Position numbers and translations under genes: made by a program. The notes under the pieces are model-generated. The model had not been told where the DNA came from. It did no database searches and saw nothing but the letters and a program-made list of their open reading frames with translations. A stretch of 64,000 nucleotides of DNA from an uncultured Chloroflexia bacterium. GTDB lineage: Bacteria; Chloroflexota; Limnocylindria; Limnocylindrales; CSP1-4. The stretch covers positions 387,170 through 451,169 of the forward strand of contig CAWBLU010000003.1 of assembly GCA_963789725.1 (NCBI GenBank), given 5' to 3'. How positions within the stretch are numbered: position 1 is the stretch's first letter; the number at the start of each line of letters is the position of its first letter. Positions 1 to 64,000 of this stretch are shown here, in pieces.

Positions 1-164
1 CGTCCGTTCCATCAGCCTCCCTCAGGACCCGCGACATCTGCGCCGATCCTTGCCTCTATTCGTATCGATGCTCGCCGAGGGCCCCGGGTTGCATCGAATT
101 CCGGTGGCGGACCGTGGCGGCCAGGCTCGGGCCCCCACGCCCGCCGAGACGCCATACTTTCCGC

Positions 165-1187
165 ATGCCCGACCACATCGTCCCGCTCGAACGATTCCAC
201 GACGCGCGCCGCGTCCTCGACGGGCGCATCGATCGCACGCCCATTCTGTCGTCATCGACCGCGGCGCGCGTCCTCGCGGCGCACCGTATCCGCGTGGCCG
301 GCGGCGCCGTCTACGCCAAGGCCGAGCATCTCCAGAAGACGGGCGCGTTCAAGATCCGCGGCGCGCTCAACAAGATCGGCTCGCTGACGGCCCAGGAGCG
401 AGCGGCCGGAGTGATCACCCTTTCCGCCGGCAACCACGCCCAGGGAGTGGCGCTCGCCGCCCGCGAAGCCGGAGTCCATGCCGTGGTCCTGATGCCCGCC
501 GGCGCCGTCCAATCCAAGGTGGAAGCGTGCCTCGGCTACGGGGCCGAGGTGATCCAGTTCGGCCGCGATCTGGGCGAGATGTGGGGCCGGATGGAAGAAA
601 TCCAGGCAGAACGCGGCCTGGTGTTCGTGCCGCCGTTCGACGACCCGTGGATCCTGGCTGGGCAGGGGACCGTCGGCCTCGAGATCCTCGACGACCTGCC
701 CGACGTGGACGTGGTCGTGGCCGGGATCGGCGGCGGGGCATTGTGCTCGGGCAGCGCCGCGGCGATAAAGGAGACCCGGCCCGGCGTGCGCGTCTACGGC
801 GTGGAGCCGGTCACCTCCAACTCCATGTCGCTGGCCATAGAGCGCGGGGCTCCCGTGCCGATCACGCCGGTCTCCCTCGCGGACGGGCTCAACTCGCCGT
901 TTGCCGGGGAGTGGACTCTTGCGATGACGCAGCGCTACGTGGACGGGATCCTCCTGCTCGACGATGCCACGATCCTGGCCGGCGTGCGCTTCGCGCTGGA
1001 ACGTATGAAGCAGCTGGTGGAGCCGGCCGGGGCTGCGGCCCTGGCGGCGGTGCTGTTCGGCCGCGTCCCTATCCGCGACGGCGAGCGCGTGTGCGTGGTC
1101 TTCAGCGGCGGGAACGTCGATCCCGCACGGTTGGGCGAATTGCTGGCGGGCGCGGCGCCACTCGAGGTGCCGGCGGCGGCGGGGTAG
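165..1187 (+). CDS. PLP-dependent threonine/serine dehydratase (threonine ammonia-lyase family)
   Basis: Translation has the motif GAFKIRGALNKI with SAGNHAQGVALAA, the hallmark of the fold-type II PLP threonine dehydratase family. ATG at 165 (MPDHIV...) is in frame with the ORF that starts at 114. Confidence 0.8.
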   Translation: MPDHIVPLERFHDARRVLDGRIDRTPILSSSTAARVLAAHRIRVAGGAVYAKAEHLQKTGAFKIRGALNKIGSLTAQERAAGVITLSAGNHAQGVALAAREAGVHAVVLMPAGAVQSKVEACLGYGAEVIQFGRDLGEMWGRMEEIQAERGLVFVPPFDDPWILAGQGTVGLEILDDLPDVDVVVAGIGGGALCSGSAAAIKETRPGVRVYGVEPVTSNSMSLAIERGAPVPITPVSLADGLNSPFAGEWTLAMTQRYVDGILLLDDATILAGVRFALERMKQLVEPAGAAALAAVLFGRVPIRDGERVCVVFSGGNVDPARLGELLAGAAPLEVPAAAG

Positions 1188-1470
1188 CGGGTCGGGTCGC
1201 CGGTACGGGGTGTGGCGTCGCCGGCAAGCTGGCCACCTACGAATCCGGGTAGTGGTCGGACGACTCGGACGCCGCTGCGGTAATCCGCGAGATGCCGCCG
1301 GCCCCGAGTTCGCGGCCGCTGCGACCGATCGCTACCGAACTCACGCTCGGCGCGAGGTGGCTGTGCCGCCCAGGATGCCGTCCCGACAATTCGGGCGCTC
1401 TCGGGGCTTGGCCCGGCACTCCGGGGATTTGTGGATGCCAAGTTCCGCCGGGTCGGTTCGCCGCGGCGCG

Positions 1471-1878
1471 TCAGTCCACGCCGAGGTCGTGGAGCCGCGA
1501 GTCATCGATGCCCAGGTGGTGGGCCAGTTCGTGCACGACCGTGACCCAGACCTCGTGCTGGAGCTCGACAGGATCGGGGAAGTCCTCCACCAGGGCCGTC
1601 TGGAAGAGCGTGATCTTGTTCGGCAGGAAGGCCCAGTCGGCGGCGTACTCGGTCCGAGGAATGCCCTCGTAGAGGCCGTACAGCCCTTCATCGGGGCGTA
1701 ATCCGGCCTCCCGGCGCTGCTGGCGGGACGGTTCGTCGTCGATGACGATGGCGACCTCGTCGAGGGCTCGGGCGAACGGTTCAGGGATGGTGCTCAGGGC
1801 GCGCTGGACCAGTTCCTCGAAGCCCGCGGCCCGGCGGCTCGCGCGTCGGCGGGCGCTGCCTCTTGCTCGTTTGACCAT
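1471..1878 (-). CDS. zincin-like metallopeptidase-family protein (HExxH, DUF1025-like)
   Basis: 135-aa product with GLYGLYEGIP and HELAHHLGIDD (HExxH) motifs, as in the small 'metallopeptidase family protein' group. Confidence 0.65.
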   Translation of the reverse strand: MVKRARGSARRRASRRAAGFEELVQRALSTIPEPFARALDEVAIVIDDEPSRQQRREAGLRPDEGLYGLYEGIPRTEYAADWAFLPNKITLFQTALVEDFPDPVELQHEVWVTVVHELAHHLGIDDSRLHDLGVD

Positions 1879-1966
1879 GCTCGTATGCTACGGCCCTCGC
1901 GTGGTGCCCATGGGCCTGCGACCCCGTGCGCCCTCACGGCGTACGATTCCGGCGAAGGAGCCGACG

Positions 1967-2677
1967 ATGCCGACCGATCAACCAGTCGACCGTAGCCAGC
2001 TCGACCTGGAGGCGAACGTCCGCCAGCTGGTCGAAGAGATCGAGCATGGCGATGACGAAGACGGCGGTGCGCCCGCCGAGAAACCGGCGGCTGGAGAGGC
2101 GGCTGGGGAAGGCCATCCCGTCGAGCGGGCAGTCCGCGAGATCCTGACAGAGATCGGCGAGGACCCGGACCGAGAGGGCCTTCTGCGGACTCCGGAGCGG
2201 ATGCACAAGATGTGGCGCGAGCTGACTTGCGGCTATCACGTCGACCCCGACCGGTTGATCAACGGCGCTGTCTTCGACGTGGGATACAGCGAGATGGTCG
2301 TCATCAAAGGCATCCCGTTCTACTCGCTGTGCGAACACCACATGTTGCCGTTTTTCGGTACGGCTTCGGTCGGGTATCTGCCACGTGGCCGCGTCATCGG
2401 GCTTTCCAAGATTCCACGGATCGTCGAGATGTACGCCCGCCGCCTCCAGGTCCAGGAGCGGATGACCCAGCAGATCGCCGACTTTCTCCAGTCGCGCCTG
2501 AACCCTTACGGCTCGGGCGTAGTCATAGAAGCGGAGCACCTGTGCCTGGCCATGCGAGGAGTGGAGAAAGGCGGTGCCACGATGGTTACGAGCAGCGTTC
2601 TGGGCACCTTCCGGACGTCCAGGGAAACGCGCGACGAGTTCATGTCGCACTTGCAGCGCGCGACGCCGAGGGCCTGA
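1967..2677 (+). CDS. folE: GTP cyclohydrolase I
   Basis: GIPFYSLCEHHMLPFFG and GLSKIPRIVEMYARRLQVQERMT motifs. ATG at 1967 is preceded by AAGGAG; the longer ORF from 1742 overlaps the convergent metallopeptidase gene. Confidence 0.88.
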   Translation: MPTDQPVDRSQLDLEANVRQLVEEIEHGDDEDGGAPAEKPAAGEAAGEGHPVERAVREILTEIGEDPDREGLLRTPERMHKMWRELTCGYHVDPDRLINGAVFDVGYSEMVVIKGIPFYSLCEHHMLPFFGTASVGYLPRGRVIGLSKIPRIVEMYARRLQVQERMTQQIADFLQSRLNPYGSGVVIEAEHLCLAMRGVEKGGATMVTSSVLGTFRTSRETRDEFMSHLQRATPRA

Positions 2678-2744
2678 AGGGTGCGGTGCCACCGGTCGAG
2701 GTCTGATTCAGACCAATGGTGGACGCAGGCGAAAGGGGCGCGAA

Positions 2745-2987
2745 ATGATCATCGACCCCGATATGGTCAACCCGCACGACGAGCCGTGCCTCGCCTGCGG
2801 CGAGGAGACGGCCGTGGGGAGCGTGTTCTACTCCGACCGGAGTCCGGCCGTGCTTCCCGATGGAGCATCCGGATTCCTGTGCTCCGGGTGCGTCGAGCGA
2901 ATCCGTGCGAAGGGGCACCACGTTGAGGAGACTTCGGCGCGCGGCGTCGAAGGCTCGGTCATCGTCCTGGCCCAGGGCTGGTTCTAG
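2745..2987 (+). CDS. small Cys4 zinc-ribbon protein, paralog 1
   Basis: 80 aa with CLACGEETAVGSVFYSDR ... CSGC (two CxxC pairs). Shares its motif with the next gene. Confidence 0.5.
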   Translation: MIIDPDMVNPHDEPCLACGEETAVGSVFYSDRSPAVLPDGASGFLCSGCVERIRAKGHHVEETSARGVEGSVIVLAQGWF

Positions 2988-3053
2988 ACGTTCCGTTCTC
3001 GTGATGGTCACAGTGAGCAGCATTGGGCCCGAGCAGCGCGCGGGGAGCGCGAG

Positions 3054-3308
3054 ATGAATTCGGAGACCGAGTCGATCAACAAACACGAACAGCCATGCGC
3101 ATCGTGCGGTGAGGAGACCGCCATCGGTAGCGTCTTCTTCTCGGATCGGTTCGAGGGGACATCGCCGGCCGGACAGCGGTTCTTCGTGTGCTCGGAGTGC
3201 CGCAGACCCGCTCGACAGCACGTCGGCGGGGTGGACATGAGCGACCCCGACGTCTACTGGTCGATGGTGGCGGCCGCCCAGTTCACATTCAGGGACTCCT
3301 GTTTCTGA
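3054..3308 (+). CDS. small Cys4 zinc-ribbon protein, paralog 2
   Basis: 84 aa with [18 protein letters not shown] ... CSEC. Clear protein-level and DNA-level similarity to 2745-2987. Confidence 0.5.
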
Positions 3309-3460
3309 TTGACCGCGGGCAGAACGCCGACGGGCAAGTCACCCACGCGAGCGCAATCTCGCCCATCGGCACCGCGTCAGTGGGCTACCTGCCGTACGGC
3401 GATGGGCCGCCTGCGGGCACTCCGTCGGCCGCGACGGCCGTCGGCCGCTATCATCCGCGC

Positions 3461-3865
3461 ATGACTGATCGACCGCTCAAAGTCCTCATCGCCAAGCCCG
3501 GGCTCGATGGGCACGATCGCGGAGCGAAGGTGCTCGCCCGCGGCCTGCGCGACGAAGGCTTCGAAGTCGTCTATACGGGACTGCGCCAGACGCCCGAGAT
3601 GATCGTGACCGCCGCTCTCCAGGAGGACGTCGACGTCGTTGGGCTGTCGATCCTGTCCGGCGCGCACATGACCCTTGTGCCTCGCATCTGCGCGCTGCTG
3701 CGGGACCGGGGCATGACCGACGTGCTCGTCACTGCCGGCGGGATAATCCCCGACGACGACGTGCCGGCCCTCAAGGAGGGTGGCGTGGCCGCGGTTTTCG
3801 GTCCCGGTACGACAATCGCCGAAGTGGCCGATTTTTTGCGCGCCAACGCCAGGCCGCGAGACTAG
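3461..3865 (+). CDS. methylmalonyl-CoA mutase-type B12-binding domain protein (stand-alone small subunit)
   Basis: 134 aa with [18 protein letters not shown]...GLSILSGAH...[11 protein letters not shown], the B12-binding Rossmann module of acyl-CoA mutases. Confidence 0.8.
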
Positions 3866-3875
3866 CGCGACCCGC

Positions 3876-4937
3876 GTGGCCAGGGCCTACCCCTCCGCCA
3901 TCGACCGGCCCGCGATTGCGGAGCGAGCCCGGTCCCTGTGCGACGCCGCCCTGGCGGGCGATCGCCGGGCGCTGGCGCGGTTGCTGACCGCCGTCGAGAA
4001 CCGGACACCGGTCGCCGAGGTTGCGCTTCGGCGTCTCTATCCGCTGGCCGGCAAAGCCCAGTTGGTCGGCGTCACCGGGCCCCCGGGGGCAGGCAAGAGC
4101 ACGCTGGTGGCCGCGCTGATCGCGGAATTGCGCCGCGCCGGCCGCCCCGTAGCGGTCGTCGCGGTCGATCCGTCCAGCCCCATCACCGGCGGTGCGGTCC
4201 TGGGCGACCGCGTCCGGATGCAGGCCTACGCCGCCGACGACGGTGTCTTCATTCGTTCGATGGCGTCGCGCGGCCACGCCGGCGGACTCTCGTCGGCGAC
4301 GACGGCCGCGGCCGCCGTCTTCGACGCCGCCGGCTTCGACACGATCCTGATCGAGACGGTCGGGACGGGCCAGAGTGAGGTCGAGGTAGCGGCCACGGCC
4401 GACACGACCGTCGTGGTCGAGGCTCCGGAGATGGGCGACGAAATCCAGGCGATCAAGGCCGGCCTCCTCGAGGTCGCGGACCTGATCGTCGTCAACAAGG
4501 GCGATCGGCCCGGGGCCCACCGGACCGCCGGCCAGCTCCACGCCATGCTCGCCGACGCTCCGCGCGAGGCTCGGCCGGGCCGGCCGGCGCCCAAGCACCC
4601 CGACGTGCTGGTAACGACCGCCGCGACTGGGGAGGGCGTCCCGGAGTTGCTGGCGGCGCTCGACCGCCACCGCCTCACCGCCCGCGGGTCTGAAGGAGCC
4701 GCTGCCCGGGTCGCTCGTGCCGAGGCGCAGATCTGGTCGGTGCTCTCGGACCGGCTGCACGAAAGAGCCAGATCGCTGGAGTCGGCGCCGCTGGCCGGGG
4801 CCCTGCTCGACGCCGTCGCCGCCCACGAACTCGACCCGTACGCCGCCGCGGATCGACTCCTGGCGTTGATGGCCGGCGCCGCCTCGCCGGACGCCTCGCC
4901 GCCCGCCCGAGAGCCGGAGCGCGACCAGGCCGGCTAG
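3876..4937 (+). CDS. meaB: MeaB/ArgK-family G-protein chaperone of methylmalonyl-CoA mutase
   Basis: Walker A GPPGAGKST followed by PITGGAVLGDRVRM. GTG at 3876 is the first plausible start after the upstream stop; the longer ORF from 3780 overlaps the preceding gene. Confidence 0.8.
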   Translation: MARAYPSAIDRPAIAERARSLCDAALAGDRRALARLLTAVENRTPVAEVALRRLYPLAGKAQLVGVTGPPGAGKSTLVAALIAELRRAGRPVAVVAVDPSSPITGGAVLGDRVRMQAYAADDGVFIRSMASRGHAGGLSSATTAAAAVFDAAGFDTILIETVGTGQSEVEVAATADTTVVVEAPEMGDEIQAIKAGLLEVADLIVVNKGDRPGAHRTAGQLHAMLADAPREARPGRPAPKHPDVLVTTAATGEGVPELLAALDRHRLTARGSEGAAARVARAEAQIWSVLSDRLHERARSLESAPLAGALLDAVAAHELDPYAAADRLLALMAGAASPDASPPAREPERDQAG

Positions 4938-7900
4938 GCTCCGGGCCCTCGAGACGCGGCGTCGCTCTCCGCCGCGGCCGCCAGGGCCTCGCGAACCACT
5001 CGGATGACCGCGTCGATGTCGAACGGCTTGGCCAATAGTCGAATGCCCCGTTGCGTCGCGAAGCCTCGCAGGTCCGGGTTCAGGACGTCGCCGCTCATGA
5101 ACACGGCTCGCTGTGCCAGCTCCGGTCGGTACGACACGGCCGCCTCGTAGAACTCGGTTCCGCTCATGCCGGCCATACGGTGGTCGATCAGCATCACATC
5201 GAAAATGATCTCGCGGATGCCGTCCAGCGCCTGGGCCCCATCGGCGAACGGCAAGCAGTCCATGCCGGCGGCGTTGAGCGCCTTCCTAAGGAAGGCACGG
5301 ATCGAGGGCTCGTCGTCGAGGGCCAGCACCCGAGGGCGCGGCGCGTCCCCGGTCCCCTGGTTGGCCGGGATCGGCGGCGCGGCCGCAGGTTCCGCCGGCG
5401 TGGGTTGCGCGACCGGGTCGGCCGGTCGCTCGGCCAGATGCTCCGGAACCGGGATTCCGAGGCTGTCGTCCAGCCCTCGAGCCGAGACCGGCAGCTCCAG
5501 GATGAAACTGCTGCCTGTGCCGCGGGGCCCCGGCTCGTACCAGAGAAGCCCGCCGTGCGCGGCGACGATACCGAACGAGACGGAGAGGCCCAGCCCGGTG
5601 CCCTCGCCCGGCTGCTTGGTCGTGAAGAAGGGGTCGAAAAGGCGCGCCCGAGCCGACTCCGGCACGCCCGGTCCGTCGTCTCGGATCGTGATGCGGACGC
5701 GGCCGCCATCGTCTATCGGCCTGTTCGTCCGGGCGGCCCCGCCGGACGGTCTGGTCTTGACCATGGCCGCGCTCACCCACAGGTGGCCGGGAGCCTTCCG
5801 ATCGCGTCCGCGCAGCGCCTGGATGGCGTTGATGGTCAGGTTGAGAAGCACCTGCTGCAGCTGGGCGCGGTCCAGGTCCACCTCCGGCAGGGCAGCCGCG
5901 ATATCGACGGCGACCTGGATCTGGTTGGTGTTGAGGGCATACGACTGCAGTTCCAGCACGCTCTGGACCAGGACGTTGATGCTGGTCGGTCGTCGCTCCG
6001 GCTGCCTGGCCCGGGCGAAGTCGAGCAGGTTCTGGACGATGCGCCGGGTTCGGTCGGCTTCCTGGACGAGCAGGCCGGCGTCGTGTTTCATGTCGTCCGG
6101 GAGCCGCTCGTCGCTGCGCATCAGCTGGCTGAAGGCGATGATCGCAGCCAGCGGGTTGTTGAGCTCATGAGCCACGCCCGAAACCAGCTGGCCGATGGCC
6201 TCCATCTTCTGCGCCTGCAGGAGTTCTCTCTGGAGCCGCTCCTGGTCGGATAGGTCGCGCACGAGGTGAAGGAACCGTCGCTGGCCGCCCAGCTCGACGA
6301 CGCGCACTTCGACCTCGACCGGGAACTCGGAGCCGTCCGGCCGCCGTCCCCGGTCCCGGAAGGTGCCCCTGCCCTGAGCCCAGACGATCTGGCGACGGCG
6401 GGCCATCTCCCGTTCGTCGGCCGTGACGAGCTGGCCGAAGTAGCGGCCCAGGACCTCGCCCCTGTTCATGCGGTACAGCCGGACGGCGGCCTCGTTGACG
6501 TCGAAGACCGTGCCGTCCAGGGCGGAGACAAGCAGCGCGTCGGGCGACTCCTCGAACAGGGTGCGGTATCGCTCCTCCGACGAGACCAGCCGCTCGCGGA
6601 GGCGGTAGTTGGCCAGGGCGATGCCCGCGATCCTGGCCACGGAGTCCAGGGCCGACTCGTCCAGCGACAGCATCGCCGCGGGGGATTCGAAGAAGCACAG
6701 CAGGGCGCCGGCAAGCTCCTCGCCGGTCCGAATCGGGATTGACGCGAACGATTGGAAGCCAGTGGCGCGGGCGAGAGGCAGGACACGTTCGTTCACCTGG
6801 CTGGCCACGAAGTCGCCCAGAACGCTGCTCCCGCCCGAGAGGAGCAGGCTGCCGCCGGGGGCGTCCTTCGCCGGTACGCCCTTGAGCCAGAGCCTGAATG
6901 CGCCGGTCTCCCCAGCTACCGCATGGGTCTCGAAGTGGCGGCCGGGCTCGATGAGCAAGTAGCAGACGCCTTCGGCTCCGAGGGCCTCGCGGACGAGGCT
7001 GACGGTCCGGTGGGCAAGCTCCTCGAAAGTGCTTGCCTCTTCCCCGATACGGGTCAGCTCGTCGAGGGTGTCGAGGCGATGGCCCAGGGCCCGCTGGGCG
7101 GCGGCTCGATGGAGCAGCTCCGAGCGCAGCCGGAAGTTGGCGAGCGAGATGCTGCAGACGCGAGCGATCGGCTCGAGGAAGTGGACGTCGTACTGTTCGC
7201 CGGGCTGGGATTCGGCCCACTCCAGGTGGATGACGCCCGCAAGCCGATCGTCGACCCGGAGCGGGAGCACGGCCTGCGAGAGACGAGAACCGGTCTCCGA
7301 TCCGTTGCCGGCGAGAGACGGCGATCGCCAGATGCCGTTACTCGACTGGAATTGCGACAGCGGCGGCCAGTCATCGGGCGGTTGCGACGGCTCGCCGTCC
7401 TGCGGCCATCTACCACTCTGCGGACCCACCCACGCGACCGGGTCTACCCGGGCCGACGACGGGTCGACGAGGATGTAGCCGCCAGCGATCGCCCCAGTGG
7501 CAAGAACGACGGCGTCGATGGTTTCCTGCGCGAGACGAGTCAGGTCGTCGGTCGAAGCGCCGAGCAGCGTAAGTTCCTGGAGGGCCCGCAGCTCGGCGGT
7601 AAGGCGGCGCTCATGCTCGGCCGCCTCAGCCAGGCCCTCGCTCATGCGGGCGTTGTCGTAGGCGATCGAGATTATCCGGCCCACGGCCTCGACATTTCGC
7701 GCGTCGGCCTGCGGCCGCTTCTCGGCCGACTCGTGGAAGTAGCAGATGAACGCTCCGACCAGACGGTCGCCCTCGCGGACCGGAAACGCGGCATGGCCGG
7801 TCACGCCGGACGCGATCATCCGCTCCACTCCGGGCTCGGTCCCGACGGCGTTGGCGAGAGGCTCCTGGAAGGCGCCACCGTGCTCGCTCGATTTGAGCCG

Positions 7901-10300
7901 CCGCCAGAAATGGAAGGAGTCGGGCGGTCGGGACTCAGTCAGAACCCGCATTTCGTCCGGTAGATTGCGAGACGCCACGACGCGGAAACAATCGTCCGTC
8001 ACGCGTACGACCAATCCAAGGTCGGCTTCGAGAGCGCCGATGATCCGCTCGAGCAGAACGCCGCCGATCGCCTCCTCGGACATGTCGCCGCGGGGCAGCA
8101 GGGTCAGGCTCATGAGCGTCTCGAGTTGCGTCGTCAGGCGCCGTTCCTGGTCGAGGCCGCTCTCCAGTCGCTCCATCAGTCGGGAAGTCTCGATGGCGTT
8201 GGCGATCTGAGACGCCACCTGGAGAATCGTCTCGTCGGCTGGAGGGACCCAGCCCGGACGCTCCGACGCGAGGGTCAGGAACCCGATCGACCTGTCGCGG
8301 TTCCGCAGGTCGACCACGAACCCGGCGGCGATGCCCTCGCGCGCGATGGCGGCGGCGAGGTCCGTTCCACTTAGCATGTCGGCAAGAGCTTCCAGTGGGA
8401 CGATTTCTCCCGGTCGATCGAGGATCGGACCCAGTCTCGGCAGGTCGGCTGTTTCGAGGGCCGCGATTGTCTCGCCGGAGACGCCGTAGCTGGCCTCGAT
8501 GACCTGGTGCCCATCCGCCCAGGTGCCGATGGCGCCGAACTCGGCCAGGGTTAGTTCGCACAATCGGTTCAGCGAGGCCTCCGCAGCCTCACGCCGACTG
8601 CCGGCTCGCCCAATTGCGACCGCGATGGAGCCGAGGGCCGCGACCTGCGACTCCAGCGACGCGTCGGCCGGGGCGGGCTTGCTCAAGGTGATGAACCCTG
8701 AGGGGTCTTGACCGATGTCGTAGGTGGCCGTCAGGGATAGATCGACGACCACGTTCTGCCCGGCCCGCGGGCCGATGACCGGCTGGTGTATCACGCGGCC
8801 GTGCCACAGGCCGACCGACCGAGCCGCGTCGGTGGGGACCGATCCCATGAGGCTGCCGTCGGGCGCGAAGTCCACGATCACGTCGTCGACGCGCCGGCCG
8901 ACGGCTTCCTGGGCGCCGAAGCCGTAGAGGCGTTCGGCGGCCGGGTTGACCGACGTGATCACCAGGTCCCGATCCATGGTGATGATCGACTCGGCCATCT
9001 GCGAGAGAACGATCCCACCCGTCCGGGCAGTCTCCTCGAGCCGAGCCCGCAGCGCCGCATCGCGCCGCATGGCCTGCTGGAGATCGGCATTGCCGACGGC
9101 CAAACCGCCGTGACGACCCAATTGCTCGAGGCGGATCGAATCCAGGTGCGTCTCGGGCAGGGCCGACCAGAGCAGCGCCATCGAACCGATCCTGCGGTCG
9201 GCGAACCAGAGGGGCGTGGCCCGCAGCGTCTTCAGTCCCAGGGTGCGCCAGGTTTTGACCTCGAGCGTCGAGCCGGCTCTTTCGAGGTCGACCTCGAAAG
9301 GCCGGTCCGACTCCAGAAGTCGCTTTGAGAGCGATGAAGCCGGGCCCAGGTTGGCGAAGGCAGCCTGGACAGCTGCGGAGGTATCGGGGCCGGCGATGAC
9401 GGTGCTGGCGTTCACGCCCTGAAGGACGATGACCGACGCCGCCGCATTCCGGCCGTCTGAGACGATCTCGAGGACTCGGCGGGCCGCTTCTTCCACCGTC
9501 ACAGACTCGTCCGACAGGCGGGCCACCCGTCCCAGATCGCGCAGCATCTGCTCGCGCCCCTCGGCCCGGCTCAGTTCCCGGAGACGCACCATCACGTAAC
9601 CGCGTTCGACGGGCGAGACGACCGTACAGATGGCCTCGACCCGGACGGGATCGCCGGTCTGAGACTTGATGGTTATCTCGCGGACGATGGACCCGGCCGC
9701 CTGCTGCTCTCGCCGGGCGGACTCGGCGTCCTCCTCGGTCCAGCCCTCGATCTCCGTCCTGTAAGAGATGCCGATCATTTCCTGGCGGGTCCGGCCATGG
9801 AGCGCGGCTGCGGCAGCGCTCGCGTCGATGACCATGCCGTCCATGTCCATCAGAAGCAGCGCTTCGGGCGAGCGACCGAAGAGGTCGCGGTACGGGAGCA
9901 GGACCGGCGGGGTGTCGTCGATCTCGGCGAATGGATTCGCGTCCTCCCAGAAGATGGCGGCAATCCCTGGAAGCTCGTCCTTGGTCTCGAGCGTCACGCT
10001 CTGGACATGGGCACGGACCCACACGTCGCGACCGGAGGTGACGCGCAGCTGAATCGGGCCGTGCCATCCCCCCGGCTCCATGGCCATAGCCCGGACTTGC
10101 TGGCCGGCGACGGCGCCCCCGCGGAGGACTGCCATGAAACCGGCCCAGGGCCGGCCGATGGCTTCGTCCGGGGCAATTCCGAGAATGCGCTCCGCGTGCT
10201 TGTTCCAGCGCACCACGATGCCCGCCGCATCCATGACGGCGACGCCCGCATCGAGTTGCTCGAGGAGCTGGAAATCGTCGATGGTGAAGCTTTGAGCCAC
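4934..10300 (-). CDS. hybrid sensor histidine kinase with multiple PAS/GAF domains and a C-terminal receiver domain (1788 aa)
   Basis: H-box AHELNNPLAAI, HATPase G-box GTGLGLSVSFGIVAAHGG, then a REC domain (LALDDEPSIRAF...) at the C-terminus. The N-terminal roughly 1400 aa contains repeated PAS- and GAF-like segments. Confidence 0.85.
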   Translation of the reverse strand: MAQSFTIDDFQLLEQLDAGVAVMDAAGIVVRWNKHAERILGIAPDEAIGRPWAGFMAVLRGGAVAGQQVRAMAMEPGGWHGPIQLRVTSGRDVWVRAHVQSVTLETKDELPGIAAIFWEDANPFAEIDDTPPVLLPYRDLFGRSPEALLLMDMDGMVIDASAAAAALHGRTRQEMIGISYRTEIEGWTEEDAESARREQQAAGSIVREITIKSQTGDPVRVEAICTVVSPVERGYVMVRLRELSRAEGREQMLRDLGRVARLSDESVTVEEAARRVLEIVSDGRNAAASVIVLQGVNASTVIAGPDTSAAVQAAFANLGPASSLSKRLLESDRPFEVDLERAGSTLEVKTWRTLGLKTLRATPLWFADRRIGSMALLWSALPETHLDSIRLEQLGRHGGLAVGNADLQQAMRRDAALRARLEETARTGGIVLSQMAESIITMDRDLVITSVNPAAERLYGFGAQEAVGRRVDDVIVDFAPDGSLMGSVPTDAARSVGLWHGRVIHQPVIGPRAGQNVVVDLSLTATYDIGQDPSGFITLSKPAPADASLESQVAALGSIAVAIGRAGSRREAAEASLNRLCELTLAEFGAIGTWADGHQVIEASYGVSGETIAALETADLPRLGPILDRPGEIVPLEALADMLSGTDLAAAIAREGIAAGFVVDLRNRDRSIGFLTLASERPGWVPPADETILQVASQIANAIETSRLMERLESGLDQERRLTTQLETLMSLTLLPRGDMSEEAIGGVLLERIIGALEADLGLVVRVTDDCFRVVASRNLPDEMRVLTESRPPDSFHFWRRLKSSEHGGAFQEPLANAVGTEPGVERMIASGVTGHAAFPVREGDRLVGAFICYFHESAEKRPQADARNVEAVGRIISIAYDNARMSEGLAEAAEHERRLTAELRALQELTLLGASTDDLTRLAQETIDAVVLATGAIAGGYILVDPSSARVDPVAWVGPQSGRWPQDGEPSQPPDDWPPLSQFQSSNGIWRSPSLAGNGSETGSRLSQAVLPLRVDDRLAGVIHLEWAESQPGEQYDVHFLEPIARVCSISLANFRLRSELLHRAAAQRALGHRLDTLDELTRIGEEASTFEELAHRTVSLVREALGAEGVCYLLIEPGRHFETHAVAGETGAFRLWLKGVPAKDAPGGSLLLSGGSSVLGDFVASQVNERVLPLARATGFQSFASIPIRTGEELAGALLCFFESPAAMLSLDESALDSVARIAGIALANYRLRERLVSSEERYRTLFEESPDALLVSALDGTVFDVNEAAVRLYRMNRGEVLGRYFGQLVTADEREMARRRQIVWAQGRGTFRDRGRRPDGSEFPVEVEVRVVELGGQRRFLHLVRDLSDQERLQRELLQAQKMEAIGQLVSGVAHELNNPLAAIIAFSQLMRSDERLPDDMKHDAGLLVQEADRTRRIVQNLLDFARARQPERRPTSINVLVQSVLELQSYALNTNQIQVAVDIAAALPEVDLDRAQLQQVLLNLTINAIQALRGRDRKAPGHLWVSAAMVKTRPSGGAARTNRPIDDGGRVRITIRDDGPGVPESARARLFDPFFTTKQPGEGTGLGLSVSFGIVAAHGGLLWYEPGPRGTGSSFILELPVSARGLDDSLGIPVPEHLAERPADPVAQPTPAEPAAAPPIPANQGTGDAPRPRVLALDDEPSIRAFLRKALNAAGMDCLPFADGAQALDGIREIIFDVMLIDHRMAGMSGTEFYEAAVSYRPELAQRAVFMSGDVLNPDLRGFATQRGIRLLAKPFDIDAVIRVVREALAAAAESDAASRGPGA

Positions 10301-10630
10301 GCTTCCGCCGAGCGCGCGACCGGCCTCCGACTTCCCTCGGGGCCTTCGATCGCAGGCAAGTATGGTAGCCGCTGACGGCCCCGTTTCCGCAGGGCCCGAG
10401 GGTCCCCGGCGAGGCTAGTCCATTCTGGTGATATCCGAGGGGCGTGTGGTCGTAGCGCGGAACTGAACCCGCTGGAGACGACCCGGCCGGTCCGGATTCA
10501 CGCGGCGACCCGAAGTCAGACGTCTGGGCGGCGGGCCGACGCCTCCAGTCCGACGGAGCAAGGGCCCTTCCGTTGGCCGGACGTGCCGGCTCGCCGCGGT
10601 GGCGCCTGTTGCTGTATCCTTCGCGGCCGT

Positions 10631-10705
10631 GGGCCCGTAGCTCAACGGTAGAGCAAATGACTCTTAATCATTAGGTTCTCGGTTCGAATCCGAGCGGGCT
10701 CACCA
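10631..10705 (+). tRNA. tRNA-Lys (anticodon CTT)
   Basis: Folded by hand into a cloverleaf: 7-bp acceptor stem GGGCCCG/CGGGCUC with one G-U pair, D arm GCTC-AACGGTA-GAGC, anticodon stem AATGA/TCATT with loop CTCTTAA, T arm CTCGG-TTCGAAT-CCGAG, and an encoded CCA end. Confidence 0.85.
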
Positions 10706-10810
10706 GATCCAGACGTGAAACGACCCCTCCGTATCCCGGAGGGGTCGTTTGGTGGAGGGGCCGAATTGAGCGCCCCGGCGTGAGTGGCGCGGACGCCATC
10801 AAACCGGCGA

Positions 10811-12436
10811 CTAGTACAGATCGGCCGATGTGGTGTCGACGTCGCCGTCGTATCCGCCGACCAGAAGGACCCGGCCGTTGGCGAGCATCGTGGCCGTGTG
10901 GTACTCGCGACTGCTGCTCATGGAACCGGTGACGGTGAATTCGCCGGTCGTCGGGTCGTACAGCTCAGCCGTGGCGACGTCGTCGTTGCCGTCGTAGCCG
11001 CCGGCGATCAGCACTTTTCCATCCGAGAGCAGAGTGGAGGAGTGAGCCGTTCGTTCGGTGGTCATCGGTCCGGTCGAGCTGAAGGTCGCGGTCGCCGGGT
11101 CGAAGATGTCGGAAGTGGCGTAGTAGTTCGAGGCATCCTCGCCCCCGGTGATGAGGACGCGGCCGTCGGGCAGGAGAGACGCCCCGTGCAGCTCTCGGTG
11201 CGTGCCCATCAACCCGGTCGCGGTGAAGGCGCCCGTGTCGGGGTCGTAGATCTCCGCCGAGGATAGGTAGCCCGTCTTGTAGCTTCCTCCGGCCAGCAGG
11301 ACCTTGCCGTCGGCGAGCTTGGTGGCCGTGTGATTGCGGCGGGCCGTTGTCATCGAGCCGGTCTTGGTGAACTTGCCGGTCGCCGGGTCGTACAGCTCGG
11401 TGGTGGCAAGGACGGTCCAGGTGTCGCCCGACGGCGTGGAGCCGCCGGCGATCAGCACCTTCCCATTCGCCAGCAGCGTCGCCGTTGAATACAGGCGTGG
11501 CGCCGAGAGGGATCCGGTGGCGGTGAACTTGCCCGTCTTGGGGTCGTACAGCTCGGCCGAGGCCAGGTCGCCCGTGCCGTCCCACCCACCCGCGATCAGG
11601 ACGCGGCCGTCTTGAAGCCGGGTGGCGGTGTGGCCGGAGCGCGCCGTCTTCAGCGAGCCGGTGGCGGTGAACTCGCCGGTCTCGGGATCGTAGATCTCGG
11701 ACTCGGCGAATGCCACCGAATCACTCTCGCCCCCGCTGATCAGGACCCGCCCGTCGGCGAGTAGGGTGGCTCCTTGCTGCTCGCGCTCCATGTCGAGTGA
11801 GCCGGTCGGCTCGAATGCGCCCGAATAGGCGATGCTGGGCGCGCTGGTCGGAGCGATCGAGCCGGCGGCCGTAGGCGCGTTGGAATGCTCGGCCGTAGCC
11901 GTCCCGAGCTGGCCGGACGAAGGCCGTCTCGATGGATGGGGGCCGTTGTTCGAGTTGACAAGCAGGGCGCCCCCGCCGATCACGGCGACGAGGACGATCA
12001 GCCCCAGGCCGATGAAGATCGGACGGTTGCCGCCGCGCGCAGCGGCCTGGCCGTAGGTCTGCGGCTGCTGGTACGCGGGCGGCTGGCCGTAGCCTTGTGG
12101 CTGCTGGAAGGTCTGCTGGTATGCGGGGGGCGGCGGTGGTGGAGGCGTTGCCAAAGGCTGGCTCCACGCTGTGGGCGGTGCCGGGGGCGGCGCAAGCGGC
12201 TGCTGGTATGCGGGAGGAGGAGGCGGTGGCGGCGCGCTCGGAGGCGGGCTCCAGGCGGGTGGAGCGGGAGGCGGTGCAGCGGCCGCCGGCGGGCTCCACG
12301 TGGGAGCCGGCGGTGGCGGCGCAGCCAGGGCGGACCCGCAGTTCGAACAAAAGGCTGAGCCCGTGGGTGATTGAGTTCCGCAGTTGGGGCAGGTTGTCAG
12401 TCCCTGGCCCTGGTTGTCGGTCATGAGCCGCTCCAT
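10811..12436 (-). CDS. membrane-anchored Kelch-repeat beta-propeller protein with N-terminal zinc ribbon and Pro-rich linker
   Basis: N-terminus CPNCG...CSNCG, then a long PPPPAP/AYQQP low-complexity region and a TM helix ([21 protein letters not shown]). Followed by six or more Kelch-like repeats (GH(T/S)[12 protein letters not shown]). Confidence 0.75.
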
Positions 12437-12599
12437 GGGGTTTCATTCGCGGTCGGAGGGTTGCGTGGCGACGTAGCCGTCGGACGGGATGAGTCCAGCA
12501 CGGTCGAGTCTAGCGATCCGCGGTGGCTCCGACACCCCGGACTTTGGGAGCCCCGCGCGGCCCAGGTGATGGTCGCGGGGCGCAGGCGACCGGTGCCGG

Positions 12600-13520
12600 C
12601 TATTCCTCCGGCCCGATCTCGATCCGGTTGCGACCGGCATGCTTGGCTCCGAACAGAGCGGCATCAGCTCTGACGAAGAGCGATTCGGCCGTCTCATCCG
12701 GGCGGGCCAGAGCGCCGCCAACCGAGACGTGGACGGTGGTGGCGCGGCCGCCGTGGCGAGACTCCGATTGGGCCACCAGGACCTGCAGACGTTCCGCCGC
12801 GTCGACGAGGCCTTCTTTGTCGGACGCCCCCACGAGCACGGCGAACTCGTCGCCGCCCCAGCGGGCGACTATGTCGCCCGACCGGATGGCCCCGTGCAAT
12901 GTAGCGCCGACGCCGGTCAGGACCGCGTCGCCGAACGCATGGCCGTAGTCGTCGTTGATGGCCTTGAAATGGTCGATGTCGGCTATGAGCAGCCCGAAAC
13001 GCCAGCCATATCGGGTCATGTTCTCGATCCGGCCGGCCAGGGCGGCGTCGAAGAGGCGGCGGTTGGGCAGGCCCGTGAGTTCGTCGGTCAGGGCGTCGCG
13101 GCGGGCTCGATCCGCGTCCTCCGTCGCACGCAGGACGGCCGAGTCGTCGGAGAATACTTCGACCGCCCCGACGATCTTGCCGTCCGGATTCCGAACCGGC
13201 GCGGTCTTGACCCTGACAGGCTTCCGGTAGCCATCCGCGTGCCGGAGCCAAACCGACATGTCGCGCGGCTGTCCGTCGCGCATGGTCGCAGCAAGCGGGC
13301 AGATGCTGTGGCAAAGCGAATTCCCGTGGGCGTCGACATGGTCGAGGATGTTGTCGAAGCAGCGACGGCCGACCACGTCATCGGGGCCGTAACCGGTGAT
13401 CCTCTCCGCTCCCGGGTTCCAGAAAGTGATCCTGCGGCCGGGATCGACGAAATAGACGCCGTCGGCAAGGTTGTCGACGATGGTCTTGTGGAATTCGTTC
13501 TCGAATGGGTTGTCGGGCAC
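12600..13520 (-). CDS. PAS-GGDEF diguanylate cyclase
   Basis: N-terminal PAS segment, then an RWGGDEFAVL active-site motif. Confidence 0.85.
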   Translation of the reverse strand: MPDNPFENEFHKTIVDNLADGVYFVDPGRRITFWNPGAERITGYGPDDVVGRRCFDNILDHVDAHGNSLCHSICPLAATMRDGQPRDMSVWLRHADGYRKPVRVKTAPVRNPDGKIVGAVEVFSDDSAVLRATEDADRARRDALTDELTGLPNRRLFDAALAGRIENMTRYGWRFGLLIADIDHFKAINDDYGHAFGDAVLTGVGATLHGAIRSGDIVARWGGDEFAVLVGASDKEGLVDAAERLQVLVAQSESRHGGRATTVHVSVGGALARPDETAESLFVRADAALFGAKHAGRNRIEIGPEE

Positions 13521-13851
13521 GACGGCGACTCCGGATGGCGCACCGACGCTGGTGTCGTGACGCCCGCCACCAATGTACTACGCATTCGAGGGGCGGTCGG
13601 GCAGGTCCTTCCGGCGGCGCCAGACGCAACCGAGACGCTCGCAATCGCGCCTGGCCGCCCGGTTCGCGTCGGTGTCGTTGGACCCGCCGTCGTGCGGCGG
13701 CCGGCGCCGGAATGGTAATGTCCACACCGCGCCCGGCCGTGGGGCCGCGCCCAGTCCACGAGCCAACCGCCGATCGCGATCTGCCCATCCGAGACGAGCA
13801 TCGGAAGCGGAGCCACGCGATCGGCAGAATTGGGCAGCCGAGAGGAGAGTC

Positions 13852-16302
13852 GTGCGATACGGTCACTTCGACGATGAGGCGCGCGAGTACGTCATCACCC
13901 GGCCGGATACTCCTCTGCCGTGGATCAACTATCTGGGCAGCGAGGCCTACTTCGGGATCATCTCGAACACGGCCGGTGGCTACTCCTTCTATCGCGACGC
14001 CCGTCTCCGCCGCCTGACGCGTTATCGCTACAACAACGCCCCCCTGGACCTCGGCGGGCGCTACGTCTACCTCCGAGACGACGAATCGGGCGAGTTCTGG
14101 AGCCCGAGCTGGCAGCCGACACAACGTGAGCTGGACGACTACAGCTGCCGGCACGGCCTGGGCTACTCGATCATCGGCTCGAGCTACAACGGCATCCGCG
14201 GCGAGACCCTATATTTCGTGCCGCTGGGCGAGAATCTGGAGGTCTGGCGGATCCGAGTCACCAACGAGCGAAAGACTCCGGCCAGGGTCTCGCTCTTCGA
14301 CTCGATCGAGTTCTGCCTTTGGGAGGCGCTGGACGACAACACCAACTTCCAGCGCAACTACTCGACCGGCCAGGTCGAGGTCGAAGACGGCGTCATCTAT
14401 CACAAGACCGAGTACCGAGAGCGGCGCGATCACTTCGCCTTCTTTGCCTGCTCTGCTCCGCTGGCCGGCTTCGACACGCAGCGTGACGCGTTCCTCGGCG
14501 CATACCGCGGCTGGGACCGCCCCATCGTGGTCGAGAGCGGCAAGGCCGGCGACTCGATCGCTCACGGCTGGCAGCCGATGGGCGCCCATCACGTCAAGCT
14601 CGATCTCGCGCCCGGCGAGACCCGAGAGGTGATCGTCCTCCTCGGCTATCAGGAGAACCCCCAGGACGACAAGTTCGATCGGCCCGGATCCCAGACGATC
14701 AACAAGAAGCGGGTCAAGCCGGTCATCGCCCGCTACCTGCAGCCGGCCGAGGTCGAGCAGGCCTTCACCAAGCTGCGCGACTACTGGACGCAGATGCTGG
14801 GCATCCTCCAGGTCCGGACCGGCAGCGAGCACATCGACCGCATGGTCAACATCTGGAACCCCTACCAGTGCATGGTCACGTTCAACATGTCGCGCTCCGC
14901 CTCCGGCTTCGAGTCGGGCATCGGCCGCGGCATGGGTTTCCGCGACTCGAATCAGGACCTGCTGGGCTTCGTTCACATGGTTCCGGCACGCGCCCGCGAG
15001 CGCATCCTCGACATTGCGGCGACACAGCTGCCCAGCGGCGGGGCTTATCACCAGTACCAGCCCCTGACCAAGCGCGGCAACAACGACGTCGGCAGCGGCT
15101 TCAACGACGACCCGGCCTGGCTGGTGCTGGGCGTGGCCGCGTACCTGAAGGAGACGGGCGACACCTCGATCCTCGACGAGCAGGTCCCCTACGACAACCA
15201 GCCGGACACTGAGACGCCGCTCTACGAGCACCTCCAGCGTTCCATCCAATACACCCTCGACCGGGTCGGGCCGCATGGCCTGCCGCTCATCGGCCGGGCC
15301 GACTGGAACGACTGCCTGAACCTGAACTGCTTCTCGGAGACGCCCGGCGAGTCTTTCCAGACGACGGAGAACAAGGAAGGCGGCGTCGCCGAGTCCGTGT
15401 TCATCGGCGGCCTGTTCGTCCTGGCGGCCAACGAGATGGCGGCCCTGGCGGAGCGCCGGGAGGACGCGGCCGAGGTCCGGCTCGCCAGCGATGCCGCCGC
15501 CTCGATGACGAAGGTGGTCGAGACCGCGGGTTGGGACGGAGCCTGGTTCCGCCGCGCCTACGACTACTTCGGCCGCGTGGTCGGCTCGGACGAGTGCCCC
15601 GAAGGCTCGATCTTCATCGAGCCCCAGGGCATATGCATCGTGGCCGGCATCGGCCTGGACAACGGCATGGCCGACAAGGCGCTGGCATCCGTCGCGGAGC
15701 GGCTGGCGACGCCGCACGGCATCGTCCTGTGCAGCCCGGCCTTCACCTACTACCACGTGGAACTGGGCGAGATCTCCACGTATCCGGAGGGCTACAAGGA
15801 GAACGCGGGCGTCTTCTGCCACACCAACCCGTGGGTCATGATCGCGGAAGCGATGAGCGATCACCCCGACGCCGCGCTCGACTACTACATGCGGATCAAC
15901 CCGTCCGCCCGCGAGAAGATCTCCGACCTCCACCGCTGCGAGCCGTACGTCTACGCCCAGATGATCGCCGGCAAAGACGCCCCCACTCACGGCGAGGCCA
16001 AGAACTCCTGGCTGAGCGGCACGGCCGCCTGGAACTTCGTGGCCATCAGCCAGTGGATCCTGGGCATCCGGGCCGAGTACGACGGGCTGCGCATCGACCC
16101 GGTCCTGCCGGCGGATTGGGGCGACTACCGCGTCACGCGGCGGTTCCGTGGGGCCACTTACAACATCGCCGTCCGCAAAGCGAGGGGTTCGAGTGGGCGC
16201 GTGACCCGGCTGACCGTCGACGGTCGCGAAATCGCGGGCAACCTGCTCCCGCTCCCAACGGGGCCCGGCCAGTCTTTCGAGGTCGAGGCGTCGGTGGGCT
16301 AA
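13852..16302 (+). CDS. GH94 glycoside phosphorylase (cellobiose/cellobionic acid phosphorylase family)
   Basis: N-terminus RYGHFDDEAREYVITRPDTPLPWINYLG, plus GRADWNDCLNL and other GH94 signatures. GTG at 13852 follows GAGGAG; product about 816 aa. Confidence 0.85.
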   Translation: MRYGHFDDEAREYVITRPDTPLPWINYLGSEAYFGIISNTAGGYSFYRDARLRRLTRYRYNNAPLDLGGRYVYLRDDESGEFWSPSWQPTQRELDDYSCRHGLGYSIIGSSYNGIRGETLYFVPLGENLEVWRIRVTNERKTPARVSLFDSIEFCLWEALDDNTNFQRNYSTGQVEVEDGVIYHKTEYRERRDHFAFFACSAPLAGFDTQRDAFLGAYRGWDRPIVVESGKAGDSIAHGWQPMGAHHVKLDLAPGETREVIVLLGYQENPQDDKFDRPGSQTINKKRVKPVIARYLQPAEVEQAFTKLRDYWTQMLGILQVRTGSEHIDRMVNIWNPYQCMVTFNMSRSASGFESGIGRGMGFRDSNQDLLGFVHMVPARARERILDIAATQLPSGGAYHQYQPLTKRGNNDVGSGFNDDPAWLVLGVAAYLKETGDTSILDEQVPYDNQPDTETPLYEHLQRSIQYTLDRVGPHGLPLIGRADWNDCLNLNCFSETPGESFQTTENKEGGVAESVFIGGLFVLAANEMAALAERREDAAEVRLASDAAASMTKVVETAGWDGAWFRRAYDYFGRVVGSDECPEGSIFIEPQGICIVAGIGLDNGMADKALASVAERLATPHGIVLCSPAFTYYHVELGEISTYPEGYKENAGVFCHTNPWVMIAEAMSDHPDAALDYYMRINPSAREKISDLHRCEPYVYAQMIAGKDAPTHGEAKNSWLSGTAAWNFVAISQWILGIRAEYDGLRIDPVLPADWGDYRVTRRFRGATYNIAVRKARGSSGRVTRLTVDGREIAGNLLPLPTGPGQSFEVEASVG

Positions 16303-16432
16303 CGGGCCCCGCCCGCGGGAGCCTCGCCCGCGGGAGCCTCGCCCGGATGGGCTTCGTCCGGTAGGATTCGGCCCGCGTCCACTATCGCTACCGCTCGGTC
16401 CCGTTCACTCGGCCGGCTGGGGAGACCACTCG

Positions 16433-18832
16433 ATGACTGATGTCAAGGCGCGACCGGGCGCGAACGCCTACGGCTACTTCGACGTGGCCGCTCGCGAGTA
16501 CGTAATAACCCGGCCGGACACCCCGACGCCGTGGATCAACTACATCGGCGAGGGACGCTACGGCGGCATCGTCTCCAACACGGGCGGGGGCTTTTCGTTC
16601 GACCGCGACCCGCGCAACCGCCGCGTCAGTCGCTACCGCTACAACTCGATCCCGGTCGACCAGCCCGGCCGTTACGTCTACCTGCGCGATCAGGAATCGG
16701 GCGAGTACTGGAGCCCCACAGCCCGGCCGACGAAGGTCGAACTGGACGCCTACGAGTGCCGCCACGGTGCGGCCTACACGCGGATCTCCGGTTCACGCGG
16801 CGGTATTTCCGCGGAAATCCTCTACTTCGTGCCGCTCAGCCAGCTCGACGAGCCGGTGCCCTGCGAACTGTGGGTGCTGAAGGTCCGCAACGACGGATCC
16901 GGGCCGAGGCGGCTGCGCTCGTTCAGCTACGTCGAGTTCAGCTTCGCCGACGCCGTCAGCGACATGACGAACCTGGACTGGGCCCAGCACATCGTCTTCA
17001 GCTCGTGCCGTGACGGTGTGATCCGTGTGGCAACCAAGTTCAACCCGCTTACCTCGTTCTTCGGCAGCAGCGCGGCTCCGTCTGGATATACGTGCGACCG
17101 CGAGGACTTCGTCGGCCGGGGCCGGGACCTGAGCGATCCGATCGTCGTCGAGACCGGCACGCCGTCGGACGCGCCGTCCCCGCGAGGGAACAGCGTCGGC
17201 TCGCTCACCCACGACATCGACCTGGCGCCGGGCGAGGAGCGCCAGATCGTCTTCATCATGGGCACCACGGAACGGCCGGCCGAGATAGGCCGGGTGGTCG
17301 CCCGTTACTCGCAGCCCAGCGAGGTCACGGCGGCATTCCAGGCTCTGCGCGACGACTGGGACGCATACCTCTCGCGCTTTACCGTCGAAACGCCCGACGC
17401 CGACACAAACGCCATGATCAACTTCTGGAACCAGGTCCAGTGCCGGACGACGCTGTACTGGTCCCGTTTCGTGTCCGGCTACGAGTCCGGTCTCGGCCGT
17501 GGCATGGGCACGCGCGACAGCGGCCAGGACACGCTTGGCACCATGCACACGGTCCCGGAACACGCCAGGCGGATGCTCACCACGATCTGGAAGATGCAAT
17601 TCGCCGACGGCCATACCTGGCACCAGTTCTACCCACTCACCCTCGAAGGGGGACCGGGTCTGGCCGGCGAGTTTCCCGACTGGCCGCAGTGGTTCAGCGA
17701 CGACCACCTGTGGCTGATCATCTCCGTCTGCGCCTACCTGCGTGAGACGGGGTCATTCGACTACCTGGACCAGAAGGTCTCCTACGTCGACCACACCGAG
17801 GAGACGGTCTGGCAGCACATGTTACGGGCGGTCGACTTCACCCTGGCCAACCTGGGCCCGCACGGCCTGCCGCGATCGGGCTTCTCCGACTGGAACGACA
17901 CGCTCGACGTCGACCACGGCTCCGGGAAGGCCGAGAGCGTGTGGACGGGGATGCAGTTCTGCAAGGCCATGCTCGATTTGGCCGAGCTGTGCGAGAAGAT
18001 CGATCGGCCGGCAGACGCGAATCGATTCTCAGGGCTCCACGCGTCGATGGCAGCCGCTATCAACGACCACGCCTGGGACGGTGCCTGGTACGCCCGCTCG
18101 TTCGACGACGACGGCCTGCCGATCGGCATCGCCGGGGCCGCCCACCACGCCATCGACCTGATCCCCCAGAGCTGGTGCGTCCTCGGCGAGGTTGCCCCGC
18201 CCGACCGGGCCGAGCAGGCCATGGCCTCGGCTGACGAGAAGCTCAACACCAAGTACGGCATCGCCCTGATGTGGCCGCCCTACGACGGCGCCGACCCGCG
18301 CGTCGCCGGCATGGCCACGTACGTCCCGGGCGCCAAGGAGAACGGCGGCATCTTCTGCCACGCCAACACCTGGTCCATCGTCGCGGCGGCGATGCTCGGC
18401 CACGGCGATCAGGCTTACCAGTATTACCGCCAGATCCTGCCCCTGGCCCGCACAGACTCCGATCTGTACCAGGTGGAGCCCTACACCTACCCCCAGAACA
18501 TCTGCGGGCCGGCCCACCCGTCGTTCGGCCTGGCTCGCAACGCCTGGCTGACCGGCACCGCGGCGTGGACCTTCGTGGCGGCCACGCAGTGGATCCTCGG
18601 CATCAGGCCTACCTATGACGGCCTCCTTGTGGCCCCGGCACTTCCCGGTCAATGGCCCGGGTACAAGGCCCACCGAGAGTATCGCGGCACGGCCTACGAG
18701 ATCTCCGTCCGGCGCGAGGGCCCCGGCAACTCGGTGGTCATGGTCGTCGACGGAAAGTCCGTCGCCGGGGACGTCGTTCCGCCGCCCCCGCCGGGGACGG
18801 CGACCGTCGAAGTTGACGTGGTCCTGCGATGA
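16433..18832 (+). CDS. GH94 glycoside phosphorylase, paralog 2
   Basis: N-terminus YGYFDVAAREYVITRPDTPTPWINYIG and SGFSDWNDTLDV. 799 aa, paralogous to the upstream gene. Confidence 0.85.
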   Translation: MTDVKARPGANAYGYFDVAAREYVITRPDTPTPWINYIGEGRYGGIVSNTGGGFSFDRDPRNRRVSRYRYNSIPVDQPGRYVYLRDQESGEYWSPTARPTKVELDAYECRHGAAYTRISGSRGGISAEILYFVPLSQLDEPVPCELWVLKVRNDGSGPRRLRSFSYVEFSFADAVSDMTNLDWAQHIVFSSCRDGVIRVATKFNPLTSFFGSSAAPSGYTCDREDFVGRGRDLSDPIVVETGTPSDAPSPRGNSVGSLTHDIDLAPGEERQIVFIMGTTERPAEIGRVVARYSQPSEVTAAFQALRDDWDAYLSRFTVETPDADTNAMINFWNQVQCRTTLYWSRFVSGYESGLGRGMGTRDSGQDTLGTMHTVPEHARRMLTTIWKMQFADGHTWHQFYPLTLEGGPGLAGEFPDWPQWFSDDHLWLIISVCAYLRETGSFDYLDQKVSYVDHTEETVWQHMLRAVDFTLANLGPHGLPRSGFSDWNDTLDVDHGSGKAESVWTGMQFCKAMLDLAELCEKIDRPADANRFSGLHASMAAAINDHAWDGAWYARSFDDDGLPIGIAGAAHHAIDLIPQSWCVLGEVAPPDRAEQAMASADEKLNTKYGIALMWPPYDGADPRVAGMATYVPGAKENGGIFCHANTWSIVAAAMLGHGDQAYQYYRQILPLARTDSDLYQVEPYTYPQNICGPAHPSFGLARNAWLTGTAAWTFVAATQWILGIRPTYDGLLVAPALPGQWPGYKAHREYRGTAYEISVRREGPGNSVVMVVDGKSVAGDVVPPPPPGTATVEVDVVLR

Positions 18833-19758
18833 GTGCCGCCGGCGATTCTACCGACCGCCTGCCGGGCGTTCCCGGGGAATACTTCGGCCGCGCCACTCGG
18901 CGGCTTGAAGGCGCCCATTGCTGGGCGGAGGTTCTGGCCACCGGTGGGCCGCGCGTCGTCAGGTTTGGACTCGCCGGCGGGTCGAACCTGTTCGCCGAGA
19001 CACCGACCGCGAACTGGGATGCCGGCTTCGGCACCTACGAGTTGCTGGGCGGGCACCGGTTGTGGTTTTCCCCTGAGTCGGACGAGTGCAGCGTGCCGGA
19101 TTCGACCGGGCTTACTCTGTCGGAGATGCAGAGCGTGACCGGGCCCGCGGTCATGCTCGTCGGTGCAATCGAGGCCCCGACCGGCCTGCGCAAGACGATC
19201 GAGGTCCGCCTCGATCCCGATTCGGCGGCAATGTCGTTGCACCACGTCCTCACCAACCAGGGTTCGCGTACGTTCGAACTCGCGCCCTGGCCGGTGACCC
19301 AGCTGCGACTCGGCGGCACGGCCGTCGTGCCGTTGCCGCCCGCGACCGAGGAGCCGTCGTCCCGCCCGAACCAGCTGGTAGCCATGTGGCCGTACAGCTC
19401 GTGGTCGGACGAGAGGATCGAGATCGCCGAGCATCGGCTGACCGTCGCCGCCCGCCCGGGCAGGCCCGTGAAGGTCGGTTGCCTGAGTTCGACAGGCGTC
19501 GCCGGCTACTTGCTGGACGGGCTCCTCGTGGTGCTGAAGTTCGACCCGGCTCGTGGTTCCGTTCACTCGGACCTCGGCAGCAATCTCGAGGTCTACTGCG
19601 ACGATCGGACCATCGAGCTCGAGTCCCTCGGGCCGCTGGTGACCCTGGCCCCCGGTGATGCGGTGGCGCACGACGAGCGCTGGGAGATCCTCGAGGTAGG
19701 AGATGGCCTGGACGCAGTGAGCGTTGAAGGGCTGCTGAGGGAGTTCGCACCGGCGTGA
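18829..19758 (+). CDS. hypothetical protein co-transcribed with the GH94 genes
   Basis: Start overlaps the upstream stop (ATGA) and its stop overlaps the next start. No motif I can name with confidence. Confidence 0.5.
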   Translation: MSAAGDSTDRLPGVPGEYFGRATRRLEGAHCWAEVLATGGPRVVRFGLAGGSNLFAETPTANWDAGFGTYELLGGHRLWFSPESDECSVPDSTGLTLSEMQSVTGPAVMLVGAIEAPTGLRKTIEVRLDPDSAAMSLHHVLTNQGSRTFELAPWPVTQLRLGGTAVVPLPPATEEPSSRPNQLVAMWPYSSWSDERIEIAEHRLTVAARPGRPVKVGCLSSTGVAGYLLDGLLVVLKFDPARGSVHSDLGSNLEVYCDDRTIELESLGPLVTLAPGDAVAHDERWEILEVGDGLDAVSVEGLLREFAPA

Positions 19759-20678
19759 CCGGATCCACTCCGGCCGACCCGTTCGGGCCCTCGGCGGCGG
19801 CCGAGCTCGTCGTCGACGCCCGGGCCATCATTGGCGAAGGGCCGGTCTGGGATGCCGACCGAGGCCTGCTGTGGTGGGTCGACATCCTGGGCGGGCTGGT
19901 TCACGCCTTCGACCCCGCGACCGGCAAGGACGACGCATTCGAGATCGGGCAGGCGGCCGGGGCCGTCGCGCTCCGACATGACGGCGGCATCCTCGTCCTC
20001 GGCCAGGACGCGATCCTGGCCCTGGATCCGGCAACTCGCCGCCTCGCGCCTGTGTTCGCCTTCGCCCGCGAGAACCCGCCGCGCCGGTCGAACGACGCCA
20101 AGCCCGATCCCACCGGGCGGCTGTGGATCGACCGCATGCCGTTCGATCACGCTCATGGAATGGGATCGCTGCGCCGCCTCGATGCGGACCTGAATCTGAT
20201 GTCGATCCTGACCGACCTGACCATCCCGAACGGTCTGGCCTGGAGCCCGGACGGGGCGACGCTCTACTTCGCCGAGTCGCTGAGCCGCGTGGTCACGGCC
20301 TACGACTTCGACGGCACCACCGGCGCGATATCAGGTGGCCGGCCATTCCTTCGGATCGGGGCCGAGACCGGGATGCCGGCCGAAGCCGTACCCGACGGCT
20401 TGACGGTCGACGCGGAGGGTTCCGTCTGGGTGGCGGTGTGGAACGGGCGGTGTGTCATTCGCGTCTCGCCCGCCGGTGAGGTACAGGCTCGTTTCGACCT
20501 GCCGGTGTCGCAGGTTTCGAGCGTGTGCTTCGGCGGCGCGGACCTCTCGGACCTGTACGTCACCTCGGCCAGGGAAGACTTCGTCGAGGAGGACGACGCG
20601 CGGGAACCGCTCGCCGGCGGGCTCTTCAGGGTCAGGCCGGGAGTCCGGGGCCTGCCGCCTCATCGCTTTGCCGGCTGA
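19755..20678 (+). CDS. SMP-30/gluconolactonase/LRE-family protein
   Basis: IGEGPVWDADRGLLWWVDI, NDAKPDPTGRLWI and TIPNGLAWSPDG are typical of the six-bladed regucalcin/gluconolactonase family. Confidence 0.8.
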   Translation: MTGSTPADPFGPSAAAELVVDARAIIGEGPVWDADRGLLWWVDILGGLVHAFDPATGKDDAFEIGQAAGAVALRHDGGILVLGQDAILALDPATRRLAPVFAFARENPPRRSNDAKPDPTGRLWIDRMPFDHAHGMGSLRRLDADLNLMSILTDLTIPNGLAWSPDGATLYFAESLSRVVTAYDFDGTTGAISGGRPFLRIGAETGMPAEAVPDGLTVDAEGSVWVAVWNGRCVIRVSPAGEVQARFDLPVSQVSSVCFGGADLSDLYVTSAREDFVEEDDAREPLAGGLFRVRPGVRGLPPHRFAG

Positions 20679-20854
20679 TCTTCCGCGCTGAGTTCCGCTC
20701 GGCCGAACGCCGCCGGGATTCGCACAGGGGACTCCGCTCGGCCGCGACCGGAGATTGCGTTCCGGGCCATCGAAGCGCAAGCTGAGTGCCTGTCCGACCC
20801 CGCGCCGACGCCTCGGCCACGAGACTGCGGCCCGTCGGAAGGAGGTCGGAAGCG

Positions 20855-21157
20855 ATGAAAGTCGGCGAACACCCGGGCCCGGACACCACGGTGGCCTCTT
20901 CGAGGTCGGCCGGGCGCGACACGGCCGCGGAAGACGAGCTGAACGAGCAATTCCACGCATTGTTGCGAGATGCCGCCGACCAGCGCGAGGGGCGGGCTCA
21001 GACCAATCGTCAGGCCGATACGGCCGCGGCCGCCGAAGAGTCGACGGCCCTATTCAGGCTCGCACGAGGCGTAAGGCGAGCGCCTCGGGGACCCCACGCG
21101 GAACGGCCGACCGGCTCGAGCAACCGTTCCGCTGGTGTCGAGCCGGCGTCCGAGTAG
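20855..21157 (+). CDS. hypothetical small protein
   Basis: ATG follows a strong AAGGAGG RBS. Acidic N-terminal half; no recognisable domain. Confidence 0.35.
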   Translation: MKVGEHPGPDTTVASSRSAGRDTAAEDELNEQFHALLRDAADQREGRAQTNRQADTAAAAEESTALFRLARGVRRAPRGPHAERPTGSSNRSAGVEPASE

Positions 21158-21475
21158 AGATCCTCGAAATCGGCGGATTCCGCACATTCGACTTTCAGGA
21201 TTTCTTCAAGGTTGGAAGCCTATTCTGCCCTCAGTTCCTCCTTCCAACTCCTCCTGGAAGACGCCAGTGACGGGGCGCCTTCCCAGATCAAGCGGTCCGG
21301 GTCCTCCCTCCCCGGGCCGCTTGTGTTTGTCGGCGCGGGGCCCGTCGGGCAGACTGGGCGGTGCGTAGAGCCCTTGTGCGAGCTCCGCCCGGAGAACACG
21401 GCGGGAGATTCGGAAGGAAGGGGTGGGTGGCGCTCCGCCGTGCCGTCGCTTCCTCGGCCGTTGTAGGCTCTGCCA

Positions 21476-22045
21476 ATGCCGGACTACTACGAGGTCCTCC
21501 AGGTTCACCCGCGTGCCGAATCCGAGGTCATCCGGGCTGCCTACCGAACCCTTGCCCGCAAGTACCACCCCGACCACGGCGGCGATCCACGTCGGATGAT
21601 CGATTTGAACGATGCCTGGGATGTCCTGGGCGACCCGGCCCTTCGCGCGGCCTACGATGCGTCGCGGGCCAGGGTCGCGTCCGCACCGGCTCCGGCTACT
21701 CGCGCGGAACCCGCTCGGCGTCCACCCGAGGCCGCGCCGGCGACTCCGCCGCGCCCGGAGGGTGCCCGTCCGACATACTCGTCGAGCTCGGCATCGACCT
21801 CCGAGGTGGTCCATGCGGGTCCGCCACCGGGCCGCCCGTCCGGAACGGTGCTGGATTTCGGACGATACGCCGGGTGGTCCCTGGGCGAGATCGCACGCCA
21901 CGACCTCGACTACCTGGAGTGGCTCCAGCGGGCGACCTTCGGGCGGCGGTTGCGCGCGGAAATCGACGCGCTCCTGGCAGGACGCCGCGGGTCTTCGCCG
22001 GCCGCGCGCCCGCCGACGGGCCGAGGCTGGCCGGGACGGCGCTAG
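21476..22045 (+). CDS. J-domain (DnaJ-like) protein
   Basis: DYYEVLQV...AYRTLARKYHPDHGGD is a J domain with the HPD motif. Confidence 0.8.
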   Translation: MPDYYEVLQVHPRAESEVIRAAYRTLARKYHPDHGGDPRRMIDLNDAWDVLGDPALRAAYDASRARVASAPAPATRAEPARRPPEAAPATPPRPEGARPTYSSSSASTSEVVHAGPPPGRPSGTVLDFGRYAGWSLGEIARHDLDYLEWLQRATFGRRLRAEIDALLAGRRGSSPAARPPTGRGWPGRR

Positions 22046-22367
22046 CGCCGTTGCTCTGCCGGCTCGCAACCGCGAAGGGCTCGGCGACGAATTGTCACGT
22101 CGCTCTTCGCGGCCCCCCTCATGGAGCGCGGAGTTGCGCGAGGGGTCCCGCAGGGCCAGCAACGTTCGCCCGGCGGTCTCGGTTGGATCGCGCAACGTCC
22201 GACTGCGCCACCATAGCGGCGCCCACTTATCTGCGGCTTACTTCCGTCGGGCCCGCGGCCGGCCAGGGCGCTCCGTCTCGCGGGAATCGTGCGATTCGTA
22301 CGTACCGTCAGGCGGTTGCCCGTCCCGCTCGACTCCGCACCTCCGCTGCCGGAGGTAGCATCGGGTC

Positions 22368-23216
22368 ATGATGAAATTCGGACTGTCCCTGAGGAATACC
22401 GGCCCCGGATCGAGCGCCGAGGCGATCGAGGCGGGAGCGAAAACGGCCGAACGCCTCGGCTGGGAGACCGTCTGGACGACCGATCACGTTCTGGTGCCGG
22501 GGTCCGCGGCCGGCGAGTACGGGCGCACCTTCGAGGCGATCGAGACCCTGGCCTGGGTAGGGGCAAAGCACCCGCGCCTCAAGCTGGGCACGAGCGTGAT
22601 CGTCGTCCCGCAGCGCAACGCCGTGCTTCTCGCCAAGGAGCTGGCCACGCTCGACGTGCTGAGCGGTGGCCGCCTGATCGCCGGTGTAGGCGTCGGCTGG
22701 AACGAGACCGAGTTCGCGAACCTCGGCCTGGCCGATCGTTTTCACCGTCGCGGCGCATACCTGGACGAAACGATCCGACTGTGGCGCCACCTCTGGTCCG
22801 GTTCGGCCGAGCCGTTCGAGGGCGTGTTCCACGCCTTCAGCGACTTCGTCTTTGGGCCGTTGCCGGTCCGCCGGGATAGCGTTCCGATTCTGGTCGGCGG
22901 CTCGTCGGCCGCGGCGTTGCGGCGCGCCGGGGCCCTGGCAGACGGCTATCACGCCACCCGCGCGGCGCCCGACGAGATGGCTCGCCGTATTCCGGTCGTC
23001 CGGGCGGCCGCACAAGCCGCGGGTCGGCCGGCACCGTCGCTGTCGGTTCGGATGCCCGTCTCGGCGGAGCCGGACGCCATTCTTCGGGACGTTCGGGAGT
23101 ACGAGGCGATGGGCGTCGAGCAGCTGGCGGTCGTCTTCGCCGAGACCGAACCTGAACGCCTGCAATTGGCGATCGAACGGTTCGACGCCGAGGTCGTCCA
23201 GGCTCTGGCCGGTTGA
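22368..23216 (+). CDS. LLM-class (luciferase-like) F420-dependent oxidoreductase
   Basis: MKFGLSL...ERLGWETVWTTDHV N-terminus and overall profile typical of luciferase-like monooxygenase / F420-dependent reductases. Confidence 0.75.
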   Translation: MMKFGLSLRNTGPGSSAEAIEAGAKTAERLGWETVWTTDHVLVPGSAAGEYGRTFEAIETLAWVGAKHPRLKLGTSVIVVPQRNAVLLAKELATLDVLSGGRLIAGVGVGWNETEFANLGLADRFHRRGAYLDETIRLWRHLWSGSAEPFEGVFHAFSDFVFGPLPVRRDSVPILVGGSSAAALRRAGALADGYHATRAAPDEMARRIPVVRAAAQAAGRPAPSLSVRMPVSAEPDAILRDVREYEAMGVEQLAVVFAETEPERLQLAIERFDAEVVQALAG

Positions 23217-23692
23217 GCGACCCGTTTGTGCTGGCCCCGGCCGAGCGGGCCTTCCTGCTGGCGTGCCGGCGCATCGTAATGTGCACGGTCGCGGCCGATG
23301 GTTCGCCTCGCCCGGTGCCCATCTGCTTCGCCGTCGCGGACAGCCCGGCCGTGGAAGCGGAGTGTCTGTACACGCCGCTCGACGACAAACCGAAGCAGGT
23401 CCACGATCCGCGCCTGCTCGCGCGGGTCCGCGACATCGTCGCTCGCCCCGGCGTGATTCTCCTGGCCGATCGCTGGGACGAGGATTGGAGCCGGCTCGGT
23501 TGGTTGCGACTGCTCGGCCGAGCGCTGCTTTTGGAGCCCGGTTCGGGGCAGGCTGGCGGTGCCGAGGAGCACGCCTCGGCGGTAGCAGCTCTTCGCACCC
23601 GCTATCCCCAGTACCACGATCACGACCTGGCCAGTCGGCCGCTGATTCGGGTGGACATCACCTCGGCTCGATCCTGGGGCTCCCTCGTCTAG
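23213..23692 (+). CDS. PPOX-class (pyridoxamine 5'-phosphate oxidase-like) probable F420-dependent enzyme
   Basis: About 159 aa with the split-barrel FMN/F420-binding profile (RIVMCTVAADGSPRPVPICFA...). Start is TTG at 23213 overlapping the LLM stop, or alternatively GTG at 23228. Confidence 0.6.
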   Translation: MSDPFVLAPAERAFLLACRRIVMCTVAADGSPRPVPICFAVADSPAVEAECLYTPLDDKPKQVHDPRLLARVRDIVARPGVILLADRWDEDWSRLGWLRLLGRALLLEPGSGQAGGAEEHASAVAALRTRYPQYHDHDLASRPLIRVDITSARSWGSLV

Positions 23693-23799
23693 GGCGTAGG
23701 GCGTAGGGCGTTGGCGTCCGGGCGTAGGGCGTAGGGCGTAGGGCGTCCGGGCGGTTCGGCGGGCACTCGCCCGGCTCTCCGTCCGGCCGTCGTGCTAAC

Positions 23800-23966
23800 C
23801 TACCGCCAACCTTTGTTGCCGGCTCTGTGAGGCCGGCTTCCGGTCGATCCAGGCCGGGCATGCGGTCCAGAGAGGCCGCGGAGGAGCGAATGTTCGTCTG
23901 CGAGTCAAACCACCGCGCCGGTTCGGCCGGTGGCTTTTTTGTCCGGCCCGGCACTATCGGGGCCGG
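23800..23966 (+). promoter_or_regulatory. PyrR-dependent translation-coupled attenuator (leader) of carA
   Basis: Hairpin GCCGGC-tctgtgag-GCCGGC (23824-23843), then a PyrR box GGUCCAGAGAGGCCGCGGAGGAG (about 23864-23886) that overlaps the Shine-Dalgarno sequence of a leader ORF. Terminator CCACCGcGCC-ggttc-GGCCGGTGG followed by CTTTTTTGT (23910-23942). Confidence 0.7.
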
Positions 23967-23970
23967 ATGA
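23890..23970 (+). CDS. carA leader peptide (26 aa, MFVCESNHRAGSAGGFFVRPGTIGAG)
   Basis: ATG is 7 nt after GGAGGAG. The ORF runs through the terminator and its TGA overlaps the carA ATG (ggATGAtg). Confidence 0.5.
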   Translation: MFVCESNHRAGSAGGFFVRPGTIGAG

Positions 23971-25229
23971 TGCCTTCGGTGTCGCACGCCCTCAAGCAGC
24001 CGCCGTTTCCGCGGCCCAGCTCGGTCGTCGACCCGAGGGTTGGCGACTACGGCCCGGCCCTGCTCGCGCTCGAGGACGGGCGTTTATTCCCGGGCATCGC
24101 CTTCGGTTCGCAGCGCGCCGGCCAGGGCGACCTCGTCGTGAACACGAGCCAGACTGGCTACCAGGAGATCGCCACCGATCCCTCGTATGCGGGCCAGCTC
24201 GTAGTGATGACATACCCGCTGATCGGCAACTACGGCCGGGTCCACTATGACGACCAGTCCGAGAGGCCCTGGCTGCGCGGCCTGATCGTGGCGAACGCAA
24301 CGGCCGCAGTTCTGGACGATGCCCGGCAGCTGGCGACGATGCTGCGTGAGGCCAGCATCCCGGCAATCGCCGGCGTCGACACGCGCGCCCTCGCCCGTCA
24401 CCTCAGGGCCCACGGTAGCCTGCGGGCCATCGTGACCGCGCCGGGCGAGACGGACCCGGAAGAAGCGAGGGCTCGGGCTCGGGCCGTGCCGCGGTGGGAG
24501 GATCAAGATTTTGTGGCCGCGGTTTCGCCCGTCTCTGCTCGAGACGAAGGCGACGCGTCCGAGGGAGGCCCGCTCGTCGCCATCCTCGATTTCGGCCTCA
24601 AGACGAACATCGTGCGCAGCCTTCGCCGGCGCGGCGCCCGGGTGCGAATCCTGCCTCACACCGCGACGGCGGCCGACGCGCTGGCGCCGGAGATCGACGG
24701 CGTGGTCTTTTCGCCAGGTCCGGGCGATCCGGCCAGGCTGGACGGCCCGGTCGCGCTTGCTCGCCAGGTCATAGCCGACGGCCGGCCGCTGCTCGGAATC
24801 TGCCTGGGCCATCAGATCATCGGCCGCGCCGCCGGGGCAGACACTCGCCGGCTTCCGTTCGGCCACCATGCCGCCAACCATCCGGTCAAGGACCTCGAGA
24901 CGGGCCTGGTGCAGGTAACGGCCCAGAACCACGAGGTCACTGTCATCGCCGAGACGCTGCCGGACGCGAGCGGCTTCGTGGTCAGCCAGATCGACCTCAA
25001 CGACGGGTCCGTCGAAGGTCTGCGCCACCGCGCGCTGCCGATAGAAACGGTCCAGTACCACCCCGAGGGCGGCCCCGGCCCATTGGATGCGCTTGCGGTC
25101 TTCGACCGTTTCGTGACGGCCGCCCTGGCCCACCACGGCGGAGGAGAGCCGGTGCCGACGGTCGGCGCCGTCGAGCCACTCCACCTGGACACGGCGGAGC
25201 TGGCACGGCGCCTTCAGGGGATGAGCTAG
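23967..25229 (+). CDS. carA: carbamoyl-phosphate synthase small (glutaminase) subunit
   Basis: N-terminal domain ALLALEDGRLF..GxxxGEVVFNTSxTGYQE-like segment. C-terminal class I glutamine amidotransferase with LGICLGHQ (catalytic Cys) and the Y/H of the triad. Confidence 0.9.
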   Translation: MMPSVSHALKQPPFPRPSSVVDPRVGDYGPALLALEDGRLFPGIAFGSQRAGQGDLVVNTSQTGYQEIATDPSYAGQLVVMTYPLIGNYGRVHYDDQSERPWLRGLIVANATAAVLDDARQLATMLREASIPAIAGVDTRALARHLRAHGSLRAIVTAPGETDPEEARARARAVPRWEDQDFVAAVSPVSARDEGDASEGGPLVAILDFGLKTNIVRSLRRRGARVRILPHTATAADALAPEIDGVVFSPGPGDPARLDGPVALARQVIADGRPLLGICLGHQIIGRAAGADTRRLPFGHHAANHPVKDLETGLVQVTAQNHEVTVIAETLPDASGFVVSQIDLNDGSVEGLRHRALPIETVQYHPEGGPGPLDALAVFDRFVTAALAHHGGGEPVPTVGAVEPLHLDTAELARRLQGMS

Positions 25230-25295
25230 AGTCGGACACGCCCCGGAGCCGATGGGGAAGTTGACGAGCATGCCCACGGCCAGGATGGGAGAGCG

Positions 25296-25720
25296 ATGCG
25301 ACAGGTCGACAGCCTTGGCCACGCGGACGCGGAGCGGGCGATCGAGGCCGTTCAATCGGAGTTGTTGCGCCGCGACAAGACGGCGGTGGTCGCCGTGGCC
25401 GACGCTCAGGGCGAGCTCGTCGGCCTGCTGCGTCTGGACGGTGCACCCTTGCCCTCGATCACCATCGCGACGAACAAGGCCTGACCGCGGCCCGCGAGCG
25501 AAAGCCGACACTGGAGATCGGCCAGGCGGCCCTTGATCCGGAGCGCGTCTTCGACATCGCCTACTACGGTGATCTCCGGTACGTCGGGTGGGGCGGGGGA
25601 GTGCCGGTCCTGGTGCGAGGTCAGGTCGTTGGAGCGGTGGCTGTGAGCGGGCTCACACAAGAGGAGGACGCGGAGCTGGCCGGACTCGGCGCGGGCGCGG
25701 TCGTCGCGGGATTGGGTTGA
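25296..25720 (+). pseudogene. GlcG/HbpS-like DUF336 protein, apparently disrupted by a 1-nt frameshift
   Basis: Frame A (25296-25484) encodes ...VAVADAQGELVGLLRLDGAPLPSITIATNKA*. The downstream portion is in another frame, from about 25481 to 25720: LTAARERKPTLEIGQAAL...GGGVPVLVRGQVVGAVAVSGLTQEEDAELA. Together these make a typical roughly 135-aa DUF336 protein, with the shift at about 25478-25485. Confidence 0.55.
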
Positions 25721-25897
25721 CCTGAGCGGTCGGGCCTCGCCCGAACCTTTTCGACCAGGAACCCCGCGCTGGTCTCCCCCGGCCGGTATTCGGTGGGCTT
25801 CCGCGGCGCGAGACGGTACGTCGAGGGCCCACCCCAGACCGGCCTCAAGATCCAGAATGCGGTCTAGCCGATAACTCGATTACTCGCCGGTGAAGCG

Positions 25898-27226
25898 GTG
25901 AAGCTACTCCGAGCGCTCCTCATCGCTCTTCTTGCCGCGGCTGTCACGGCCTGCGACCTCTCCCCAACGCCCCTGCCGGCGTCCTCGCCGACCGGTCGCG
26001 TCACGCCGGCAAGGCCAACAGCGGGCGCCACCCCTATCGCCGCCCCTGCGACCAGCGTCGCGGTTACACCCACGGACCATCTCATAGTGGTGCGAGAGGC
26101 AGGCGGTGTCGGAGAGTTCTACGACCGCGCCACGGGCGCGAAGTTTGTGCCGCGCGGCATGAACTACATCCGCCTGGCGAACCAGACCAAGGCCGACGGG
26201 TCGGTCACGTTCGGCCATTCCGTGTTCGATCCCGGCCGGTACGACCAGCCCCGCGTGGGCGGCGCCCTGGAGAAGATTCACGCCGACGGTTACAACACCG
26301 TCCGCGTGTTCCTCAGTCCGGACACGATGGGCACGGCCGACGGCGGTCTCTCGCCCGAGTACATGAAGAACGTCGCCGATTTCCTGCGTCTGGCGAGCGC
26401 TAACGCCATCTACGTGATGTTCACCCTCGACTGGATCCCCGGCGGCAAGTACGGCGCGATCTTGAACACGGATTGCTGTTCGGCCTTCGCCCTGATGAAT
26501 GCCAACTTCCTGCCTCCTGCTGGCCTCGAGGCGAATCAGGTCTTTTACCGGGACTTCATTCACGGATTGCTGGACCTCGGAGCGCCCACGGAGTACGTAT
26601 TCTCGTACGAATTGAGAAACGAGATGTTCTACGACTCGGACTTGCCGCCGCTCTCGTTCAAGTCGGGCGTCGTGACGACGGCGAATGGCAAGTCGTACGA
26701 CATGGCCAAGGCGTCGGACAAGGATCTGATGGTGCGCGAAAACCTCGTGTACTGGATCGACCATATGCGCGCCTCGATCCAGGAGGTCGATCCGACTGCG
26801 CTCGTGAGCGTCGGCTTCTTCCAGCCGCAACAGCCGAACCCGACCCGAGAGGAGGACCCGCGTCTCGCGATGACCGAGCCGGCCATCTGGCAGTCCACGG
26901 CCGACTTCGTCGACCTGCACGCGTACCCGGGGTCCGGCTTGACCCTCAAGCAGTATGTCGAGAACTTCGGCATCAACGGCATGAAGCAGAAGCCGATTGT
27001 CATGGGCGAATTCGGCGGCGAGATCTCCCGGTTCCCGTCCGTCTCGGTGGCGGCGCAGACATTCGCGGCCTGGCAGGCGGAATCCTGCTCCTACGGCTTC
27101 GACGGCTGGTTGTTCTGGTCCTGGGATCTGAGCGAGCAACCCGACTTCTTCAACGCCTTGATGTATCAGGGCGCGATCAACGGCGTGCTCGCCCCCGTCG
27201 CGCGGCCGGATCCCTGCTCGGTTTAA
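25898..27226 (+). CDS. secreted lipoprotein, TIM-barrel glycoside hydrolase-like (GH5-like)
   Basis: GTG start; signal peptide with lipobox LLAAAVTAC, a Pro/Thr/Ala linker, then a domain with RGMNYIRL...GYNTVRVFL...DWIPGG pattern resembling GH5-type (beta/alpha)8 hydrolases. Family assignment is tentative. Confidence 0.45.
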   Translation: MKLLRALLIALLAAAVTACDLSPTPLPASSPTGRVTPARPTAGATPIAAPATSVAVTPTDHLIVVREAGGVGEFYDRATGAKFVPRGMNYIRLANQTKADGSVTFGHSVFDPGRYDQPRVGGALEKIHADGYNTVRVFLSPDTMGTADGGLSPEYMKNVADFLRLASANAIYVMFTLDWIPGGKYGAILNTDCCSAFALMNANFLPPAGLEANQVFYRDFIHGLLDLGAPTEYVFSYELRNEMFYDSDLPPLSFKSGVVTTANGKSYDMAKASDKDLMVRENLVYWIDHMRASIQEVDPTALVSVGFFQPQQPNPTREEDPRLAMTEPAIWQSTADFVDLHAYPGSGLTLKQYVENFGINGMKQKPIVMGEFGGEISRFPSVSVAAQTFAAWQAESCSYGFDGWLFWSWDLSEQPDFFNALMYQGAINGVLAPVARPDPCSV

Positions 27227-27376
27227 GGACGGCGAGTTGCGCCGGCCGGGACGACGGGGTCGACAGGCCGACCCTATGCCGGTCCTGGCGCCGATACCGC
27301 GGCCCACCTCGAGAGACGTAGATTGGCGTCATCGCCGGTCGGGGTAGGAAACAGGGCCGGCGACGGAGGCAACTCG

Positions 27377-27610
27377 ATGGACCCGATCACCGCCAGGATG
27401 CTCAGCCAGGCTCACATTTCCGAACTCCACGCCGAAGGCGCCGCCAACCGCATGGCGGCCGCGGCCCACAAGAAGAGCCGGGTCGAGTCGCCGTGTCGGA
27501 TCGAGGCGGTCGGTCGAAAGCCCCGAGTGGAGCTTCCGCAGGTCGACTGCTCCTGGTTCGAGCGACTCTGGGCGACGATCCGCCGCGCTATCCCTGCGCG
27601 CGCCGCCTGA
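27377..27610 (+). CDS. hypothetical small protein
   Basis: ATG preceded by GGAGGC; 77 aa; no recognisable domain. Confidence 0.3.
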   Translation: MDPITARMLSQAHISELHAEGAANRMAAAAHKKSRVESPCRIEAVGRKPRVELPQVDCSWFERLWATIRRAIPARAA

Positions 27611-27630
27611 CCTCGCCCGGGCGAAGCCGC

Positions 27631-27828
27631 TCAGCGCCGCACTGGGCGGCACATTTGCCCACTGGCCCCGCGCCGCGCGACGTTTAGCGAAAGCGACTCG
27701 CTGTGGTCGCGCTCGATCAGCGACATCGTCCCCTGAGCAACCCCGGCTATGCCCGCCAGCTCAAGCTGGCTCATCCCGCGCCGCTTTCGAACGGCCCTGA
27801 TGACAGCTCCGAACTGGACATCGTTCAC
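27631..27828 (-). CDS. XRE-family (Cro/CI-type HTH) transcriptional regulator
   Basis: IRAVRKRRGMSQLELAGIAGVAQGTMSLIERDH is a canonical HTH_XRE. Divergent from the membrane-protein gene. Confidence 0.7.
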   Translation of the reverse strand: MNDVQFGAVIRAVRKRRGMSQLELAGIAGVAQGTMSLIERDHSESLSLNVARRGASGQMCRPVRR

Positions 27829-28078
27829 GCGGCGATTGTCAACGAGGCCACTTCACGACCGCTTATCTGCGAAGCTATGTCCGCCAGTTCTGTTGGATGC
27901 GCGAAGCCGGCTGGAGGCGGGAGCCCGTGGTGATGACGGTCAAGAGTCGTGACCTCGCCGCGGCCGCATCGAACCTGGGGGCGGCGCCACCCGCGACGCC
28001 ATCCTCGGCCGCATCGAACCTGGGCGCGGCACCACCCTCGGCACCACCCGCGGCAGCGGCGACCGATGTGGGCCCCCG

Positions 28079-28585
28079 ATGAAACTGCACAGCGGCCTGA
28101 CGGTCAACGGCCGATCGTACTCCAAGGGCGACGAGATCCCGGGGTTCTTCGTCTACCCCTTCTTCCTCGTGCACATGCTGGCGTTCGGCGTCTCGGGCTT
28201 CGTCCTGGCCTACAGCGGCGCGCCAGCGCTGTTTCTGTTCATGCACGGCGGCATCGCGATCTTCGTCTACACCGTCTTCTATCTGGCCATCTTCGGCCTG
28301 GACGAAGTCAAGTGGATGTTCATCAACGCCGGACTGGGGATCTTCGGGATCCTCAGCCAGATCGACTGGTTGCTCTCCCTGTTCGGCCGCCGGGTCGCCG
28401 ACTACCCGGTCTACGTGCACATCATTCCGTTCCTCTACTTCGTGCTCTACACGTTCCTGATCCGTCACGCCCTGCTCGATCTGCTGGGCGCCCGAGACGA
28501 CGACGCGAAGAGGACCCGGGTGCAGTACGGCTACATCGGCGCGTCGGTGGCCTTCTACGTGTTCGCGCACGTGCTCGAGGGCTGA
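28079..28585 (+). CDS. hypothetical integral membrane protein (5 predicted TM helices)
   Basis: 168 aa with five strongly hydrophobic 20-25 aa segments. Start overlaps the stop of a short upstream repeat-containing ORF (ATGA). Confidence 0.55.
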   Translation: MKLHSGLTVNGRSYSKGDEIPGFFVYPFFLVHMLAFGVSGFVLAYSGAPALFLFMHGGIAIFVYTVFYLAIFGLDEVKWMFINAGLGIFGILSQIDWLLSLFGRRVADYPVYVHIIPFLYFVLYTFLIRHALLDLLGARDDDAKRTRVQYGYIGASVAFYVFAHVLEG

Positions 28586-28641
28586 CGGCGAGCGTCGCGC
28601 GGACCCCGCTCGTCTGGCCGCGCGTGCGGCCTTTCGCTTCG

Positions 28642-29670
28642 TCAGCCGTCCCAGCGGACCCGGACGTGCTGCCGGATACCGGGCAGCGGCATCGACGCGG
28701 CCTCCGCCTCCACAGCCGCTCGTTCCGCGGTCGAGAGCCGGCGCCACGACTCGATCGTGACGTTGGTTTGCGCGCGTCGCCACGTCCCGGCAATCTCGCC
28801 GCTCACAAGGACGGCCCCGGGCCAGACTCGGGGCGTCCAGAGCGCGCGACGATTGTCGGGGTCAGGGACCAGCAATTCCCGATCGGCTCCTTGCAGTAGG
28901 AAGTAGGCGTCCCCGCTCGGGAGAAGCCGAGCGAGCGCCGCCGATCCGCCGGGGGCACGGAACGCCGGCTCGTCTTCGGCCAGGATCCATGCGTCGCCGG
29001 CCGGCGTTCGGACCGGCGTCAGCGATTCGCCGAGCGCGGCGAACGCGGCCCGGCCGGCGGCGGCTCTCGGCCTGATCCCGGCCCACTCGGCAAATGCGGC
29101 GGGCGTGGCCGGCCCGAAGATGTGCAGGTAGCGGCGCGCAAGCTCGAGGCGTGCCTGGCGCGGGTCGACGCCCGGTGGCGGCACGGTCCAGATGGCCGGC
29201 TGCCGCGCCCCATCCCACCGGATCAGCACCGTGCCGGTCGGCGCGGCATACCTCAGGCTGTTCGGGTGCACGCCGAGCGCGTGCCCCACTTCGCCGTAGT
29301 TCATCCTTCGACCGTCGAGGAAGCCGTGTAGCCGGAGGGCGAGATCGTCCGCCCGGCGTCGCAATTCGCCGCCTTCGGCGAGCCGCCCGAGCGAGAAGAT
29401 CGCGAGGTCAACCTCGGCGACGACGTAAACGCTCCACCGAGGTCCCCAAACCTGCACGAGCGACGCGTCCTCCCAGGTTTCCGGTCTGGTCCCCTGAACG
29501 CGTGCATGGATCGACAGGACCGCCGCGCGAGGCACGCTGTCCTGCAGCCCCGCCCAGGCCGCCCGTCTGAGCGACACAGGGCCGGGCGGCAACCGCTCGT
29601 CGAGACCACCGACCGATCGTCGGTACCTGAGGATCTGCTCGCGCGTCAACTCGAGCCGGGCCGAGGCCAT
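28642..29670 (-). CDS. winged-helix DUF1006 protein, YcaQ/AlkZ-like (putative DNA glycosylase family)
   Basis: N-terminus LTREQILRYRRSVGGL...AAVLSIHARV and C-terminus LLPSGDAYFLL...RVWPGAVLVSGEIAGTWRR resemble the YcaQ/AlkZ HTH_42 family. The Q-phi-(Q/D) catalytic motif is not clearly conserved (LQD). Confidence 0.5.
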   Translation of the reverse strand: MASARLELTREQILRYRRSVGGLDERLPPGPVSLRRAAWAGLQDSVPRAAVLSIHARVQGTRPETWEDASLVQVWGPRWSVYVVAEVDLAIFSLGRLAEGGELRRRADDLALRLHGFLDGRRMNYGEVGHALGVHPNSLRYAAPTGTVLIRWDGARQPAIWTVPPPGVDPRQARLELARRYLHIFGPATPAAFAEWAGIRPRAAAGRAAFAALGESLTPVRTPAGDAWILAEDEPAFRAPGGSAALARLLPSGDAYFLLQGADRELLVPDPDNRRALWTPRVWPGAVLVSGEIAGTWRRAQTNVTIESWRRLSTAERAAVEAEAASMPLPGIRQHVRVRWDG

Positions 29671-29855
29671 TCGATGTCATCTCCGCGGAGAGCGGGTTCG
29701 CGCGACCACTGTAGCGGGCCACATCAAGCCGCTGCGAGTCGGCCCAGGCGCCGCGCGGGGACTAGCGCTCATGAACAGCGGCACGATCAGGGCCCGAGCA
29801 GCTCCTGGCTAGAGTAATGTGCTACCGTGTGCTACATGAAGACTGCGGCGCGAAC

Positions 29856-30158
29856 ATGAGCGAAGGGGAGGCACCCGCGCGTGTGGGGGTGCGCGAGCTT
29901 CGGCAGAACCTCTCCGTGTATCTGCGGCGCGTGGAGAGAGGGGAGACTCTCGACGTGACCGAACACGGTCGCCTGGTGGCGCGCCTTGCGCCGGCGCCGG
30001 CTCCGGAGGTGAGTATCCTGGACAGGTTGATCGCGGAAGGTCGAGCCACGCCGGCCAGCCGTTCGATCGGCGACCTTCCGGAACCGATCAAACTGGCGCC
30101 GGGCTCTGAGAGCGTCTCGGATGTGCTCCGCCGGATGCGCGAGGAAGAACGCTGGTGA
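29856..30158 (+). CDS. Phd/YefM-family type II antitoxin
   Basis: VGVRELRQNLSVYLRRVERGETLDVTEHGRLVARLAP is a Phd/YefM signature. Stop overlaps the vapC start. Confidence 0.7.
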   Translation: MSEGEAPARVGVRELRQNLSVYLRRVERGETLDVTEHGRLVARLAPAPAPEVSILDRLIAEGRATPASRSIGDLPEPIKLAPGSESVSDVLRRMREEERW

Positions 30159-30556
30159 GCCAGACCTATGTCGACTCGTCGGCCCTCGTGAAGTTGATCG
30201 TCGATGAGCCAGAAACCGATGCGCTGCGGCGGCATATCGCCTCGGCCGGGCCGCTTGCGTCCAGCATTCTCGCAACCGTCGAGGTCTCGCGGGCGGTCGC
30301 TCGGGTCGCGCCTGCATCGATGGCCGAGGTCGCCGCCGTGCTCCAGGCGCTGAACGTTATGGCCTTCGACGCCCGAATCGCCGCCCGCGCAGCCGCGCTG
30401 GGTCCGGCCAGCCTGCGTGCCCTCGATGCCATCCACCTGGCGACGGCTCTCGAGTTGCGGGACGAGCTGACTGCCTTCATCTCCTACGATGAGCGCCTGC
30501 TGGCAGCAGCCCGCGACCTGGGCCTGCCCGTGGTCGCGCCGAGCGGCTACTTGTGA
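30155..30556 (+). CDS. vapC: PIN-domain toxin VapC
   Basis: YVDSSALVKLIVDE ... DAIHLATA ... ISYDERL is a PIN fold with the acidic residues in place. Confidence 0.75.
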   Translation: MSQTYVDSSALVKLIVDEPETDALRRHIASAGPLASSILATVEVSRAVARVAPASMAEVAAVLQALNVMAFDARIAARAAALGPASLRALDAIHLATALELRDELTAFISYDERLLAAARDLGLPVVAPSGYL

Positions 30557-30792
30557 AGCGGACTCTGAAGGCTGACGAGTTCGACACGAGGTTCGACACG
30601 GGGCAGGACGTCACAGGCGACCTCGACCGGTCTGCTGCCCGCCGCCCCCTTCAGAAGGCCAGGCGCGTCAACGTGGACTTCCCGTCATGGATGGTCGAGT
30701 CGCTGGACCGCGAGGCGAAGCACCTCGGCGTCACCCGCCAGTCGGTCATCAAGATGTGGATCGCGGAGCGGCTGGAGAAGCGGGCGTCGTAG
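30553..30792 (+). CDS. ribbon-helix-helix CopG/BrnA-like antitoxin-family protein (orphan)
   Basis: GTG start overlaps the vapC stop. [15 protein letters not shown]...[38 protein letters not shown] matches the BrnA/CopG-antitoxin architecture. No BrnT-like toxin is adjacent. Confidence 0.55.
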
Positions 30793-31281
30793 GTAATGGG
30801 ACCAGGCGCTGGCATCGAACGTTGTCCGAGGTGAGTGAGCTACGAGTACACCCGCGAGCCGCGGCGTCTTCGCGCCAGCGCCGACGGCGCGGGCTCATTC
30901 TGAGTGAAACGTGGCGCTGAGAATGAGCCATCCCGCTCGCTGCCGTAGAAATCGCCCGAGGCAGACAGCAACTCTTGGAGGCACTTCGCCGAGCCCCCGG
31001 GCAAAGGACGTTTCGGCCGAGCTTCTCAGCCAACTCCCTGTCGCCGTGGACGACCCGGAGCCCGCGCCGAACCTTCGTCTCGGACGGGTATCCCTCTCCT
31101 CCGCTTACCGGTCGGCTCGAAAGGAGGGGAGGTTCTCGAATTCGCTGTGGCGCATCATGTCGGGCCCTGGACCGCTCAGCAGCCAGCGTTTCATTCCGGC
31201 CGATCATCCGGTTTCGCCCGTGGCCCGGGAGTTATGCTCAACGGCAAGTTGTTGGCCAGCGACGTCGTGGGGGTGGCGTGA

Positions 31282-32301
31282 ATGGACCCTGTGTATCAAT
31301 GGAAGGCCATTGAGAGCTCCTTCAGTTCCGGCCTAGTTCTTGGCAACGGAAGTTCCATTGCTTTCGACCGGAGGTTCGCTTACGGCTCTCTCAAGGGACT
31401 CGCCGTAGAAGAGGGCCTCATCACTGCCGACGTGGACAAGGTCTTTCGCCACCTCGACTCCGATGACTTCGAATTAGTGATGCGAATGCTCTGGCACGCC
31501 AGCCAAATCAACCAGGCACTCGAAGTCGAGGACCCAAGGACGTCGGCAGCCTACTCCTCGGTCCGAGATGCTCTGATCGCGGTGGTACAGGCTGTACACG
31601 TACCGTATGGGGCGGTCTCTGATCGCCTTCCCTTGGCTGCTGACTTCATGTCGCGCTTCTCCACCGTCGTCTCCCTCAGCTACGACCTCCTGGTCTACTG
31701 GGCCATCCTTTCGGCGAATGACGAACGGGCAAATCGCTTCAAGGATTGCTTCATTAGGGGGCAATTCAATCAAGACTGGCAGTGGCTTCGGCAACCCTAC
31801 CGCTCGAATTGGGCGAGCACTCTCGTGTTCTATCCGCATGGCAACCTCGCCCTGGCGGCTACGCTTAGCGGGGCTGAGTTCAAGATCCAAGTCGACGGAG
31901 GCGCTCTCCTGGAGACCGTTTTCGATCGTTGGCGCGAAGATGCGACCCCTTTGTTCGTAAGCGAGGGCACGTCCGAGCAGAAGCGCGCGGCGATCCGTCG
32001 AAGCCCGTATCTGTCCGCCGTCTACGACGAAGTCCTACCGGAGCTGGGAGAGAGCGTAGTGACTCTGGGATGGTCAATGGGCGAGAACGACGACCATCTT
32101 CTCGAAGCGATCTGTCGAAGAGGAACCCGGAGATTCGCCGTGGCGGTCGATCCCAACTCAGACCGCCTCGCTGAGAGCCAAGCCAATGTGCGCCGCCGGA
32201 TCAGCGGTCTGCTTCGTGAAGAATTGGGCGAAGTCGTCTTCTATGATTGGACCAGCCCAGGTTGTTGGATCAATCTCGATCCCGCGGAGGTCGACAGATG
32301 A
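31282..32301 (+). CDS. SIR2-like (SIR2_2/DUF4917-type) domain protein, candidate NAD-dependent defence effector
   Basis: 339 aa with LVLGNGSSIAF (GxGxS NAD-binding motif), SLSYDLLVYW (NYD-type motif) and FYPHGNL (HG motif), in the order and spacing seen in SIR2-like domains such as ThsA. Gene GC is about 57% against a roughly 70% background. Confidence 0.55.
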   Translation: MDPVYQWKAIESSFSSGLVLGNGSSIAFDRRFAYGSLKGLAVEEGLITADVDKVFRHLDSDDFELVMRMLWHASQINQALEVEDPRTSAAYSSVRDALIAVVQAVHVPYGAVSDRLPLAADFMSRFSTVVSLSYDLLVYWAILSANDERANRFKDCFIRGQFNQDWQWLRQPYRSNWASTLVFYPHGNLALAATLSGAEFKIQVDGGALLETVFDRWREDATPLFVSEGTSEQKRAAIRRSPYLSAVYDEVLPELGESVVTLGWSMGENDDHLLEAICRRGTRRFAVAVDPNSDRLAESQANVRRRISGLLREELGEVVFYDWTSPGCWINLDPAEVDR

Positions 32302-32384
32302 TCCCCTGGTGTTCTCGCCTGGCATGGGACGCCGCTTTCTAGCGATTAGGGCCATCTTCTGCGTCGGGTGCTGCTATCCTTCCC

Positions 32385-32534
32385 CCAGCCCTTGAGGCCG
32401 GGTCTGTGAGCCCGGCGGAAGTCAAAGAGACGGCTTGCCGGCGCTTTGACTCGCGGTCCTGAGAGGCCGGGGAGGAGAACGATGCGCCCGTGTAAGCTGA
32501 ACCACCGCGCCCGCGAGGCCGGTGGCTTTTTTGT
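32385..32534 (+). promoter_or_regulatory. PyrR-dependent translation-coupled attenuator (leader) of carB
   Basis: Hairpin GCCGGG-tctgtgag-CCCGGC (same loop as the carA leader, compensatory stem changes). PyrR box GGUCCUGAGAGGCCGGGGAGGAG at 32456-32478. Terminator CCACCGcGCC-cgcga-GGCCGGTGG then CTTTTTTGT (32502-32534), with a stem identical to the carA leader. Confidence 0.7.
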
Positions 32535-32538
32535 ATGA
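32482..32538 (+). CDS. carB leader peptide (18 aa, MRPCKLNHRAREAGGFFV)
   Basis: ATG is 5 nt after GGAGGAG. The TGA overlaps the carB ATG (gtATGAcg). Shares ...NHRA..AGGFFV with the carA leader peptide because both span the same terminator. Confidence 0.5.
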   Translation: MRPCKLNHRAREAGGFFV

Positions 32539-35500
32539 CGGATGAGCCCTTGACACTTCCTGCAACTCAGCCCCTCGTGGCGCCGCGAGCGGAGCGGCGC
32601 AAGCCTGAGAGCGCGCTCATCATCGGTTCGGGGCCGGTCGTGATCGGGCAGGCGGCCGAGTTCGACTACGCCGGCACGCAGGCCTGCCGCGCCCTCCGCG
32701 CCGAGGGCGTCCGAACCATCCTGGTCAACTCGAACCCCGCGACGATCATGACCGACGCGGAGGTGGCCGACGCCGTCTACCTCGAGCCGCTCACCGTCGA
32801 GGCCATCGAGCAGGTCATCGCCAGAGAGCGGCCCGAGGGGCTCCTCGCCGGCCTTGGCGGCCAGACCGGCCTCAACCTGGCCGTGGCCTTGGCCAAGGCC
32901 GGCGTCCTCGACAAGTACAACGTCCGGCTCATCGGAACGCCGCTCGAGGCGATCGAGATGGCCGAGGACCGCGAGCTGTTCCGTGACCTGCTCGACCGGA
33001 TCGGCCAGCCGTACGCGCCCAGCTGCATCGTCGAGGGCGAGACGGATGAGGCGCGCGACAAAGCGGCCAAAGAGGCCCTGGCCGAGATCGGCCTCCCAGC
33101 GATCATCCGGCCGGCGTTTACGCTCGGGGGCACCGGGGGCGGCATCGTCGAGACGGAGGCGGCGTACTGGGAGCGCACCCGCACCGGCCTTCGGCTGAGC
33201 CCGATCAACCAGGTCATGATCGAGCGCTGCCTGGTGGGCTGGCAGGAGATCGAATACGAGGTCATGCGCGACGCGGACGACACCTGCATCGCCGTCTGCT
33301 CGATGGAGAACGTCGACCCGCTGGGCGTCCACACCGGCGACTCGATCGTGGTCGCGCCGGTCCAGACGCTGCCGGACCCGGTCCACCAGCGCCTCCGCAG
33401 TGCCGCGCTCTCGATCATCCGGGCGCTCGGCGTGGAGGGCGGCTGCAACGTCCAGTTCGCGCTTTCGCCGGACTACACCGAATACGCGGTCATCGAGGTC
33501 AACCCGCGCGTCAGCCGATCCTCCGCGCTGGCGAGCAAGGCGACCGGCTACCCGATCGCGCGTGTCGCGGCGCAGATTGCCGCAGGGCGGCGCCTGGCAG
33601 AAATCCCGAACGTAGTGACCGGCACGACGGTCGCGGCTTTCGAACCGGCGCTGGACTACGTCGTCGTCAAGCTGCCCCGCTTCCCGTTCGACAAGTTCCC
33701 CACGGCCGACCGATCGCTGGGCAGCCAGATGAAGGCGACCGGCGAAGTGATGGCGATCGACCGAACGTTTGGGTCGGCGCTGAACAAGGCCTTGCGCGCG
33801 CTCGAACAGGCCGGCGCCGGCTTCCTGGCCGAGAACGCCGCCTGGCGGGCGACGCTCGACTACCTGATGGAGCCCGCGGTAGCCCAGCCGATGGTGACGG
33901 TCGACGGCGGCGGGCTGCTGTGCGAGGCCCGGGCCCATGCCGAACGAGCCGCCTATCCGATCGTCCTCAAGCGGTTCCTGGCCCCATCCGACTCGCGGCT
34001 GTGGCGGATCCTGGCACTGCTGCGGCGCGGCATGCCGGCCGAGCGGATCCGCGGCGTGACCGGCATCTCGGCCTGGTTCCTGCAGGAGTTCGAGCGAGCG
34101 ATCACGCTCGAGCGCGACGTTCGCCGGATGGGCGCGCGCATGACCGATCCACGGGACGAGGAGACGGCCGAACTCCTGGCGACGGTGAAGCGGGCCGGCT
34201 TCGGGGATCGCGAGCTGGCGCAGATGGCCGGCGTGCCGGCCGAGTCGATCCGGCTGGCCCGGATGGAGCTGGGCCTCGTGCCCGGCTACGCGATGGTGGA
34301 CACGTGCGCGGCCGAGTTCGCCGCGGAGACGCCCTACTTCTACGCCACGTACGCCGCGGCCGGCTCGGAGCCGGAACTGCCGCCCGTGGAGCGGCCAGCG
34401 GCGCTGGTGATCGGCAGCGGCCCGGTGCGGATCGGGCAGGGGATCGAGTTCGACTATTGCGCCGTCCAGGCCGCCGCCGAGCTGCGCGCCCAGGGCTGGC
34501 AGGCCGTGATGATCAACTCCAACCCCGAGACGGTCTCGACCGACTTCGACGCCTCGTCACGCCTCTACTTCGAGCCGCTTGATCCCGAAAGCGTCCGTTC
34601 GGTCGTGGAAGCCGAGTCGCCGGCTGGCGCCGACGGCGTTGCCGCGCCGCTGCTCGGCGCATTCGTCCAGTTCGGCGGCCAGACGCCCCTCAACCTGGCC
34701 GAGCCGCTCGCGGCCGCCGGTATCCCGCTCCTGGGCGCGAACCTCGAGACGATCGACCAGGCCGAGGACCGCATCCGCTTCGCGAACCTGGTCGAGTCGC
34801 TCGGCATTCCCCAGCCCGAAGGCGGCATGGCCCGATCGATAGAGGAGGCGCTGGCGCTGGCCGACCAGATCGGCTACCCGGTGATCGTTCGGCCCTCGTT
34901 CGTCATCGGCGGCCTGGCCATCGACTTCAGCTACTCGCCGTCCGATCTCGTAAACCAGCTGGAGCGCGCGACCGTCGTCGATCCCGACCGGCCGGTCCGG
35001 ATCGACCGCTATCTGGAAGGTGTCGAGGTGGACATCGATGCCGTGGCCGACGGCGAGACGGTCCTCATTCCCGGCCTGCTCGAACACGTCGAACGGGCCG
35101 GCGTTCATTCCGGCGACTCGGTCGGGATGTTTCCGCCGCAGACCGTGTCCGTGGCGGACCAGGAGTTGATCGTCGCCGCCATGGACCGCATCGTGCGTGC
35201 CCTCGACGTCCACGGCCTGGTCAACGCCCAGTTCATCGTCCGAGAAGACGGCGTCTACTTGATCGAGGTGAACCCGCGGGCCAGCCGAACCGTGCCGTTC
35301 ATGAGCAAAGTGACCGGCGTGCCGATGGTCAAGCTGGCCGTCCGGATCGCCCTGGGCGAGAAGCTGGCGGACATGGGGTGGGGGAACGGGCTGCTGGCGC
35401 CGCCTCCCCTGGTCGCGGTCAAGGCCCCGGCATTCTCCACGGCCAAGCTGCGCGGCGTGGATCCGTCCGTGGGGCCGGGGATGCAGTCGACCGGCGAGGT

Positions 35501-36035
35501 CATCGGCATCCACCAGGACCCGCGCGTGGCCCTCGCCAAAGCGATGCAGGGCGCCGCGCTGATCCCGCCGCGGCCGGGTGCCGGCGGCGCGCTGGCGCTC
35601 ATCTCCGTCGCGGAACGAGACCACGGGGAGTTGCCGCGAGTGGCCGCCGCCCTGTCTCGCGCCGGCTACCGGTTCGCGGCAACGTCCGGCACCGCGGCCG
35701 AGCTGGCCGCTCTCGGCTTCGCGGCCCAGGTCGTGGCCAAGGTCGGCGAGAAGCCGGTCGACGGCGAGATCCCGATCCTCGACCTGATCGCCGGCGGCAC
35801 CGTCCGGCTCGTGGTAAACACGCCGGCCCCCAAGTCCGGCCCGGTCCGCGACGCCGCGGAGATCCGGCTCGCCGCCACGGCGGAAGGCATCCTGTGCCTG
35901 ACCGCGATTGAGACCGCCGTCGCCGCGGCCGAGGCCCTGGACCCGGACCTGCGGTCGCGCCTGGCCGAAGTTCGTTCCCTGGGCGATTGGGTGCCGGACC
36001 CGGGTGTGCCGCGGCCCGCGCTGAAGCTGAGCTAG
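32535..36035 (+). CDS. carB: carbamoyl-phosphate synthase large subunit
   Basis: Two ATP-grasp halves (ALIIGSGPVVIGQAAEFDYAGTQA...; ALVIGSGPVRIGQGIEFDYCAVQA...), an oligomerisation domain and a C-terminal MGS-like domain. Confidence 0.92.
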   Translation: MTDEPLTLPATQPLVAPRAERRKPESALIIGSGPVVIGQAAEFDYAGTQACRALRAEGVRTILVNSNPATIMTDAEVADAVYLEPLTVEAIEQVIARERPEGLLAGLGGQTGLNLAVALAKAGVLDKYNVRLIGTPLEAIEMAEDRELFRDLLDRIGQPYAPSCIVEGETDEARDKAAKEALAEIGLPAIIRPAFTLGGTGGGIVETEAAYWERTRTGLRLSPINQVMIERCLVGWQEIEYEVMRDADDTCIAVCSMENVDPLGVHTGDSIVVAPVQTLPDPVHQRLRSAALSIIRALGVEGGCNVQFALSPDYTEYAVIEVNPRVSRSSALASKATGYPIARVAAQIAAGRRLAEIPNVVTGTTVAAFEPALDYVVVKLPRFPFDKFPTADRSLGSQMKATGEVMAIDRTFGSALNKALRALEQAGAGFLAENAAWRATLDYLMEPAVAQPMVTVDGGGLLCEARAHAERAAYPIVLKRFLAPSDSRLWRILALLRRGMPAERIRGVTGISAWFLQEFERAITLERDVRRMGARMTDPRDEETAELLATVKRAGFGDRELAQMAGVPAESIRLARMELGLVPGYAMVDTCAAEFAAETPYFYATYAAAGSEPELPPVERPAALVIGSGPVRIGQGIEFDYCAVQAAAELRAQGWQAVMINSNPETVSTDFDASSRLYFEPLDPESVRSVVEAESPAGADGVAAPLLGAFVQFGGQTPLNLAEPLAAAGIPLLGANLETIDQAEDRIRFANLVESLGIPQPEGGMARSIEEALALADQIGYPVIVRPSFVIGGLAIDFSYSPSDLVNQLERATVVDPDRPVRIDRYLEGVEVDIDAVADGETVLIPGLLEHVERAGVHSGDSVGMFPPQTVSVADQELIVAAMDRIVRALDVHGLVNAQFIVREDGVYLIEVNPRASRTVPFMSKVTGVPMVKLAVRIALGEKLADMGWGNGLLAPPPLVAVKAPAFSTAKLRGVDPSVGPGMQSTGEVIGIHQDPRVALAKAMQGAALIPPRPGAGGALALISVAERDHGELPRVAAALSRAGYRFAATSGTAAELAALGFAAQVVAKVGEKPVDGEIPILDLIAGGTVRLVVNTPAPKSGPVRDAAEIRLAATAEGILCLTAIETAVAAAEALDPDLRSRLAEVRSLGDWVPDPGVPRPALKLS

Positions 36036-36175
36036 GCCCGGCAGCACCCCCGCGGGTATCGGCAGGCAGCACAGGAGCCCCGGTAGAGGCGGGAACGCCG
36101 GATGTGCGCGACCCTGCCGGGACCGCGATCGACGGGGCCACCCGCCGAGCTCGGTGACCTCGCGGAGGTGCCCGA

Positions 36176-36841
36176 ATGCTCTTCCCTCGACCAGGCCGCG
36201 CCGCGCCGGCCTCGATCGCACTCCTGGCTCTGCTGGTCGGCGGGTGTGTCGGCGGTCCGGCCACGTCCGTTCCTGCCGGTTCCGCCACTCAGGCCGCGCC
36301 GGCAGACGCGCCGGGCAGTCCCGCGACCGGGTCGGCCTCGGCAGTGGCCGGCGGGTCGGCCACGGCACCTGCCGACGGGTCGGCCTCGGCCGGCGCTCCG
36401 GACTGGTTCGACTTCGAACTCGTGGACGTCGTCACCGGCGAGGCCTTCACCATCAACGACTTCGCGGGCAAGGTGGTGCTCGTCGAAACCATGGCCCAGT
36501 GGTGCCCGACCTGCCGGTCGCAACAGGACGAGGTCGCGAAGCTGCACGGGCTGCTGGGCGCGTCGAGCGACCTCGTCTCGGTCAGCATCGACATCGACCT
36601 CAACGAGGATGCCCCGACACTCAAGGTGTACGCCGCGAAGCAGGGCTACGACTGGCGCATGGCCGTGGCGACAAAGCCGTTGGCTCACGCCCTCGACAGT
36701 GAGTACGGGACGCAGTACCTGAACCCGCCTTCGGCCCCGATGCTGTTCGTGGACCGGAATGGGACCGTCCACACGCTTCGGTTCGGAGTCAAGTCGGCCG
36801 AGGACCTGAGGGCGACCCTGGCTCCATTCCTGGGTTTCTGA
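36176..36841 (+). CDS. TlpA/ResA-like thiol-disulfide oxidoreductase lipoprotein
   Basis: Lipobox LLVGGC, an Ala/Ser/Gly linker, then a thioredoxin fold with WCPTC. Confidence 0.75.
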   Translation: MLFPRPGRAAPASIALLALLVGGCVGGPATSVPAGSATQAAPADAPGSPATGSASAVAGGSATAPADGSASAGAPDWFDFELVDVVTGEAFTINDFAGKVVLVETMAQWCPTCRSQQDEVAKLHGLLGASSDLVSVSIDIDLNEDAPTLKVYAAKQGYDWRMAVATKPLAHALDSEYGTQYLNPPSAPMLFVDRNGTVHTLRFGVKSAEDLRATLAPFLGF

Positions 36842-36934
36842 CGCCGCCCGGAGGCCGCGCCGGCCAAAGGCCGGACCGGCGGCCGTACCCCTGAGCCGCG
36901 GGACAGGACCGTTAACTGCTTCGTCAATACGAGT

Positions 36935-37507
36935 ATGGTGGCACTCGAGGCAGTTGAGAGAGGGGCGGGGCAGGTGCTCGAGAGGGTCGGCGTTGCCAGG
37001 CCGGTCGAAGGCGTCGACGGGACCTTCGAGGATCTTTATCGCCGGCGGTATGGCGACGTCTACCGGTACGTGCTGCTCATGCTCCGGCGTCCCGAGGACG
37101 CCGAGGACGTCACCGGTGAGGCCTTCCATCGAGCCTACGCGGCCTGGGAGTCCGGGCACCGTCCGACCGGCCCGGCACTGCCGTGGTTGCTGCTCATCGC
37201 GCGCCGGCTGGTCATCGACAGGACGCGCCGCCGCAGGCTCATCTCCTGGCTGTCCATCGGCGGCCTGGATCGGGCCAGCGAACCGGCCGCGGCTGAGGAT
37301 ACGGCCCGGACCGAGTTCTGGCTCTGGTTCGATCGCTTCGCCCGCGAGCTGCCGTCGCGGCAGAGAGAGGTCCTGATCTTGCGCTACCAACGCGACCTCG
37401 ACGACGAAGCCATCGGCGAGATCCTGGGGCTTTCGGCCTCGGGCGTCCGCTCCCTGGTCGCCCGCGCCTGCGAGACGCTTCGCCGCAACCCGGAGATCTG
37501 GCGATGA
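36935..37507 (+). CDS. ECF-type RNA polymerase sigma factor
   Basis: Region 2 (FEDLYRRRYGDVYRYVLLMLRRPEDAEDVTGEAF) and region 4 (LPSRQREVLILRYQRDLDDEAIGEILGLSASGVRSLVARA). Confidence 0.8.
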   Translation: MVALEAVERGAGQVLERVGVARPVEGVDGTFEDLYRRRYGDVYRYVLLMLRRPEDAEDVTGEAFHRAYAAWESGHRPTGPALPWLLLIARRLVIDRTRRRRLISWLSIGGLDRASEPAAAEDTARTEFWLWFDRFARELPSRQREVLILRYQRDLDDEAIGEILGLSASGVRSLVARACETLRRNPEIWR

Positions 37508-38835
37508 ACGAGAACTCGATGAATGCCACTCGACCGGCCGACGAGGAGATCCTGGAAGGGATTCGGACCCGGCTGGCCGGGGTGGAACAGTTTGTCAGCA
37601 CACCGCCGGCCTGGCGCTCGGCGGGGACGAAGCTCGGCCTGACGGAGCCGGATCGAATGACCGCGCGTGTGCAGCCGCGCGGGGCCTTCGGCTTTGGGGC
37701 CGCGCTGGCAATCCTGGTCGTGGCAGTGATGGCGGCAGCATCGCTGGGGGTGCTCGGCTCGCGCAATCCGGCCGCCTCGGGCGCGAGTCCCTCCGCGTTG
37801 GTGCCCGTGACCACTGTCGTGTATCAACTGGTGACTCCGGCCGGAGTCGAGCCGACGGCCGCCGAACTCGAAACGACTGTCCAGATCCTGACCAGCAGGG
37901 CCAATTCCACCCAGGCCACGAATGTCCGCGTCACGGCCGAACCGCCAAACCGCGTCAGCGTGACTGTGAGTGGAACAGTGGACATGTCGACGTTGCGGTC
38001 GCTCCTCGGCCAGACCGGCAGGCTCGAGATCGTCCTTCTGCCTCCGGACGTGTACGGAACCGCTGTCGCGCGCGGCGTAAAGGCGGTGCCCGCAACCGGC
38101 GATACGATCGATCCCGCGCTTCCGGCCCAGTTCACCAGCGCCGACATGGATCCGGACCAGTTCGGCGTGGCGCCGGACCCGAGTGCTCCGGACCGCTCGG
38201 TCATCGACTTTGGCTTCAAGCCGGCCGTCGCGACCGAGTTCGCCGACTGGACGGGGCAGCACGTCAACGACTACATCGCTCTCGTGCTGGATGGCGTGGT
38301 TCAGTCCGTGCCATACGTCTTCTCGAGGGTGGACGGCGGCATGGGACAGATTTCGGGCAACTACACGGCCGCGGACGCGGAGACGCTCGTGGCCCTGCTC
38401 CGATACGGCGCGCTGCCCTTCCCGGTGCAGGAAGTCTCCATCGGGACCTCTACGCCGATGCCACAGGCTTCAGTGCCGCTGTCGAGTTCGCCGCTGGTCT
38501 TCGGGCAAACGCCGACCGGCGGCCCCGTCACCGTCATCGACTACCAGCTCGTACCGCCGGATGGCAGCGCGCCTACCAGGGCCGAGCTCGAACAGACGGT
38601 CCTCATGCTCGCCTACCGGATGACTACATTCTTCCCGACGGATTCCCAGCCCAGCGCGTCCGGACAGGTCCTGCCCGACTTGAGCGCCGTGCAGGGGTTC
38701 TCGGTCACAGGCGTCCTTCCCGACCAGGTCATCGTTCGCTACGAAGCCGACGTCAAGACAGACTCGGCCGGCCGTTCGGCATGGATGTCGCGGCGATCCG
38801 GGCCTGGCTGCCCAGGGCCGGCCGCGTCTCCCTGA
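37504..38835 (+). CDS. putative anti-sigma factor: single-pass membrane protein with extracytoplasmic SecD-P1-like repeats (N-terminal part of a possibly frameshifted gene)
   Basis: Start overlaps the sigma gene stop (ATGA). Short cytoplasmic N-terminus, a TM helix (AALAILVVAVMAAASLGVLG), then two repeat units with SecD periplasmic-domain-like motifs (LGQTGRLEIVLLP; YIALVLDGVVQSVPYV...GQISGNYTAADAETLVALLRYGALPFPVQEVSIGTS). The last roughly 20 codons look out of frame. Confidence 0.55.
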   Translation: MNENSMNATRPADEEILEGIRTRLAGVEQFVSTPPAWRSAGTKLGLTEPDRMTARVQPRGAFGFGAALAILVVAVMAAASLGVLGSRNPAASGASPSALVPVTTVVYQLVTPAGVEPTAAELETTVQILTSRANSTQATNVRVTAEPPNRVSVTVSGTVDMSTLRSLLGQTGRLEIVLLPPDVYGTAVARGVKAVPATGDTIDPALPAQFTSADMDPDQFGVAPDPSAPDRSVIDFGFKPAVATEFADWTGQHVNDYIALVLDGVVQSVPYVFSRVDGGMGQISGNYTAADAETLVALLRYGALPFPVQEVSIGTSTPMPQASVPLSSSPLVFGQTPTGGPVTVIDYQLVPPDGSAPTRAELEQTVLMLAYRMTTFFPTDSQPSASGQVLPDLSAVQGFSVTGVLPDQVIVRYEADVKTDSAGRSAWMSRRSGPGCPGPAASP

Positions 38836-39500
38836 TCGACTTGACGATGCTGGGTTATGGCCGCGTGGGTGTGACGGGGGAGCGGCCCCTGCCGACTCGC
38901 GGGGATCCGGTGGATCCGTCAGCGCCGGTGATAACCGGCTCGGATGTAGCGTCCTTCGGAGTCGCCTCGGACGGTCTGGTCGGGACGGTGAGGATGGACT
39001 TCACACAGTCGGGCTCCGAGAAGATGGCCAGTTACTCAAATGCCAGTGCCGGCCACTACGTGGCGCTGACCCTCGACGGGATCGTCCTGGCCACGACGGC
39101 TATGGACGGCCAGGGCAGGTACGGGACGCTGCAAATGACGGTCTCCGTCGATGACGTCGCCGGCCTCAACTGGCTGGGCGAGGACGGCAATTCGCCGCTG
39201 CCGGAGCCGCTTGCGGAAAGGAGCTACTCAACCGCTGTCTCGCCCGCATCACCCGCCCCGAGTGGCCCGACCGTCGCGCCGACTCCGCGCCTCGATCCTA
39301 CCCCTGTCCCTGCGACGCCCGACGCCGCCGGCACCTTCATCGTCTACGTGGTGAAAGCGGGAGACACGCTGAGCGCGATCGCGGCCAGGTTCAACGTCTC
39401 ACTGCCAAGCCTGGAGGCGGCGAACCCGCAACTCGAGACCAGCGACTTGATCTTGGTCGGATCGATCGTGAACATCCCCCCGCCCCGACCGGTTCCCTAG
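38781..39500 (+). CDS. SecD-P1-like plus C-terminal LysM domain protein (probable C-terminal part of the anti-sigma gene)
   Basis: HYVALTLDGIVLATTAMDGQGRYGTLQMT is a third SecD-head-like unit. The C-terminus YVVKAGDTLSAIAARFNVSLPSLEAANPQL...GSIVNIP is a LysM domain. No signal peptide of its own; overlaps the previous ORF by 55 nt in another frame. Confidence 0.5.
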   Translation: MDVAAIRAWLPRAGRVSLIDLTMLGYGRVGVTGERPLPTRGDPVDPSAPVITGSDVASFGVASDGLVGTVRMDFTQSGSEKMASYSNASAGHYVALTLDGIVLATTAMDGQGRYGTLQMTVSVDDVAGLNWLGEDGNSPLPEPLAERSYSTAVSPASPAPSGPTVAPTPRLDPTPVPATPDAAGTFIVYVVKAGDTLSAIAARFNVSLPSLEAANPQLETSDLILVGSIVNIPPPRPVP

Positions 39501-39567
39501 ATCGTCTACCCGGTTGCACGGGGCGGCAAATCGCGGAACATCCCTACCGGCGGGAACGCGGGCGGTT

Positions 39568-40170
39568 ATGGTTCGTGGCGTGCATAAGCTGAGATCACGC
39601 CTCTCCCCCGCGGCCGGACTGCTGGTCGCCGCCGTTGCCCTCGCCGGCTGCTCTTCGTCCGCCGGCTCACCTGCGCCCAGCAGCACGTACTTCGACCCGA
39701 TTCCGGTCGTGGCGGCGCCGACGATGCCGTCGTGGTTCGCCGTCAAGATGACCGACGTCAACACGGGCAAGCAGTTCAGCATCAGCGACTTCACGGGCAA
39801 GGTCGTTCTGATAGACACGATGGCCACGTGGTGCCCGACCTGCCAGGGCGAGATGAGCGAGATCCAGCTTCTGCCGACGCTCTACCCGAGCGGCACCGAC
39901 CTGGTGAGGATCAGCCTGGACGTCGATCCGAACGAGGACGCGACGATCCTCAAGAAGTACGCGGACGCGAACAAGTTCGACTGGTACATCGCCATCGCCC
40001 CGATCGAGGTAGGCCGGTTCCTCGAGGTCAATTACGACGAGCGCTACCTCAACCCGCCGCTCCAGCCGATGCTCTTCATCGACCGCGCGGGCGGCGTATA
40101 CGGGCTCCCGTTCGGCGCCAAGTCGGCCATCAGCCTCCAGAAGACACTGGCTCAATACCTCGGGCAGTAG
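39568..40170 (+). CDS. TlpA/ResA-like thiol-disulfide oxidoreductase lipoprotein, paralog 2
   Basis: Lipobox ALAGCSSS and WCPTC; overall 40-45% identical to the 36176 gene. ATG at 39568 was chosen inside the longer ORF. Confidence 0.75.
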   Translation: MVRGVHKLRSRLSPAAGLLVAAVALAGCSSSAGSPAPSSTYFDPIPVVAAPTMPSWFAVKMTDVNTGKQFSISDFTGKVVLIDTMATWCPTCQGEMSEIQLLPTLYPSGTDLVRISLDVDPNEDATILKKYADANKFDWYIAIAPIEVGRFLEVNYDERYLNPPLQPMLFIDRAGGVYGLPFGAKSAISLQKTLAQYLGQ

Positions 40171-40174
40171 CGCC

Positions 40175-40843
40175 ATGGATGTCGCCCTGACGTCGTTCGG
40201 GTTCGGGCTGCTGGCCACGACCAGCCCATGTCTGCTGCCGCTCTACCCCGGGTTCCTGGCGTATCTGAGCGGCCAGGCCGGGTCCGATCGGGGCCGCGCG
40301 CACTACTTCCTCGGCGTGTACGTCCTCGCCGGCGTCCTGACGGCGATGCTCGTCCTGGGCGCCGTGATCGCGGCCATGTCCGTGTCGATCGGGCGGGTCC
40401 TGGCGATCCTCATTCCGGTGGCGATCGTCGTGATCCTGATCCTGGGAGTGCTGATGTTGACGAACCGCAACCCGTTCTACCGGCTGCCCCAGATCAAAGT
40501 TCCGTTGCTGCGCCGCCCGTCCCTGAACGCCTACGTCTACGGGTTGCTGTACGGCCCGATCGCGATGCCCTGCTCGGGCCCGCTCGTGGTGGCCGTCTTC
40601 GTCTACTCGTTCACCGTGGCCGAGGCCGTCGGCAAGCTCTGGGTGTTCCTGTGGTTCGGGCTCGGGTTCGGCGTCCCGCTCCTGGCGATCTCGTTGCTGT
40701 CGGGCGCCGTCCAGCGCGACCTGACCCGCTGGTTCGCCCGCCACAGCCGGGCCATCAACGTCGTCGGCGGCGTGCTTCTGATCGCCATCGCGATCTACGA
40801 CCTGGCGGAGAACTGGAACATGCTGGTTCTCTACTACTCCTGA
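40175..40843 (+). CDS. ccdA: cytochrome c-type biogenesis / thiol-disulfide transporter CcdA (DsbD-family membrane protein)
   Basis: TSPCLLPLYPGFLAYL and YGPIAMPCSGPLVVAVF, the two conserved Cys-containing TM segments of CcdA/DsbD. Confidence 0.8.
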   Translation: MDVALTSFGFGLLATTSPCLLPLYPGFLAYLSGQAGSDRGRAHYFLGVYVLAGVLTAMLVLGAVIAAMSVSIGRVLAILIPVAIVVILILGVLMLTNRNPFYRLPQIKVPLLRRPSLNAYVYGLLYGPIAMPCSGPLVVAVFVYSFTVAEAVGKLWVFLWFGLGFGVPLLAISLLSGAVQRDLTRWFARHSRAINVVGGVLLIAIAIYDLAENWNMLVLYYS

Positions 40844-40852
40844 CCGACGCGC

Positions 40853-42184
40853 TCAGGCGTGCTCGAGCAGGCTGACCGGCGACTCCGCGGGGGCCGGGGC
40901 GGGCTCCCCCGACCCGGGCTCGGCTGCGGCTCGCGCGTCCTCGTCGGTGTGGCGGAACCACTTCCACAGAAGTGCCGTGCCGATGCTGTAGAGCACGATG
41001 ATCGTCACGAAGTCGACGGCGTAGCCCGCATCGAAGCCGAGGCCGGCCTGGAGCGTTCCGTAGTAGATCGGCGCGATGGTCCAGCCGAGGGACCACAGCA
41101 GCGTCATCAACGCCGACAGGACGGCTCGTTCCCGGGCCGAGACTCTCTCCATCGCGAACGCGTCGAAGATCGGACTGCCGGCGTTCATCAGCGAGTTTCG
41201 AACGGCCAGGGCGATGATCACCGACCAGAGCATCGGCGAGAAGCCCAGGACGACCAGGAATGGAATGCTCGCTCCCTGGACGAGGACGATCGAGCCTATC
41301 CGTCCGAAGCGGCGAGCCAGAGCCGGCTGCATCATGATCGCGAGCGCGGTGCCGAGGCTGGTGATGGCAAAGACCGCGTTGAGCGACGCCAGGTCCAGGC
41401 CGAACTTCTTCTGGATGAAGAGGTTGAGGAAGGGGATCAGCTGGCCGGCGCCGAGGGACGTGATGAAGCCCGGCAGAAGGAGCTTGAAGAACAGGCCCGG
41501 GTTCGAAATATGCATTCCGAACCGGCCCGAAGGGTGAAGTTCTCTGGCCCGTTCGGCCGCGAGCGACTGGCGGTCGTCGCCCAACCGGAGCACGGTCAAG
41601 AGACCGGCCAGGCTCAGGATCGTGATCAGGACGAGAACCACCAGGTACGGCCCCGCTGCGGTGGTCAGGCCGAGCGGACCCGCCAGGTTTTGGGCGATCG
41701 CTCCGCCGAGCAACGTCGCGACGACTCCCGTCGTGAAGCTCAGGGCATTCCATGTGGCGAAGAACTCGTTGCGCTGATCCGGCCTCGTGTGCTCGGCGAT
41801 GTAGGGGATCTGGACGACGCTCACGATCTGGAACCCGGCCCCGAAGGCGATCACTCCCACGAAGATGAGCGGGAGGTAGCCCGGCATGAAGGCGATGAGC
41901 GCCACGGACACTAGAACCACGCCCGCGGCCATGACGGACCGCCGACCCACTCGATTGGAGATGGCGCTGGCCGGCAGCGCGACCACGACCCCCGCCAGCT
42001 GTGACACGGCCATCAGCCAGCCGATCGTCGGCCGGTCGACGCCGATGGCTTCCAGGTACAGGTTGAAGTCGATCCAGTAGAGGCTGATGGCAGCGCCGAA
42101 GACGATCGTGGTTAGGAGAAATCGGCGCGCGTCCGTGCCGAAGCCGGTGAAGCTGTGGATGTAGCGGAGCAGGGCGCCTTTCAC
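40853..42184 (-). CDS. MFS transporter
   Basis: Twelve hydrophobic segments, and an MFS motif-A-like NRVGRRSVM between TM2 and TM3. Confidence 0.75.
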   Translation of the reverse strand: MKGALLRYIHSFTGFGTDARRFLLTTIVFGAAISLYWIDFNLYLEAIGVDRPTIGWLMAVSQLAGVVVALPASAISNRVGRRSVMAAGVVLVSVALIAFMPGYLPLIFVGVIAFGAGFQIVSVVQIPYIAEHTRPDQRNEFFATWNALSFTTGVVATLLGGAIAQNLAGPLGLTTAAGPYLVVLVLITILSLAGLLTVLRLGDDRQSLAAERARELHPSGRFGMHISNPGLFFKLLLPGFITSLGAGQLIPFLNLFIQKKFGLDLASLNAVFAITSLGTALAIMMQPALARRFGRIGSIVLVQGASIPFLVVLGFSPMLWSVIIALAVRNSLMNAGSPIFDAFAMERVSARERAVLSALMTLLWSLGWTIAPIYYGTLQAGLGFDAGYAVDFVTIIVLYSIGTALLWKWFRHTDEDARAAAEPGSGEPAPAPAESPVSLLEHA

Positions 42185-42936
42185 GCGGCATCCCGGGCGG
42201 CCGAAGCGGCGCTACGCTCCGTCCCTACACGGGTCCTCGCATGGGACTCGGCCCGGATCCAGGGCGCGGCCGGCTGTGACGAGCAGGCCGCTGATGCGGC
42301 CGCGAATGCCGTAGTCGAGGTCGGGGCATCGAACCGACGAGTGGGCGCTTTCGAGCCGGACGAGGCGCCCGGACTCGGCGTAGCGAATGAGTTCGAGCTG
42401 TCGCTGCCTGAGCAGCCAGAGCCGGCTGCCGGCGTCCGTTTCAAGCCACATGCGGGACCTCGATCGCCGTGCGCGAGCCGTGGAAGTAACTGGCGACACG
42501 TTATCCCGGTCGGCGCCAAGGGGTCGAATCGGTCTCGCATGATGACTCGGATGCTACCTCTTGAGGTGGTACTTGGACCGCTCCCGCCACAGCGGCGAGT
42601 ACGTCCCTTCCGGGCCTGAATCTGCGAAGGAAACCTAGAAGTGGATTGGCCTGGGCGACGACTTGTCGTCGGCGAAGGTTCGCCCGACGACGATCAGGGC
42701 GCTACCCAGATGGATGTGGAGCCCGCTGAATCGGTTTGGAGCCGGTCGCGGGGCGGCCGACCGGTTTGCCGCGGCCTCCGCCCGGAGTTCGCAGCCCCGC
42801 CTGGTGATGATCGACAACCGCTGTTCGGGATCTTCAGGCCACATCGTTCACCGCTCCGTTGTTAGTAGTCCACATCTCCGTCGTTAGCTCAACATCTAAC
42901 CCGCGGACGTGGAGAAAGGTCATGCAATTCAAGGGG

Positions 42937-44022
42937 TCAGCGCGCCAGGTAGGAACGGAGTTCCACGCCGGCCTCTTCCGCTCGATCGCGTCGGAGGCTG
43001 TAGTAGGTCAGGTTGCCCTGCTCCGTAAGGGTGATCAGGCCGGCCGCCCGCAGCTGGGCGAGGTGGTGCTTGATCGTCGGTTTGCTGAGCTCGAGCTCGT
43101 TCGCTATCTCGGTCAGATAGTGGTCCTTCTCGGCGAGGAGCCGCAGGATCCTCAGCCGGCTGCTGTCGCCGAGGGCGCGATAGAGACGCACCGTCGCGGT
43201 CGGGGGAGTGACGCGGTCGGCCGCGTCCAGGGACGTATCGGCGATGGGGTAGCAGATGAACTGCACGTCGCCGACTCGCGTCAGTGAGTTGTACGGCCGG
43301 CCGAAGTAGCTCGGAGCCAGCACGATGCGACGGATCTGCGGCTCGGGCATGAACCTGATGCCGTTTGTCGCTCGCTCCACGAAACCGATCGGGTCTCGGG
43401 CGGGATCGTCCTCGCGCCGGGCGGCGACGTCTCGTTCGAGCATTCGCTCGACGCGAGCCTCGACGGCCTGATACAGCGGCAGCCAGCCACGAACCACCTG
43501 ACGCGCGATCGGGGCCAAGTCGGCCAGCGGCCTCGTCAGGACGGGGTGGCCCTTGAAGGAGTCGAGCTTGGACTGGAGTTCCACAAAAGCGGCGGTGTCG
43601 CCGTCCAAGGCGCGGCGGGTGATGCCGCCCCATTCCGGTTCGGCCAGCAGGTCTCCGACCATCTCCTCGAGCAACTCGCCGTCGGTCAACGCGTCCAGGG
43701 CGTCGACGACGTCACTCGCGGTCCGAACGGAAGGGCGCGTGACAAGCATCCTGCCCAGCTCGCCGACGAAGCCGGTGCAGGTCGAGACGAAGACGTCCGT
43801 GCCGACCAGGCCTCGCATCGTCTCGCGAGACTCCTCCAGCCAGCGGCTGTCTTCGGGCAGCAGGTCTTCGAGCTCGCCGCACTCGTTGCAGGCGCTCGTG
43901 AGGAAGTCGTATCCGGTCCGGGAGTCGATCTCGACGACGGGCATCTGGGCCGTAGTCAGCCCCGGGCGGAGGAGTCCGCCGTGCCGGTTCGAAGTCCGGG
44001 CGGGATTCTGCGTGCCTGCCAC
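42937..44022 (-). CDS. ArsR-family HTH transcriptional regulator with a large N-terminal domain
   Basis: C-terminus RLRILRLLAEKDHYLTEIANELELSKPTIKHHLAQLRAAGLI is an HTH_ArsR. The alternative start MPVVEI is at 43944. Confidence 0.65.
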   Translation of the reverse strand: MAGTQNPARTSNRHGGLLRPGLTTAQMPVVEIDSRTGYDFLTSACNECGELEDLLPEDSRWLEESRETMRGLVGTDVFVSTCTGFVGELGRMLVTRPSVRTASDVVDALDALTDGELLEEMVGDLLAEPEWGGITRRALDGDTAAFVELQSKLDSFKGHPVLTRPLADLAPIARQVVRGWLPLYQAVEARVERMLERDVAARREDDPARDPIGFVERATNGIRFMPEPQIRRIVLAPSYFGRPYNSLTRVGDVQFICYPIADTSLDAADRVTPPTATVRLYRALGDSSRLRILRLLAEKDHYLTEIANELELSKPTIKHHLAQLRAAGLITLTEQGNLTYYSLRRDRAEEAGVELRSYLAR

Positions 44023-44259
44023 CTATCCTAGTTCCTCTAACGTCTGTTAGATGAAAGACTAACATGCCGACGAGCCGTGGTCAACGCGTGTTCCGGGTTG
44101 CGTGGGAGGGGTGGCGGGCGGATTGACGCGCATTGTGACTCGCGGGCACGAGAGGGCGGCAGGGCCCTCGACGCCCGTGGGAAGCGCGGCCCGTACAATG
44201 CGGACACGGCGGCGACGGCCGCCGGTGCAACGCCGCGTCCCTGGAGGAGTATCGACCGC

Positions 44260-45573
44260 ATGACCGCCCCGAGCGTCACGTTCACCGACGAGCGCCTCGC
44301 CAACGGCCTTCGCCTGATCATCTCGGAAGACCATCTCGCACCCGTCGTGGCGGTCAACATCTGGTACAACGTCGGTTCCAAGCACGAGGTGCCGGGCAAG
44401 ACCGGGTTCGCGCACCTGTTCGAACACGTCATGTTCCAGGGCTCGGGCCACGTCGCCAAGACCGAGCACATGGCCCTCGTCCAGGCCGCCGGCGGGACGA
44501 TGAACGGCACGACCTTCCTGGACCGGACCAACTACTTCGAGACGGTGCCGAGCCACCAGCTGGAGCTCGCGCTCTGGCTCGAGGCGGACCGGATGGCCAC
44601 GCTCTTGAGCGCTCTGAACCAGGAGAACCTGGACAACCAGCGCAGCGTGGTCAAGAACGAGAAGCGCTCCTCCTACGACAACCGACCCTACGGCTCGTGG
44701 TTTCACAAGCTGCAGGAGCACGTCTTCCCGCCGGATCACCCGTACCACCATCCCACTATCGGGTCGATGGAGGATCTCGACGCGGCCTCACTCGAGGACG
44801 TGGCCTCGTTCTTTCGGACCTACTACGCGCCGAACAACGCGGTGCTGTCGGTCGTCGGCGACGTCGAGCCGGCCCAGGTTCGGACCTGGGCCGAGCGCTA
44901 CTTCGGGGCCATTCCGGCGAACACGGCCATCCCGCGGCTCGGGGACGTGTCGCTTCCGTCGACGCTCGGGGCCGAGAAGCGCGAGGTCGTCGAGGACCGC
45001 GTTCCTCTGCCGCGCCACTTCTTTGCCTTCCGGGCCCCGGTCCTGGGCGATCCTCGCTTCGACGCGCTGGAAGTCGCTTCCCAGATTCTCGCCGGGGGCA
45101 AGGGCAGCCGGCTCTATCGGCGTCTGGTCCGCGAGGAAAGGCTGGCCCAGGACGTTTCGTTCTTCTCGCTCGGTCTCGTCGGCGGGGCATCGATAGCTGC
45201 CGGGCAGGCGACGGTCCGGCCGGGCGTCGATCCGGCGGCCGTCGAGGCCGCATTCGAGGAGGAACTCGAGCGTCTCGGCCGGGAGCCGGTCACCGACGAC
45301 GAACTGGCCCGAGCCCGGGCCCTGATCGAGACCTACGAACTGGAGGCCCTCCAGAGGGTCGACGAGCGAGCCGACCGGCTCTCCAGCTACGCGACGCTGC
45401 TCGACGACCCTGACATGATCAATCGCCAGCTGGGCCGCTATCTGGCGGTCGGCGCAGCCGAGATCCAGGCCGTGGCCGCGGAGGTCCTGCGGCCCGACAA
45501 CCGGGTCGTTCTGACTTACGTGCCGGCGTCCCAATCCGCCGGTGCCGGCCACGATGAGGAGCCCACGGCATGA
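44260..45573 (+). CDS. M16-family zinc peptidase (pitrilysin/insulinase-like, active subunit)
   Basis: Inverted zinc-binding motif HLFEH (HxxEH) near the N-terminus. ATG at 44260 follows GGAGGAG. Confidence 0.8.
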   Translation: MTAPSVTFTDERLANGLRLIISEDHLAPVVAVNIWYNVGSKHEVPGKTGFAHLFEHVMFQGSGHVAKTEHMALVQAAGGTMNGTTFLDRTNYFETVPSHQLELALWLEADRMATLLSALNQENLDNQRSVVKNEKRSSYDNRPYGSWFHKLQEHVFPPDHPYHHPTIGSMEDLDAASLEDVASFFRTYYAPNNAVLSVVGDVEPAQVRTWAERYFGAIPANTAIPRLGDVSLPSTLGAEKREVVEDRVPLPRHFFAFRAPVLGDPRFDALEVASQILAGGKGSRLYRRLVREERLAQDVSFFSLGLVGGASIAAGQATVRPGVDPAAVEAAFEEELERLGREPVTDDELARARALIETYELEALQRVDERADRLSSYATLLDDPDMINRQLGRYLAVGAAEIQAVAAEVLRPDNRVVLTYVPASQSAGAGHDEEPTA

Positions 45574-47024
45574 CACTCGAGGAAATGCTGAGGTCGCGGC
45601 CGTCGCCGGGACAGCCCCGCGGATACGAGTTCCCGGGGTTCCAGCGCACGGTCCTGCCCTCGGGCCTTCAGGTTCTCGCGGTGGACGTTCCGGGGCGGCC
45701 GCTCGTTTCGGCGAACCTGGTCATCCGGCGGGGCGCCGCCGAGGAGCCGGCCGAGGCCGCCGGCGCGACCGTGATGGCCGCCCGGGCGATGACGGAAGGT
45801 ACCGAGCGCTATCCGGGCGTCGAACTGACTGAGGCCGGCGAGCGTCTCGGCGCCACTCTCCATGTGGATGCCAACTGGGATGCCTTCAACGTGTCCGTCG
45901 ACGTCGTGGCCGGCCGTCTGGGCGCGGCGCTCGAATTGCTGGCCGAACTGGCACTCCGGCCGACGTTTCCCTCAGCGGACGTCGAGCGGCTGCGCGACGA
46001 ACGTCTGAACGACCTGCTTCAGGTCAAGGCCGATCCGCGCCGGCGGGTCGACCAGGCATTCACCGCGACCATATACGCCCCGGATTCGCCCTACGCGCGG
46101 CCCGCGGGCGGCAATGAAGAAACGGTTCCGCGGCTTACGTCCGACGTCCTGCGAACCGCGCACGGCGAGATCCTGGACCCGACCCGGGCCGCTCTGGTGG
46201 TGGGCGGCGACCTGGCCGGACTCGACGTCCCGAAGCTGGTCGAGGCTGTGCTCGGGTCGTGGGACGCCCCGTCCTCTGGCGCCGCTGGAGCCGCTCGGGG
46301 GCGTGCTCCGGAGCCGCCCGCCGACTCGGCCGTGGACCACCCCATCGTCCGCTTCTATCACCGCCCCGGCTCGGTTCAGACGGAACTGCGGATCGGTCAC
46401 GTCGGCCTGTCGCGGCGGGCGCCGGACTTCCACGCCGTCCAGGTCATGGCGGCGATTCTCGGCGGCCTCTTCAACTCCCGCCTGCAGATGAACCTGCGCG
46501 AGGCGAAGGGCTACACCTACGGCATCGGGGCCGGGTTCGAAATGCGCCGCGGCCGCGGGCCGTTCTCGGTCCGGACCGCGGTCCAGACGCCCTCCACCGT
46601 CCCGTCCATCACCGAGTCGCTGTCCGAACTGCGTCGCATCCGTGAGACGCCGGTTACCCGAACGGAACTGGAGGCGGCCCGGGACTACCTGGTCGGAGTC
46701 TTCCCGCTCAGGTTCGAGACACCCGGCGCCGTCGTCGGTGCCCTCGGCGGCATCTTCGTCCACGAGCTTCCCGACGACGAGCTGGCCCGCTACCGGCAAG
46801 AGGTCGAGGCGGTGACCATCGATGCGGTCCAGAAGGCGGCACAGGACCACATCCATCCCGAACGTATCGCCATCGTCGCCATCGGAGATGCCGACGCCGT
46901 TGCCGCCGATCTGGAGTCGGCCGGCTTCGGCGAGTTGCAGGTGATCGCCGAGGAGGTCCCCGCCGAAACCGACGCGGCCGAGGAGACAGAGCTGGTCGAG
47001 GGGCCCGAGGAGGGGAGCGAGTGA
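45570..47024 (+). CDS. M16-family peptidase, non-catalytic partner subunit
   Basis: M16 fold without HxxEH. Start overlaps the upstream stop (ATGA). Confidence 0.7.
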   Translation: MTLEEMLRSRPSPGQPRGYEFPGFQRTVLPSGLQVLAVDVPGRPLVSANLVIRRGAAEEPAEAAGATVMAARAMTEGTERYPGVELTEAGERLGATLHVDANWDAFNVSVDVVAGRLGAALELLAELALRPTFPSADVERLRDERLNDLLQVKADPRRRVDQAFTATIYAPDSPYARPAGGNEETVPRLTSDVLRTAHGEILDPTRAALVVGGDLAGLDVPKLVEAVLGSWDAPSSGAAGAARGRAPEPPADSAVDHPIVRFYHRPGSVQTELRIGHVGLSRRAPDFHAVQVMAAILGGLFNSRLQMNLREAKGYTYGIGAGFEMRRGRGPFSVRTAVQTPSTVPSITESLSELRRIRETPVTRTELEAARDYLVGVFPLRFETPGAVVGALGGIFVHELPDDELARYRQEVEAVTIDAVQKAAQDHIHPERIAIVAIGDADAVAADLESAGFGELQVIAEEVPAETDAAEETELVEGPEEGSE

Positions 47025-47677
47025 TCGTCGTCATCGGTCTGCCCGCCTATGCGGATTCGCCCGAGGGCGAGAAATGCGCCGGCGGGCTCGCCGTGGAAGT
47101 CGCTGCCGCTGCCAGGGGCCGGGGCAGCGCAGTGGAGCTGGTCGGCAAGGTCGGCAACGACGGCGCCGGGGACGCGGTCGTAGTTGCCCTGGGTCGCCTG
47201 GGCATCGGCCACGCCGCCCTGCTGCGCGACCCGATACGGCCAACCCCGGTTCTTGCGCCGCCCGTCACGGAAGACGATGCCGCCGAACTGGACGCGGAGG
47301 GCGCCGAGGCACGGCTCCTGCCCGAAGATCCCGAGGCGAGGCCCGCCCTCGAAGCCGCCGACGTAGAGCTGGCTCTCAAGTTCCTGCCGGCTGCCGGCGT
47401 CGTCGTCATCGCCGATCCACTGTCCGAGGCCACGACCGCGGCCGGGGTGGACGGAGCGGCGTATGCCGCGGCAAGGCTGATCGTGCTCGTGGCGGCCGGC
47501 TCTACCCCCCCGCCGGTCCCGGCCGGAGCCACGGTGCTGGAGGCCCCGCAGGCCGACGACGGCTCGTTCGGGCGGCTTGTCGGCGTCTTCGCCGGCGCGC
47601 TGGACGCCGGGCTGGAGCCGCAGGCCGCCTTCGGCGAAGCCGTCGCCGCGGCCGGTTGGGAGCCCGCAGCGGATTAG
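47021..47677 (+). CDS. PfkB/ribokinase-like domain protein (truncated, degenerate)
   Basis: N-terminus MIVVIGLPAY...GGLAVEVAAAARGRGSAVELVGKVGNDGAGD resembles the ribokinase N-terminal region. Lacks the C-terminal DTxGAGD ATP-binding motif. GTG start overlaps the upstream stop. Confidence 0.4.
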   Translation: MIVVIGLPAYADSPEGEKCAGGLAVEVAAAARGRGSAVELVGKVGNDGAGDAVVVALGRLGIGHAALLRDPIRPTPVLAPPVTEDDAAELDAEGAEARLLPEDPEARPALEAADVELALKFLPAAGVVVIADPLSEATTAAGVDGAAYAAARLIVLVAAGSTPPPVPAGATVLEAPQADDGSFGRLVGVFAGALDAGLEPQAAFGEAVAAAGWEPAAD

Positions 47678-47759
47678 TCGGCGGGTGCTCACCCGTTGCG
47701 TCGCATGGCGAGGCCCCGCGGGCCACGGCGAAGGACTCGCTTCCTGTAGAGTGCGGGCT

Positions 47760-49103
47760 ATGGACCGCGCCACAAACGGGCTTCGAATGGAGGGGGCCGC
47801 CAGCCTCCCGCCGGGCTTCGATCCCTCCGCTCAGACCCCGCTCGACCGCACGACCGCGATCGCCGCCATCTCTCGCGCCGACGACCTGATGGAGCAGAGC
47901 GAACCGGACTACGCCCTGGCCCTCTACTCGCGGGCGACGGGCATCGCCGATCGCGATGTCGCGGCCGCTGGCTTCTACGGCGTCGGCAACGCCCTGTATC
48001 GGTTGGACCGCGAGACCGAGGCGCTGGGGGCCTGGGAACGAGCCACCAGCCTTGGAGAGACGCCGGTCGCTTATCGGGCCTGGCGACAGCTGGCCGCAGC
48101 CCGCGTTCGAGGCGGCGACCTCCGCGGCGCGCTCGAGGCCTACCGCGAGTGCGAGAAGCTTGCTCCCAGGGAGGATCGAGCCGAGATTGCCTCGCGCTTG
48201 GGCTGGCTGAACAAGGAGAGTGGCAACGCCGGCGCGGCCAACAAGTACTTCGCTCGAAGCCGCGGCGACTCGCTGCCATCCGTGATGACGTATCTGATCA
48301 TCGCCGTCACGGTCGTGACATCCCTGTCGGCGATGTCCGGCGCGGTGACCCGGTTCGGCATCGACCCGACATCTCTCGAGGGGCAGCTCGCGCTGCACTC
48401 GCTCCTGGTCGCCCACGGCGACTATTACCGTCTGCTGACGGTGACGCTGGTCCACGACCCCACGAACATCCTGCACCTGCTCTTCAACATGTATGCCCTC
48501 TGGTATGCCGGCCAGATCGTGGAGCGGATGTACGGATCCTGGGTCATGTTCGGGCTGTATTGCGCATGCGGGATCGCGGCCAGCGCGGCCAGCTATTCCC
48601 TCGGTTCGGGCGGTTGGAGCGTCGGCGCCTCGGGCGCCGTCTTCGGCCTATTCGGGATCGTGCTGGTCGGCACGCGCTACCACCACGCCATCCTGGACGC
48701 CCAATCTCGGGCCGTGGCCTCGCAGATCGGCATGCTCATCGTGCTCAACCTGGCGATCGGCTTTTCCGGGTTCCTCAACGTGGACAACTACGCTCACGTC
48801 GGGGGTCTGATCGCGGGGTTGTGGCTGGGGTTCGTTCTCCCCCCGGGCCACGTCCAGACGCTGGCGTCGGTCTGGCAGTCGCCTCGAGGCGTCCGGTCGC
48901 CGCGTCAAGCCATGGCGACCCGCGCCGCGGGGGTCGTCGCGCTCGTGGCCGTGGTCGCGGGCATCGTCGCCTACGGAACGTCCAGATGGCAGGCCGATCC
49001 CAACTATCGCCGCCAATTTCCGTTGGGAGCGGTGCCGGTGGGGCGGGTCATCGTCGTCGCGCCGGCTGCCGACACAAGCGTCGATCTGGTGTTCGCTCGC
49101 TGA
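47760..49103 (+). CDS. rhomboid-family intramembrane serine protease with N-terminal TPR-like region
   Basis: GASGAVFGLFG (catalytic Ser) and AHVGGLIAGL (catalytic His) in the TM core. The N-terminal roughly 170 aa is soluble and helical, TPR-like. Confidence 0.8.
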   Translation: MDRATNGLRMEGAASLPPGFDPSAQTPLDRTTAIAAISRADDLMEQSEPDYALALYSRATGIADRDVAAAGFYGVGNALYRLDRETEALGAWERATSLGETPVAYRAWRQLAAARVRGGDLRGALEAYRECEKLAPREDRAEIASRLGWLNKESGNAGAANKYFARSRGDSLPSVMTYLIIAVTVVTSLSAMSGAVTRFGIDPTSLEGQLALHSLLVAHGDYYRLLTVTLVHDPTNILHLLFNMYALWYAGQIVERMYGSWVMFGLYCACGIAASAASYSLGSGGWSVGASGAVFGLFGIVLVGTRYHHAILDAQSRAVASQIGMLIVLNLAIGFSGFLNVDNYAHVGGLIAGLWLGFVLPPGHVQTLASVWQSPRGVRSPRQAMATRAAGVVALVAVVAGIVAYGTSRWQADPNYRRQFPLGAVPVGRVIVVAPAADTSVDLVFAR

Positions 49104-49109
49104 CCTCGG

Positions 49110-50243
49110 TCAGGCCAGGTCGTCGCGCCAGCCGAAGCGGTCCAGAACGCGATACATGTTCCGGCGGTTGAGCCTGGATCGATCCGGCGGCCAGGGGACA
49201 TCGTCGCGCCCGATCGGCAGCTCGACTCGCACCGCCCGGCGCGGCGCGGGAAAAGCGTCGTCGGGCTCGGACTCGCTCGCGATGGCGCCGCGGCCGGGCT
49301 CCTGCGCGTCGGAGGCGTCGGCAAGGTCGGCCGCGTCGTCCGCCGGTTCGACATATTCGGAACCCTCAGGTTCGGCCCCGGCGCGCAGGCGCAGGCTCCA
49401 CCACACGTCGAGCCACGACGGCGTCACGAAATGCTCGTCGAGTGGCCCCAGGGCGACGTAATCCGCGCGCCGGAATGCGAGCCAGGCGCCCTCGAGAGCG
49501 GTGGCATCGGCCCAGCCATCGGTCGGAGAACCGGCCATGGCGGCCGGCCCGGCTCCGCCCTCCATCCGCCGGAGCGCGTTCGGGCGTAGCGGGCCCTGCT
49601 CGGCCGCAACCAGCCCGAAACCGCCCGCGGCCGCAACCCCGGGATCGGCGAGCGCGGCCGCCAGCGGACCGAGCGCATCCCCCGCCGGCCAGGCCGTGGC
49701 GTCGGTCAGAAGCACGAACTCGCCGGCGCATCGGCGCAGGCCGATGTTCAGGGCGGCGACGTAGCCCAGGCGGGTGGAGGTCCGGAGCGCTTCCGGCACA
49801 GCACCGCCGATCGAGGCACGATCCGGCGCACCCGGCGCGAGCGCGGCGGCCTGGGCGACGCTGGGGTCGTTGGCCACGACTACGACCTGCGTGCCGGCCA
49901 GGGCGTGGGCGCGCAGTTCGGCCAGGAGCCTCGAGACTCGCTCGGGATCTTCGGACGCGTGCACGATCACGGTCCAGGACGTCGAGGCCGGAGCTTCGAG
50001 CAGCGATGGGACCGCGGCCGCCGAGCCGTATCTGACTTCGCCGTCCACGTCGACCGTGGCCGGCGCGCCCGGGCTCACGCTGGTCCGACTTCCGCGATCG
50101 GTCACTCGCCAGCCGGCGGCTTCGATCTCGGCCTTCAAGGCGTCCGCGCGCAGCCAGTCGCGGCGCGCGCGAGCTTCGATGCGTTCGCGGACGAGGTGGG
50201 TAATCTCGGCCGGGGGTCCGGCGGAGGAAATTGGGTCACTCAC
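49110..50243 (-). CDS. glycosyltransferase family 2-like protein (divergent)
   Basis: A weak GT-A-like profile (VIVHASEDPERVSRLLAEL...VVVANDPS...LGYVAALNIGL...LLTDATAW); no strong catalytic motif. Confidence 0.35.
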   Translation of the reverse strand: MSDPISSAGPPAEITHLVRERIEARARRDWLRADALKAEIEAAGWRVTDRGSRTSVSPGAPATVDVDGEVRYGSAAAVPSLLEAPASTSWTVIVHASEDPERVSRLLAELRAHALAGTQVVVVANDPSVAQAAALAPGAPDRASIGGAVPEALRTSTRLGYVAALNIGLRRCAGEFVLLTDATAWPAGDALGPLAAALADPGVAAAGGFGLVAAEQGPLRPNALRRMEGGAGPAAMAGSPTDGWADATALEGAWLAFRRADYVALGPLDEHFVTPSWLDVWWSLRLRAGAEPEGSEYVEPADDAADLADASDAQEPGRGAIASESEPDDAFPAPRRAVRVELPIGRDDVPWPPDRSRLNRRNMYRVLDRFGWRDDLA

Positions 50244-50290
50244 ACGGTCAAGGATAACGGCGAAGGCGGTCCGGGCTTGTGGGCGAGCCG

Positions 50291-51733
50291 CTACCGCGGC
50301 GGCTCGGTAGGCCTGGCCGGCGGCATCAGCGGTACGACCGGCATCAGGACGGTGACGCGAGCGCCGTGAGGGGCGACGTTCTCGGCCCAGGCTTCGCCGC
50401 CGTGAGCTCGGGCCAGTTCACGCACTATGGCGAGACCCAGCCCCGAACCGCTGCCGCTGCGCGACGGATCGGCTCGGAAGAAGCGCTCGAAGACCTTCTC
50501 GCCGGTGCCAGGCGGGAAGCCGGGCCCGTCGTCGGTGACGCTCAGGGAAATGCCGGGCGGGCGGCCGGGCAGGGTCATTGGCGCCGCTCGAAGCCAGATA
50601 TGGCCGCCTTTCGGCAAGATCGACAGGGAGTTGTCGACCAGGTTCTGCAAGATCCGCTCGGCCGCGAGTCGGTCGCCGGTGAACGTCAGCTCCGGCTCGC
50701 CCGGCACAGCCCCGGCGACGTCCAACGAGACACCCTGGGCGGCGGCCTTGCTGTCGAACCGGGCCGCCGCCCCGGCCAGGAGCTTCATCGCGTCGAGTGC
50801 CTCGGGTCGAAGCGCGCCCGGCCCGTCGCGGAGACGCTCGACTACACCCAACTCGCCCACCAGCCGCTCGAGCCGCTGCGCTTCCTCGGCGATCGTTCGT
50901 GCCGCTGCCGCCGCTCGTTCGCCGCTGGCCGTTCCGTCGGCGATTGCCTCGGCAAATCCGCCGATGCTCGTGAGCGGAGTGCGCAGGTCGTGGCGCAGGT
51001 TGGCCAGCAGCTGCGTCTCCTCGTGCCGGGTGGAAGCGAGCTCGTGGGCCATGGCGTTGAACCGCTCGGTCAAGGCGATCACTTCGTTCGGGCCTTCGAG
51101 CGGCAGGGGCTCGATTTCGCCGGATGCGGTGGGAAGAGCGCGCGCGGCGGCGGCGAGACGGCGCATCGGTCCGCTCACCGACCGCGCCAGAAGCCACGCG
51201 ACCGGCAGCCCCAGGAGCAGGAGGACGAATATCACGATCAGCAACGTGCGGAAGATGTCGCTCAGGGCCTGCTGGATCGATGTGTCCGGCATCGCGAAGA
51301 CGAACTTGAACCCGCCGGTTGCGTTGGGGTTCGGTTCGATATAGACGTAGGCTTTGCCGTCGGATGTCCTTAGCGTCCCGATGGCGTTCTTCGTTCCGGC
51401 GGGCGCTGCCGGCGGCATCGTTGCCGACGAAGGCGTGCCGGCGACGACGCGGACGACGCCGCGGGGACCCTGAACCAGCACGAAGCCGCCTTCGTCGACG
51501 ATCGAGCCGGTGAGGTTCTTGATGCGCTGCTCGAATTGTCCCTGCTCGGACACGGGATTGGCGAGCAGGCTCGCCTCGACGACTACCACTTCATAGCCGA
51601 GCGACTTCTTGATGTCGTCCTGGTGCGCGTCGCGAAGGACGACGAACAGCGATGCGCTCACGGTGACCAGCATCGCGACGCCAAGGGCGGCAAAGGCCAG
51701 GAAGATCCGTTTGGTCAGGCTACGGGGAAGCAT
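50291..51733 (-). CDS. sensor histidine kinase (TM-HAMP-HisKA-HATPase)
   Basis: LRHDLRTPLTSI H-box and GSGLGLAIVRELARAHGG G-box. Follows the response regulator gene in an operon. Confidence 0.85.
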   Translation of the reverse strand: MLPRSLTKRIFLAFAALGVAMLVTVSASLFVVLRDAHQDDIKKSLGYEVVVVEASLLANPVSEQGQFEQRIKNLTGSIVDEGGFVLVQGPRGVVRVVAGTPSSATMPPAAPAGTKNAIGTLRTSDGKAYVYIEPNPNATGGFKFVFAMPDTSIQQALSDIFRTLLIVIFVLLLLGLPVAWLLARSVSGPMRRLAAAARALPTASGEIEPLPLEGPNEVIALTERFNAMAHELASTRHEETQLLANLRHDLRTPLTSIGGFAEAIADGTASGERAAAAARTIAEEAQRLERLVGELGVVERLRDGPGALRPEALDAMKLLAGAAARFDSKAAAQGVSLDVAGAVPGEPELTFTGDRLAAERILQNLVDNSLSILPKGGHIWLRAAPMTLPGRPPGISLSVTDDGPGFPPGTGEKVFERFFRADPSRSGSGSGLGLAIVRELARAHGGEAWAENVAPHGARVTVLMPVVPLMPPARPTEPPR

Positions 51734-51742
51734 CAGGACGGC

Positions 51743-52459
51743 CTATTCGGCCGACGCCGGCGGTGGGAACGCCGCGGCGGTGCCACGTGGCGGCGGCACG
51801 AGCCGGTAGCCGATGCCGCGTATCGTCTCCACCTGCGGACCGTCGTCGCCGAGCTTCTTGCGGACTTCCGCCACGTGGACGTCGACCGTGCGAGTCTCGC
51901 CCGGGAAGTCCGTTCCCCACACGTCTTCAAGCAGCGCGTCCCGGCTCAGCACGACGCCGGGGTCGCGGGCGAGAGCCGCGAGGAGATCGAACTCTCGGGC
52001 GCGGAGCTCGAGCCGGCGGTCGCCCACGGAAGCTTCGCGCCGGCGCGGATCGATGCGCAGGTTGCCCACCTGGATCGGCCGCCCGCCTTTCATCGTCACG
52101 TCGGTCCGGCGCAGGATCGCCTTGACCCGCGCCACCAGGGCGCGTGGATTGAACGGCTTGGTCACGTAGTCGTCGGCGCCGAGCTCGAGACCGACGATCG
52201 CATCGACATCCTCCGACCTGGCGGTCAGCATCAAGATCGGCACGTCGCCGCGGCGTCTCAGCTCGCGACATACCTCGAAGCCGTCCATCTTGGGCAGCAT
52301 CACGTCCAGCACCACGAGGTCAGGGCCGGTGCGCTCGTACTGGACGAGGGCTTGCTCTCCGTCGCTCGCCGCGACGACGTTGAAGCCTTCCTTCTCGAGG
52401 TAGAGGCGCACGAGTTCCACGATGTTGCGCTCGTCGTCGACGACGAGGACAGTCTTCAT
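51743..52459 (-). CDS. OmpR/PhoB-family response regulator
   Basis: REC domain (MKTVLVVDDERNIVELV...LDVMLPKMDG) plus a winged-helix DNA-binding domain (IGYRLV). ATG at 52459 was chosen inside the longer ORF. Confidence 0.85.
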   Translation of the reverse strand: MKTVLVVDDERNIVELVRLYLEKEGFNVVAASDGEQALVQYERTGPDLVVLDVMLPKMDGFEVCRELRRRGDVPILMLTARSEDVDAIVGLELGADDYVTKPFNPRALVARVKAILRRTDVTMKGGRPIQVGNLRIDPRRREASVGDRRLELRAREFDLLAALARDPGVVLSRDALLEDVWGTDFPGETRTVDVHVAEVRKKLGDDGPQVETIRGIGYRLVPPPRGTAAAFPPPASAE

Positions 52460-52999
52460 GCGCGGAGCATACGTCGGCGGGTGGACCAGTCGCCGCGCTT
52501 GTGTAAGCGGGACGTAAGGAACTCGCTGGCCTTCGACGGTCGGAATGGGCGGCCGGGAAGCCAGCGATCGATCTCGAACCGATCGCGCTTCGAAATCGGG
52601 ACCTCCCACGGCACGGCCGCGTCGGTCGACCTGATCCGGGCGGGTCCCGAGGGTCTGGGTCGAGACCCTCGGGTCGCGCGGGACGACCCTGGGCCGGCCT
52701 CAGGCGATGGCGCTTCCGGGATGCTGATCATCAAGTCCAGCATGTCCGACTCCCCAAGCCCGCAGTTTGCCGGCGGCCGGAAACCGTGCGCCGGCACCGA
52801 TGCCGAGGTTTCCCACCGGGACGCTGGATCCTGCTCGCCCGACAGTACCCCTCCGCCGTGCGAGTCAAGGGCACTTGCGTCGGGCCGGCACGAACCTGGC
52901 CGCTTGCCTGCCCGCTACGATGGGGGCCCGCGAATCCTGCGGCACTCAAGACGCGGAACGAGTTCGCCGTCGCCAGGCCTGCCCATTTCAGGAGGAACG

Positions 53000-53461
53000 A
53001 TGCACCTCTCCGGAGAAACCGAGATCGCGGCCACACGCCGACGCGTTTGGGAGACCATCAGCAACCCCAGCCGCGTCGCCGCCTCGAATTCGTCGGGCCA
53101 GGCCCAGATCGAGAGAGTCGACGACCGCCACTACAAGGTCACCGTCTCCGCGCCCTCCTCGATGATGCCAATCAATGTGGTCCTGGACCTGCAGATGACC
53201 GAGGTGGACGAACCGTCTCACATCGGCGCCACGATCGAAGGCGCGATCATGGGAGGAGCGATCAACGGCACCGGCTCGATAGACCTGGCCGAACTCGGGC
53301 CCAAGCTGACCAGGGCCACGTGGGTGGCCGATGCCACCCTGGGTGGGCTCCTCGGCGGCTTCGAATCGATGATCCAGGGACCGATCCAGAACGCGGCCCA
53401 CGAAGGCTTCGCCTCGCTCAAGGCCCGCCTCGAAGCCGAGGAGGCGGCGGCGGGGGAGTAG
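53000..53461 (+). CDS. SRPBCC-family protein (CoxG / polyketide cyclase-like)
   Basis: 153 aa with the CoxG-like profile (MHLSGETEIAATRRRVWETISNP...). ATG follows GGAGGAACG. Confidence 0.6.
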   Translation: MHLSGETEIAATRRRVWETISNPSRVAASNSSGQAQIERVDDRHYKVTVSAPSSMMPINVVLDLQMTEVDEPSHIGATIEGAIMGGAINGTGSIDLAELGPKLTRATWVADATLGGLLGGFESMIQGPIQNAAHEGFASLKARLEAEEAAAGE

Positions 53462-53570
53462 CCGGCGCACGGCTGGCCTCGGCTCTGCTCGAGTCGCTTC
53501 TGCGCTACTCGCGCTGGTCTGACGCCATCCGCGGGCACCCTCGCCAGCAGCCGAGCGCCTGCCGGCCGAA

Positions 53571-54128
53571 CTATCCCTGGCGCGTGTATGTGCCCGTCAG
53601 ATAGGTCTGGGCCAGAACCTTCGTGGTCAGCGCGGTGCGCACTTGCGCCGCCGACGGGGTTCCGCTCAGGCTGAGCCGCGAGGACAGCGCCCACAGCGTG
53701 AATCGGTAGTGGTGGGTGCCGGAAGGCGGGCACGGTCCGCCATACCCCTGCTGCCCGAAGTCGTTGCGACCCTGCGGCGCGATCGCGGTCGGCCCCACGC
53801 CCTCTGCCAACGATCCCTGCGTCCCGCCCGAAATGTCGAAGATGGCCCAATGGACGAACCCGCGGGCGTCGGGATCGTCGAGGATCAGGGCGAACGCGAC
53901 GGTGCCCCGCGGCGCTCCCTCCCAGACCAGCGCCGGCGACACGTTTGCCCCGTCGCACGAGTGTCGAACGGGGATTGCGCCGCCTTCGGCGAAGCTCGGA
54001 CTCGAGAGAACGAAACCGGCCATCGCTGTCTCCATCGCGGATTCGGCCGCGGGCGCCGTGGGCGACCCCGCTCCACTAGAGCATGACGTAAAAGAAAGTG
54101 CCAGCGCCAGCACAATTGCGCGCGTCAT
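53571..54128 (-). CDS. YbhB/YbcL-family PEBP (Raf-kinase-inhibitor-like) lipoprotein
   Basis: GGAIPVRHSCDGANVSPALVW ... DDPDARGFVHW ... GYGGPCPPSGTHHYRFTLWAL are the PEBP signature motifs. Signal peptide with a Cys lipobox; the start could also be 54152 or 54194. Confidence 0.75.
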   Translation of the reverse strand: MTRAIVLALALSFTSCSSGAGSPTAPAAESAMETAMAGFVLSSPSFAEGGAIPVRHSCDGANVSPALVWEGAPRGTVAFALILDDPDARGFVHWAIFDISGGTQGSLAEGVGPTAIAPQGRNDFGQQGYGGPCPPSGTHHYRFTLWALSSRLSLSGTPSAAQVRTALTTKVLAQTYLTGTYTRQG

Positions 54129-54210
54129 GCCCAATGTCTTGACACTTCCCATCGAGCGCAGGATGAAATGGTGCGGCCGGCGGGTCAAGACCACCAGACT
54201 TGCGCTCGAG

Positions 54211-54759
54211 TCAGGCTGTCACGCGTATGGCGATCGCAGCCAGGAGAGGGCGGTCGGCGGCAACTGGGCAGATCGCATGCCACACCTGTGCCATCGCCGT
54301 GATCTTCCACAAGCCGGGCGGCAAATGGACCAGCGCGTCCGTGGAGAACCATCGGTCAAAGTCGGAAGGCTGGGCGCTTGGGTCGAAGCCTGGGCCGCTC
54401 TTCCTGATCGGGGACGAGACCTGCTGTCCGGCCTCGAGCCGCGGGAACGTGCAATTCGGCGGGCCGCGGCCATCGACATGTCGAGGGCCGTCCAGCTGGT
54501 CGAAGGAGAAGAAGATCGGACCGCCGCCGGGGGTGCCGTAGTCGACTGCTTCCGGGCCGATGTTAGTGAGCCACGCGTGGCCCGTGATGGCCTCGGTCGT
54601 CTGCCAGTTCGCCTTGGGCATCTCGAAAGCGAGCCGGAACGATCCCTGACTGTCTTCGGCGCGGGCCGGGGTCGTGATGGTTGGGCCTGCCGTCGGGCCG
54701 GGTTCGCAGCCGGCAGCGGCCAGGCAGCAAGCGACCGCGGCGACCAGGTTTGCCCTCAT
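54211..54759 (-). CDS. hypothetical lipoprotein
   Basis: Signal peptide with AAAGC lipobox; no identifiable domain. Confidence 0.4.
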   Translation of the reverse strand: MRANLVAAVACCLAAAGCEPGPTAGPTITTPARAEDSQGSFRLAFEMPKANWQTTEAITGHAWLTNIGPEAVDYGTPGGGPIFFSFDQLDGPRHVDGRGPPNCTFPRLEAGQQVSSPIRKSGPGFDPSAQPSDFDRWFSTDALVHLPPGLWKITAMAQVWHAICPVAADRPLLAAIAIRVTA

Positions 54760-54819
54760 TCCACCCCTCACATCGCAGATACGTTTCGGCGTGTCTGCAG
54801 GTTCAGTTGCGACGCCGAC

Positions 54820-55941
54820 TCAGCGGTCTCGGTAGGTCTTCCGTTCCATGCTTTCGGTCGCGGCCCTGTGGACGGCCTTGTTGAAGCGGCGGGCTCGGTC
54901 GCGCTGCACGGCAACCGACGGCTGCTCCGCCAGTTCGTGGGCGAGGCGGCGGTAGCTCTTCAGACGGCGTTCGTCCAGTAGTCCGGACTCGACCGCCGAC
55001 CGAACCGCGCAGCCGGGCTCGAACCGGTGCGAACAGTCCGCAAAGCGGCATCGCAGGGCCAGCTCGACGATCTCCGCGAATGTTTCGTCGACTCCCTCGT
55101 CCGCGTCCCAGATCCCGAACTCGCGCATACCCGGGGTATCCAGCACCAACGCGCCGTTCGCGAGCAGGAACAGCTCGCGGTGAGTGGTGGTGTGCCGGCC
55201 GCGGGCGTCGTCCTCGCGGATCTCGCGCGTGACCATCAGCTCCTCGCCGGCCAGCCGGTTCAGTAGCGTCGATTTGCCGACGCCCGAAGAGCCGACCAGG
55301 GCGAGTGTCTGACCCGGCACGAACCAGCGAGCCACCGATTCGAGCCACTGCCCGGTTCGCGCGCTTATCGCCACCGCGGCGACGTGCAGTTCCGACTCGA
55401 TCCGAGCGGCCTGTTCGGCGGCGTCGTCGACCAGGTCCGCCTTCGTCAGCAGCAGGACGGGCTCCGCGCCGGATTCGCGCGCCATCGCAACGTACCGCTC
55501 CAGGCGGCGCGGATTGAGATCGTGATTTAGTGACGTGGCGATGAAGAGCGTGTCCACGTTCGCGGCGATCGTCTGCGCGCCCGGACGCGAACCCGCCGCC
55601 TTGCGGCGAAAGGCCGAATGCCGCGGCAGCGTCGAGTGGATGGCCGAGATCCCGCCGTGGGGCGACTCCAGGCATACGACCCAGTCGCCCACGGTCGGGT
55701 ACTCGTTGTCGCCGGCGGCGCGACGAAGCTTGCCCGTGGGCGAGGCCGTCGTCTCGCCCTTCTCGCCGATCACGATCCACATGCCGCGGTGCTGGGCGGT
55801 TACTCGAGCCGGCCACATGCCGGAATCGGCGAACGGCGCGAAAGCCTCGCCCCAGCGGGAATCCCAGCCCCAGGCCGCCAGAGAGTGGGGGAGCGACGCA
55901 GCGTTCGGCGCGGCGCCGCTCCCATCGGAAACGGATGTCAT
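54820..55941 (-). CDS. rsgA: ribosome small-subunit biogenesis GTPase RsgA (YjeQ/EngC)
   Basis: Circularly permuted GTPase motifs LVGSSGVGKSTLLNRL and DTPGMREF, and a C-terminal zinc finger CRFADCSHRFEPGC. ATG at 55941 is 1 nt after the permease stop. Confidence 0.8.
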   Translation of the reverse strand: MTSVSDGSGAAPNAASLPHSLAAWGWDSRWGEAFAPFADSGMWPARVTAQHRGMWIVIGEKGETTASPTGKLRRAAGDNEYPTVGDWVVCLESPHGGISAIHSTLPRHSAFRRKAAGSRPGAQTIAANVDTLFIATSLNHDLNPRRLERYVAMARESGAEPVLLLTKADLVDDAAEQAARIESELHVAAVAISARTGQWLESVARWFVPGQTLALVGSSGVGKSTLLNRLAGEELMVTREIREDDARGRHTTTHRELFLLANGALVLDTPGMREFGIWDADEGVDETFAEIVELALRCRFADCSHRFEPGCAVRSAVESGLLDERRLKSYRRLAHELAEQPSVAVQRDRARRFNKAVHRAATESMERKTYRDR

Positions 55942-55942
55942 G

Positions 55943-56743
55943 TCAGCCAACCCTCTTGAGCTTGCCGGTCCGCTTGGCGTAGCGCTCGGCCCGGCCGAAA
56001 CCCCACAGCCCAAGCGGGATGAATACGAAGGCCATGACCGTCAGCGGCCACAGGTCGGGTAGCAGCTGGGTGACCGACGCGCCGTCGATCAGGGCCCGCC
56101 GGACCGCATCGAGTACGTACGTCGCGGGTGAGATCCGGGATATCAGCTGCATCCAGCCCGGCAGGATGTCGGTCGGATAGTAGACGCCGCTTACGAGCAG
56201 CAGGCACGACTGAAGCACGAAGACCATCTGCGAACCTCGCTCGACCGACATCATCGGTAGGATCGCGGCAAGCATCCCGATGCCGATGAAGCTGGCGGAG
56301 CCCACGACCATGAACATCGCCGCGGCCGGAACGTTCGCCCGCCCGAGATCGAGCGAGAAGAACAGGGCCAGGACGATGAGCAGGATCGTCGTGTGGATCA
56401 GGCCGTAGATGACCGCGTACAGCGCCGATCCGAGCAGCTGCACGGAGCGCCGAACGGGCGCCATCATCGTGTACTCGAGGGTGCCTTCCCAGCGCTCCCA
56501 GGTGATCGTGTCGCCGATCGACTGGAAGACCACCGACAGGTAGTTCCAGAAGACGGCGCCTACGACGAGCAGCATCAGCAGCCGCGTGCTCCCGACCGAT
56601 TGACCGATCAGGGACACGGACAGGGCGCCCGCCACGGCGTAGACCAGGAAGGCGACCTCCCAGCCGAGGTAGCGTTTGGTGAGGTTGAAGTTGCGCTCCA
56701 CGAAGGCGTACCCGGCACGCGCTTCGCGATGAACTGCGATCAC
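55943..56743 (-). CDS. ABC-2 type transporter permease
   Basis: GTG start after AGGAGA. N-terminus IAVHREARAGYAFVERNFNLTKRYLGW and six TM segments typical of ABC-2 exporters. Confidence 0.7.
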   Translation of the reverse strand: MIAVHREARAGYAFVERNFNLTKRYLGWEVAFLVYAVAGALSVSLIGQSVGSTRLLMLLVVGAVFWNYLSVVFQSIGDTITWERWEGTLEYTMMAPVRRSVQLLGSALYAVIYGLIHTTILLIVLALFFSLDLGRANVPAAAMFMVVGSASFIGIGMLAAILPMMSVERGSQMVFVLQSCLLLVSGVYYPTDILPGWMQLISRISPATYVLDAVRRALIDGASVTQLLPDLWPLTVMAFVFIPLGLWGFGRAERYAKRTGKLKRVG

Positions 56744-57128
56744 GGTTGTATCTCCTGTGACGAACCGGCATTGCGGGTTCGTCGGTTGGCGTCGCCGCCC
56801 GGCGCCGGCTCGAATCCGCCGATCCCTGAGATCGGCGACCCGAGGCTCAGCGTCGGGCGGCAAGCTGGAGCGGCGAGTCGGCCGCGATCCTCGATCCGAT
56901 TTGGATCAAGCCGTGGCCGATTCGCTTGCGGATTGAACGGGGCGGCGCCGGAGCCCGGTCGTTGATCCGGAACTGGAGCCTTCGCTCGATCTCGCGTTGA
57001 CGTTCTCTGTGTATGTCCCGCGCTATCTGGTGCGTGAACAACTGAGTTTCCCTTTCGGAAGTGATATGCAAGTTGGTGCGACCGTGGGCCGCCGAGCGGC
57101 GCCGTCTGGTGGTTGTCATCTGGCGCTC

Positions 57129-58007
57129 CTAGTCGGTCGGGTCGGCTTCGCCCTCCTCGACGTCGTCGTCGAGGGAGCGGCCGGTGTATTTCATGAACAC
57201 GCTTTCGAGGGTCGGCTCGGCGCCTGTCTCGGCTATGTCCGTCGTGAGTCGTTCGGGCGTACCTTCGGCCGTCAATCGGCCGCCGGCCAGGATTCCGATT
57301 CGCCCGCAGAGTCGATTCGCCTCCGCCAGGTCGTGCGTCGTGAGCACGATGGTGGCGTCGTGGTCGGCCTGGAGCTCCTCGATGAATGTCTGAACGTCGA
57401 GCTTCGAGCGCGGATCCAGCCCCGTAGTCGGCTCGTCCAGCAGCAACAGCGTCGGGCTCGTCAGGAGGGCCCTGGCGATCGCGACCTTCTGCTGCATGCC
57501 CCGGCTCATCTGCTCGAGCGGCCGATTCATCCGCTTCTCGCCGATGCCGAGGCGGGCCAGGATCTGGACCGCCTCACGCCGGGCGACGTTCGGATTGAGG
57601 CCGTAAAGGCGGGCTGCGAAGGAAAGGTTCTCGGCCGGCGATAGCTTCTTGAAGAAGGCGGCATCGACGCTGACCCTGTTGATCAGCCGCTTGACCGCCA
57701 TCTCCTCGCGAACCAGGTCGTGTCCGAAGACTTCGACCCGGCCCTCGTCCAGGGTGAGCAGCCCGCTCACGAGGCGAATGAAGGTCGACTTGCCGCTGCC
57801 GTTGGCTCCCAGCAAGCCGTAGATCTCGCCTCGCTCCATTCGGATCGAGACGTCGTCGACGGCGACGACTGGGGGCTTGCGACGGTCCACCTTGAACCGC
57901 TTGGTCGCGTGTTCGACCAGGAGAGCGGCGGGGCCCATCGGCAGTGGCTTGAGGACCGGCCGGCTCGGGGCCGGCAATTCTGTTGGTGCTAGTACCGCGA
58001 TGCTCAT
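57129..58007 (-). CDS. ABC transporter ATP-binding protein
   Basis: Walker A GANGSGKST, Q-loop, signature LSRGMQQKV, and Walker B LLLLDEPTTGLD. Confidence 0.85.
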   Translation of the reverse strand: MSIAVLAPTELPAPSRPVLKPLPMGPAALLVEHATKRFKVDRRKPPVVAVDDVSIRMERGEIYGLLGANGSGKSTFIRLVSGLLTLDEGRVEVFGHDLVREEMAVKRLINRVSVDAAFFKKLSPAENLSFAARLYGLNPNVARREAVQILARLGIGEKRMNRPLEQMSRGMQQKVAIARALLTSPTLLLLDEPTTGLDPRSKLDVQTFIEELQADHDATIVLTTHDLAEANRLCGRIGILAGGRLTAEGTPERLTTDIAETGAEPTLESVFMKYTGRSLDDDVEEGEADPTD

Positions 58008-58382
58008 GTCGCCTCCCTGCTAGGTGGCGCTCGCGGATCTCGGAACCGCGAGCTGGGTGGGAGCGGAATGGGCTCGCGGCTTCGCCCTCGAGACGTACGA
58101 CGCCTGCAAGAGGGCATGAAAAAAGCCGGGGGCCCGATCTGGCCCACGGCTCAGAGGTTCTACCGGCGGTTTCTACCGCCTGGCTCTACCTCTCGGTGGG
58201 CGCAGATCTCCCGCACACGGCGAAGCTGCCGCTCGCCTGAGCGGTCGTCGCCGGAGCCTTAGAGAGATTGCGCACCATTCACCTCGTAATGCGGCTGCCT
58301 GTCTAGCAGACCGGCGCAGGATACGCGATGCCGGAAAGACCTGTCAACGACAGTAATCGTCGAGCGAGACAAAGGCGACTCC

Positions 58383-59537
58383 TCAGGAGACGACAACGCC
58401 GGCTTGAGCCTCTTCTTGGAGGTTCTCATCCGCGGATCTGGTCGATCCGATATGAGACTGTTGCCGCGGCGCGCTCGTGGCCGCCGCGGCCGTCGCCTGC
58501 CGGCTGCTCTCGCGAACGATCAGCGTGGGCTCGAGGAGGGTCATCTCAGGGATGCCATCGTCGGTTCGGCGGGTCTGTCTCGACCGGCCGATCAGTTCGT
58601 CGATCTCGTTGACCGCAAGTTCGCCGGCGTCTCCCAGGGGTTGGTGAACGGTCGTAAGGGGTGGCCAGAAATGGGAGGCTTCGGCGATGTTGTCCACGCC
58701 CACGACCGACAACTCGTCCGGTACACGCTTCCCGAGGCGATGCGCGGCATGCAGCACGCCCAGCGCCATCTGATCGTTGCTGGCAAAGATCGCGTCGATG
58801 TCGGGGCAGGACTCGACCATGCTGTAGAGCGCCCGCTCGCCGCTCGATACCGTCCAGTCGCCCTCGACGATCAGGGCATCATCGATCACGTGACCGTGAG
58901 CCAGGAGCGTCTCGCGCCAGCCCTTGAGGCGTTGCTGTGCCTCCCACCAGGTCGGCGGCCCGGTGATGATGCCGACATGCTTGGCCCCGCCCGAGATGAG
59001 ATGCTCGGCGGCGAGGCAGCCGATGGCGGAGTTGTCGATGGCGATGGAGGGCAGGTCGGGCTGACCGGTCATGCCCCCGACGAGAATCACCGGCACGAGA
59101 AGCTCAGTGATCCGCGTGCGTAGCCAATCTCGATTGTCGCCCATCTCCGGTATGGCCCAGATGATGCCGTCGACCTGCCGGGCCGAGAGGCTTTCGAGGA
59201 GGTGCGCGACGTCGTTGGTCTCGGGCTCGAGGATCAGGTTCAGCATGATCGCGTAGCCGAATTCGGCCGCGCGGCGCTCGATGGCCGTGAGAACTCGCGA
59301 CGGGCCGAAGTAGTCCAGGCCGTAGGCGACCACGCCCAGCACGTGACTGCGACCCTGGGTAAGGCTTCGCGCCAGCATGTTTGGGGCGTAGCCGGTCTCG
59401 CGGATGATCTCCTGGACGCGGCGTAGCGTCTCGGGTGCCACGTCGGGCCTGTTGTTGAGGACGCGCGACACCGTCTGAGTCGATACGCCTGCCGCGGCCG
59501 CGACCTCTCGGATGGTCAAACGCTTTCGTTGGGCCAC
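58383..59537 (-). CDS. LacI-family transcriptional regulator
   Basis: N-terminal HTH LTIREVAAAAGVSTQTVSRVLNN...TLRRVQEIIRETGYAPN, plus a periplasmic-binding-fold sugar-binding domain. Confidence 0.85.
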   Translation of the reverse strand: MAQRKRLTIREVAAAAGVSTQTVSRVLNNRPDVAPETLRRVQEIIRETGYAPNMLARSLTQGRSHVLGVVAYGLDYFGPSRVLTAIERRAAEFGYAIMLNLILEPETNDVAHLLESLSARQVDGIIWAIPEMGDNRDWLRTRITELLVPVILVGGMTGQPDLPSIAIDNSAIGCLAAEHLISGGAKHVGIITGPPTWWEAQQRLKGWRETLLAHGHVIDDALIVEGDWTVSSGERALYSMVESCPDIDAIFASNDQMALGVLHAAHRLGKRVPDELSVVGVDNIAEASHFWPPLTTVHQPLGDAGELAVNEIDELIGRSRQTRRTDDGIPEMTLLEPTLIVRESSRQATAAAATSAPRQQSHIGSTRSADENLQEEAQAGVVVS

Positions 59538-59633
59538 TAACGGTTCCTCCCCGATCGTCGAGAGCTTGCCCCTCAGTATCAGGCCCGTCGCGGGACTTCG
59601 CCTATTGACTCCCGTTCGACGGCCATGCTAGAT

Positions 59634-59671
59634 TGTTACCGCTCCCGTTACCGTTACCGGGAACGATAACA
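59634..59671. promoter_or_regulatory. candidate LacI-family operator (imperfect palindrome)
   Basis: TGTTACCGctccCGTTACCGTTACCGGGAACGATAACA. The core 24-mer GTTACCGTTACCGGGAACGATAAC is 20/24 self-complementary and lies in the LacI/sugar-ABC intergenic region. Confidence 0.4.
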
Positions 59672-60253
59672 TCAGCCAGACCAGTTAGCAACGAAGAGAG
59701 AGACCAGGGTTGGGGAGGACGCACGCGGCCTGCCGCGTCGCAGACATGGGAGCCCCTGAGAGCGCAGATCGACATCTGGGTCCGTCCGGAGTTGATGGCA
59801 GCAGTTCGGTAGCGGCTTGGGAACGCACATAAGAGACGGGTCCGGATCTGTAACCGGAAGCGCCGAATGCAATTGACGGCTGCACGAATGCGCTGTGAGA
59901 GAGGTCCGTCAAACGCTCAACGGCCCTGCGCTAGGGCGCAGCGGCGTAGACGCTAACCGACCGAGCGGGTCGCATGTCGCTCCCGCGGGAGCGACCAACC
60001 AGAGGCAGAGGCACCTTCGGCCGAACCCCGGCCTTGAACCGGCCAGTCCGGTTTTGGACCGGGTCGAGGGCCGTCTCGGCCTGTCGGCTGTCCTGAGGAG
60101 GTGCCGATGGCATCACAAGTCACCTGACTGACTGAGGCAAGGACCTGGCACGAGTCGGAGGCTCAAGCCCAACGAGGCAGTAGAGAGACTGCCCCTTCCG
60201 GACAAGTGCAGGAGAACTCCACTACTGCCCGTAGCAGACACGGAGACCAACAA

Positions 60254-61273
60254 ATGACGAAGTCTCGAACTCTCCGGATTGCCATGGCGCTGCTTGCGGT
60301 GTCGGCCGTCGTCGGCGGATGCTCCAGCGCTGCAGCCACGCCGACCCAGCGGGTCTATGACTACAAGGACATGACGGTCGGGTTCATCCAGACCGGTTCC
60401 GAGTCCGGCTGGCGCGCCGCGAACACCTCCTCGTTCAAGGAGACCGCGACCGCGGACGGCATCACCCTCAAGTTCTACGACTCCCAGAACAAGATCGAGA
60501 ACCAGATCACTGCCTTCAACCAGTTCGTGCAGGATCCGGCCGTCAACGTGATCGTTCTCGCCGCAGTCGGCACCACCGGCTATGACGACGTCCTCAAGGC
60601 CGCCAAGGCCGCCAACAAGGTGGTCGTCATCGAAGACCGCCGCATCGAGGCCGACGCGAGCCTGTACTACACGTACATCGGCTCGGACTTCAACCTAGAA
60701 GGCCACAAGTCCGCCGCGGCGATGTGCGACCTGCTCAAGGCCGCGGGCAAGACGACCGCCAACATCATCGAGATCGGTGGCGACCAGGCCGCTTCGGCCG
60801 CGATCGACCGCCACAAGGGCTTCGGCGAGGCCCTCGCGGACTGCACCGCGGTGAAGATGACGGTCCTCGACTTCCAGAACGCCCCAGGTTGGGACCCGGT
60901 CCAGGGCAAGGCCATCATGGAAGCCTTCCTCAAGAAGTACCCCGGCCAGATTGACGCCGTCTACGGCCACAACGACGAACTCGCCATCGCCGGCATCCAG
61001 GCTGCCGAGGCCGCTGGCCTCAAGGCTGGCAAGGATGTCCAGTTCGTGGGTGTCGACGCCACCGCTGACGGTTTCAAGTACCTCATCACCGGCCAGTTGG
61101 GCGCTGACATCGAGTGCAACCCGCTCCTCGCCCCGCAGGTCTACAAGGCCGCTCTTGACGGTCTCAACGGCGTCACCGGCCAGTCGTCCTGGGTCCCCTC
61201 TCAGGAGGGCGAGTTCTTCGCGGCCCAGGGTGCCTCCGCTCTGCAGGCCATCCTCGATACCCGGAAGTACTAA
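60254..61273 (+). CDS. sugar ABC transporter periplasmic substrate-binding lipoprotein (RbsB/monosaccharide-binding family)
   Basis: Lipobox VVGGCSS and periplasmic-binding-protein type I profile (VGFIQTGSESGWRAANT...). ATG at 60254 chosen within the longer ORF. Confidence 0.75.
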   Translation: MTKSRTLRIAMALLAVSAVVGGCSSAAATPTQRVYDYKDMTVGFIQTGSESGWRAANTSSFKETATADGITLKFYDSQNKIENQITAFNQFVQDPAVNVIVLAAVGTTGYDDVLKAAKAANKVVVIEDRRIEADASLYYTYIGSDFNLEGHKSAAAMCDLLKAAGKTTANIIEIGGDQAASAAIDRHKGFGEALADCTAVKMTVLDFQNAPGWDPVQGKAIMEAFLKKYPGQIDAVYGHNDELAIAGIQAAEAAGLKAGKDVQFVGVDATADGFKYLITGQLGADIECNPLLAPQVYKAALDGLNGVTGQSSWVPSQEGEFFAAQGASALQAILDTRKY

Positions 61274-61329
61274 CCTGGTTTCCAAGGTACGTTGACTTGT
61301 CGGAGTCGGCGTACTGAGTAGGTCGCGCA

Positions 61330-61358
61330 GGGGAGAAGCGGCTTGTCCGCTTCTCCCC
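61330..61358 (+). terminator. perfect 12-bp hairpin (intra-operon terminator/attenuator candidate)
   Basis: GGGGAGAAGCGG-cttgt-CCGCTTCTCCCC, downstream of the binding-protein gene and upstream of the ATPase gene. No U-tract follows. Confidence 0.45.
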
Positions 61359-61567
61359 TCGCCTGAACGGCACCTGCCCGAACGGCCCAATCTTCCCAGG
61401 ATTGGCCGCAGCCGCAGGACCCGCTGACGCAGAGGCCGCCGTCCCAGGCCCGCGCCGGGAACTGTCGCTGGCAGCAATTAGTTCGCCATCGCCGCGAGCC
61501 GGACCACCGGCTCTTCCACAGACGTGCCTGTTGGTTCTGTCGAGCCGCATGACCTGAAGGTGACTCA

Positions 61568-63094
61568 ATGCCAGACTCCGACCGAGAAATCATCGCAATG
61601 ACGGGCATCGACAAGTCCTTCCCTGGCGTGCATGCGCTCCAGAACGTGGACTTCTCTCTGGCCAAGGGCGAGATCCACGCTCTCGTCGGCGAGAACGGAG
61701 CCGGGAAGTCGACCCTGATCAAGATCCTCACAGGCGCCGATCGCGCCGACAAGGGAACCATCGAGCTCGACGGCCGAGTCGTGTCGGTCCGGTCGCCACT
61801 TCAGGCGCAGGAGCTCGGCATCAGCACGGTGTATCAGGAAGTCAACCTGTGCCCGAACCTGACCGTCGCCGAGAACGTGCTGATCGGCCGGCAGCCATCC
61901 CGCTTCTTCGGTTTCAGCGTCGACTGGAAGAAGCTCAACGACCAGGCGCGCGAGTACCTGAAGGAGCTGGGCGTCGAGATCGACGTCACCAGGCCCCTCG
62001 GCTCCTACTCGGTCGCGATCCAGCAAATGGCGGCCATCGCCAGGGCGCTCGTAATCTCCAACGCGAAGGTCCTGATCCTCGACGAGCCGACTTCCAGCCT
62101 CACCGCCAACGAGACGGCCCAGCTCTTCGCCGTAATGAGGAAGTTGCGCGCCGACGGCATTGCGGTCCTGTTCATCACCCACTTCCTTGACCAGGTCTTC
62201 GAGGTCTCCGACCGCGTCACCGTCTTGAGGAATGGCACCCTGGTTGGAACGTACCCGACTTCGACGCTGGACAGCTTCCTGCTGATCAGGCTGATGCTCG
62301 GCCGGAGCATCACCGAGCTCGACGACATGACGGCCCACAAGATCGAGAGCAGCCACCACATCAGGGCCGAAGCCCTCCTGGAAGCAGCTGACCTGGGGCT
62401 CTCCAACTCGATTGACCCCTTCACGCTGACGCTCCACGCGGGCGAAGTCGTTGGACTCGCCGGACTTCTCGGTTCCGGGCGGACCGAAGTCGCGAATCTC
62501 CTCTTCGGAGTCGACAGGCCGGATACCGGCTCGATGACCATGGACGGCAAGCCGGTCACGGACTTCACGCCGGCGGGCTCCATCCATCGCGGCATTGCTC
62601 TCTGCCCAGAGGACCGCAAGGTCGAGGGCATCATCGCGGACCTCAGCGTCCGCGAAAACATCATTCTGGCCATGCAGGCCGGCCTCGGCTGGTTCCGGAG
62701 GATCGGCACGAAGGAGCAGTACGAGATCGCCGACAAGTACATCAAGCTCCTGAACATCAGCACGCCGACGGCGGATCAGCAGATCAAGAACCTCAGCGGC
62801 GGCAACCAGCAGAAGGTCATCCTGGCTCGCTGGCTGGCCGCGAACCCGCGGCTTCTGATACTCGACGAGCCCACGCGCGGCATCGACGTCGGCACCAAGG
62901 CAGACATCCAGAAACTCGTGCTGTCGCTGGCCGAGGAAGGCAAGTCGTGCGTCTTCATCTCCTCCGAGCTCGACGAGGTGCTCCGCACGAGCCATCGGAT
63001 CGTGATCATGCGAGACCGCGCCAAGGTCACCGAATTCTCAGGTGAGGTAGACGAGACGGAAATCATGAAGGCTATTGCAGGATTTGAGTCATGA
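61568..63094 (+). CDS. sugar ABC transporter ATP-binding protein with two fused nucleotide-binding domains (RbsA/XylG-like)
   Basis: Two NBDs, each with Walker A (GENGAGKST; GLLGSGRTE), signature (LSGGNQQKV) and Walker B (LILDEPT). Confidence 0.85.
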   Translation: MPDSDREIIAMTGIDKSFPGVHALQNVDFSLAKGEIHALVGENGAGKSTLIKILTGADRADKGTIELDGRVVSVRSPLQAQELGISTVYQEVNLCPNLTVAENVLIGRQPSRFFGFSVDWKKLNDQAREYLKELGVEIDVTRPLGSYSVAIQQMAAIARALVISNAKVLILDEPTSSLTANETAQLFAVMRKLRADGIAVLFITHFLDQVFEVSDRVTVLRNGTLVGTYPTSTLDSFLLIRLMLGRSITELDDMTAHKIESSHHIRAEALLEAADLGLSNSIDPFTLTLHAGEVVGLAGLLGSGRTEVANLLFGVDRPDTGSMTMDGKPVTDFTPAGSIHRGIALCPEDRKVEGIIADLSVRENIILAMQAGLGWFRRIGTKEQYEIADKYIKLLNISTPTADQQIKNLSGGNQQKVILARWLAANPRLLILDEPTRGIDVGTKADIQKLVLSLAEEGKSCVFISSELDEVLRTSHRIVIMRDRAKVTEFSGEVDETEIMKAIAGFES

Positions 63095-64000
63095 AGACGA
63101 GCTATTCCAAGGTCTGGGGCAGCCTGACGGAGAGCATGCTCTTCCTGCCGACGATGGCCCTGATTCTGATCCTGATCGCCGACTTCTTCCTCATCCACAA
63201 CTTCTTTGCCATCGAGCTCAGAGATGGGCACCTGTACGGCAACGTAATCGACATCCTGGTGCACGGGTCGCCGACCATGATTTTGGCGATAGGGATGACC
63301 CTCGTCATCGCCACGGGAGGCGTGGACCTGTCAGTTGGCGCGATCATGGCTATTAGCGCCTCTATCGCTGCCGTCATGATCAACCCGACGATCGTCGGCA
63401 TGAACCTGACCGACCCCAAGTTCTTCATCAACAACCCGCAGTACACGTGGATGCCGCTCTGGGCCGTGATAGTCGTGCCGATAGTGATCGCCACGTTGTG
63501 CGGAGTGTGGAACGGCGTGCTGGTGTCTTATGGGCGCATCCAGCCGATGGTGGCCACGCTCGTGTTGATGATCGCAGGCCGCGGAATTGCGCAGCTCATC
63601 ACCAACAACATTCAGGTCGTCATATTCAACGACACGTATGCGTTCATTGGGAATGGCTTCATCCTGTTGCCCTTCTCCTTGTATGTCGCCCTCGCCTTGT
63701 TCTTAGGAGCCTGGCTGCTGACACGAAGAACATCCATCGGGTTGTTCGTCGAGTCCGTCGGTATCAACTTCCAATCGAGCTTCTATAGCGGCATTGACGA
63801 GAAGAAGATCAAGCTCTTTGCCTACTCGTTCTGCGGCTTCTGCGCCGGTATCGCCGGCCTGGTCGTGACCTCGAACATCCGGACGTCGGACGCCAACAAC
63901 ATCGGTCTGTATACGGAGTTGGACGCGATCCTGGCAGTGGTCATCGGTGGGACCCTCCTGGGGACAGGCGGTCGCTTCTCTCTGATGGGCAGCGCGATTG
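63091..64000 (+). CDS. sugar ABC transporter permease (RbsC-like), 3'-partial at the window edge
   Basis: ATG overlaps the upstream stop (ATGA). The frame stays open to the end of the window with multiple TM segments (LAIGMTLVIATGGVDLSVGAIMA...). Not in the ORF track because it has no stop within the window. Confidence 0.7.
   Translation, partial: MKTSYSKVWGSLTESMLFLPTMALILILIADFFLIHNFFAIELRDGHLYGNVIDILVHGSPTMILAIGMTLVIATGGVDLSVGAIMAISASIAAVMINPTIVGMNLTDPKFFINNPQYTWMPLWAVIVVPIVIATLCGVWNGVLVSYGRIQPMVATLVLMIAGRGIAQLITNNIQVVIFNDTYAFIGNGFILLPFSLYVALALFLGAWLLTRRTSIGLFVESVGINFQSSFYSGIDEKKIKLFAYSFCGFCAGIAGLVVTSNIRTSDANNIGLYTELDAILAVVIGGTLLGTGGRFSLMGSAI

Follow-up and report, generated by a model that had tools for sequence, protein, structure and literature searches.

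Candidate PyrR-type operators fused to short leader reading frames upstream of carA and carB in a Limnocylindria (Chloroflexota) genome

The DNA analyzed here is a 64-kb stretch, called the window in what follows, in which carA, the gene for the small subunit of carbamoyl-phosphate synthase (CPSase), lies behind a compact leader. The gene was identified by its family match (TIGR01368, E=1e-109) and by its CPSase_sm_chain and GATase domains. In the 420-aa carA ORF the first start codon is the ATG at 23967, and the family match begins at residue 31, which leaves an N-terminal extension; this extension is conserved in relatives, whose carA genes begin at the same codon, overlapped by the stop of a leader frame, and have KQPPFPR..VVDPR in common. 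Upstream of the leader is a PPOX-like gene, the stop codon of which lies about 220 nt 5′ of the element. The parts of the carA leader are, in order:

23793..23801, + strand: promoter-like extended −10 (TGCTAACCT), predicted from its conservation only
23810..23815, + strand: CCUUUG, 5′ strand of a predicted lower stem whose pairing partner is the leader Shine-Dalgarno (SD) region CGGAGG (23879-23884), from the minimum-energy fold
23818..23837, + strand: box 1′, GCCGGCU[CUGUGA]GGCCGGC, a variant first PyrR-type hairpin, assigned by positional homology to the canonical box 1 of relatives
23840..23857, + strand: extra hairpin, CCGGUC[GAUCCA]GGCCGG, its stem box-like and its loop non-consensus, from folding
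23862..23879, + strand: box 2, the canonical PyrR-type hairpin GCGGUC[CAGAGA]GGCCGC, aligned to the upper hairpin of RF00515 with high posterior probability
23880..23886, + strand: SD of the leader ORF, GGAGGAG, abutting box 2, from the sequence
23890..23970, + strand: leader ORF of 26 codons plus TGA (MFVCESNHRAGSAGGFFVRPGTIGAG), starting with ATG 23890, from the sequence
23910..23940, + strand: intrinsic-terminator-like hairpin, CCACCG-c-GCCG/CGGC-CGGUGG followed by C and U6, from a terminator scan, folds and the RF00515 terminator helix
23942..23966, + strand: GC-rich hairpin adjoining the carA start on its 5′ side, from the minimum-energy fold
23967..25229, + strand: carA, CPSase small subunit, 420 aa, from Pfam and NCBIfam matches

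The initial annotation had described a match to the PyrR RNA-binding consensus whose 3′ end forms the SD of a 26-codon leader ORF, with that ORF running through a GC-rich terminator hairpin and ending in a TGA that overlaps the carA ATG, and each of these parts was found in place. Direct reading gives GGTCCAGAGAGGCCGCGGAGGAG at 23865-23887, and the SD is located within a few bases 3′ of box 2 in nearly all relatives. The terminator, with its stem at 23910-23933 and its T6 run at 23935-23940, lies entirely inside the leader ORF and begins 20 nt past the leader ATG, while the leader TGA (23968-23970) overlaps the carA start codon as ATGA (23967-70). No good SD for carA was found in 23942..23966, and the hairpin that occupies this segment would make carA initiation dependent on the leader ribosome. 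At the 5′ end, nearly all aligned carA and carB leaders keep the motif TG-n-TAnCCT at an unchanged distance from the boxes. A sigma-70 consensus scan found no −35/−10 pair at the carA leader, and transcription probably starts at about 23807-23809, just 5′ of CCUUUG, to judge from the position of this motif.

A second copy of the leader (32372-32538) was found 7 kb from carA, with unrelated genes between them, directly upstream of carB, and it again carries a terminator within the leader ORF and an ATGA junction. Its parts are:

32372..32380, + strand: promoter-like extended −10 (TGCTATCCT), from alignment with the carA copy and relatives
32397..32416, + strand: carB box 1′, GCCGGGU[CUGUGA]GCCCGGC, a variant box, from alignment and fold
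32421..32450, + strand: inserted hairpin GUCAAAG...CUUUGAC between the two carB boxes, from folds and alignment
32453..32477, + strand: carB box 2, CGGUC[CUGAGA]GGCCG, followed by the SD GGAGGAG, from a pattern search
32482..32538, + strand: carB leader ORF of 18 codons plus TGA (MRPCKLNHRAREAGGFFV), from the sequence
32502..32532, + strand: terminator-like hairpin inside the leader ORF, CCACCG-c-GCC/GGC-CGGUGG followed by C and U6, from sequence and folds
32535..36035, + strand: carB, CPSase large subunit (NF003671, 1326 bits)

The carB box 2 hairpin lies at 32454-32469, where the box GGTCCTGAGAGGCC is followed by GGAGGAG, and the TGA of the carB leader overlaps the carB ATG at 32535 (ATGA, 32535-38). 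Box 1′ of carB differs from that of carA by a compensatory change in the stem. In both copies box 2 agrees with the consensus for PyrR hairpins, which has the stem (A/G)GUC/GGC(U/C) and the hexaloop CNGNGA. The exact box GGTCCNGNGAGRCC occurs at two sites in the 64 kb, compared with 0.09 expected, and none of 100 shuffled sequences reached two; both sites are directly upstream of carA and carB, and there is no other in the window.

The initial annotation had also named the Rfam PyrR model, RF00515, as a means of checking the element, and here the agreement was partial. The model aligned the binding hairpin and the terminator helix of the carA leader with high posterior probability, with its antiterminator part deleted, but the score of 25.8 bits (E=0.16 on 401 nt) lies below the gathering score of 54, and thus the carA leader has no Rfam match at the gathering threshold. 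This threshold is likewise missed by leaders standing immediately before pyrR in other Chloroflexota (43.4 and 38.3 bits), which indicates that the shortfall reflects the Firmicutes bias of the model. RF00515 has been applied across 24 lineages, Chloroflexi genomes included, in a published survey (PMC3766115). PyrR elements that are GC-rich and of the leader-ORF type escape Rfam's PyrR model, as the scores above show.

The closest relatives of the carA gene, with 95% to approximately 70% identity, are found in metagenome-assembled genomes that were obtained from soil, peat and fen and belong to Candidatus Limnocylindrales/Limnocylindria (Chloroflexota). The regions upstream of carA in nearly all of them have the same layout, in which TG-n-TAnCCT and CCUU(U/G) are followed by two tandem copies of CCGGUC[CNGNGA]GGCCGG, an SD directly 3′ of the second hairpin, and a short ORF. 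Nearly all carA and carB leaders of these relatives contain two canonical boxes in a fixed 67-nt module, the first box reading GCCGGUC[CNGNGA]GGCCGGC. The window copies depart from this module in two ways. The top pairs of box 1 are altered (GGCU/GGCC for carA and GGGU/GCCC for carB, compared to GGUC/GGCC), so that UCC has become CUC in the carA leader, with the CNGNGA hexaloop retained as an intact CUGUGA in both copies. In addition, the spacing between the boxes is widened by insertions of 20 and 33 nt; the extra hairpin at 23840..23857 is an insertion specific to the carA leader of the window genome and is missing in most aligned relatives. Judged by position and alignment, the 5′ hairpin of the window leaders, on which the initial annotation had offered no reading, is the homologue of the first PyrR-type box.

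We scanned metagenomes for the tandem boxes and recovered 120 loci, 106 of which could be classified by blastx of the downstream gene. The module preceded carA in 88 and carB in 17 of these (105/106), and never pyrR, pyrB or pyrC, and it therefore appears, on this genomic distribution, to be dedicated to the two CPSase genes. Overall, the element is conserved upstream of carA or carB in about 180 loci.

An open frame of 26 codons is not significant by itself at 68% GC, where the other two frames of related leaders contain only about 1% stop codons; the leader ORF is significant because it is conserved across relatives, not because of its length. Of the 57 carA upstream regions taken from genomes, 44 had a leader ORF, and in 42 of these the position of its stop relative to the carA start was −1, +2 or +3 (32 with the NTGA overlap at −1, eight with UGAGUG at +3, and two with UGAUG at +2). 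The remaining loci include nine that are leaderless, in which the box and SD stand directly before carA. In the full set of 137 short leaders from genomes and metagenomes, which range from 9 to 59 codons, the stop codon was TGA in every case (137/137), compared with 23 of 41 genes in the window, and it overlapped or abutted the start codon of a long ORF in 125. As a control, stops in the shifted frames fell within 12 nt of the real junction in 28 of 274 cases. The junction was maintained even in a locus with an insertion of ~80 nt (L005). The conservation of the ORF and of its junction is what suggests that the leaders are translated.

The leader peptides showed no third-position excess, and hence no codon-position signature. 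An arginine-sensing leader peptide was considered and rejected: arginine makes up 12.8% of the residues in frame compared to 13.1% and 25.1% when the remaining frames are read, and there are no tandem arginine runs in either window leader. What has been conserved thus seems to be the act of translation and the point at which it ends, not the encoded peptide.

Folding 37 leaders of the family that includes the window leaders into a consensus gave hairpins for both boxes and for the terminator. No antiterminator was found in this consensus structure or in nascent-transcript folds of the window leaders, and in the stepwise folds the 5′ arm of the terminator was never paired with upstream sequence. 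A terminator that lies inside a leader ORF and has no antiterminator fits a ribosome-dependent model of the kind proposed for Thermus, and the Thermus-type architecture put forward in the initial annotation is supported to this extent: all of its named elements are present and conserved, an antiterminator was absent from these folds, and the same layout precedes pyrR elsewhere. Covariation analysis detected 0-1 compensatory pairs in sets that had been preselected (by the box in the metagenome set and by CCACC..GGTGG in the terminator set), and since the helices are nearly invariant these pair counts are uninformative. A 3-bp CCU/AGG pairing proposed by RNAalifold was judged to be spurious.

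The lower stem between CCUUUG (23810-15) and CGGAGG (23879-84) forms in the minimum-energy folds, where it encloses three hairpins rather than one. Duplexes between the flanks had a mean energy of −9.5 kcal/mol compared to −6.8 kcal/mol for shuffled flanks, which gives modest support for pairing of the SD. In relatives, CCUU occurs with AAGG, the lower stem of the Rfam PyrR consensus, and CCUG occurs with UAGG; this latter co-change probably reflects a single evolutionary event.

The reading that we consider probable, given these comparisons, is that the carA leader and its carB paralogue are operators for a PyrR-type RNA-binding protein, each joined to a leader ORF that is translated. At high levels of pyrimidine nucleotides, PyrR bound to the hairpin or hairpins would lock the SD in the closed lower stem and leave the leader untranslated, whereupon the terminator hairpin would form and transcription would stop short of carA, at the U tract. 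Transcripts that read through would be poorly translated, since carA has no SD of its own and would rely on termination-reinitiation at AUGA; carA initiation would then fail without leader translation because the carA start would depend on the leader ribosome reaching that junction. When pyrimidines are low, PyrR would be released and a ribosome would load on the leader; following close behind RNA polymerase, it would cover the 5′ arm of the terminator, 20 nt past the AUG, which would prevent termination, and would then pass to the carA start. We infer that PyrR binds, that the system responds to pyrimidines, that termination is regulated and that reinitiation takes place; what the sequences show is the anatomy, its duplication and its conservation. 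The scheme demands that a ribosome loads and moves within ~45 nt of transcription, and thus either tight coupling or a polymerase pause.

The strongest competitor, although on balance an unlikely one, is control at the level of translation only. Here, PyrR or another reader of the hairpin would block the leader SD, and repression would reach carA and carB through stop-start coupling, while the hairpin and U6 run would be a constitutive or leaky terminator, or an mRNA structure opened by the leader ribosome, and effects on transcription, if any, would be due to the action of Rho on untranslated RNA. The distribution of terminators bears on this reading from both sides. Both window leaders are members of the HRA..AGG family, in which 68 of 76 leaders have a terminator-like hairpin with a U run, as opposed to 8 of 63 in other families; the leader ORF with its TGA/start junction is found in all families of the class. 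The box, SD, leader and junction are thus common to the whole class, and the terminator is an additional layer in the HRA..AGG family. This restriction makes translational repression with coupling look like the core mechanism, to which regulated termination may be secondary. The nine leaderless loci, with box and SD directly before carA, point the same way, as does the proposal that, in M. tuberculosis, a Rut site within the coding sequence of pyrR mediates Rho-dependent premature termination on top of PyrR control (PMC13650167). On the other hand, both window leaders have a strong, canonical terminator, with a GC-rich stem of 9-10 bp and a U6 run, at a fixed 20 nt past the AUG, and the retention of the U tract in 68 of 76 family members would be hard to explain if termination were irrelevant.

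Relative to an operator for PyrR, it is improbable that the hairpins are read by something else, whether another RNA-binding protein or a directly bound ligand. This idea gains from the pyrR searches: no pyrR was found in the 64-kb window, either with a regular expression for the PRTase motif or by tblastn with a Ktedonobacterales PyrR, and the tblastn search likewise found none in the ~180 Limnocylindria loci. The latter loci span only a few kb to ~15 kb each, however, and their lack of pyrR therefore says little. The near-exclusive placement of the tandem module before carA and carB would also suit a different reader. Nonetheless, the hairpin has the PyrR consensus (the GUC/GGC stem and the CNGNGA loop, with a possible counterpart of the CCUU/AAGG lower stem), and the same motif stands directly upstream of pyrR in other Chloroflexota. 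The PyrR homologues that our search recovered were all Ktedonobacterales-like and encoded in pyrR-pyrB-pyrC-carA operons. These operons are preceded by one PyrR box, an SD and a leader ORF 42-78 codons long with a U6-U7 terminator, an arrangement like the one reportedly proposed for Thermus; in five of seven such operons this set of parts was complete and ended in an ATGA overlap with pyrR.

A classical attenuator of the Bacillus type, in which PyrR stabilizes an anti-antiterminator and thereby frees the terminator, the leader ORF being incidental, is more improbable still. RF00515, which is built on that mechanism, does align the binding hairpin and terminator, and GGCCGCGGAGG is partly complementary to the terminator 5′ arm CCACCGCGCC. 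In the cmscan alignment, however, the antiterminator part of the model is deleted, the conservation of the leader ORF and its junction is far above chance, and we dropped this mechanism because neither the nascent folds nor the 37-leader consensus contains the required upstream pairing. A chance match, or a hairpin and U6 run that merely terminate the upstream PPOX-like gene, has next to no probability and is refuted by the comparative data: the RF00515 E-value of 0.16 and the frequency of open frames at 68% GC would allow it, but there are two paralogous copies in different contexts, conserved in ~180 loci, and the carA element lies ~220 nt past the PPOX stop and 3′ of a conserved promoter-like motif.

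Beyond the PyrR-operator reading of the two window leaders, we advance a wider proposal tentatively, as one that is less likely to hold than not. Throughout the Limnocylindria, carA and carB, and apparently only these genes, would be under a rigid 67-nt module of two tandem PyrR-type hairpins, an anti-SD/SD stem, and a short ORF whose UGA is fused to the start codon of the gene. Should one PyrR oligomer bind both hairpins cooperatively, or a different reader recognize them, this would be a new operator geometry; should reinitiation be primary and the terminator an addition in one subfamily, the control would have a two-level logic that is not known to have been described for PyrR systems. Because carbamoyl phosphate supplies both pyrimidine and arginine synthesis, a major branch point of metabolism is set by how carA and carB are controlled. 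The Limnocylindria are an abundant group in lakes, soil and peat of which we know no cultured representative. The two paralogous copies per genome and the more than 130 natural variants, which differ in leader length, terminator presence and junction type, form a comparative series with which the transcriptional layer could be separated from the translational one.

Among known systems, the nearest is the pyr leader of Thermus. Van de Casteele et al., in J Bacteriol in 1997, reportedly proposed a PyrR-controlled attenuator dependent on leader translation for Thermus ZO5 and T. thermophilus, and the MMBR review by Turnbough and Switzer from 2008 is said to cover it; to our knowledge, the translation-coupled model has never been tested biochemically. 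The leader described for Thermus resembles the present ones in that the box abuts or overlaps the leader SD, the ORF runs through the terminator, there is no antiterminator, and the stop and start codons overlap. It differs in heading a pyrR-pyrB-pyrC operon, whereas carA and carB are monocistronic here, and the present leaders have an extra upstream box (canonical in relatives and variant in the window) in a mesophilic lineage of peat and soil Chloroflexota. The Ktedonobacterales-like pyrR leaders (L062, L064, L068, L202 and L203) share the box, SD, leader ORF, internal U6-U7 terminator and ATGA junction, as well as sub-threshold RF00515 scores of 38-43 bits. They differ from the window leaders in their single box with an AGUCC/GGCU stem, in preceding pyrR-pyrB-pyrC-carA, and in their greater length of 42-78 codons.

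The translational repression of Mycobacterium smegmatis pyrR, reportedly described by Fields and Switzer in J Bacteriol in 2007, is alike in its GC-rich UCCNGNGAGG-type box, in a ribosome-binding site within or next to the PyrR-stabilized stem, and in the control of translation initiation. The leaderless Limnocylindrus variants (among them L041, L042 and L048) resemble this type, which fits 9 of the 57 genome loci. In the window, by contrast, the sequestered SD would be that of the leader ORF and not that of the structural gene, and there is also an intrinsic terminator. The pyr attenuators of Bacillus subtilis have in common with the window leaders the binding-hairpin consensus, a terminator farther 3′, and the control of pyrimidine and CPSase genes, and their CCUU/AAGG lower stem has a putative counterpart in the window; the window leaders differ in having no antiterminator/anti-antiterminator switch, in the involvement of a leader ORF, and in the RF00515 score (25.8 compared to 54). 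In E. coli pyrBI and pyrE, a leader ORF likewise extends across an intrinsic terminator, the hairpin of which is kept from forming by a ribosome close behind the polymerase. The signal in that case is UTP-sensitive pausing of RNA polymerase, with no RNA-binding protein, and the window leader differs from it in that there is no U-rich pause region 5′ of the terminator. On this comparative evidence, the element is real, conserved and duplicated, and it belongs to the known PyrR-type controls that are coupled to leader translation; it is set apart by a tandem-box module found across the class and by the strictness with which stop and start codons are fused at both carA and carB.

In the window, carA and carB lie about 7 kb apart, and each CPSase subunit gene therefore needs a leader of its own. 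The intervening genes, at 25898-32301, are the following:

within 25898-32301, a gene for a GH5-like protein
within 25898-32301, minus strand, a gene for an AlkZ-like DNA glycosylase
29817-30556, a Phd/PIN toxin-antitoxin pair
within 25898-32301, a gene for a DUF4917 protein

Both leaders of this genome carry an additional hairpin between their two PyrR-type boxes, the spacing of which is fixed in about 150 relatives:

23840-23857, inserted hairpin of the carA leader, between box 1 and box 2
32421-32450, inserted hairpin of the carB leader, between box 1 and box 2

The stem of the carA-leader insert is box-like (CCGGUC/GGCCGG) and its loop is scrambled, an appearance that would suit a duplicated box that later decayed. 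Farther upstream, the heptamer TAGGGCG is found in eight tandem copies (23690-23746; alternatively, a 28-nt unit repeated 2.2 times), the plus strand of which is rich in G-tracts; they lie past the stop codon of the upstream PPOX-like gene and ahead of the carA promoter-like motif. This repeat is not present at the corresponding place in the closest relative (L001), and different short repeats occur upstream of the promoter in other relatives, such as L008 and L010.

The junction between leader and carA also varies among the relatives. One leader family (loci L013, L015, L018, L020, L027, L036 and L038) ends in CUGAGUGAUC, at a junction some 80 nt before the carA core begins, so that a ribosome would encounter a UGA at the carA GUG start in either of two frames, as UGA-GUG in one and as GUGA in the other. 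At another locus (L047, 3853-3950), carA is fused in frame to the leader, terminator hairpin and U run included. Three Limnocylindrus MAGs (L041, L042 and L048, at about 3900) are without a leader, carA being directly preceded by box 2 and the SD, with a tRNA gene immediately upstream of this arrangement. Compared by eye, the anticodon loop of this tRNA matches that of the tRNA-Lys(CUU) in the window, where we also recorded the following genes:

4934-10300, minus strand, hybrid histidine kinase of 1788 aa that combines several PAS and GAF domains with a receiver domain
10631-10705, plus strand, tRNA-Lys(CUU)
13573-18832, plus strand, two tandem GH94 paralogues of the cellobiose/cellodextrin phosphorylase type

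PyrR leaders were also found at other loci. A contig labelled Nitrosotalea (L059, 2480-8305), which is probably bacterial and misbinned, carries pyrB-pyrR followed by a carA-carB fusion ORF of 1440 aa, and its pyrB is directly preceded by a PyrR box followed by an SD and T7. In the Dehalococcoidia-type leaders upstream of pyrR (L070 and L071), the box, UCCCGUGAGGCUGG, has no adjoining SD and is followed on its 3′ side by a U-rich terminator, an arrangement that points to a Bacillus-type switch. Three or more designs of PyrR leader thus appear to coexist within the Chloroflexota.

Follow-up and report, generated by a model that had tools for sequence, protein, structure and literature searches.

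The stretch of DNA analysed here (the window, 64,000 nucleotides from an uncultured Chloroflexia bacterium) carries the genes for the two subunits of carbamoyl-phosphate synthase, carA and carB, which are separated by 7,305 bp and by a mixed set of accessory genes (Table 1). The end points and the gap of roughly 7.3 kb given in the original prediction were borne out, and all the genes that it had listed are present between carA and carB. Smaller variable points lie nearby, upstream of the carA leader, in the gap between carB and a sigma-factor gene, and near a tRNA-Ser gene; fluidity is therefore not unique to the carA-carB interval.

Table 1. Features of the carA-carB locus (positions in the window).
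Feature	Position	Strand	Evidence or remark
carA leader	23792-23940	+	covariance model R1, 123 bits
carA leader ORF	23890-23970		TGA stop overlaps carA ATG
Terminator-like site in carA leader	23916-23932
carA (carbamoyl-phosphate synthase small subunit)	23967-25229	+	TIGR01368, 367 bits (cut-off 307)
DUF336/HbpS-like gene, frameshifted	25296-25720	+	PF03928
GH5-family (cellulase-like) lipoprotein	25898-27226	+	PF00150, 32.4 bits (GA 23.5); lipobox VTAC
orf95, small ORF, 95 aa	27323-27610	+	common to L001 and L004
XRE-type helix-turn-helix (HTH) regulator	27631-27828	-	divergent from membrane-protein gene
Two tandem 45-nt repeats, family D1, 84% identity	27958-28047	n/a	divergent XRE/membrane-gene intergenic region
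Small multi-helix membrane protein	28079-28585	+	also in L006
AlkZ/YcaQ-like DNA glycosylase	28642-29670	-	six genomes, remnants in two more
Phd/YefM-family antitoxin	29817-30158	+	TIGR01552, 25.9 bits (threshold 20.8)
PIN-domain (VapC-type) toxin	30155-30556	+	PF01850, 7e-14
BrnA-family antitoxin-like gene	30553-30792	+	NF047399, 119 bits (threshold 60)
Element X, SEC-C-like motif remnant (CPCGSG..FK.CC)	30931-31166	-	conserved across clade copies
Hairpin in element X	31093-31132		10-bp stem
DUF4917/PDC-S21 stand-alone SIR2-fold protein	31282-32301	+	Pfam DUF4917, 5e-80; PADLOC PDC-S21, 4e-99
carB leader, paralogue of carA leader	32371-32532	+	covariance model, 124 bits
carB leader ORF (MRPCKLNHRAREAGGFFV)	32482-32538		TGA stop overlaps carB ATG
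carB (carbamoyl-phosphate synthase large subunit)	32535-36035	+	CPSase_L_D1, D2, D3 and MGS domains

For the comparison with relatives, the carA locus, with flanks of 10 kb, was identified in each of 80 species representatives from the same class, and the window proteins were mapped onto these loci. Approximately 55 genomes of 'Ca. Limnocylindria' are more distant (carA 73-78% identical), and in these the two genes overlap or lie no more than ~530 nt apart; in the majority of 'Ca. Limnocylindria' the start of carB abuts or overlaps the stop codon of carA (GTGA/ATGA overlap), and a single leader precedes carA. In the window's clade (carA 85-95% identical) the pair is split by 1.07-9.3 kb in 12 of the 13 genomes having both genes, and the unsplit member, L008, is free of cargo. 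The genomes with a split pair belong to a single group of Chloroflexota from soil and peat. Every relative compared is a metagenome-assembled genome (MAG), and several of the intervals have a frameshifted carB or lie on short contigs.

No two intervals of the clade are alike in content. The 12 complete intervals hold 49 protein families, as delimited by an in-house codon-usage caller some of whose gene calls may be wrong, and 36 of these families occur in a single genome; the mean Jaccard index is 0.049, more than half of the genome pairs (37/66) have no family in common, and the most widespread cargo family is present in at most five of the 12 genomes. Toxin-antitoxin (TA) modules recur in different forms (MazF twice, DUF6364-PIN_3 three times, Phd-ParE twice, Phd-VapC three times, and TacA), and low-GC genes of defence type often adjoin carB: the window has DUF4917 there, L004 an AriA/GajA-like ATPase and L012 a TIR protein. 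This synteny comparison, run over the 80 loci as had been proposed, supports the original reading of the interval as a variable hotspot whose content differs from genome to genome; identical content and order with uniform composition among relatives was looked for and not seen. The prediction that the interval is not a conserved operon was likewise supported. A functional supra-operon, in which the cargo is co-regulated with carAB and needed for carbamoyl-phosphate metabolism, could account for the orientation of the cargo, 82% of which is co-oriented with carA/carB across the clade (60 plus versus 13 minus; outside, 24/16; Fisher p = 0.013). It is contradicted by the limit of five genomes for any cargo family, by cargo functions unrelated to pyrimidine or arginine synthesis, and by the cargo-free state of L008 and of all outgroups; we regard this reading as highly improbable and as refuted by the synteny comparison.

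The individual genes point to different histories. The DUF336 gene has lost one nucleotide near 25482 (TT to T, with the intact L021 homologue as reference) and is thereby frameshifted; once its frame is repaired, the protein matches PF03928 at 2e-28, and its homologues are intact in L002, L003, L006, L007, L009 and L021. The AlkZ-like gene is carried in six genomes, with remnants in two more (75-85 nt, L009 and L010), and is frameshifted in L015. Element X is frameshifted in every copy (four genomes) and marks an insertion slot close to carB: L021 and L009 have the element approximately 100-220 nt from the carB leader, and a low-GC gene separates element and leader in the window and in L004. 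Three residents are old and shared within the clade, namely DUF336, the AlkZ-like gene and the SEC-C remnant, and the divergence of the first two is core-like (70-80% at the nucleotide level). Homologues of the GH5 lipoprotein, a singleton, and of the XRE regulator are absent from the other intervals examined. The tandem repeats between the XRE and membrane-protein genes may constitute an operator. In the toxin-antitoxin block, the Phd/PIN and PIN/BrnA junctions each overlap by 4 nt, and no BrnT partner for BrnA is present.

Remnants and pseudogenes are frequent (they include a 62-nt vestige of the membrane-protein gene in L001, as well as the damaged AlkZ, DUF336 and SEC-C copies), and DUF336 and AlkZ have kept their relative order in several genomes. 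Both observations could reflect a decaying region that was shaped mainly by differential loss from one large ancestral insert, not an active hotspot. Such an ancestor, however, would have to hold all of the families, 36 of 49 of which are found in one genome, and its interval would be several times larger than any observed. Several carB-proximal genes also have a GC3 of 0.68-0.75 versus 0.85 in the core, and the homologues of DUF4917 outside its own genome reach at most 66% identity, save one at 82%, the named ones being from unrelated phyla. We therefore think it unlikely that loss was the main process.

The GC anomaly of the original prediction holds for DUF4917 (GC 0.58; GC3 0.684 versus 0.849 +/- 0.033 in 37 background genes; z = -5.0) and not for the remaining window cargo, which is compositionally native. 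The GH5 and membrane-protein genes are lower in total GC, with normal GC3 (0.86 and 0.93, respectively), so that their lower GC reflects amino-acid composition. The age of the shared cargo and its mostly native composition had been overlooked. We read DUF4917 as the newest arrival in the window's interval. The earlier label of "SIR2-like" was a fair one, and can be refined to a DUF4917/PDC-S21 protein with SIR2 fold: by sequence, similarity to any PDB chain is undetectable, and the best match of its AlphaFold model (pLDDT 93) in Foldseek is the SIR2 subunit of SIR2-HerA anti-phage complexes (E = 4e-9), with DSR2 and Sir2Tm also matched. Across 34 homologues GNG.S, D135 and H186 are invariant. 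The protein is a candidate anti-phage NADase. It has the SIR2 fold in common with defence-associated SIR2 proteins (SIR2-HerA/Nezha, ThsA, DSR2), from which it differs in being stand-alone, without an adjoining HerA, TIR or sensor partner. The one characterised DUF4917 protein, SliP of Campylobacter jejuni, is reported to be a secreted deacetylase and not a defence NADase (PMC10421069).

The TA-rich, defence-like content and the low-GC gene, together with an IS4/5 transposase in the L003 interval and a Mu-like transposon that truncates a DUF4917 homologue on L082, might suggest a single insertion of one mobile element (an integrative island, a degraded prophage or a transposon) into the carA-carB junction of this genome. 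We disfavour this explanation and give it only a slight chance: the window's interval is without integrase, recombinase or transposase, no tRNA gene is adjacent, flanking direct or inverted repeats do not exceed chance, and only one gene is compositionally foreign. The cargo is instead pieced together from blocks that differ in their history: DUF336 and AlkZ are shared across the clade, and other genes are unique.

The duplicated PyrR-type leader that brackets the split had also been overlooked. Each leader, ~130-170 nt in length, comprises a -10-like box, two tandem PyrR-like hairpins enclosed by anti-Shine-Dalgarno/Shine-Dalgarno (anti-SD/SD) pairing, the SD site and an 18-codon ORF that runs through a terminator. 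In the carA leader these parts are the -10-like GTGCTAACCT, hairpin 1, the PyrR-loop hairpin (GGTCCAGAGAGGCC at 23864), the SD sequence GGAGGAG and an intrinsic terminator; the carB leader carries its PyrR loop (GGTCCTGAGAGGCC) at 32455 and has an extra 37-nt hairpin relative to the carA leader. The two copies are paralogous by alignment. The carB-side copy reaches ~21 nt (~7 codons) into carA coding sequence, and the N-terminus of carB copies that of carA; comparison of the N-termini identifies a clade-specific extension of carB whose first codons are carA-derived. Pairing in the leader is strongly conserved across 94 sequences (97.9% of cells paired, eight pairs with compensatory changes; 19-55% in controls with slid partners), as is the leader ORF, whose stop overlaps the start codon in 14 of 19 copies. 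The leaders are assigned as putatively PyrR-type from their context and from the conservation of the loop motif. The Rfam PyrR model (RF00515) scores 20 bits, below the gathering score of 54, no antiterminator was identified in the leaders, and no pyrR gene was found in the sequence examined; a simple scan found no promoter consensus.

The covariance model detects one leader copy upstream of carA in 80 of 80 loci. A second full-length copy (124-150 bits) precedes carB in the window and in all 11 split relatives with the carB start captured, and the same search finds none before carB in unsplit L008; the second paralogous leader before carB in every split genome is a new finding. The recurrence of this split and leader in twelve independently assembled relatives also speaks against the prospect that carA and carB are truly adjacent and that foreign sequence was mis-joined during assembly or binning, as the metagenomic source might allow. 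Over 30735-32416, which runs from the 3' end of BrnA across element X and DUF4917 into the first part of the carB leader, the window matches an independent Logan contig (L081) at 100% identity. This argues against an artefact over that segment, and a protein identical to DUF4917 has been recorded on a contig of 1.89 Mb. An artefact is thus extremely unlikely. The leaders also bear traces of exchange: in the bodies of carA and carB the window is nearest to L001, its carB leader and N-terminus are of the L021/L007 type, and L007 has an identical 37-nt insert in both leaders. The placement of L008 differs between carA (nested in the clade) and carB (basal), with 29% support only, so that the split may or may not have had a single origin.

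Altogether, we consider it very probable that the carA-carB interval is a clade-specific accessory-gene hotspot made by splitting an ancestrally coupled carAB pair. Duplication of the leader, which we infer to have preceded the cargo, would have given carB its own promoter and PyrR-type attenuator. PyrR bound to UMP/UTP would stabilise the hairpins adjoining the SD site, the 18-codon ORF would remain untranslated, and the terminator that it spans would form; without PyrR, ribosomes would traverse the terminator, with reinitiation at the start codon that overlaps the ORF. With a leader of its own for carB, both subunits could be pyrimidine-regulated without co-transcription, and insertions between them would no longer harm carB expression. 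The essential and highly conserved flanks may then act as anchors for homologous recombination, and cargo could turn over by exchange between relatives, by illegitimate insertion, in particular immediately before the carB leader, by IS or Mu-like transposition, and by deletion or decay.

Hotspots of accessory and defence genes flanked by core genes are familiar from the defence islands of E. coli and the "core defence hotspots" of Pseudomonas aeruginosa. As in these systems, content that varies among close relatives lies between two conserved core genes, TA modules and anti-phage-type genes are over-represented in the cargo, and no integrase is needed, turnover presumably occurring by flank recombination. 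In contrast, carA and carB encode subunits of one enzyme and are translationally coupled in the wider class, hence the hotspot sits inside a former operon; the interval has a duplicated cis-regulatory leader, and its cargo is mixed (glycoside hydrolase, HbpS-like protein, DNA glycosylase), not purely defence. In Neisseria the carA-carB intergenic region is reportedly large and variable between strains and species, and is said to be largely repetitive non-coding DNA, whereas in the present clade it holds 1-12 protein genes and a paralogous PyrR-type leader precedes carB.

Leader-peptide-coupled PyrR control has been proposed for Thermus, and PyrR acts as a translational repressor in mycobacteria. 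A close parallel is PyrR-mediated attenuation of the pyr genes in Bacillus subtilis (Rfam RF00515; review PMC4347634), in which a hairpin with loop UCCAGAGAGG also lies upstream of pyrimidine-pathway genes and is followed by an intrinsic terminator, and element copies are likewise repeated within one gene cluster. Apart from their low score and the failure to find an antiterminator or, in the sequence examined, pyrR, the clade's leaders differ in placing two tandem hairpins inside the anti-SD/SD pairing and in the 18-codon ORF, which spans the terminator and whose end overlaps the start codon of the gene under control. The hotspot itself is an ordinary kind of feature, and the regulatory twist is modestly novel: the duplication of the leader would have kept carB under pyrimidine control while it made the junction tolerant of insertions.

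The interval between carA and carB was compared across 80 species-representative genomes, collected as carA relatives with 10-kb flanks (labelled by L numbers; best match 95% protein identity) and read with our own gene caller. All comparison genomes are metagenome-assembled, and all belong to 'Ca. Limnocylindria'/Chloroflexota save L072, whose record is titled 'Ca. Eisenbacteria'. Both flanks are conserved: carA was recovered from 80/80 loci and carB from each of the 71 that lie on contigs of sufficient length. In the outgroups, defined by carA 73-78% identical to that of the window, carB starts on the carA stop or a few bases from it, typically as a GTGA overlap, and a minority show distances of up to about 530 nt. 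In the window's own clade (carA 85-95% identical), 12 of the 13 genomes that yielded both genes show a split, of 1.07 to 9.3 kb; L008 is the only member with the ancestral overlapping junction. In two relatives carB was matched by tblastn in two frames (L007 near 15140, L017 near 16640), apparent frameshifts that are probably assembly errors.

What fills the split differs strongly from genome to genome. Genes called in the 12 complete intervals cluster into 49 protein families, 36 of them confined to a single genome and none found in more than 5, while the mean pairwise Jaccard index of interval content is 0.049 and 37/66 genome pairs have no family in common. The original prediction had read the gap as a variable hotspot and proposed synteny as the check. 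The comparison bears this reading out, since content differs among close relatives and the same content and order with uniform composition was not observed; the carA-carB interval is therefore supported as a variable hotspot flanked by core genes. Annotated representatives include the toxin-antitoxin modules MazF (x2), DUF6364-PIN_3 (x3), Phd-ParE (x2), Phd-VapC (x3) and TacA, together with regulators, assorted enzymes and, in L003, an IS4/5 transposase. The position next to carB is often held by a low-GC defence-type gene: the window has DUF4917 (GC 0.58), L004 an AriA/GajA-like ABC ATPase (0.59) and L012 a ThsB-like TIR protein (0.60). The many toxin-antitoxin modules and the three defence-type genes are counts from within the intervals alone. 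Cargo genes lie mostly on the plus strand (60 plus, 13 minus, vs 24/16 outside; p = 0.013), a bias weakly consistent with selection against genes whose transcription would run into carA read-through or the carB leader.

The window's own interval spans 7,305 bp. As described from the sequence, carA and carB stand apart, and ORF listing with family searches recovered all ten of the genes named between them, including the frameshifted DUF336 gene, which reads T where the intact homologue in L021 reads TT. The suggested GC anomaly holds for the DUF4917 gene, whose GC3 is 0.684 against 0.849 +/- 0.033 in 37 background genes (z = -5.0; genes called with a codon-usage caller trained on the window itself, GC ~70%), but not for the rest: no other gene is compositionally foreign, and the GH5 and membrane-protein genes combine low total GC with normal GC3. 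The features of a classical island were not encountered. Family searches found no integrase or recombinase among the ten cargo genes, no tRNA adjoins the insert (the nearest lie at 10631 and 37829), and repeats flanking it are short matches at chance level only. As an assembly control, an independent Logan contig proved identical over 30735-32416; an exact-sequence look-up of carA returned no record.

The Phd and PIN genes form a type II Phd/VapC pair (PIN 7e-14; TIGR01552 above its cut-off), which recurs in L004 and L012. The BrnA gene that follows scores 119 bits and its overlapping upstream neighbour is the PIN toxin; a BrnT gene is absent from the window's interval. BrnA-like genes with a 4-nt overlap occur 3' of two unrelated PIN modules, the window's Phd-PIN and the DUF6364-PIN_3 of L002, neither with BrnT, and the combination of Phd or DUF6364, PIN and BrnA-like genes may represent a three-gene PIN module. 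The divergent XRE and membrane-protein genes are separated by a spacer with two 45-nt repeats in tandem (84% identical), which may act as an operator pair.

Beyond carA-carB the neighbourhood is collinear within the clade, with smaller variable points, so that the interval is the largest but not the sole fluid spot. The carAB flanks also accept small insertions. A redoxin/thioredoxin-fold gene between carB and a sigma-factor gene has a counterpart in 0/80 loci, the PNPOx-like gene that precedes the carA leader recurs only in L013 and L016, and the tRNA-Ser region is a further variable point in the clade. A run of about seven copies of the 7-nt unit TAGGGCG, interrupted once, lies between the stop of the PNPOx gene and the carA leader, and other loci (e.g., L019 and L018) carry different short GC-rich repeats in its place.

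Coordinates of the genes, leaders and neighbouring features; L numbers denote loci of relatives, L082 a separate scaffold
Feature	Locus	Position	Remarks
PNPOx-like gene	window	23213-23692	
TAGGGCG run	window	23690-23745	
carA leader	window	23792-23940	
carA	window	23967-25229	TIGR01368, 367 bits
DUF336/HbpS-like gene	window	near 25482 (1-nt deletion)	repaired protein: PF03928, 2e-28
GH5 protein	window		lipobox present
Small ORF	window		95 aa
XRE regulator	window		divergent from small membrane-protein gene
Tandem 45-nt repeats	window	27958-28047	
AlkZ-like glycosylase	window		minus strand
Phd, PIN/VapC, BrnA	window		successive genes, 4-nt overlaps
Phd-PIN overlap	window	30155-30158	4 nt
BrnA-like gene	window	30553-30792	
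BrnA-like gene	L002	19979-20284	
Element X	window	30931-31166	minus strand
Element X	L004	15189-15393	
Element X	L009	9168-9405	
Element X	L021	8742-8976	
Element X	L082		
Low-GC gene	window		Pfam DUF4917 (5e-80); PADLOC single-gene candidate PDC-S21 (4e-99)
carB leader	window	32371-32532	
carB	window	32535-36035	CPSase large-chain domains
Redoxin/thioredoxin-fold gene	window	36176-36841	
142-aa ORF	L011	18458-19040	
DUF4917 homologue	L082	2278-4439 (with Mu-like transposase and ATPase)	truncated
P-loop kinase-like gene	L027, L057, L066, L076, L078, L079	~11.15-11.70 kb of 21-kb loci	remnant in L048
Leader part 1	both copies		-10-like box GTGCTA(A/T)CCT
Leader part 2	both copies		anti-SD CCUU
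Leader part 3	both copies		hairpin 1 (GGCCGGUCCUGUGAGGCCGG)
Leader part 4	both copies		hairpin 2, PyrR recognition loop
Leader part 5	both copies		SD site GGAGGAG
Leader part 6	both copies		18-codon ORF (M..C..NHRA..AGGFFV) through GC-rich terminator, T6 tail
Leader part 7	14/19 copies		TGA overlapping ATG/GTG of carA or carB

The assignment of the DUF4917 protein to its family is clear (PF16263, 269.7 bits vs a threshold of 28; PDLC04961, 4.4e-99), and its earlier label of 'SIR2-like' is a fair one. In structure comparison the AlphaFold model (pLDDT 93.3) came closest to the SIR2 subunit from anti-phage complexes of SIR2-HerA (E 4e-9, TM ~0.5), with DSR2 and Sir2Tm also matched; at E <= 0.001 there were 32 PDB matches, either to SIR2-type chains (SIR2-HerA complex entries, PsSIR2) or to KomBC/KomC entries. 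The protein is thus predicted from its model to adopt a SIR2 (Rossmann-type NAD-binding) fold, which fold search alone recovered, as single-sequence and profile searches of PDB sequences gave no match. GNG.S, D135 and H186 are invariant among homologues, compatible with a predicted active site. The one characterised DUF4917 protein, SliP of C. jejuni, is reported to be sirtuin-like (PMC10421069). Outside the window's own genome the best homologue is 82% identical (L082), the next 66%, and the named homologues come from unrelated phyla, a distribution as would be expected for a horizontally moving gene. On L082, a wood-metagenome scaffold, the homologue (82% aa) is truncated by a Mu-like transposase (rve + Mu-transpos_C) and accompanied by an AAA_22 ATPase. 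The right end of element X, the conserved block described below, is seemingly present twice on L082; since the scaffold has an N gap, this duplication is not used as evidence.

Part of the cargo has a longer history. DUF336 occurs in 8 genomes and AlkZ in 6, plus 2 remnants; their divergence is about that of the core (70-82% nt) and their relative order is kept. Both are old residents of the interval. Decay is visible as a 62-nt leftover of the membrane-protein gene in L001, as short stretches of AlkZ (75-85 nt) that survive in L009 and L010, and as a frameshifted AlkZ copy in L015. Element X is a 235-nt non-coding block, 83-88% identical to the blocks in L004, L009 and L021. Its minus strand reads as the C-terminal part of a protein with a SEC-C motif (GRNDLCPCGSG..FK.CC), and every copy carries the same frameshift. 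For the hairpin within it (10-bp stem), a role as structured RNA or recombination site is rejected for now, because the two substitutions that L009 shows there do not compensate each other and shuffled sequences fold equally well (z = -0.4); element X is better explained as a decayed coding remnant. The distance from element X to the carB leader is ~100-220 nt in L021 and L009, and in the window and L004 a low-GC defence-type gene lies between the two. This arrangement marks the site as a preferred insertion slot.

The split is accompanied by a change in front of carB. Alignment of the clade uncovered a conserved element of ~130-170 nt upstream of carB that is a paralogue of the sequence upstream of carA, and the presence of this second leader is newly described here. 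A covariance model built on 19 copies places one leader in front of carA in 80/80 loci; in the window, and in 11/11 split relatives whose carB start is captured, it detects a second, full-length one immediately before carB (124-150 bits). In L008 the model detected no second leader, and two outgroups with gaps of 165-300 nt (L047, L049) carry a weaker, leader-only version before carB. In L011 the second leader precedes not carB directly, but a wedged 142-aa ORF without a Pfam match. Across 94 sequences, in an alignment fitted to the model and thereby favouring the structure, 97.9% of cells are paired, against 19-55% with slid partners, and 8 pairs show compensatory changes. Outgroup leaders keep the hairpins and the coupled leader ORF, several of them without a T-run terminator. 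The carB N-termini of the clade (VRQAPLP, VRQQPLP, VREPPLP) are copies of the carA N-terminus VKQPPFP: the duplication reached into the carA coding sequence. Copies from before carA and carB intermix in the leader tree and both copies of L007 contain the same 37-nt insert, which points to an exchange of sequence by gene conversion. In the window, the bodies of carA and carB are closest to L001 throughout; the carB leader and the carB N-terminus are of the L021/L007 type.

The leader is putatively of the PyrR type, an assignment that rests on loop motif, terminator and gene context. The loop carries the conserved (A/G)UCCAGAGAGG(C/U), and GGTCC(A/T)GAGAGGCC is matched exactly at 23864 and 32455 as well as in 27/80 loci; the pairs of the PyrR-loop helix are kept in 100% of the 94 sequences. 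Directly 5' of both carA and carB stands a GC-rich stem with T6, whose terminator helix includes 4 pairs with compensatory changes. The Rfam PyrR family RF00515 ranked first by bit score among the few weak matches listed for each of the two stretches searched (E ~1-2), and its 20.5 bits (window) and 19.5 bits (L001) fall below the gathering score of 54, so that formal membership fails; at gathering thresholds Rfam returned one match, a tRNA. A mutually exclusive antiterminator was not evident in MFE or consensus folds; the anti-SD/SD closing helix, together with a leader ORF that spans the terminator, would rather suggest a variant coupled to translation. A tblastn search with a B. subtilis PyrR sequence gave no match in the window or the 80 loci. 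A sigma-70 promoter scan found nothing, as expected in an organism of 70% GC.

From the observed split, hypervariable content, paralogous leader and stop/start overlaps we infer a scheme of PyrR control, ribosomal read-through, tolerance of insertions and turnover of cargo. UMP/UTP-loaded PyrR, whose binding to both leader RNAs would depend on GGUCCAGAGAGGCC, would stabilise both the hairpins in tandem and the closing helix of anti-SD and SD, leaving the leader ORF untranslated and allowing the terminator to form. When pyrimidines are scarce, ribosomes would translate through the terminator region and begin again at the start codon that overlaps the leader ORF. With its own leader, carB could dispense with co-transcription and translational coupling with carA, and DNA inserted between the genes would therefore be tolerated. 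Two essential, conserved flanks would then promote the exchange of cargo by homologous recombination. Tentatively, and with slightly more doubt than belief, we propose that complete duplication of the leader before carB 'licensed' the intra-operon junction as a recombination and insertion hotspot, bounded by direct-repeat leaders of ~130-170 nt that still exchange by gene conversion. The copied unit would comprise promoter, PyrR hairpins, leader ORF, terminator, start codon and first carA codons.

That the split arose only once is likely rather than certain, because neighbour-joining trees of carA and carB place L008 in conflicting or weakly supported positions. Within the class the carA-carB junction was invaded repeatedly. 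In at least six outgroup genomes a compact P-loop kinase-like gene of ~165-170 aa is wedged into the junction, its start and stop codons overlapping those of its neighbours; it has weak AAA_18, AAA_33 and SKI matches and represents an independent and older invasion. Other outgroup genomes have short non-coding inserts at the same place.

That conserved core genes can flank variable hotspots is well established, Neisseria has a variable carA-carB spacer, and a PyrR leader peptide has been proposed for Thermus. Several PyrR attenuators within a single pyr cluster are classical in Bacillus (PMC4347634). Unlike known core-gene hotspots, the one described here lies inside a formerly coupled two-subunit operon, alongside a full duplication of that operon's own leader, and in contrast to the Rfam PyrR element this leader would be a translation-coupled, high-GC variant that is missed at the gathering threshold. 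The opening of such an operon into a hotspot is, to our knowledge, rarely documented, and the locus provides a concrete, datable case in which a coupled two-subunit enzyme operon became an accessory and defence hotspot with metabolic control common to both subunits. The leader with its ORF across the terminator could be modelled and searched for across Chloroflexota, and the intervals offer a natural catalogue of toxin-antitoxin and candidate defence genes, such as the stand-alone DUF4917 protein with its predicted SIR2 fold, from the uncultured but abundant soil and peat lineage 'Ca. Limnocylindria'. If a duplicated leader did license the junction, operon-internal hotspots could arise whenever a downstream gene gains an autonomous copy of its operon's leader.

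Follow-up and report, generated by a model that had tools for sequence, protein, structure and literature searches.

A gene of low GC content stands between carA and carB in an uncultured Limnocylindria bacterium of the phylum Chloroflexota, close behind a set of toxin-antitoxin genes. The question raised by this locus is whether the gene encodes a stand-alone defence enzyme that depletes NAD+ and, if so, whether such an enzyme represents a new kind of system; a preliminary description of the DNA had proposed both. We addressed the question by profile searches, structure prediction and comparison with relatives. The window refers throughout to the whole 64,000-nt stretch of DNA analysed, and L numbers denote loci compared with it. 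Table 1 collects the features discussed.

Table 1 Features of the window and contents of the corresponding slot in relatives
Feature	Position	Strand	Details
carA	23967..25229		Pfam
Variable island splitting carA from carB	25230..32534		GlcG-like pseudogene (likely), GH5 lipoprotein, HTH gene, membrane protein, AlkZ-like glycosylase, toxin-antitoxin genes, 236-nt element, DUF4917
AlkZ-like DNA glycosylase	28642-29670	-	Pfam E=3e-28; inside island
Phd	29817-30158	+	NCBIfam TIGR01552, above cutoff
PIN/VapC	30155-30556	+	E=7e-14
BrnA	30553-30792	+	NF047399, E=6e-35; orphan, no BrnT
13-bp inverted repeat	30892-30904 / 30917-30929	.	GGCTCATTCTGAG / CTGAGAATGAGCC, 12-nt loop, 1 mismatch; between BrnA stop and element
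Conserved 236-nt element	30931..31166	-	Left border of variable slot; 10-bp stem (CCTCCCCTCC/GGAGGAGAGG)
Strain-variable cassette	31167..32370	+	About 115 nt upstream flank, DUF4917 ORF, about 69 nt downstream; GC 0.59
DUF4917 / PDC-S21 gene	31282..32301	+	339 aa, single-domain protein of predicted SIR2 fold
Landmarks of the 339-aa protein			G21-N22-G23-x-S25, S133-Y134-D135, H186-G187, G263-W264-S265...D270
carB leader	32371..32534	+	Right border of slot; GGTCCTGAGAGGCC motif; terminator-like hairpin and T-run up to carB ATG
carB	32535..36035		Pfam
Slot of L100	965-3555	-	Trypsin-like protease, then SIR2_2 (PADLOC SIR2)
Slot of L102			TIR_2 (ThsB-like)
Slot of L121			CAP12-type TIR (PDC-S35) and RNase H
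Slot of L120			DUF4062
Slot of L117			STAND NTPase
Slot of L124			Mrr_cat (PDC-S02 / type IV REase)
Slots of L103 and L114			BrnT with BrnA
Slot of L099			NUDIX

The gene belongs to a known family of defence candidates

The reading frame named in the preliminary description is present and intact, and its composition is foreign. GC is 0.583 and GC3 0.682, compared with a GC of 0.678 for the window and GC3 values of 0.84 and 0.91 for carA and carB, respectively, which bears out the low GC first reported. Pfam DUF4917 (PF16263) matches protein residues 18-329 over profile positions 1-311 of 311 with 269.7 bits, and a score of this size against a gathering cutoff of 28 places the gene far above chance. 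The PADLOC models for PDC-S21 also match (PDLC04961, E=4.4e-99; PDLC04960, E=1.1e-54), with full-length matches to the PDC-S21 and DUF4917 models at E=4e-99 and 5e-80. Both DUF4917 and SIR2_2 had been suggested as the family; the former is confirmed over its full length, and neither Pfam SIR2 nor SIR2_2 matches the 339-aa protein at E<=1.

PDC-S21 is one of 145 phage-defence candidates from a guilt-by-embedding study, which picked out genes lying inside BREX, DISARM, type I R-M and Hma systems (Payne et al. 2024). The view that the gene is not part of any described system must consequently be given up, as the family is already a PADLOC candidate and biochemical data exist for one member, SliP. 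The window gene belongs to the known candidate family DUF4917/PDC-S21 and is no new kind of system. Our literature search found no paper naming 'PDC-S21' and none tying DUF4917 to a phage assay.

Biochemical work on DUF4917 proteins is confined to SliP of C. jejuni (Cjj81176_0779), which shares its Pfam family and its G-N-G motif with the window protein. Purified SliP lowers NAD+, and mutants in the GNG motif reduce NAD+ less than wild type. The sliP gene shares its operon with a gene for a type I R subunit, and the authors of that work read the protein as a secreted (histone) deacetylase of the pathogen.

The closest relative's contig, L082, carries a DUF4917 copy that is 82% identical in amino acids and 79% identical in nucleotides over the coding region. 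Comparison of the two copies gives a dN/dS of 0.10 over 255 codons, and the gene is under purifying selection. An insertion in L082 (2278-4439), with a Mu-type transposase (rve and Mu-transpos_C) and an AAA_22 ATPase, cuts the DUF4917 gene after about residue 255. A sigma-70 scan of the window cassette found no promoter, the sigma-70 model being a poor test for Chloroflexota promoters.

A predicted SIR2 fold with serine at the N-x-D position

All three landmarks on which the SIR2 assignment was first based are present and in the proposed order. LVLGNGSSIAF occupies residues 18-28, SLSYDLLVYW residues 131-140 and FYPHGNL residues 183-189, the last of these having been placed near 196, about 10 residues off. 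In the structural model each SIR2 motif comes after a β-strand, as in SIR2 enzymes: the Gly-rich loop G21-N22-G23-S24-S25, of GxGxS type, directly follows strand 17-20, and the HG motif, as invariant P185-H186-G187, follows strand 180-183. Comparison of the model supports a SIR2 Rossmann-type fold, predicted to be nearest to the defence-type SIR2 NADases. G21, N22, G23, S25, Y134, D135, H186 and G187 are invariant in a 29-sequence alignment, and His186 would be a catalytic residue.

Alignment with solved structures at the level of sequence is limited. The DUF4917 alignment profile gave 0 matches to PDB sequences at E<=10, so that no residue-level mapping onto solved SIR2s is available. An hhalign comparison of DUF4917 with a bona fide SIR2_2 protein, with weak statistics (E=0.008, probability 5%, 262 columns), pairs GNGxS with GAGFS, (N/S/C)YD with NYD, PHG with LHG and GWS..D with GYS..D, in that order.

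Inspection of the second landmark reveals a departure from the 'NYD-like' motif first reported, as the window protein has Ser133 in place of Asn and reads S-Y-D, not N-Y-D. ThsA and sirtuins depend on the Asn of the N-x-D motif for catalysis, and Ser133, judged from the alignment, weakens a simple transfer of either mechanism; the chemistry may differ, or the Asn position may be dispensable. Among 120 family proteins (119 homologs and the query) this position is N in 88, S in 27 and C in 5, where the S and C types fall mostly among the query's nearest relatives and are interleaved with N. The E. coli IncI plasmid gene QMC04525.1 is one homolog of the Asn type. The window protein thereby differs from the Asn-type PDC-S21 proteins and sides with the Ser-type minority. 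Because Ser and Cys recur in the family and dN/dS is 0.10, Ser133 is taken as a tolerated family variant and not as a sign of decay. The protein has three cysteines, none in a CxxC pair, and the zinc module of deacetylating sirtuins is therefore absent. Neither a sensor domain nor a trigger can be recognised for the 339-aa protein.

The cassette occupies a variable slot ahead of carB

The accessory insert proposed between carA and carB is borne out, as the two genes lie 7,305 nt apart and a relative with an empty site could be found. That relative, L122, is 89.8% identical in nucleotides in the carB region. Its alignment with the window breaks off at about 31170 and resumes at about 32371, and between these borders L122 holds about 100 unrelated nt, versus about 1,200 nt with DUF4917 in the window. 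The breaks in this alignment delimit the cassette and indicate that its presence varies between strains. Three further relatives with long contigs (L125, L126 and L127) likewise lack DUF4917. The split between carA and carB is lineage-wide in Limnocylindria-like genomes and variable in content, with islands of 5.6 kb (L125) and 6.1 kb (L126); the 10 kb of downstream flank in L127 do not include carB. The islands of these three are mosaics of GNAT genes, Phd/PIN pairs, HTH genes, a Kelch-like gene and others.

Both borders are present in 15 relatives, whose slots measure 106-4,082 nt, have a GC of 0.56-0.67 and contain differing ORFs (Table 1). Several other cargos among them are unannotated ORFs, which by their location are candidate defence genes. 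L095, which lacks the carB border, has a further array: the element with Abi_alpha (PDC-S47), and a degenerate copy of the element with an ORF of 271 aa and a DUF4917 gene of 63% identity. Judged by its occupants, the slot, which directly precedes the carB leader, is a place where defence and toxin-antitoxin genes gather in the Limnocylindria-like lineage, in other words a hotspot. Strain-variable presence in a slot otherwise filled with defence-type genes lends independent support to the PDC-S21 prediction.

The SIR2_2 cargo of L100 is a stand-alone protein of 345 aa with the motifs GAGFS, TTNYD and KLHGS, and gives the slot that holds DUF4917 in the window another, distinct cargo of SIR2 type. 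The unannotated cargos span 255-1,246 aa and include a 1246-aa ORF of L101 (minus strand), a 489-aa ORF of L124 and ORFs of L108, L106 and L093; of these ORFs, Pfam gave no match for those of L124, L108 and L106 and for one of L093, and PADLOC none for those of L124 and L106.

At the right border, the carA and carB leaders are paralogous and 77% identical (window 23770-23975 and 32360-32545). Both contain GGTCC(A/T)GAGAGGCC, then a hairpin, AACCACCGCGCC...GGCCGGTGG, and TTTTTT just ahead of the start codon, an arrangement that we take to resemble a PyrR-type attenuator. A whole-window Rfam scan at gathering level gave no match to either leader; its sole match in the 64-kb window was a tRNA gene (10631-10702). 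Possession of its own leader by carB may be a reason why the gap tolerates insertions.

Elsewhere in the island, a GlcG/HbpS-like frame right after carA (about 25290-25720) is interrupted by an in-frame stop (following …ITIATNKA) and is likely a pseudogene; L123 has an uninterrupted related gene (6820-7335). The AlkZ-like gene is reduced in L123 and L105 to a C-terminal remnant fused to the repeat element.

The upstream gap holds a conserved element and no dedicated leader

The gap between BrnA and the DUF4917 gene had been described as a 490-nt leader with a 13-bp inverted repeat. A gap of 489 nt and the repeat both exist, yet the gap is not a leader, since positions 30931-31166 hold an apparent SEC-C derivative found without DUF4917 too, and the gene's own upstream flank amounts to only about 115 nt. 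The first clue was a piece of the supposed leader that is 95% identical in L082, versus 79% in the coding region. An exact 23-mer from this piece occurs in 42 metagenome stretches, most of which map onto the window as the same carA-carB island in related organisms and share carA, GlcG-like, AlkZ-like, Phd-VapC, BrnA, 236-nt element and carB leader pieces with it. The 236-nt element itself is 84-95% identical in 42 metagenome loci. Its minus strand matches Pfam SEC-C at E=3.7e-10 after repair of one frameshift (E=6.8e-7, a partial match, unrepaired), from which the element reads as what remains of a SEC-C-motif gene, or as a shortened derivative of one. It may be no more than a relic, or it may serve as a promoter region or as a recombination anchor.

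Other interpretations of this region were considered and set aside. The 95%-identical piece was rejected as a mobile repeat or a DUF4917 regulatory leader because it is found in relatives without DUF4917. A structured RNA was dropped, as folding of the element is no more stable than that of shuffles (z = +1.3 and -1.2 for the two strands). An Rfam search of the 'leader' and cassette gave nothing meaningful (best E=0.63, c4-a1b1), and no GTTRRRY-type cores of an integron attC site were seen by eye in the repeated element.

The orientation of the element is constant across the window and L082-L124, and there are often two copies per locus with a different cargo gene after each; arrays of this kind are found in L082, L086, L088, L094, L095, L101 and L118. 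Full copies contain a second hairpin of variable sequence and GGGGAGTGTCGCAGAA, in whose place the DUF4917 cassette stands in the window. The 13-bp inverted repeat exceeds chance, as one equally good arose in 3 of 500 dinucleotide shuffles. Homology with the relatives begins only at 30921-30931, meaning that the left arm and loop of the repeat are not conserved, and no T-run follows it.

Family neighbourhoods point to restriction systems, not to toxin-antitoxin partners

An exhaustive profile search at E<=0.001 returned 3,047 representatives (50% identity clusters). The best 150 of these are 263-448 aa long, mostly about 330-360 aa, which indicates a uniformly single-domain architecture. The family is scattered over Proteobacteria, Nitrospirota, Bipolaricaulota, Chloroflexota, Planctomycetota, Acidobacteriota and archaea. 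Homologs occur on 37 plasmid records, and none was found among 50,697 phage records. The identical protein was traced to a single Logan contig of 1.7 kb.

The preliminary description recognised no sensor partner, and the family agrees: no neighbour gene family occurs in more than 7 of about 78 genome loci, and no small partner is conserved. The annotated neighbours that do recur in the 78 loci are HsdM/S/R, McrBC and Dcm. In the type I R-M arrangement, hsdM-hsdS-DUF4917-hsdR, stops and starts overlap, and DUF4917 embedded at hsdS/hsdR was seen in L021, L041, L056, L075 and L076. The family recurs, too, directly behind McrB-McrC, where the genes overlap by 4 nt, and in a Dcm-type methylase cluster. 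These neighbourhoods agree with the embedding origin of the PDC models. DUF4917 also stands alone beside HTH-PIN and VapB-PIN modules on the E. coli IncI plasmid CP057042, and is flanked by housekeeping genes on an Acinetobacter cumulans plasmid. Relative to other PDC-S21 members, the window gene has the same single-gene, single-domain form of about 335 aa; other members are embedded in type I R-M operons, whereas the window copy lies in a carA-carB hotspot of a Chloroflexota genome, outside any defence operon.

The Phd, VapC and BrnA genes reported directly upstream were all identified (29817..30792), with the GTG start of BrnA overlapping the VapC stop. The pairing of BrnT with BrnA in L103 and L114 suggests that BrnT was deleted at the window locus. 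A functional link between these genes and DUF4917, in contrast, finds no echo in the family, as none of 80 other loci, all from genomes other than the source genome, has a homolog of BrnA, VapC or Phd close to DUF4917. The adjacency is therefore read as co-residence in the hotspot.

DUF4917 compared with other SIR2 defence systems

Known SIR2 defence proteins differ from DUF4917 in what accompanies the SIR2 unit. Thoeris ThsA, DSR1/DSR2, AVAST5/Avs5 SIR2 and KomC either have added domains for sensing or signal binding (SLOG, large C-terminal, STAND) or require partners, namely ThsB for ThsA and KomAB for KomC, whereas DUF4917 is the SIR2 unit alone. Thoeris pairs a SIR2 protein fused to a SLOG or Macro domain with the TIR protein ThsB; in the window protein the single domain is entirely DUF4917, no TIR gene is adjacent and PADLOC gives no ThsA match. 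DSR1/DSR2 are about 1,000 aa with SIR2 and a C-terminal sensor, against 339 aa here, and the structural match to DSR2 is confined to the SIR2 part (TM normalised to target 0.16). Similarity to SIR2-HerA (Nezha; PDB 8w9l, 8yhx, 8j4u, 8sub) amounts to about 12% sequence identity with no profile-level match, and a HerA partner is absent both at the window locus, where the neighbours are BrnA and carB, and in 78 other loci. Classical sirtuins (Pfam SIR2, PF02146) have a zinc module of two CxxC pairs, which the window protein lacks along with any match to the family.

PrrC and RloC are anticodon nucleases embedded in type I R-M loci. They are single-gene abortive-infection effectors inserted between hsdS and hsdR, a placement shared by hsd-embedded DUF4917; they differ in fold, and the window DUF4917 copy has no adjacent R-M system.

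A proposed mechanism and its rivals

Taken together, we favour the reading that the gene is a horizontally acquired cassette of about 1.2 kb encoding a SIR2-fold, infection-triggered defence enzyme that depletes NAD+, to which we assign a probability of roughly 55%. NAD+ would be bound through the GNGxS loop of the Rossmann core, as the fold and motifs imply and as the need for GNG in SliP suggests. The enzyme would be silent in uninfected cells until a phage-derived cue activates it, probably with oligomerisation as in other defence SIR2s. Sensing might be direct, perhaps via a helical insertion (residues about 37-123) or the C-terminal subdomain, and members that sit inside hsd or mcrBC operons may instead respond to loss of the restriction complex. 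Once active, the enzyme would cleave or consume NAD+ via Asp135 and His186, such that the pool is depleted and infection aborted, by analogy with ThsA, DSR2 and SIR2-HerA.

The main rival is an NAD+-dependent protein-modifying enzyme, a deacylase or ADP-ribosyltransferase, that acts on a specific host or phage target and spares bulk NAD+. It draws on the deacetylase activity claimed for SliP in the only experimental paper on the family, and we regard it as unlikely on several grounds. The window protein is predicted to be structurally nearer to the NADase-type defence SIR2s and has no zinc-binding Cys module; the SliP effect sizes are small and sliP itself sits in a type I R-M operon; and a soil or peat Chloroflexota host makes an effector directed at eukaryotes implausible.

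Loss of function is a poorer explanation still. A catalytically impaired or decaying passenger gene, its function lost in the source genome, would accord with the change from Asn to Ser, the sigma-70 scan (with the limits of that model for Chloroflexota), the transposon-disrupted copy in the closest relative and the pseudogenes in the surrounding island. However, the ORF is full length and retains all invariant family residues, Ser or Cys occurs in many intact homologs interleaved with Asn, and dN/dS is low, all of which makes decay improbable.

We consider it very improbable that the protein is the toxin of a TA-like or addiction module with the orphan BrnA as antitoxin or regulator, even though BrnA is the nearest upstream gene and has no BrnT, NAD+ depletion would be toxic, and DUF4917 also adjoins PIN modules on CP057042. 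The two genes are separated by 489 nt containing an unrelated conserved element, relatives carry BrnA and the element without DUF4917, some of them pairing BrnT with BrnA, and conserved adjacency is lacking; BrnA as a DUF4917 antitoxin was rejected on the comparison with the 80 other loci. Least credible of all is a housekeeping or regulatory role in NAD metabolism, with the gene lying in a variable region by chance: the NAD-binding fold and the A. cumulans plasmid setting would allow it, but presence varies among close relatives, composition is foreign, distribution over phyla and plasmids is patchy, and embedding in R-M and McrBC operons is repeated.

Beyond the favoured reading of an NAD+-depleting defence enzyme, the observations also permit a broader and frankly speculative picture. 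DUF4917 would be an immune enzyme complete in itself, with infection sensing and NAD+ destruction both housed in one SIR2 domain of about 335 aa, the smallest SIR2 defence unit known. The Asn/Ser/Cys variation may mark variant chemistry or specificity, and, separately, the 236-nt SEC-C-relic element ahead of each cargo in the carA-carB arrays of these Chloroflexota may be a recombination anchor that assembles defence cassettes, much as an integron captures genes but with no visible integrase.

Implications for the family and the lineage

The locus supports the PDC-S21 prediction by occupancy of a hotspot in uncultured Chloroflexota, which is independent of R-M embedding. What is new here is this hotspot argument, a naturally occurring set of N-, S- and C-type proteins for comparison, and a carA-carB hotspot with a repeated element. 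With that element and the duplicated attenuator-like leader to mark it, the hotspot offers a handy site at which to mine more defence genes in this lineage. If DUF4917 defends alone, it would show how a bare SIR2 domain stays silent and is then triggered without a dedicated sensor.

Follow-up and report, generated by a model that had tools for sequence, protein, structure and literature searches.

The pyr attenuators of Bacillus subtilis (BL1-3; Rfam family RF00515) carry the GUCCnGnGAGGC motif, a lower stem of the CCUU/AAGG type and a downstream intrinsic terminator, and they stand before pyrimidine genes, with several sites for one pathway; pyrAA and pyrAB of Bacillus are the homologues of carA and carB. 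In Thermus strain ZO5, the PyrR box reportedly overlaps the ribosome site of a leader peptide, the terminator is said to lie in the leader-peptide coding region with its end overlapping the first gene, and PyrR is reported to block leader translation, by which termination is permitted. In Mycobacterium smegmatis, PyrR reportedly sequesters the ribosome-binding site and so represses translation, and we know of no terminator described for that leader. In pyrBI of Escherichia coli, a ribosome on the leader ORF near the polymerase prevents a terminator upstream of the pyrimidine gene, the signal being UTP-sensitive pausing of the polymerase, with no RNA-binding protein.

We analysed the carB leader of the window, that is, the whole stretch of 64,000 nucleotides. 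We propose that 32372-32538 probably serves carB, transcribed on its own, as promoter and 5' leader; this leader is an old paralogue of that of carA and would act as a ribosome-mediated attenuator occluded by PyrR. Its parts and surroundings are as follows (window positions):

25230-32371, no strand: block of 7.1 kb with accessory genes, separating carA from the carB leader
32372-32380, + strand: extended -10 promoter-like element TGcTATCCT (TG at 32372-73, hexamer TATCCT at 32375-80)
32390-32393, + strand: CCUU, 5' strand of the closing helix P0 (anti-Shine-Dalgarno), pairing with GAGG at 32472-32475 in the minimum-free-energy fold of 32390-32484
32397-32416, + strand: hairpin H1, GCCGGGU / CUGUGA / GCCCGGC, sequence GCCGGGTCTGTGAGCCCGGC, from pattern match and fold
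32420-32451, + strand: hairpin H2', AGUCAAAG...CUUUGACU, a lineage-specific insert, from the predicted fold
32454-32469, + strand: hairpin H3, CGGUC / CUGAGA / GGCCG, carrying the canonical PyrR box, from fold and pattern match
32455-32468, + strand: PyrR box GGUCCUGAGAGGCC (also given as GGTCCTGAGAGGCC), in a 5-bp stem with a hexaloop
32471-32477, + strand: Shine-Dalgarno sequence GGAGGAG of the leader ORF, which is the 3' strand of P0, 6 nt before the ATG
32482-32538, + strand: leader ORF of 18 codons, MRPCKLNHRAREAGGFFV then TGA; ATGA at 32535-32538 overlaps the carB ATG
32502-32532, + strand: intrinsic terminator inside the leader ORF, predicted at -16 kcal/mol
32535-36035, + strand: carB, carbamoyl-phosphate synthase large subunit, the regulated gene (Pfam; NCBIfam NF003671, 1326 bits)

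The likeness to the B. subtilis attenuators extends to each of the traits named above. Unlike them, however, the carB leader has no detectable antiterminator or anti-antiterminator, and the 3' strand of its lower stem is the Shine-Dalgarno sequence itself; moreover, in these leaders the ORF spans the terminator, the junction holds one to three hairpins and the Rfam model misses them. The closest putative functional analogue is the Thermus ZO5 leader. As there, the Shine-Dalgarno sequence and the start of a short ORF lie within or beside the predicted PyrR-bound structure (32471-77, with the ATG 6 nt on), and the intrinsic terminator is inside the leader ORF (32502-32532 in 32482-32538). Thermus ZO5 belongs to another phylum, however, and its single box regulates a pyrR-led operon, whereas the carA and carB leaders regulate separate genes, contain tandem or triple hairpins and exist as two paralogous copies. 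With the leader of M. smegmatis, likewise from a high-GC organism, the carB leader would share PyrR-based sequestration of the ribosome site, from which it differs by a U6 terminator inside a leader ORF whose translation is coupled to the gene. Unlike in E. coli pyrBI, the proposed signal is occlusion of the leader's ribosome site by PyrR. By analogy, the proposed mechanism would therefore combine mycobacterial translational repression with a use of the ribosome like that in pyrBI.

Every feature that the earlier note had listed for the carB leader was seen at 32385-32538 when the sequence was read directly, and the 18-codon ORF, with its TGA overlapping the carB ATG, translates as claimed. 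The extended -10 element would be the promoter of the carB leader and would place the transcript start at about 32387-32389; its pattern, TGnTAnnCT, is 90-100% conserved at constant spacing to CCUU among 29 aligned leaders. H1 is best drawn with a 7-bp stem, a U-G closing pair and the hexaloop CUGUGA. H2' occupies the site where relatives carry just the linker GUA; it is missing in three orthologous carB leaders (L087, L138 and L157), and other hairpins take its place in L121, L131 and the window's carA leader. The terminator stem (32502-32511 / 32517-32525) has 9 bp with a single bulged C and the loop CGCGA (32512-32516), and is followed directly by C and U6 (32527-32532). In the full-length minimum-free-energy fold, the H2' region 32430-32446 pairs with the first codons of the leader ORF (32483-32500), a pairing with a z-score of only -1.3 that may be chance or an added layer masking the start codon.

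The paralogous leader of carA has the same organisation:

23793-23970, + strand: carA leader, with -10 element TGcTAACCT at 23793-801, CCUUU at 23810-14, H1 at 23818-37 and H2 at 23840-57
23862-23879, + strand: H3 with the PyrR box of the carA leader, followed by the Shine-Dalgarno sequence at 23880-86
23890-23970, + strand: carA leader ORF of 26 codons, with an ATGA overlap onto the carA ATG at 23967
23910-23933, + strand: terminator of the carA leader, then T6 at 23935-40
23967-25229: carA, confirmed by Pfam and NCBIfam

The claim that the carB leader repeats the whole carA arrangement thus held, and the motifs are unique to the two leaders within the window. Indeed, the pattern shared by the two H1 copies (that of carA being GCCGGCTCTGTGAGGCCGGC at 23818-23837) gave two matches in the 64 kb, one in each leader, against 0.2 expected; the PyrR box GGTCC[A/T]GAGAGGCC was found exactly twice (23864-23877 and 32455-32468), and so was the terminator stem with its U-tract, AACCACCGCGCC-N5-GGCCGGTGGCTTTTTTGT (23908-23942 and 32500-32534), for which 100 shuffles led us to expect none. 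The arms of the 9-bp terminator stem are identical in the two leaders and the 5-nt loops differ (ggttc in carA, cgcga in carB), as had been noted; the U-tract is identical too. The alignment of the two leaders has a mean column identity of 79%, and their similarity begins 5' of 32385, at the extended -10 element common to both. No further leader copy was found in the window by the motif patterns or by a covariance model, R1, trained solely on the carA and carB leaders. Both leaders contain an extra hairpin between H1 and H3, CCGGUCGAUCCAGGCCGG in carA and the unrelated H2' in carB. The G-C versus C-G swap between their H1 stems is genuine; the GUCC core of H1 is lost in both (GGCUCUG and GGGUCUG instead of GGUCCUG), and compensatory changes preserve the stem. 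About 40 nt upstream of the -10 element of the carA leader lies a tandem heptamer repeat, TAGGGCG, in about eight copies (23690-23753), which also scored with a 28-nt period.

The assignment to PyrR was examined with Rfam and with comparative searches. RF00515, whose gathering score of 54 bits the carB leader does not reach, gave no match to it even at E<=10, a weak match to the carA leader (25.8 bits, E=8.5) and none to seven related leaders; membership in the PyrR type therefore rests on features. The box of the carB leader fits all the strongly conserved positions of the RF00515 loop consensus, and the hairpin loop and upper stem read (A/G)GUCCnGnGAGGC(U/C). The lower stem is of the CCUU/AAGG type, with the extra hairpins sitting in the 5' internal loop, and carB lies directly downstream. 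The earlier note had proposed to look for the similarity at other pyr loci, and in a metagenome scan the same arrangement of box, CCUU and Shine-Dalgarno sequence was indeed found in other lineages, where it precedes pyrB, pyrD and, on 22 contigs classed by blastx, pyrR. Its placement before carA, carB, pyrR, pyrB and pyrD ties the motif specifically to pyrimidine genes. On the window, R1 found only the two known copies (52.4 bits for the carA leader); elsewhere it recovered single-box sites on which it had not been trained before pyrB/pyrR operons (L005, L007 and L013; E 1e-4 to 0.01), together with weaker single-box matches (L054, L016, L010 and L029; E 0.05-0.5). These single-box sites belong to Dormibacterota and other Chloroflexota. 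The carB leader is thus best modelled as a PyrR-type RNA switch of a variant that RF00515 does not detect, and PyrR would be its binding protein.

The gene for PyrR itself was searched with tblastn and a verified PyrR query. No pyrR was found in the window, in the loci of about 12-21 kb from the five closest genomes (L001-L004 and L022), or near the tandem leaders (those with two PyrR-type hairpins) at any collected locus, and in the metagenome scan the tandem leaders occur solely at carA and carB. Two pyrR leaders, L101 and L194, whose promoter region resembles that of Limnocylindrales-like carA leaders, were considered as a route to the PyrR of this lineage and dropped; their PyrR proteins are presumably actinobacterial, to judge by their looks.

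In its 400 N-terminal residues, carB is 83-90% identical to its counterparts in these five genomes, all of them Chloroflexota MAGs and one bearing the name Candidatus Limnocylindrales; the source organism is thus a relative of that group within the Chloroflexota. Each of the five has a homologous leader upstream of carA and none has a carB leader. The two genes abut, or nearly so, in three of them (L001, L002 and L022), and a spacer of a few hundred bp separates them in L003 and L004. The two spacers (about 9790-9985 in L003 and 9650-9965 in L004) contain no PyrR box and carry repeated CGTATCTGGCA/CGTATCTGACA motifs.

The metagenome scan, made with a pattern of box plus Shine-Dalgarno sequence, yielded 120 loci. 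When the genes downstream of these, of the five genome loci and of the window were classed by blastx, 47 leaders were assigned to carA, 8 to carB (including a second match on L126) and 22 to pyrR; other genuine sites precede pyrB (ATCase family) and pyrD. The remaining matches were mostly due to chance, within genes and without the CCTT motif, and extra box matches in L116 and L088 were likewise rejected as chance matches inside genes. About 50 distinct leaders upstream of carA or carB have the layout CCUU-H1-H3-Shine-Dalgarno. Most of them stand before a carA-carB pair that lies side by side; one sub-lineage has the two genes apart, with a leader for each. Briefly, the usual order from 5' to 3' is TGnTAnnCT, CCUU(U), H1 (GCCGGUC-CUGUGA-GGCCGGC), the linker GUA, H3 (CCGGUC-CnGnGA-GGCCGG in the family), (G)AAGGAGG and a start codon. 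We describe this as a tandem PyrR box because H1 and H3 both fit the PyrR loop consensus GUCCnGnGAGGC of the Rfam alignment. H1 had been seen as a merely covarying hairpin; its compensatory swap is real, but in about 45 relatives H1 is a second PyrR box, GGUCCUGUGAGGCC, which has become degenerate in both window copies. The two window leaders are derived forms of the family layout.

For the proposed structure, 95.4% of cells are paired in 29 full leaders against 36-54% for slid controls, and three H1 pairs change on both sides in the 29 leaders of alignment A2. The H3 stem and box do not vary among the collected leaders, but the pattern used to gather them fixes these very bases. All 49 thermodynamic folds pair the 5' CCUU segment with the Shine-Dalgarno region, and P0 is predicted to form without protein. 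Four leaders lack CCTT: three carry UCCU or CUCC there, still complementary to GGAGG, and the fourth is the carB leader of L126, with an unrelated 5' region. As a consequence of this pairing, the PyrR box of the earlier note is present, but the extent quoted for it runs into the Shine-Dalgarno sequence, the partner of the conserved CCUU. Besides those of the window, triple-hairpin leaders occur in L131 (carA) and L121 (carB). In the latter (9881-9981, - strand), the middle hairpin, GGUCCAU-CGCGACCGACCGAUCGGUCGCG-CGAGGCC, is a PyrR box into whose loop a perfect hairpin of 9 bp has been inserted. In tandem leaders (e.g. L133, 10179-10241), the minimum-free-energy fold is often one extended hairpin that pairs the 5' arm of H1 with the 3' arm of H3, because H1 and H3 are near-copies; in such predictions, the extended hairpin could be a protein-free conformation that PyrR must remodel.

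The carB copy had been described as independently evolved, and this did not stand. L087, L121, L138 and L157, whose carB is 92-96% identical to that of the window, have carB leaders that agree with the window's in promoter, boxes, 18-codon ORF, terminator and overlap. The window's carB leader is 79-83% identical (3' part) to these four against 68-70% to its own carA leader, and is therefore an old paralogue with orthologues. As the carA and carB leaders within the sub-lineage are also closer to one another than to outgroup carA leaders, these sequence relationships are explained by a single duplication at the base of the sub-lineage with split carA and carB, a copy that would be neither independent nor recent. 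Consistent with the split, carB is absent from at least the first 3.3 kb downstream of carA in L117, and no carA was found within the roughly 0.7-2.1 kb examined upstream of the carB leader in L121, L138 and L157.

It had also been suggested that the insert between the genes forced carB to acquire or retain its own attenuator. The leader does go with the separation of carA and carB, but in L126 a single-box leader lies between adjacent carA and carB, and a carB leader therefore requires no insert. The L126 carB leader is nearer to carA leaders from outside the sub-lineage than to the carB leaders of the sub-lineage, in a comparison of short sequences, which tentatively hints at a second, separate duplication. 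In the window, the 7.1-kb block encodes a GH5 glycosidase, an HTH protein, an AlkZ-like glycosylase, a Phd/YefM-PIN pair, a CopG-like antitoxin and a DUF4917 protein. Two stretches, 26.0-27.5 kb and 30.5-32.5 kb, have a lower GC content (0.60-0.64) than the flanks (about 0.70), and none of the ORFs scanned in the block matched a transposase family. The Phd/YefM-PIN pair also has homologues upstream of the L157 carB leader.

Conservation of the leader ORF was assessed in the 53 carA or carB leaders in which a start codon of this ORF could be called. In 40 of these, the stop codon overlaps an in-frame gene start (NTGA, with ATG, GTG or TTG), an overlap which is kept despite ORF lengths of 16-59 codons and which by our estimate would arise by chance in roughly one in five. 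In about nine leaders, the start codon that follows the Shine-Dalgarno sequence shares the frame of the gene, and in five of these it directly opens the gene. All five carB leaders of the sub-lineage (window, L087, L121, L138 and L157) have 18 codons and the stop/start overlap. The conserved frame, length and NTGA overlap lend indirect support to the idea that read-through and gene expression would require translation of the leader. The sub-lineage also shares the hairpin CCACCGcGCC-N5-GGCCGGUGG with five or six Ts inside the leader ORF. Its arms are invariant in 10 sub-lineage leaders, wobble positions included, and the loop varies in nearly all of them; since the arms do not change at third codon positions while the loop codons do, the constraint is on the RNA and not on the peptide. 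The run of five or six Ts after the stem is uninterrupted in the sub-lineage copies, with the exception of L131 (TTTCTT). Across the wider family, the pairing register is displaced in eight sequences, where a G-to-A change is coupled with a C-to-G change; this set was chosen with a pattern for the same hairpin, and its invariance is thus partly built in. In sister clades, the hairpin within the leader ORF is kept and the U-tract is weak or absent; termination may therefore have been added late to a control that is basically translational.

The earlier note called the element an attenuator. The PyrR type and the terminator stood, whereas a Bacillus-type antiterminator, which would compete with both the binding loop and the terminator, was undetectable, and the features point to translation of the leader ORF. 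No RNA antiterminator was detectable, since the best duplex, between the H3/Shine-Dalgarno region and the 5' arm of the terminator, reached -11.9 against -11.8 +/- 2.4 for shuffles, and in none of the 29 leaders is the candidate duplex as strong as the terminator.

We therefore favour a ribosome-mediated attenuator, because the Shine-Dalgarno sequence is occluded, the leader ORF spans the terminator, stop and start overlap and no antiterminator is detectable. The leader RNA would fold as a junction composed of the CCUU/Shine-Dalgarno closing helix, the H3 box, the degenerate H1 and the inserted H2'. When pyrimidine nucleotides are plentiful, PyrR would sit on the box or boxes and clamp the junction, and no ribosome would load on the leader ORF. 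The GC-rich hairpin and U6 would then form inside the ORF and transcription would stop just before carB; any transcript that reads through would be poorly translated, as carB initiation would rely on re-initiation at ATGA. When pyrimidines are scarce, PyrR would be released, and a ribosome translating the leader close behind the polymerase would block the terminator hairpin and hand over to the carB start codon. In E. coli, a terminator is suppressed by a ribosome close to it, and one that lies in the first 100 bp of a coding region works efficiently (PMC4824070). From the latter, ribosome protection here would need pausing of the polymerase. Against this model stand the lack of pyrR in the loci examined, the lack of an RF00515 match to the carB leader, the weak or absent U-tracts of sister clades, the prediction that P0 forms without protein and the lost core of H1.

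The main rival, which we regard as unlikely, is purely translational control of the mycobacterial type: PyrR would hide the Shine-Dalgarno sequence, carB would be made only through coupling to the leader ORF, and the hairpin with U6 would be a constitutive partial stop or a mask on the carB start until a ribosome passes. It draws on the fact that no features are conserved more widely than Shine-Dalgarno occlusion and the NTGA overlap, on the many related leaders that have the hairpin with a poor or absent U-tract, and on GGUGG, a possible weak Shine-Dalgarno sequence for carB that lies within the 3' arm of the hairpin. However, in all the sub-lineage copies the invariant, GC-rich stem of 9 bp leads directly into a T-run, as in a textbook intrinsic terminator. 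Clearly less probable still is Bacillus-type attenuation, the best-studied PyrR mechanism, in which PyrR stabilises an anti-antiterminator, an antiterminator competes with the terminator and the leader ORF would be incidental. The order of box and terminator is alike, and GGCCGCGGAGG of the carA leader is partly complementary to the 5' arm of the terminator (-14.0 kcal/mol); nevertheless, antiterminator duplexes equal shuffles and are weaker than the terminator across the 29 leaders, the frame and length of the ORF are conserved, as is its stop/start overlap, and the Rfam model of the Bacillus-type architecture fails to match.

We give only a slim chance to a lineage without PyrR, in which the box-like tandem hairpins would be read by another protein or would sense a metabolite or nucleotide directly. 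This would account for the lack of pyrR in the window and near carAB of the five closest genomes and for the restriction of tandem leaders to carA and carB, but the PyrR-consensus bases are exact in all 49 leaders and an identical box precedes pyrR, pyrB and pyrD in other lineages. If true, it would mean a new class of regulator that keeps the shape of an old binding site. That the carB leader is a decaying, non-functional remnant of the duplication is hardly credible: its H1 box has degenerated and it has gained an additional hairpin, yet the four orthologues (L087, L121, L138 and L157) keep the -10 element, CCUU, boxes, Shine-Dalgarno sequence, 18-codon ORF, terminator and overlap. The earlier view that both copies are functional accordingly fares well, in that the second copy looks functional and its parts are kept in those orthologous leaders. 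The ribosome-mediated attenuator occluded by PyrR thus remains our preferred reading.

The locus illustrates how a cis-regulatory leader travels with its gene as an operon breaks up. Most relatives have one leader for an adjacent carA-carB pair; in the window's sub-lineage the genes are kilobases apart, each with a full copy, and both subunits are therefore still open to joint regulation. The PyrR-type architecture, which the Rfam model misses, comprises one to three PyrR hairpins in a junction, an anti-Shine-Dalgarno closing helix and a coupled leader ORF that may or may not contain a terminator. Uncultured Chloroflexota of soil and freshwater appear to carry it commonly, and the single-box form appears to precede pyrR, pyrB and pyrD in other high-GC lineages. 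Together, these leaders offer a natural series for how PyrR stoichiometry and ribosome coupling set the response.

Some further observations concern other leaders and other parts of the window. Single-box pyrR leaders often have a leader ORF of 7-33 codons whose stop codon overlaps or abuts the pyrR start (ATGA or TGATG), as on contigs L081, L094, L101, L161, L162, L171, L172, L178, L179, L186 and L194; to our knowledge, this layout has not been described for pyrR leaders apart from Thermus ZO5. A terminator lies inside the leader ORF in 6 of the 14 pyrR leaders with such an ORF (L081, L162, L178, L100, L103 and L156). The only Rfam match at gathering threshold in the window is a tRNA gene (10631-10702, + strand, 73.7 bits). 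A sub-threshold match to CcsR1 (RF02791, 27.4 bits, E=0.005) at 21250-21328 (+ strand) corresponds to an intergenic element between the ORFs at 20755-21270 and 21361-22371, with two hairpins, a CCUCC-rich loop and a short U-rich tail, and it overlaps weak matches to ar14 and ftsZ-DE.
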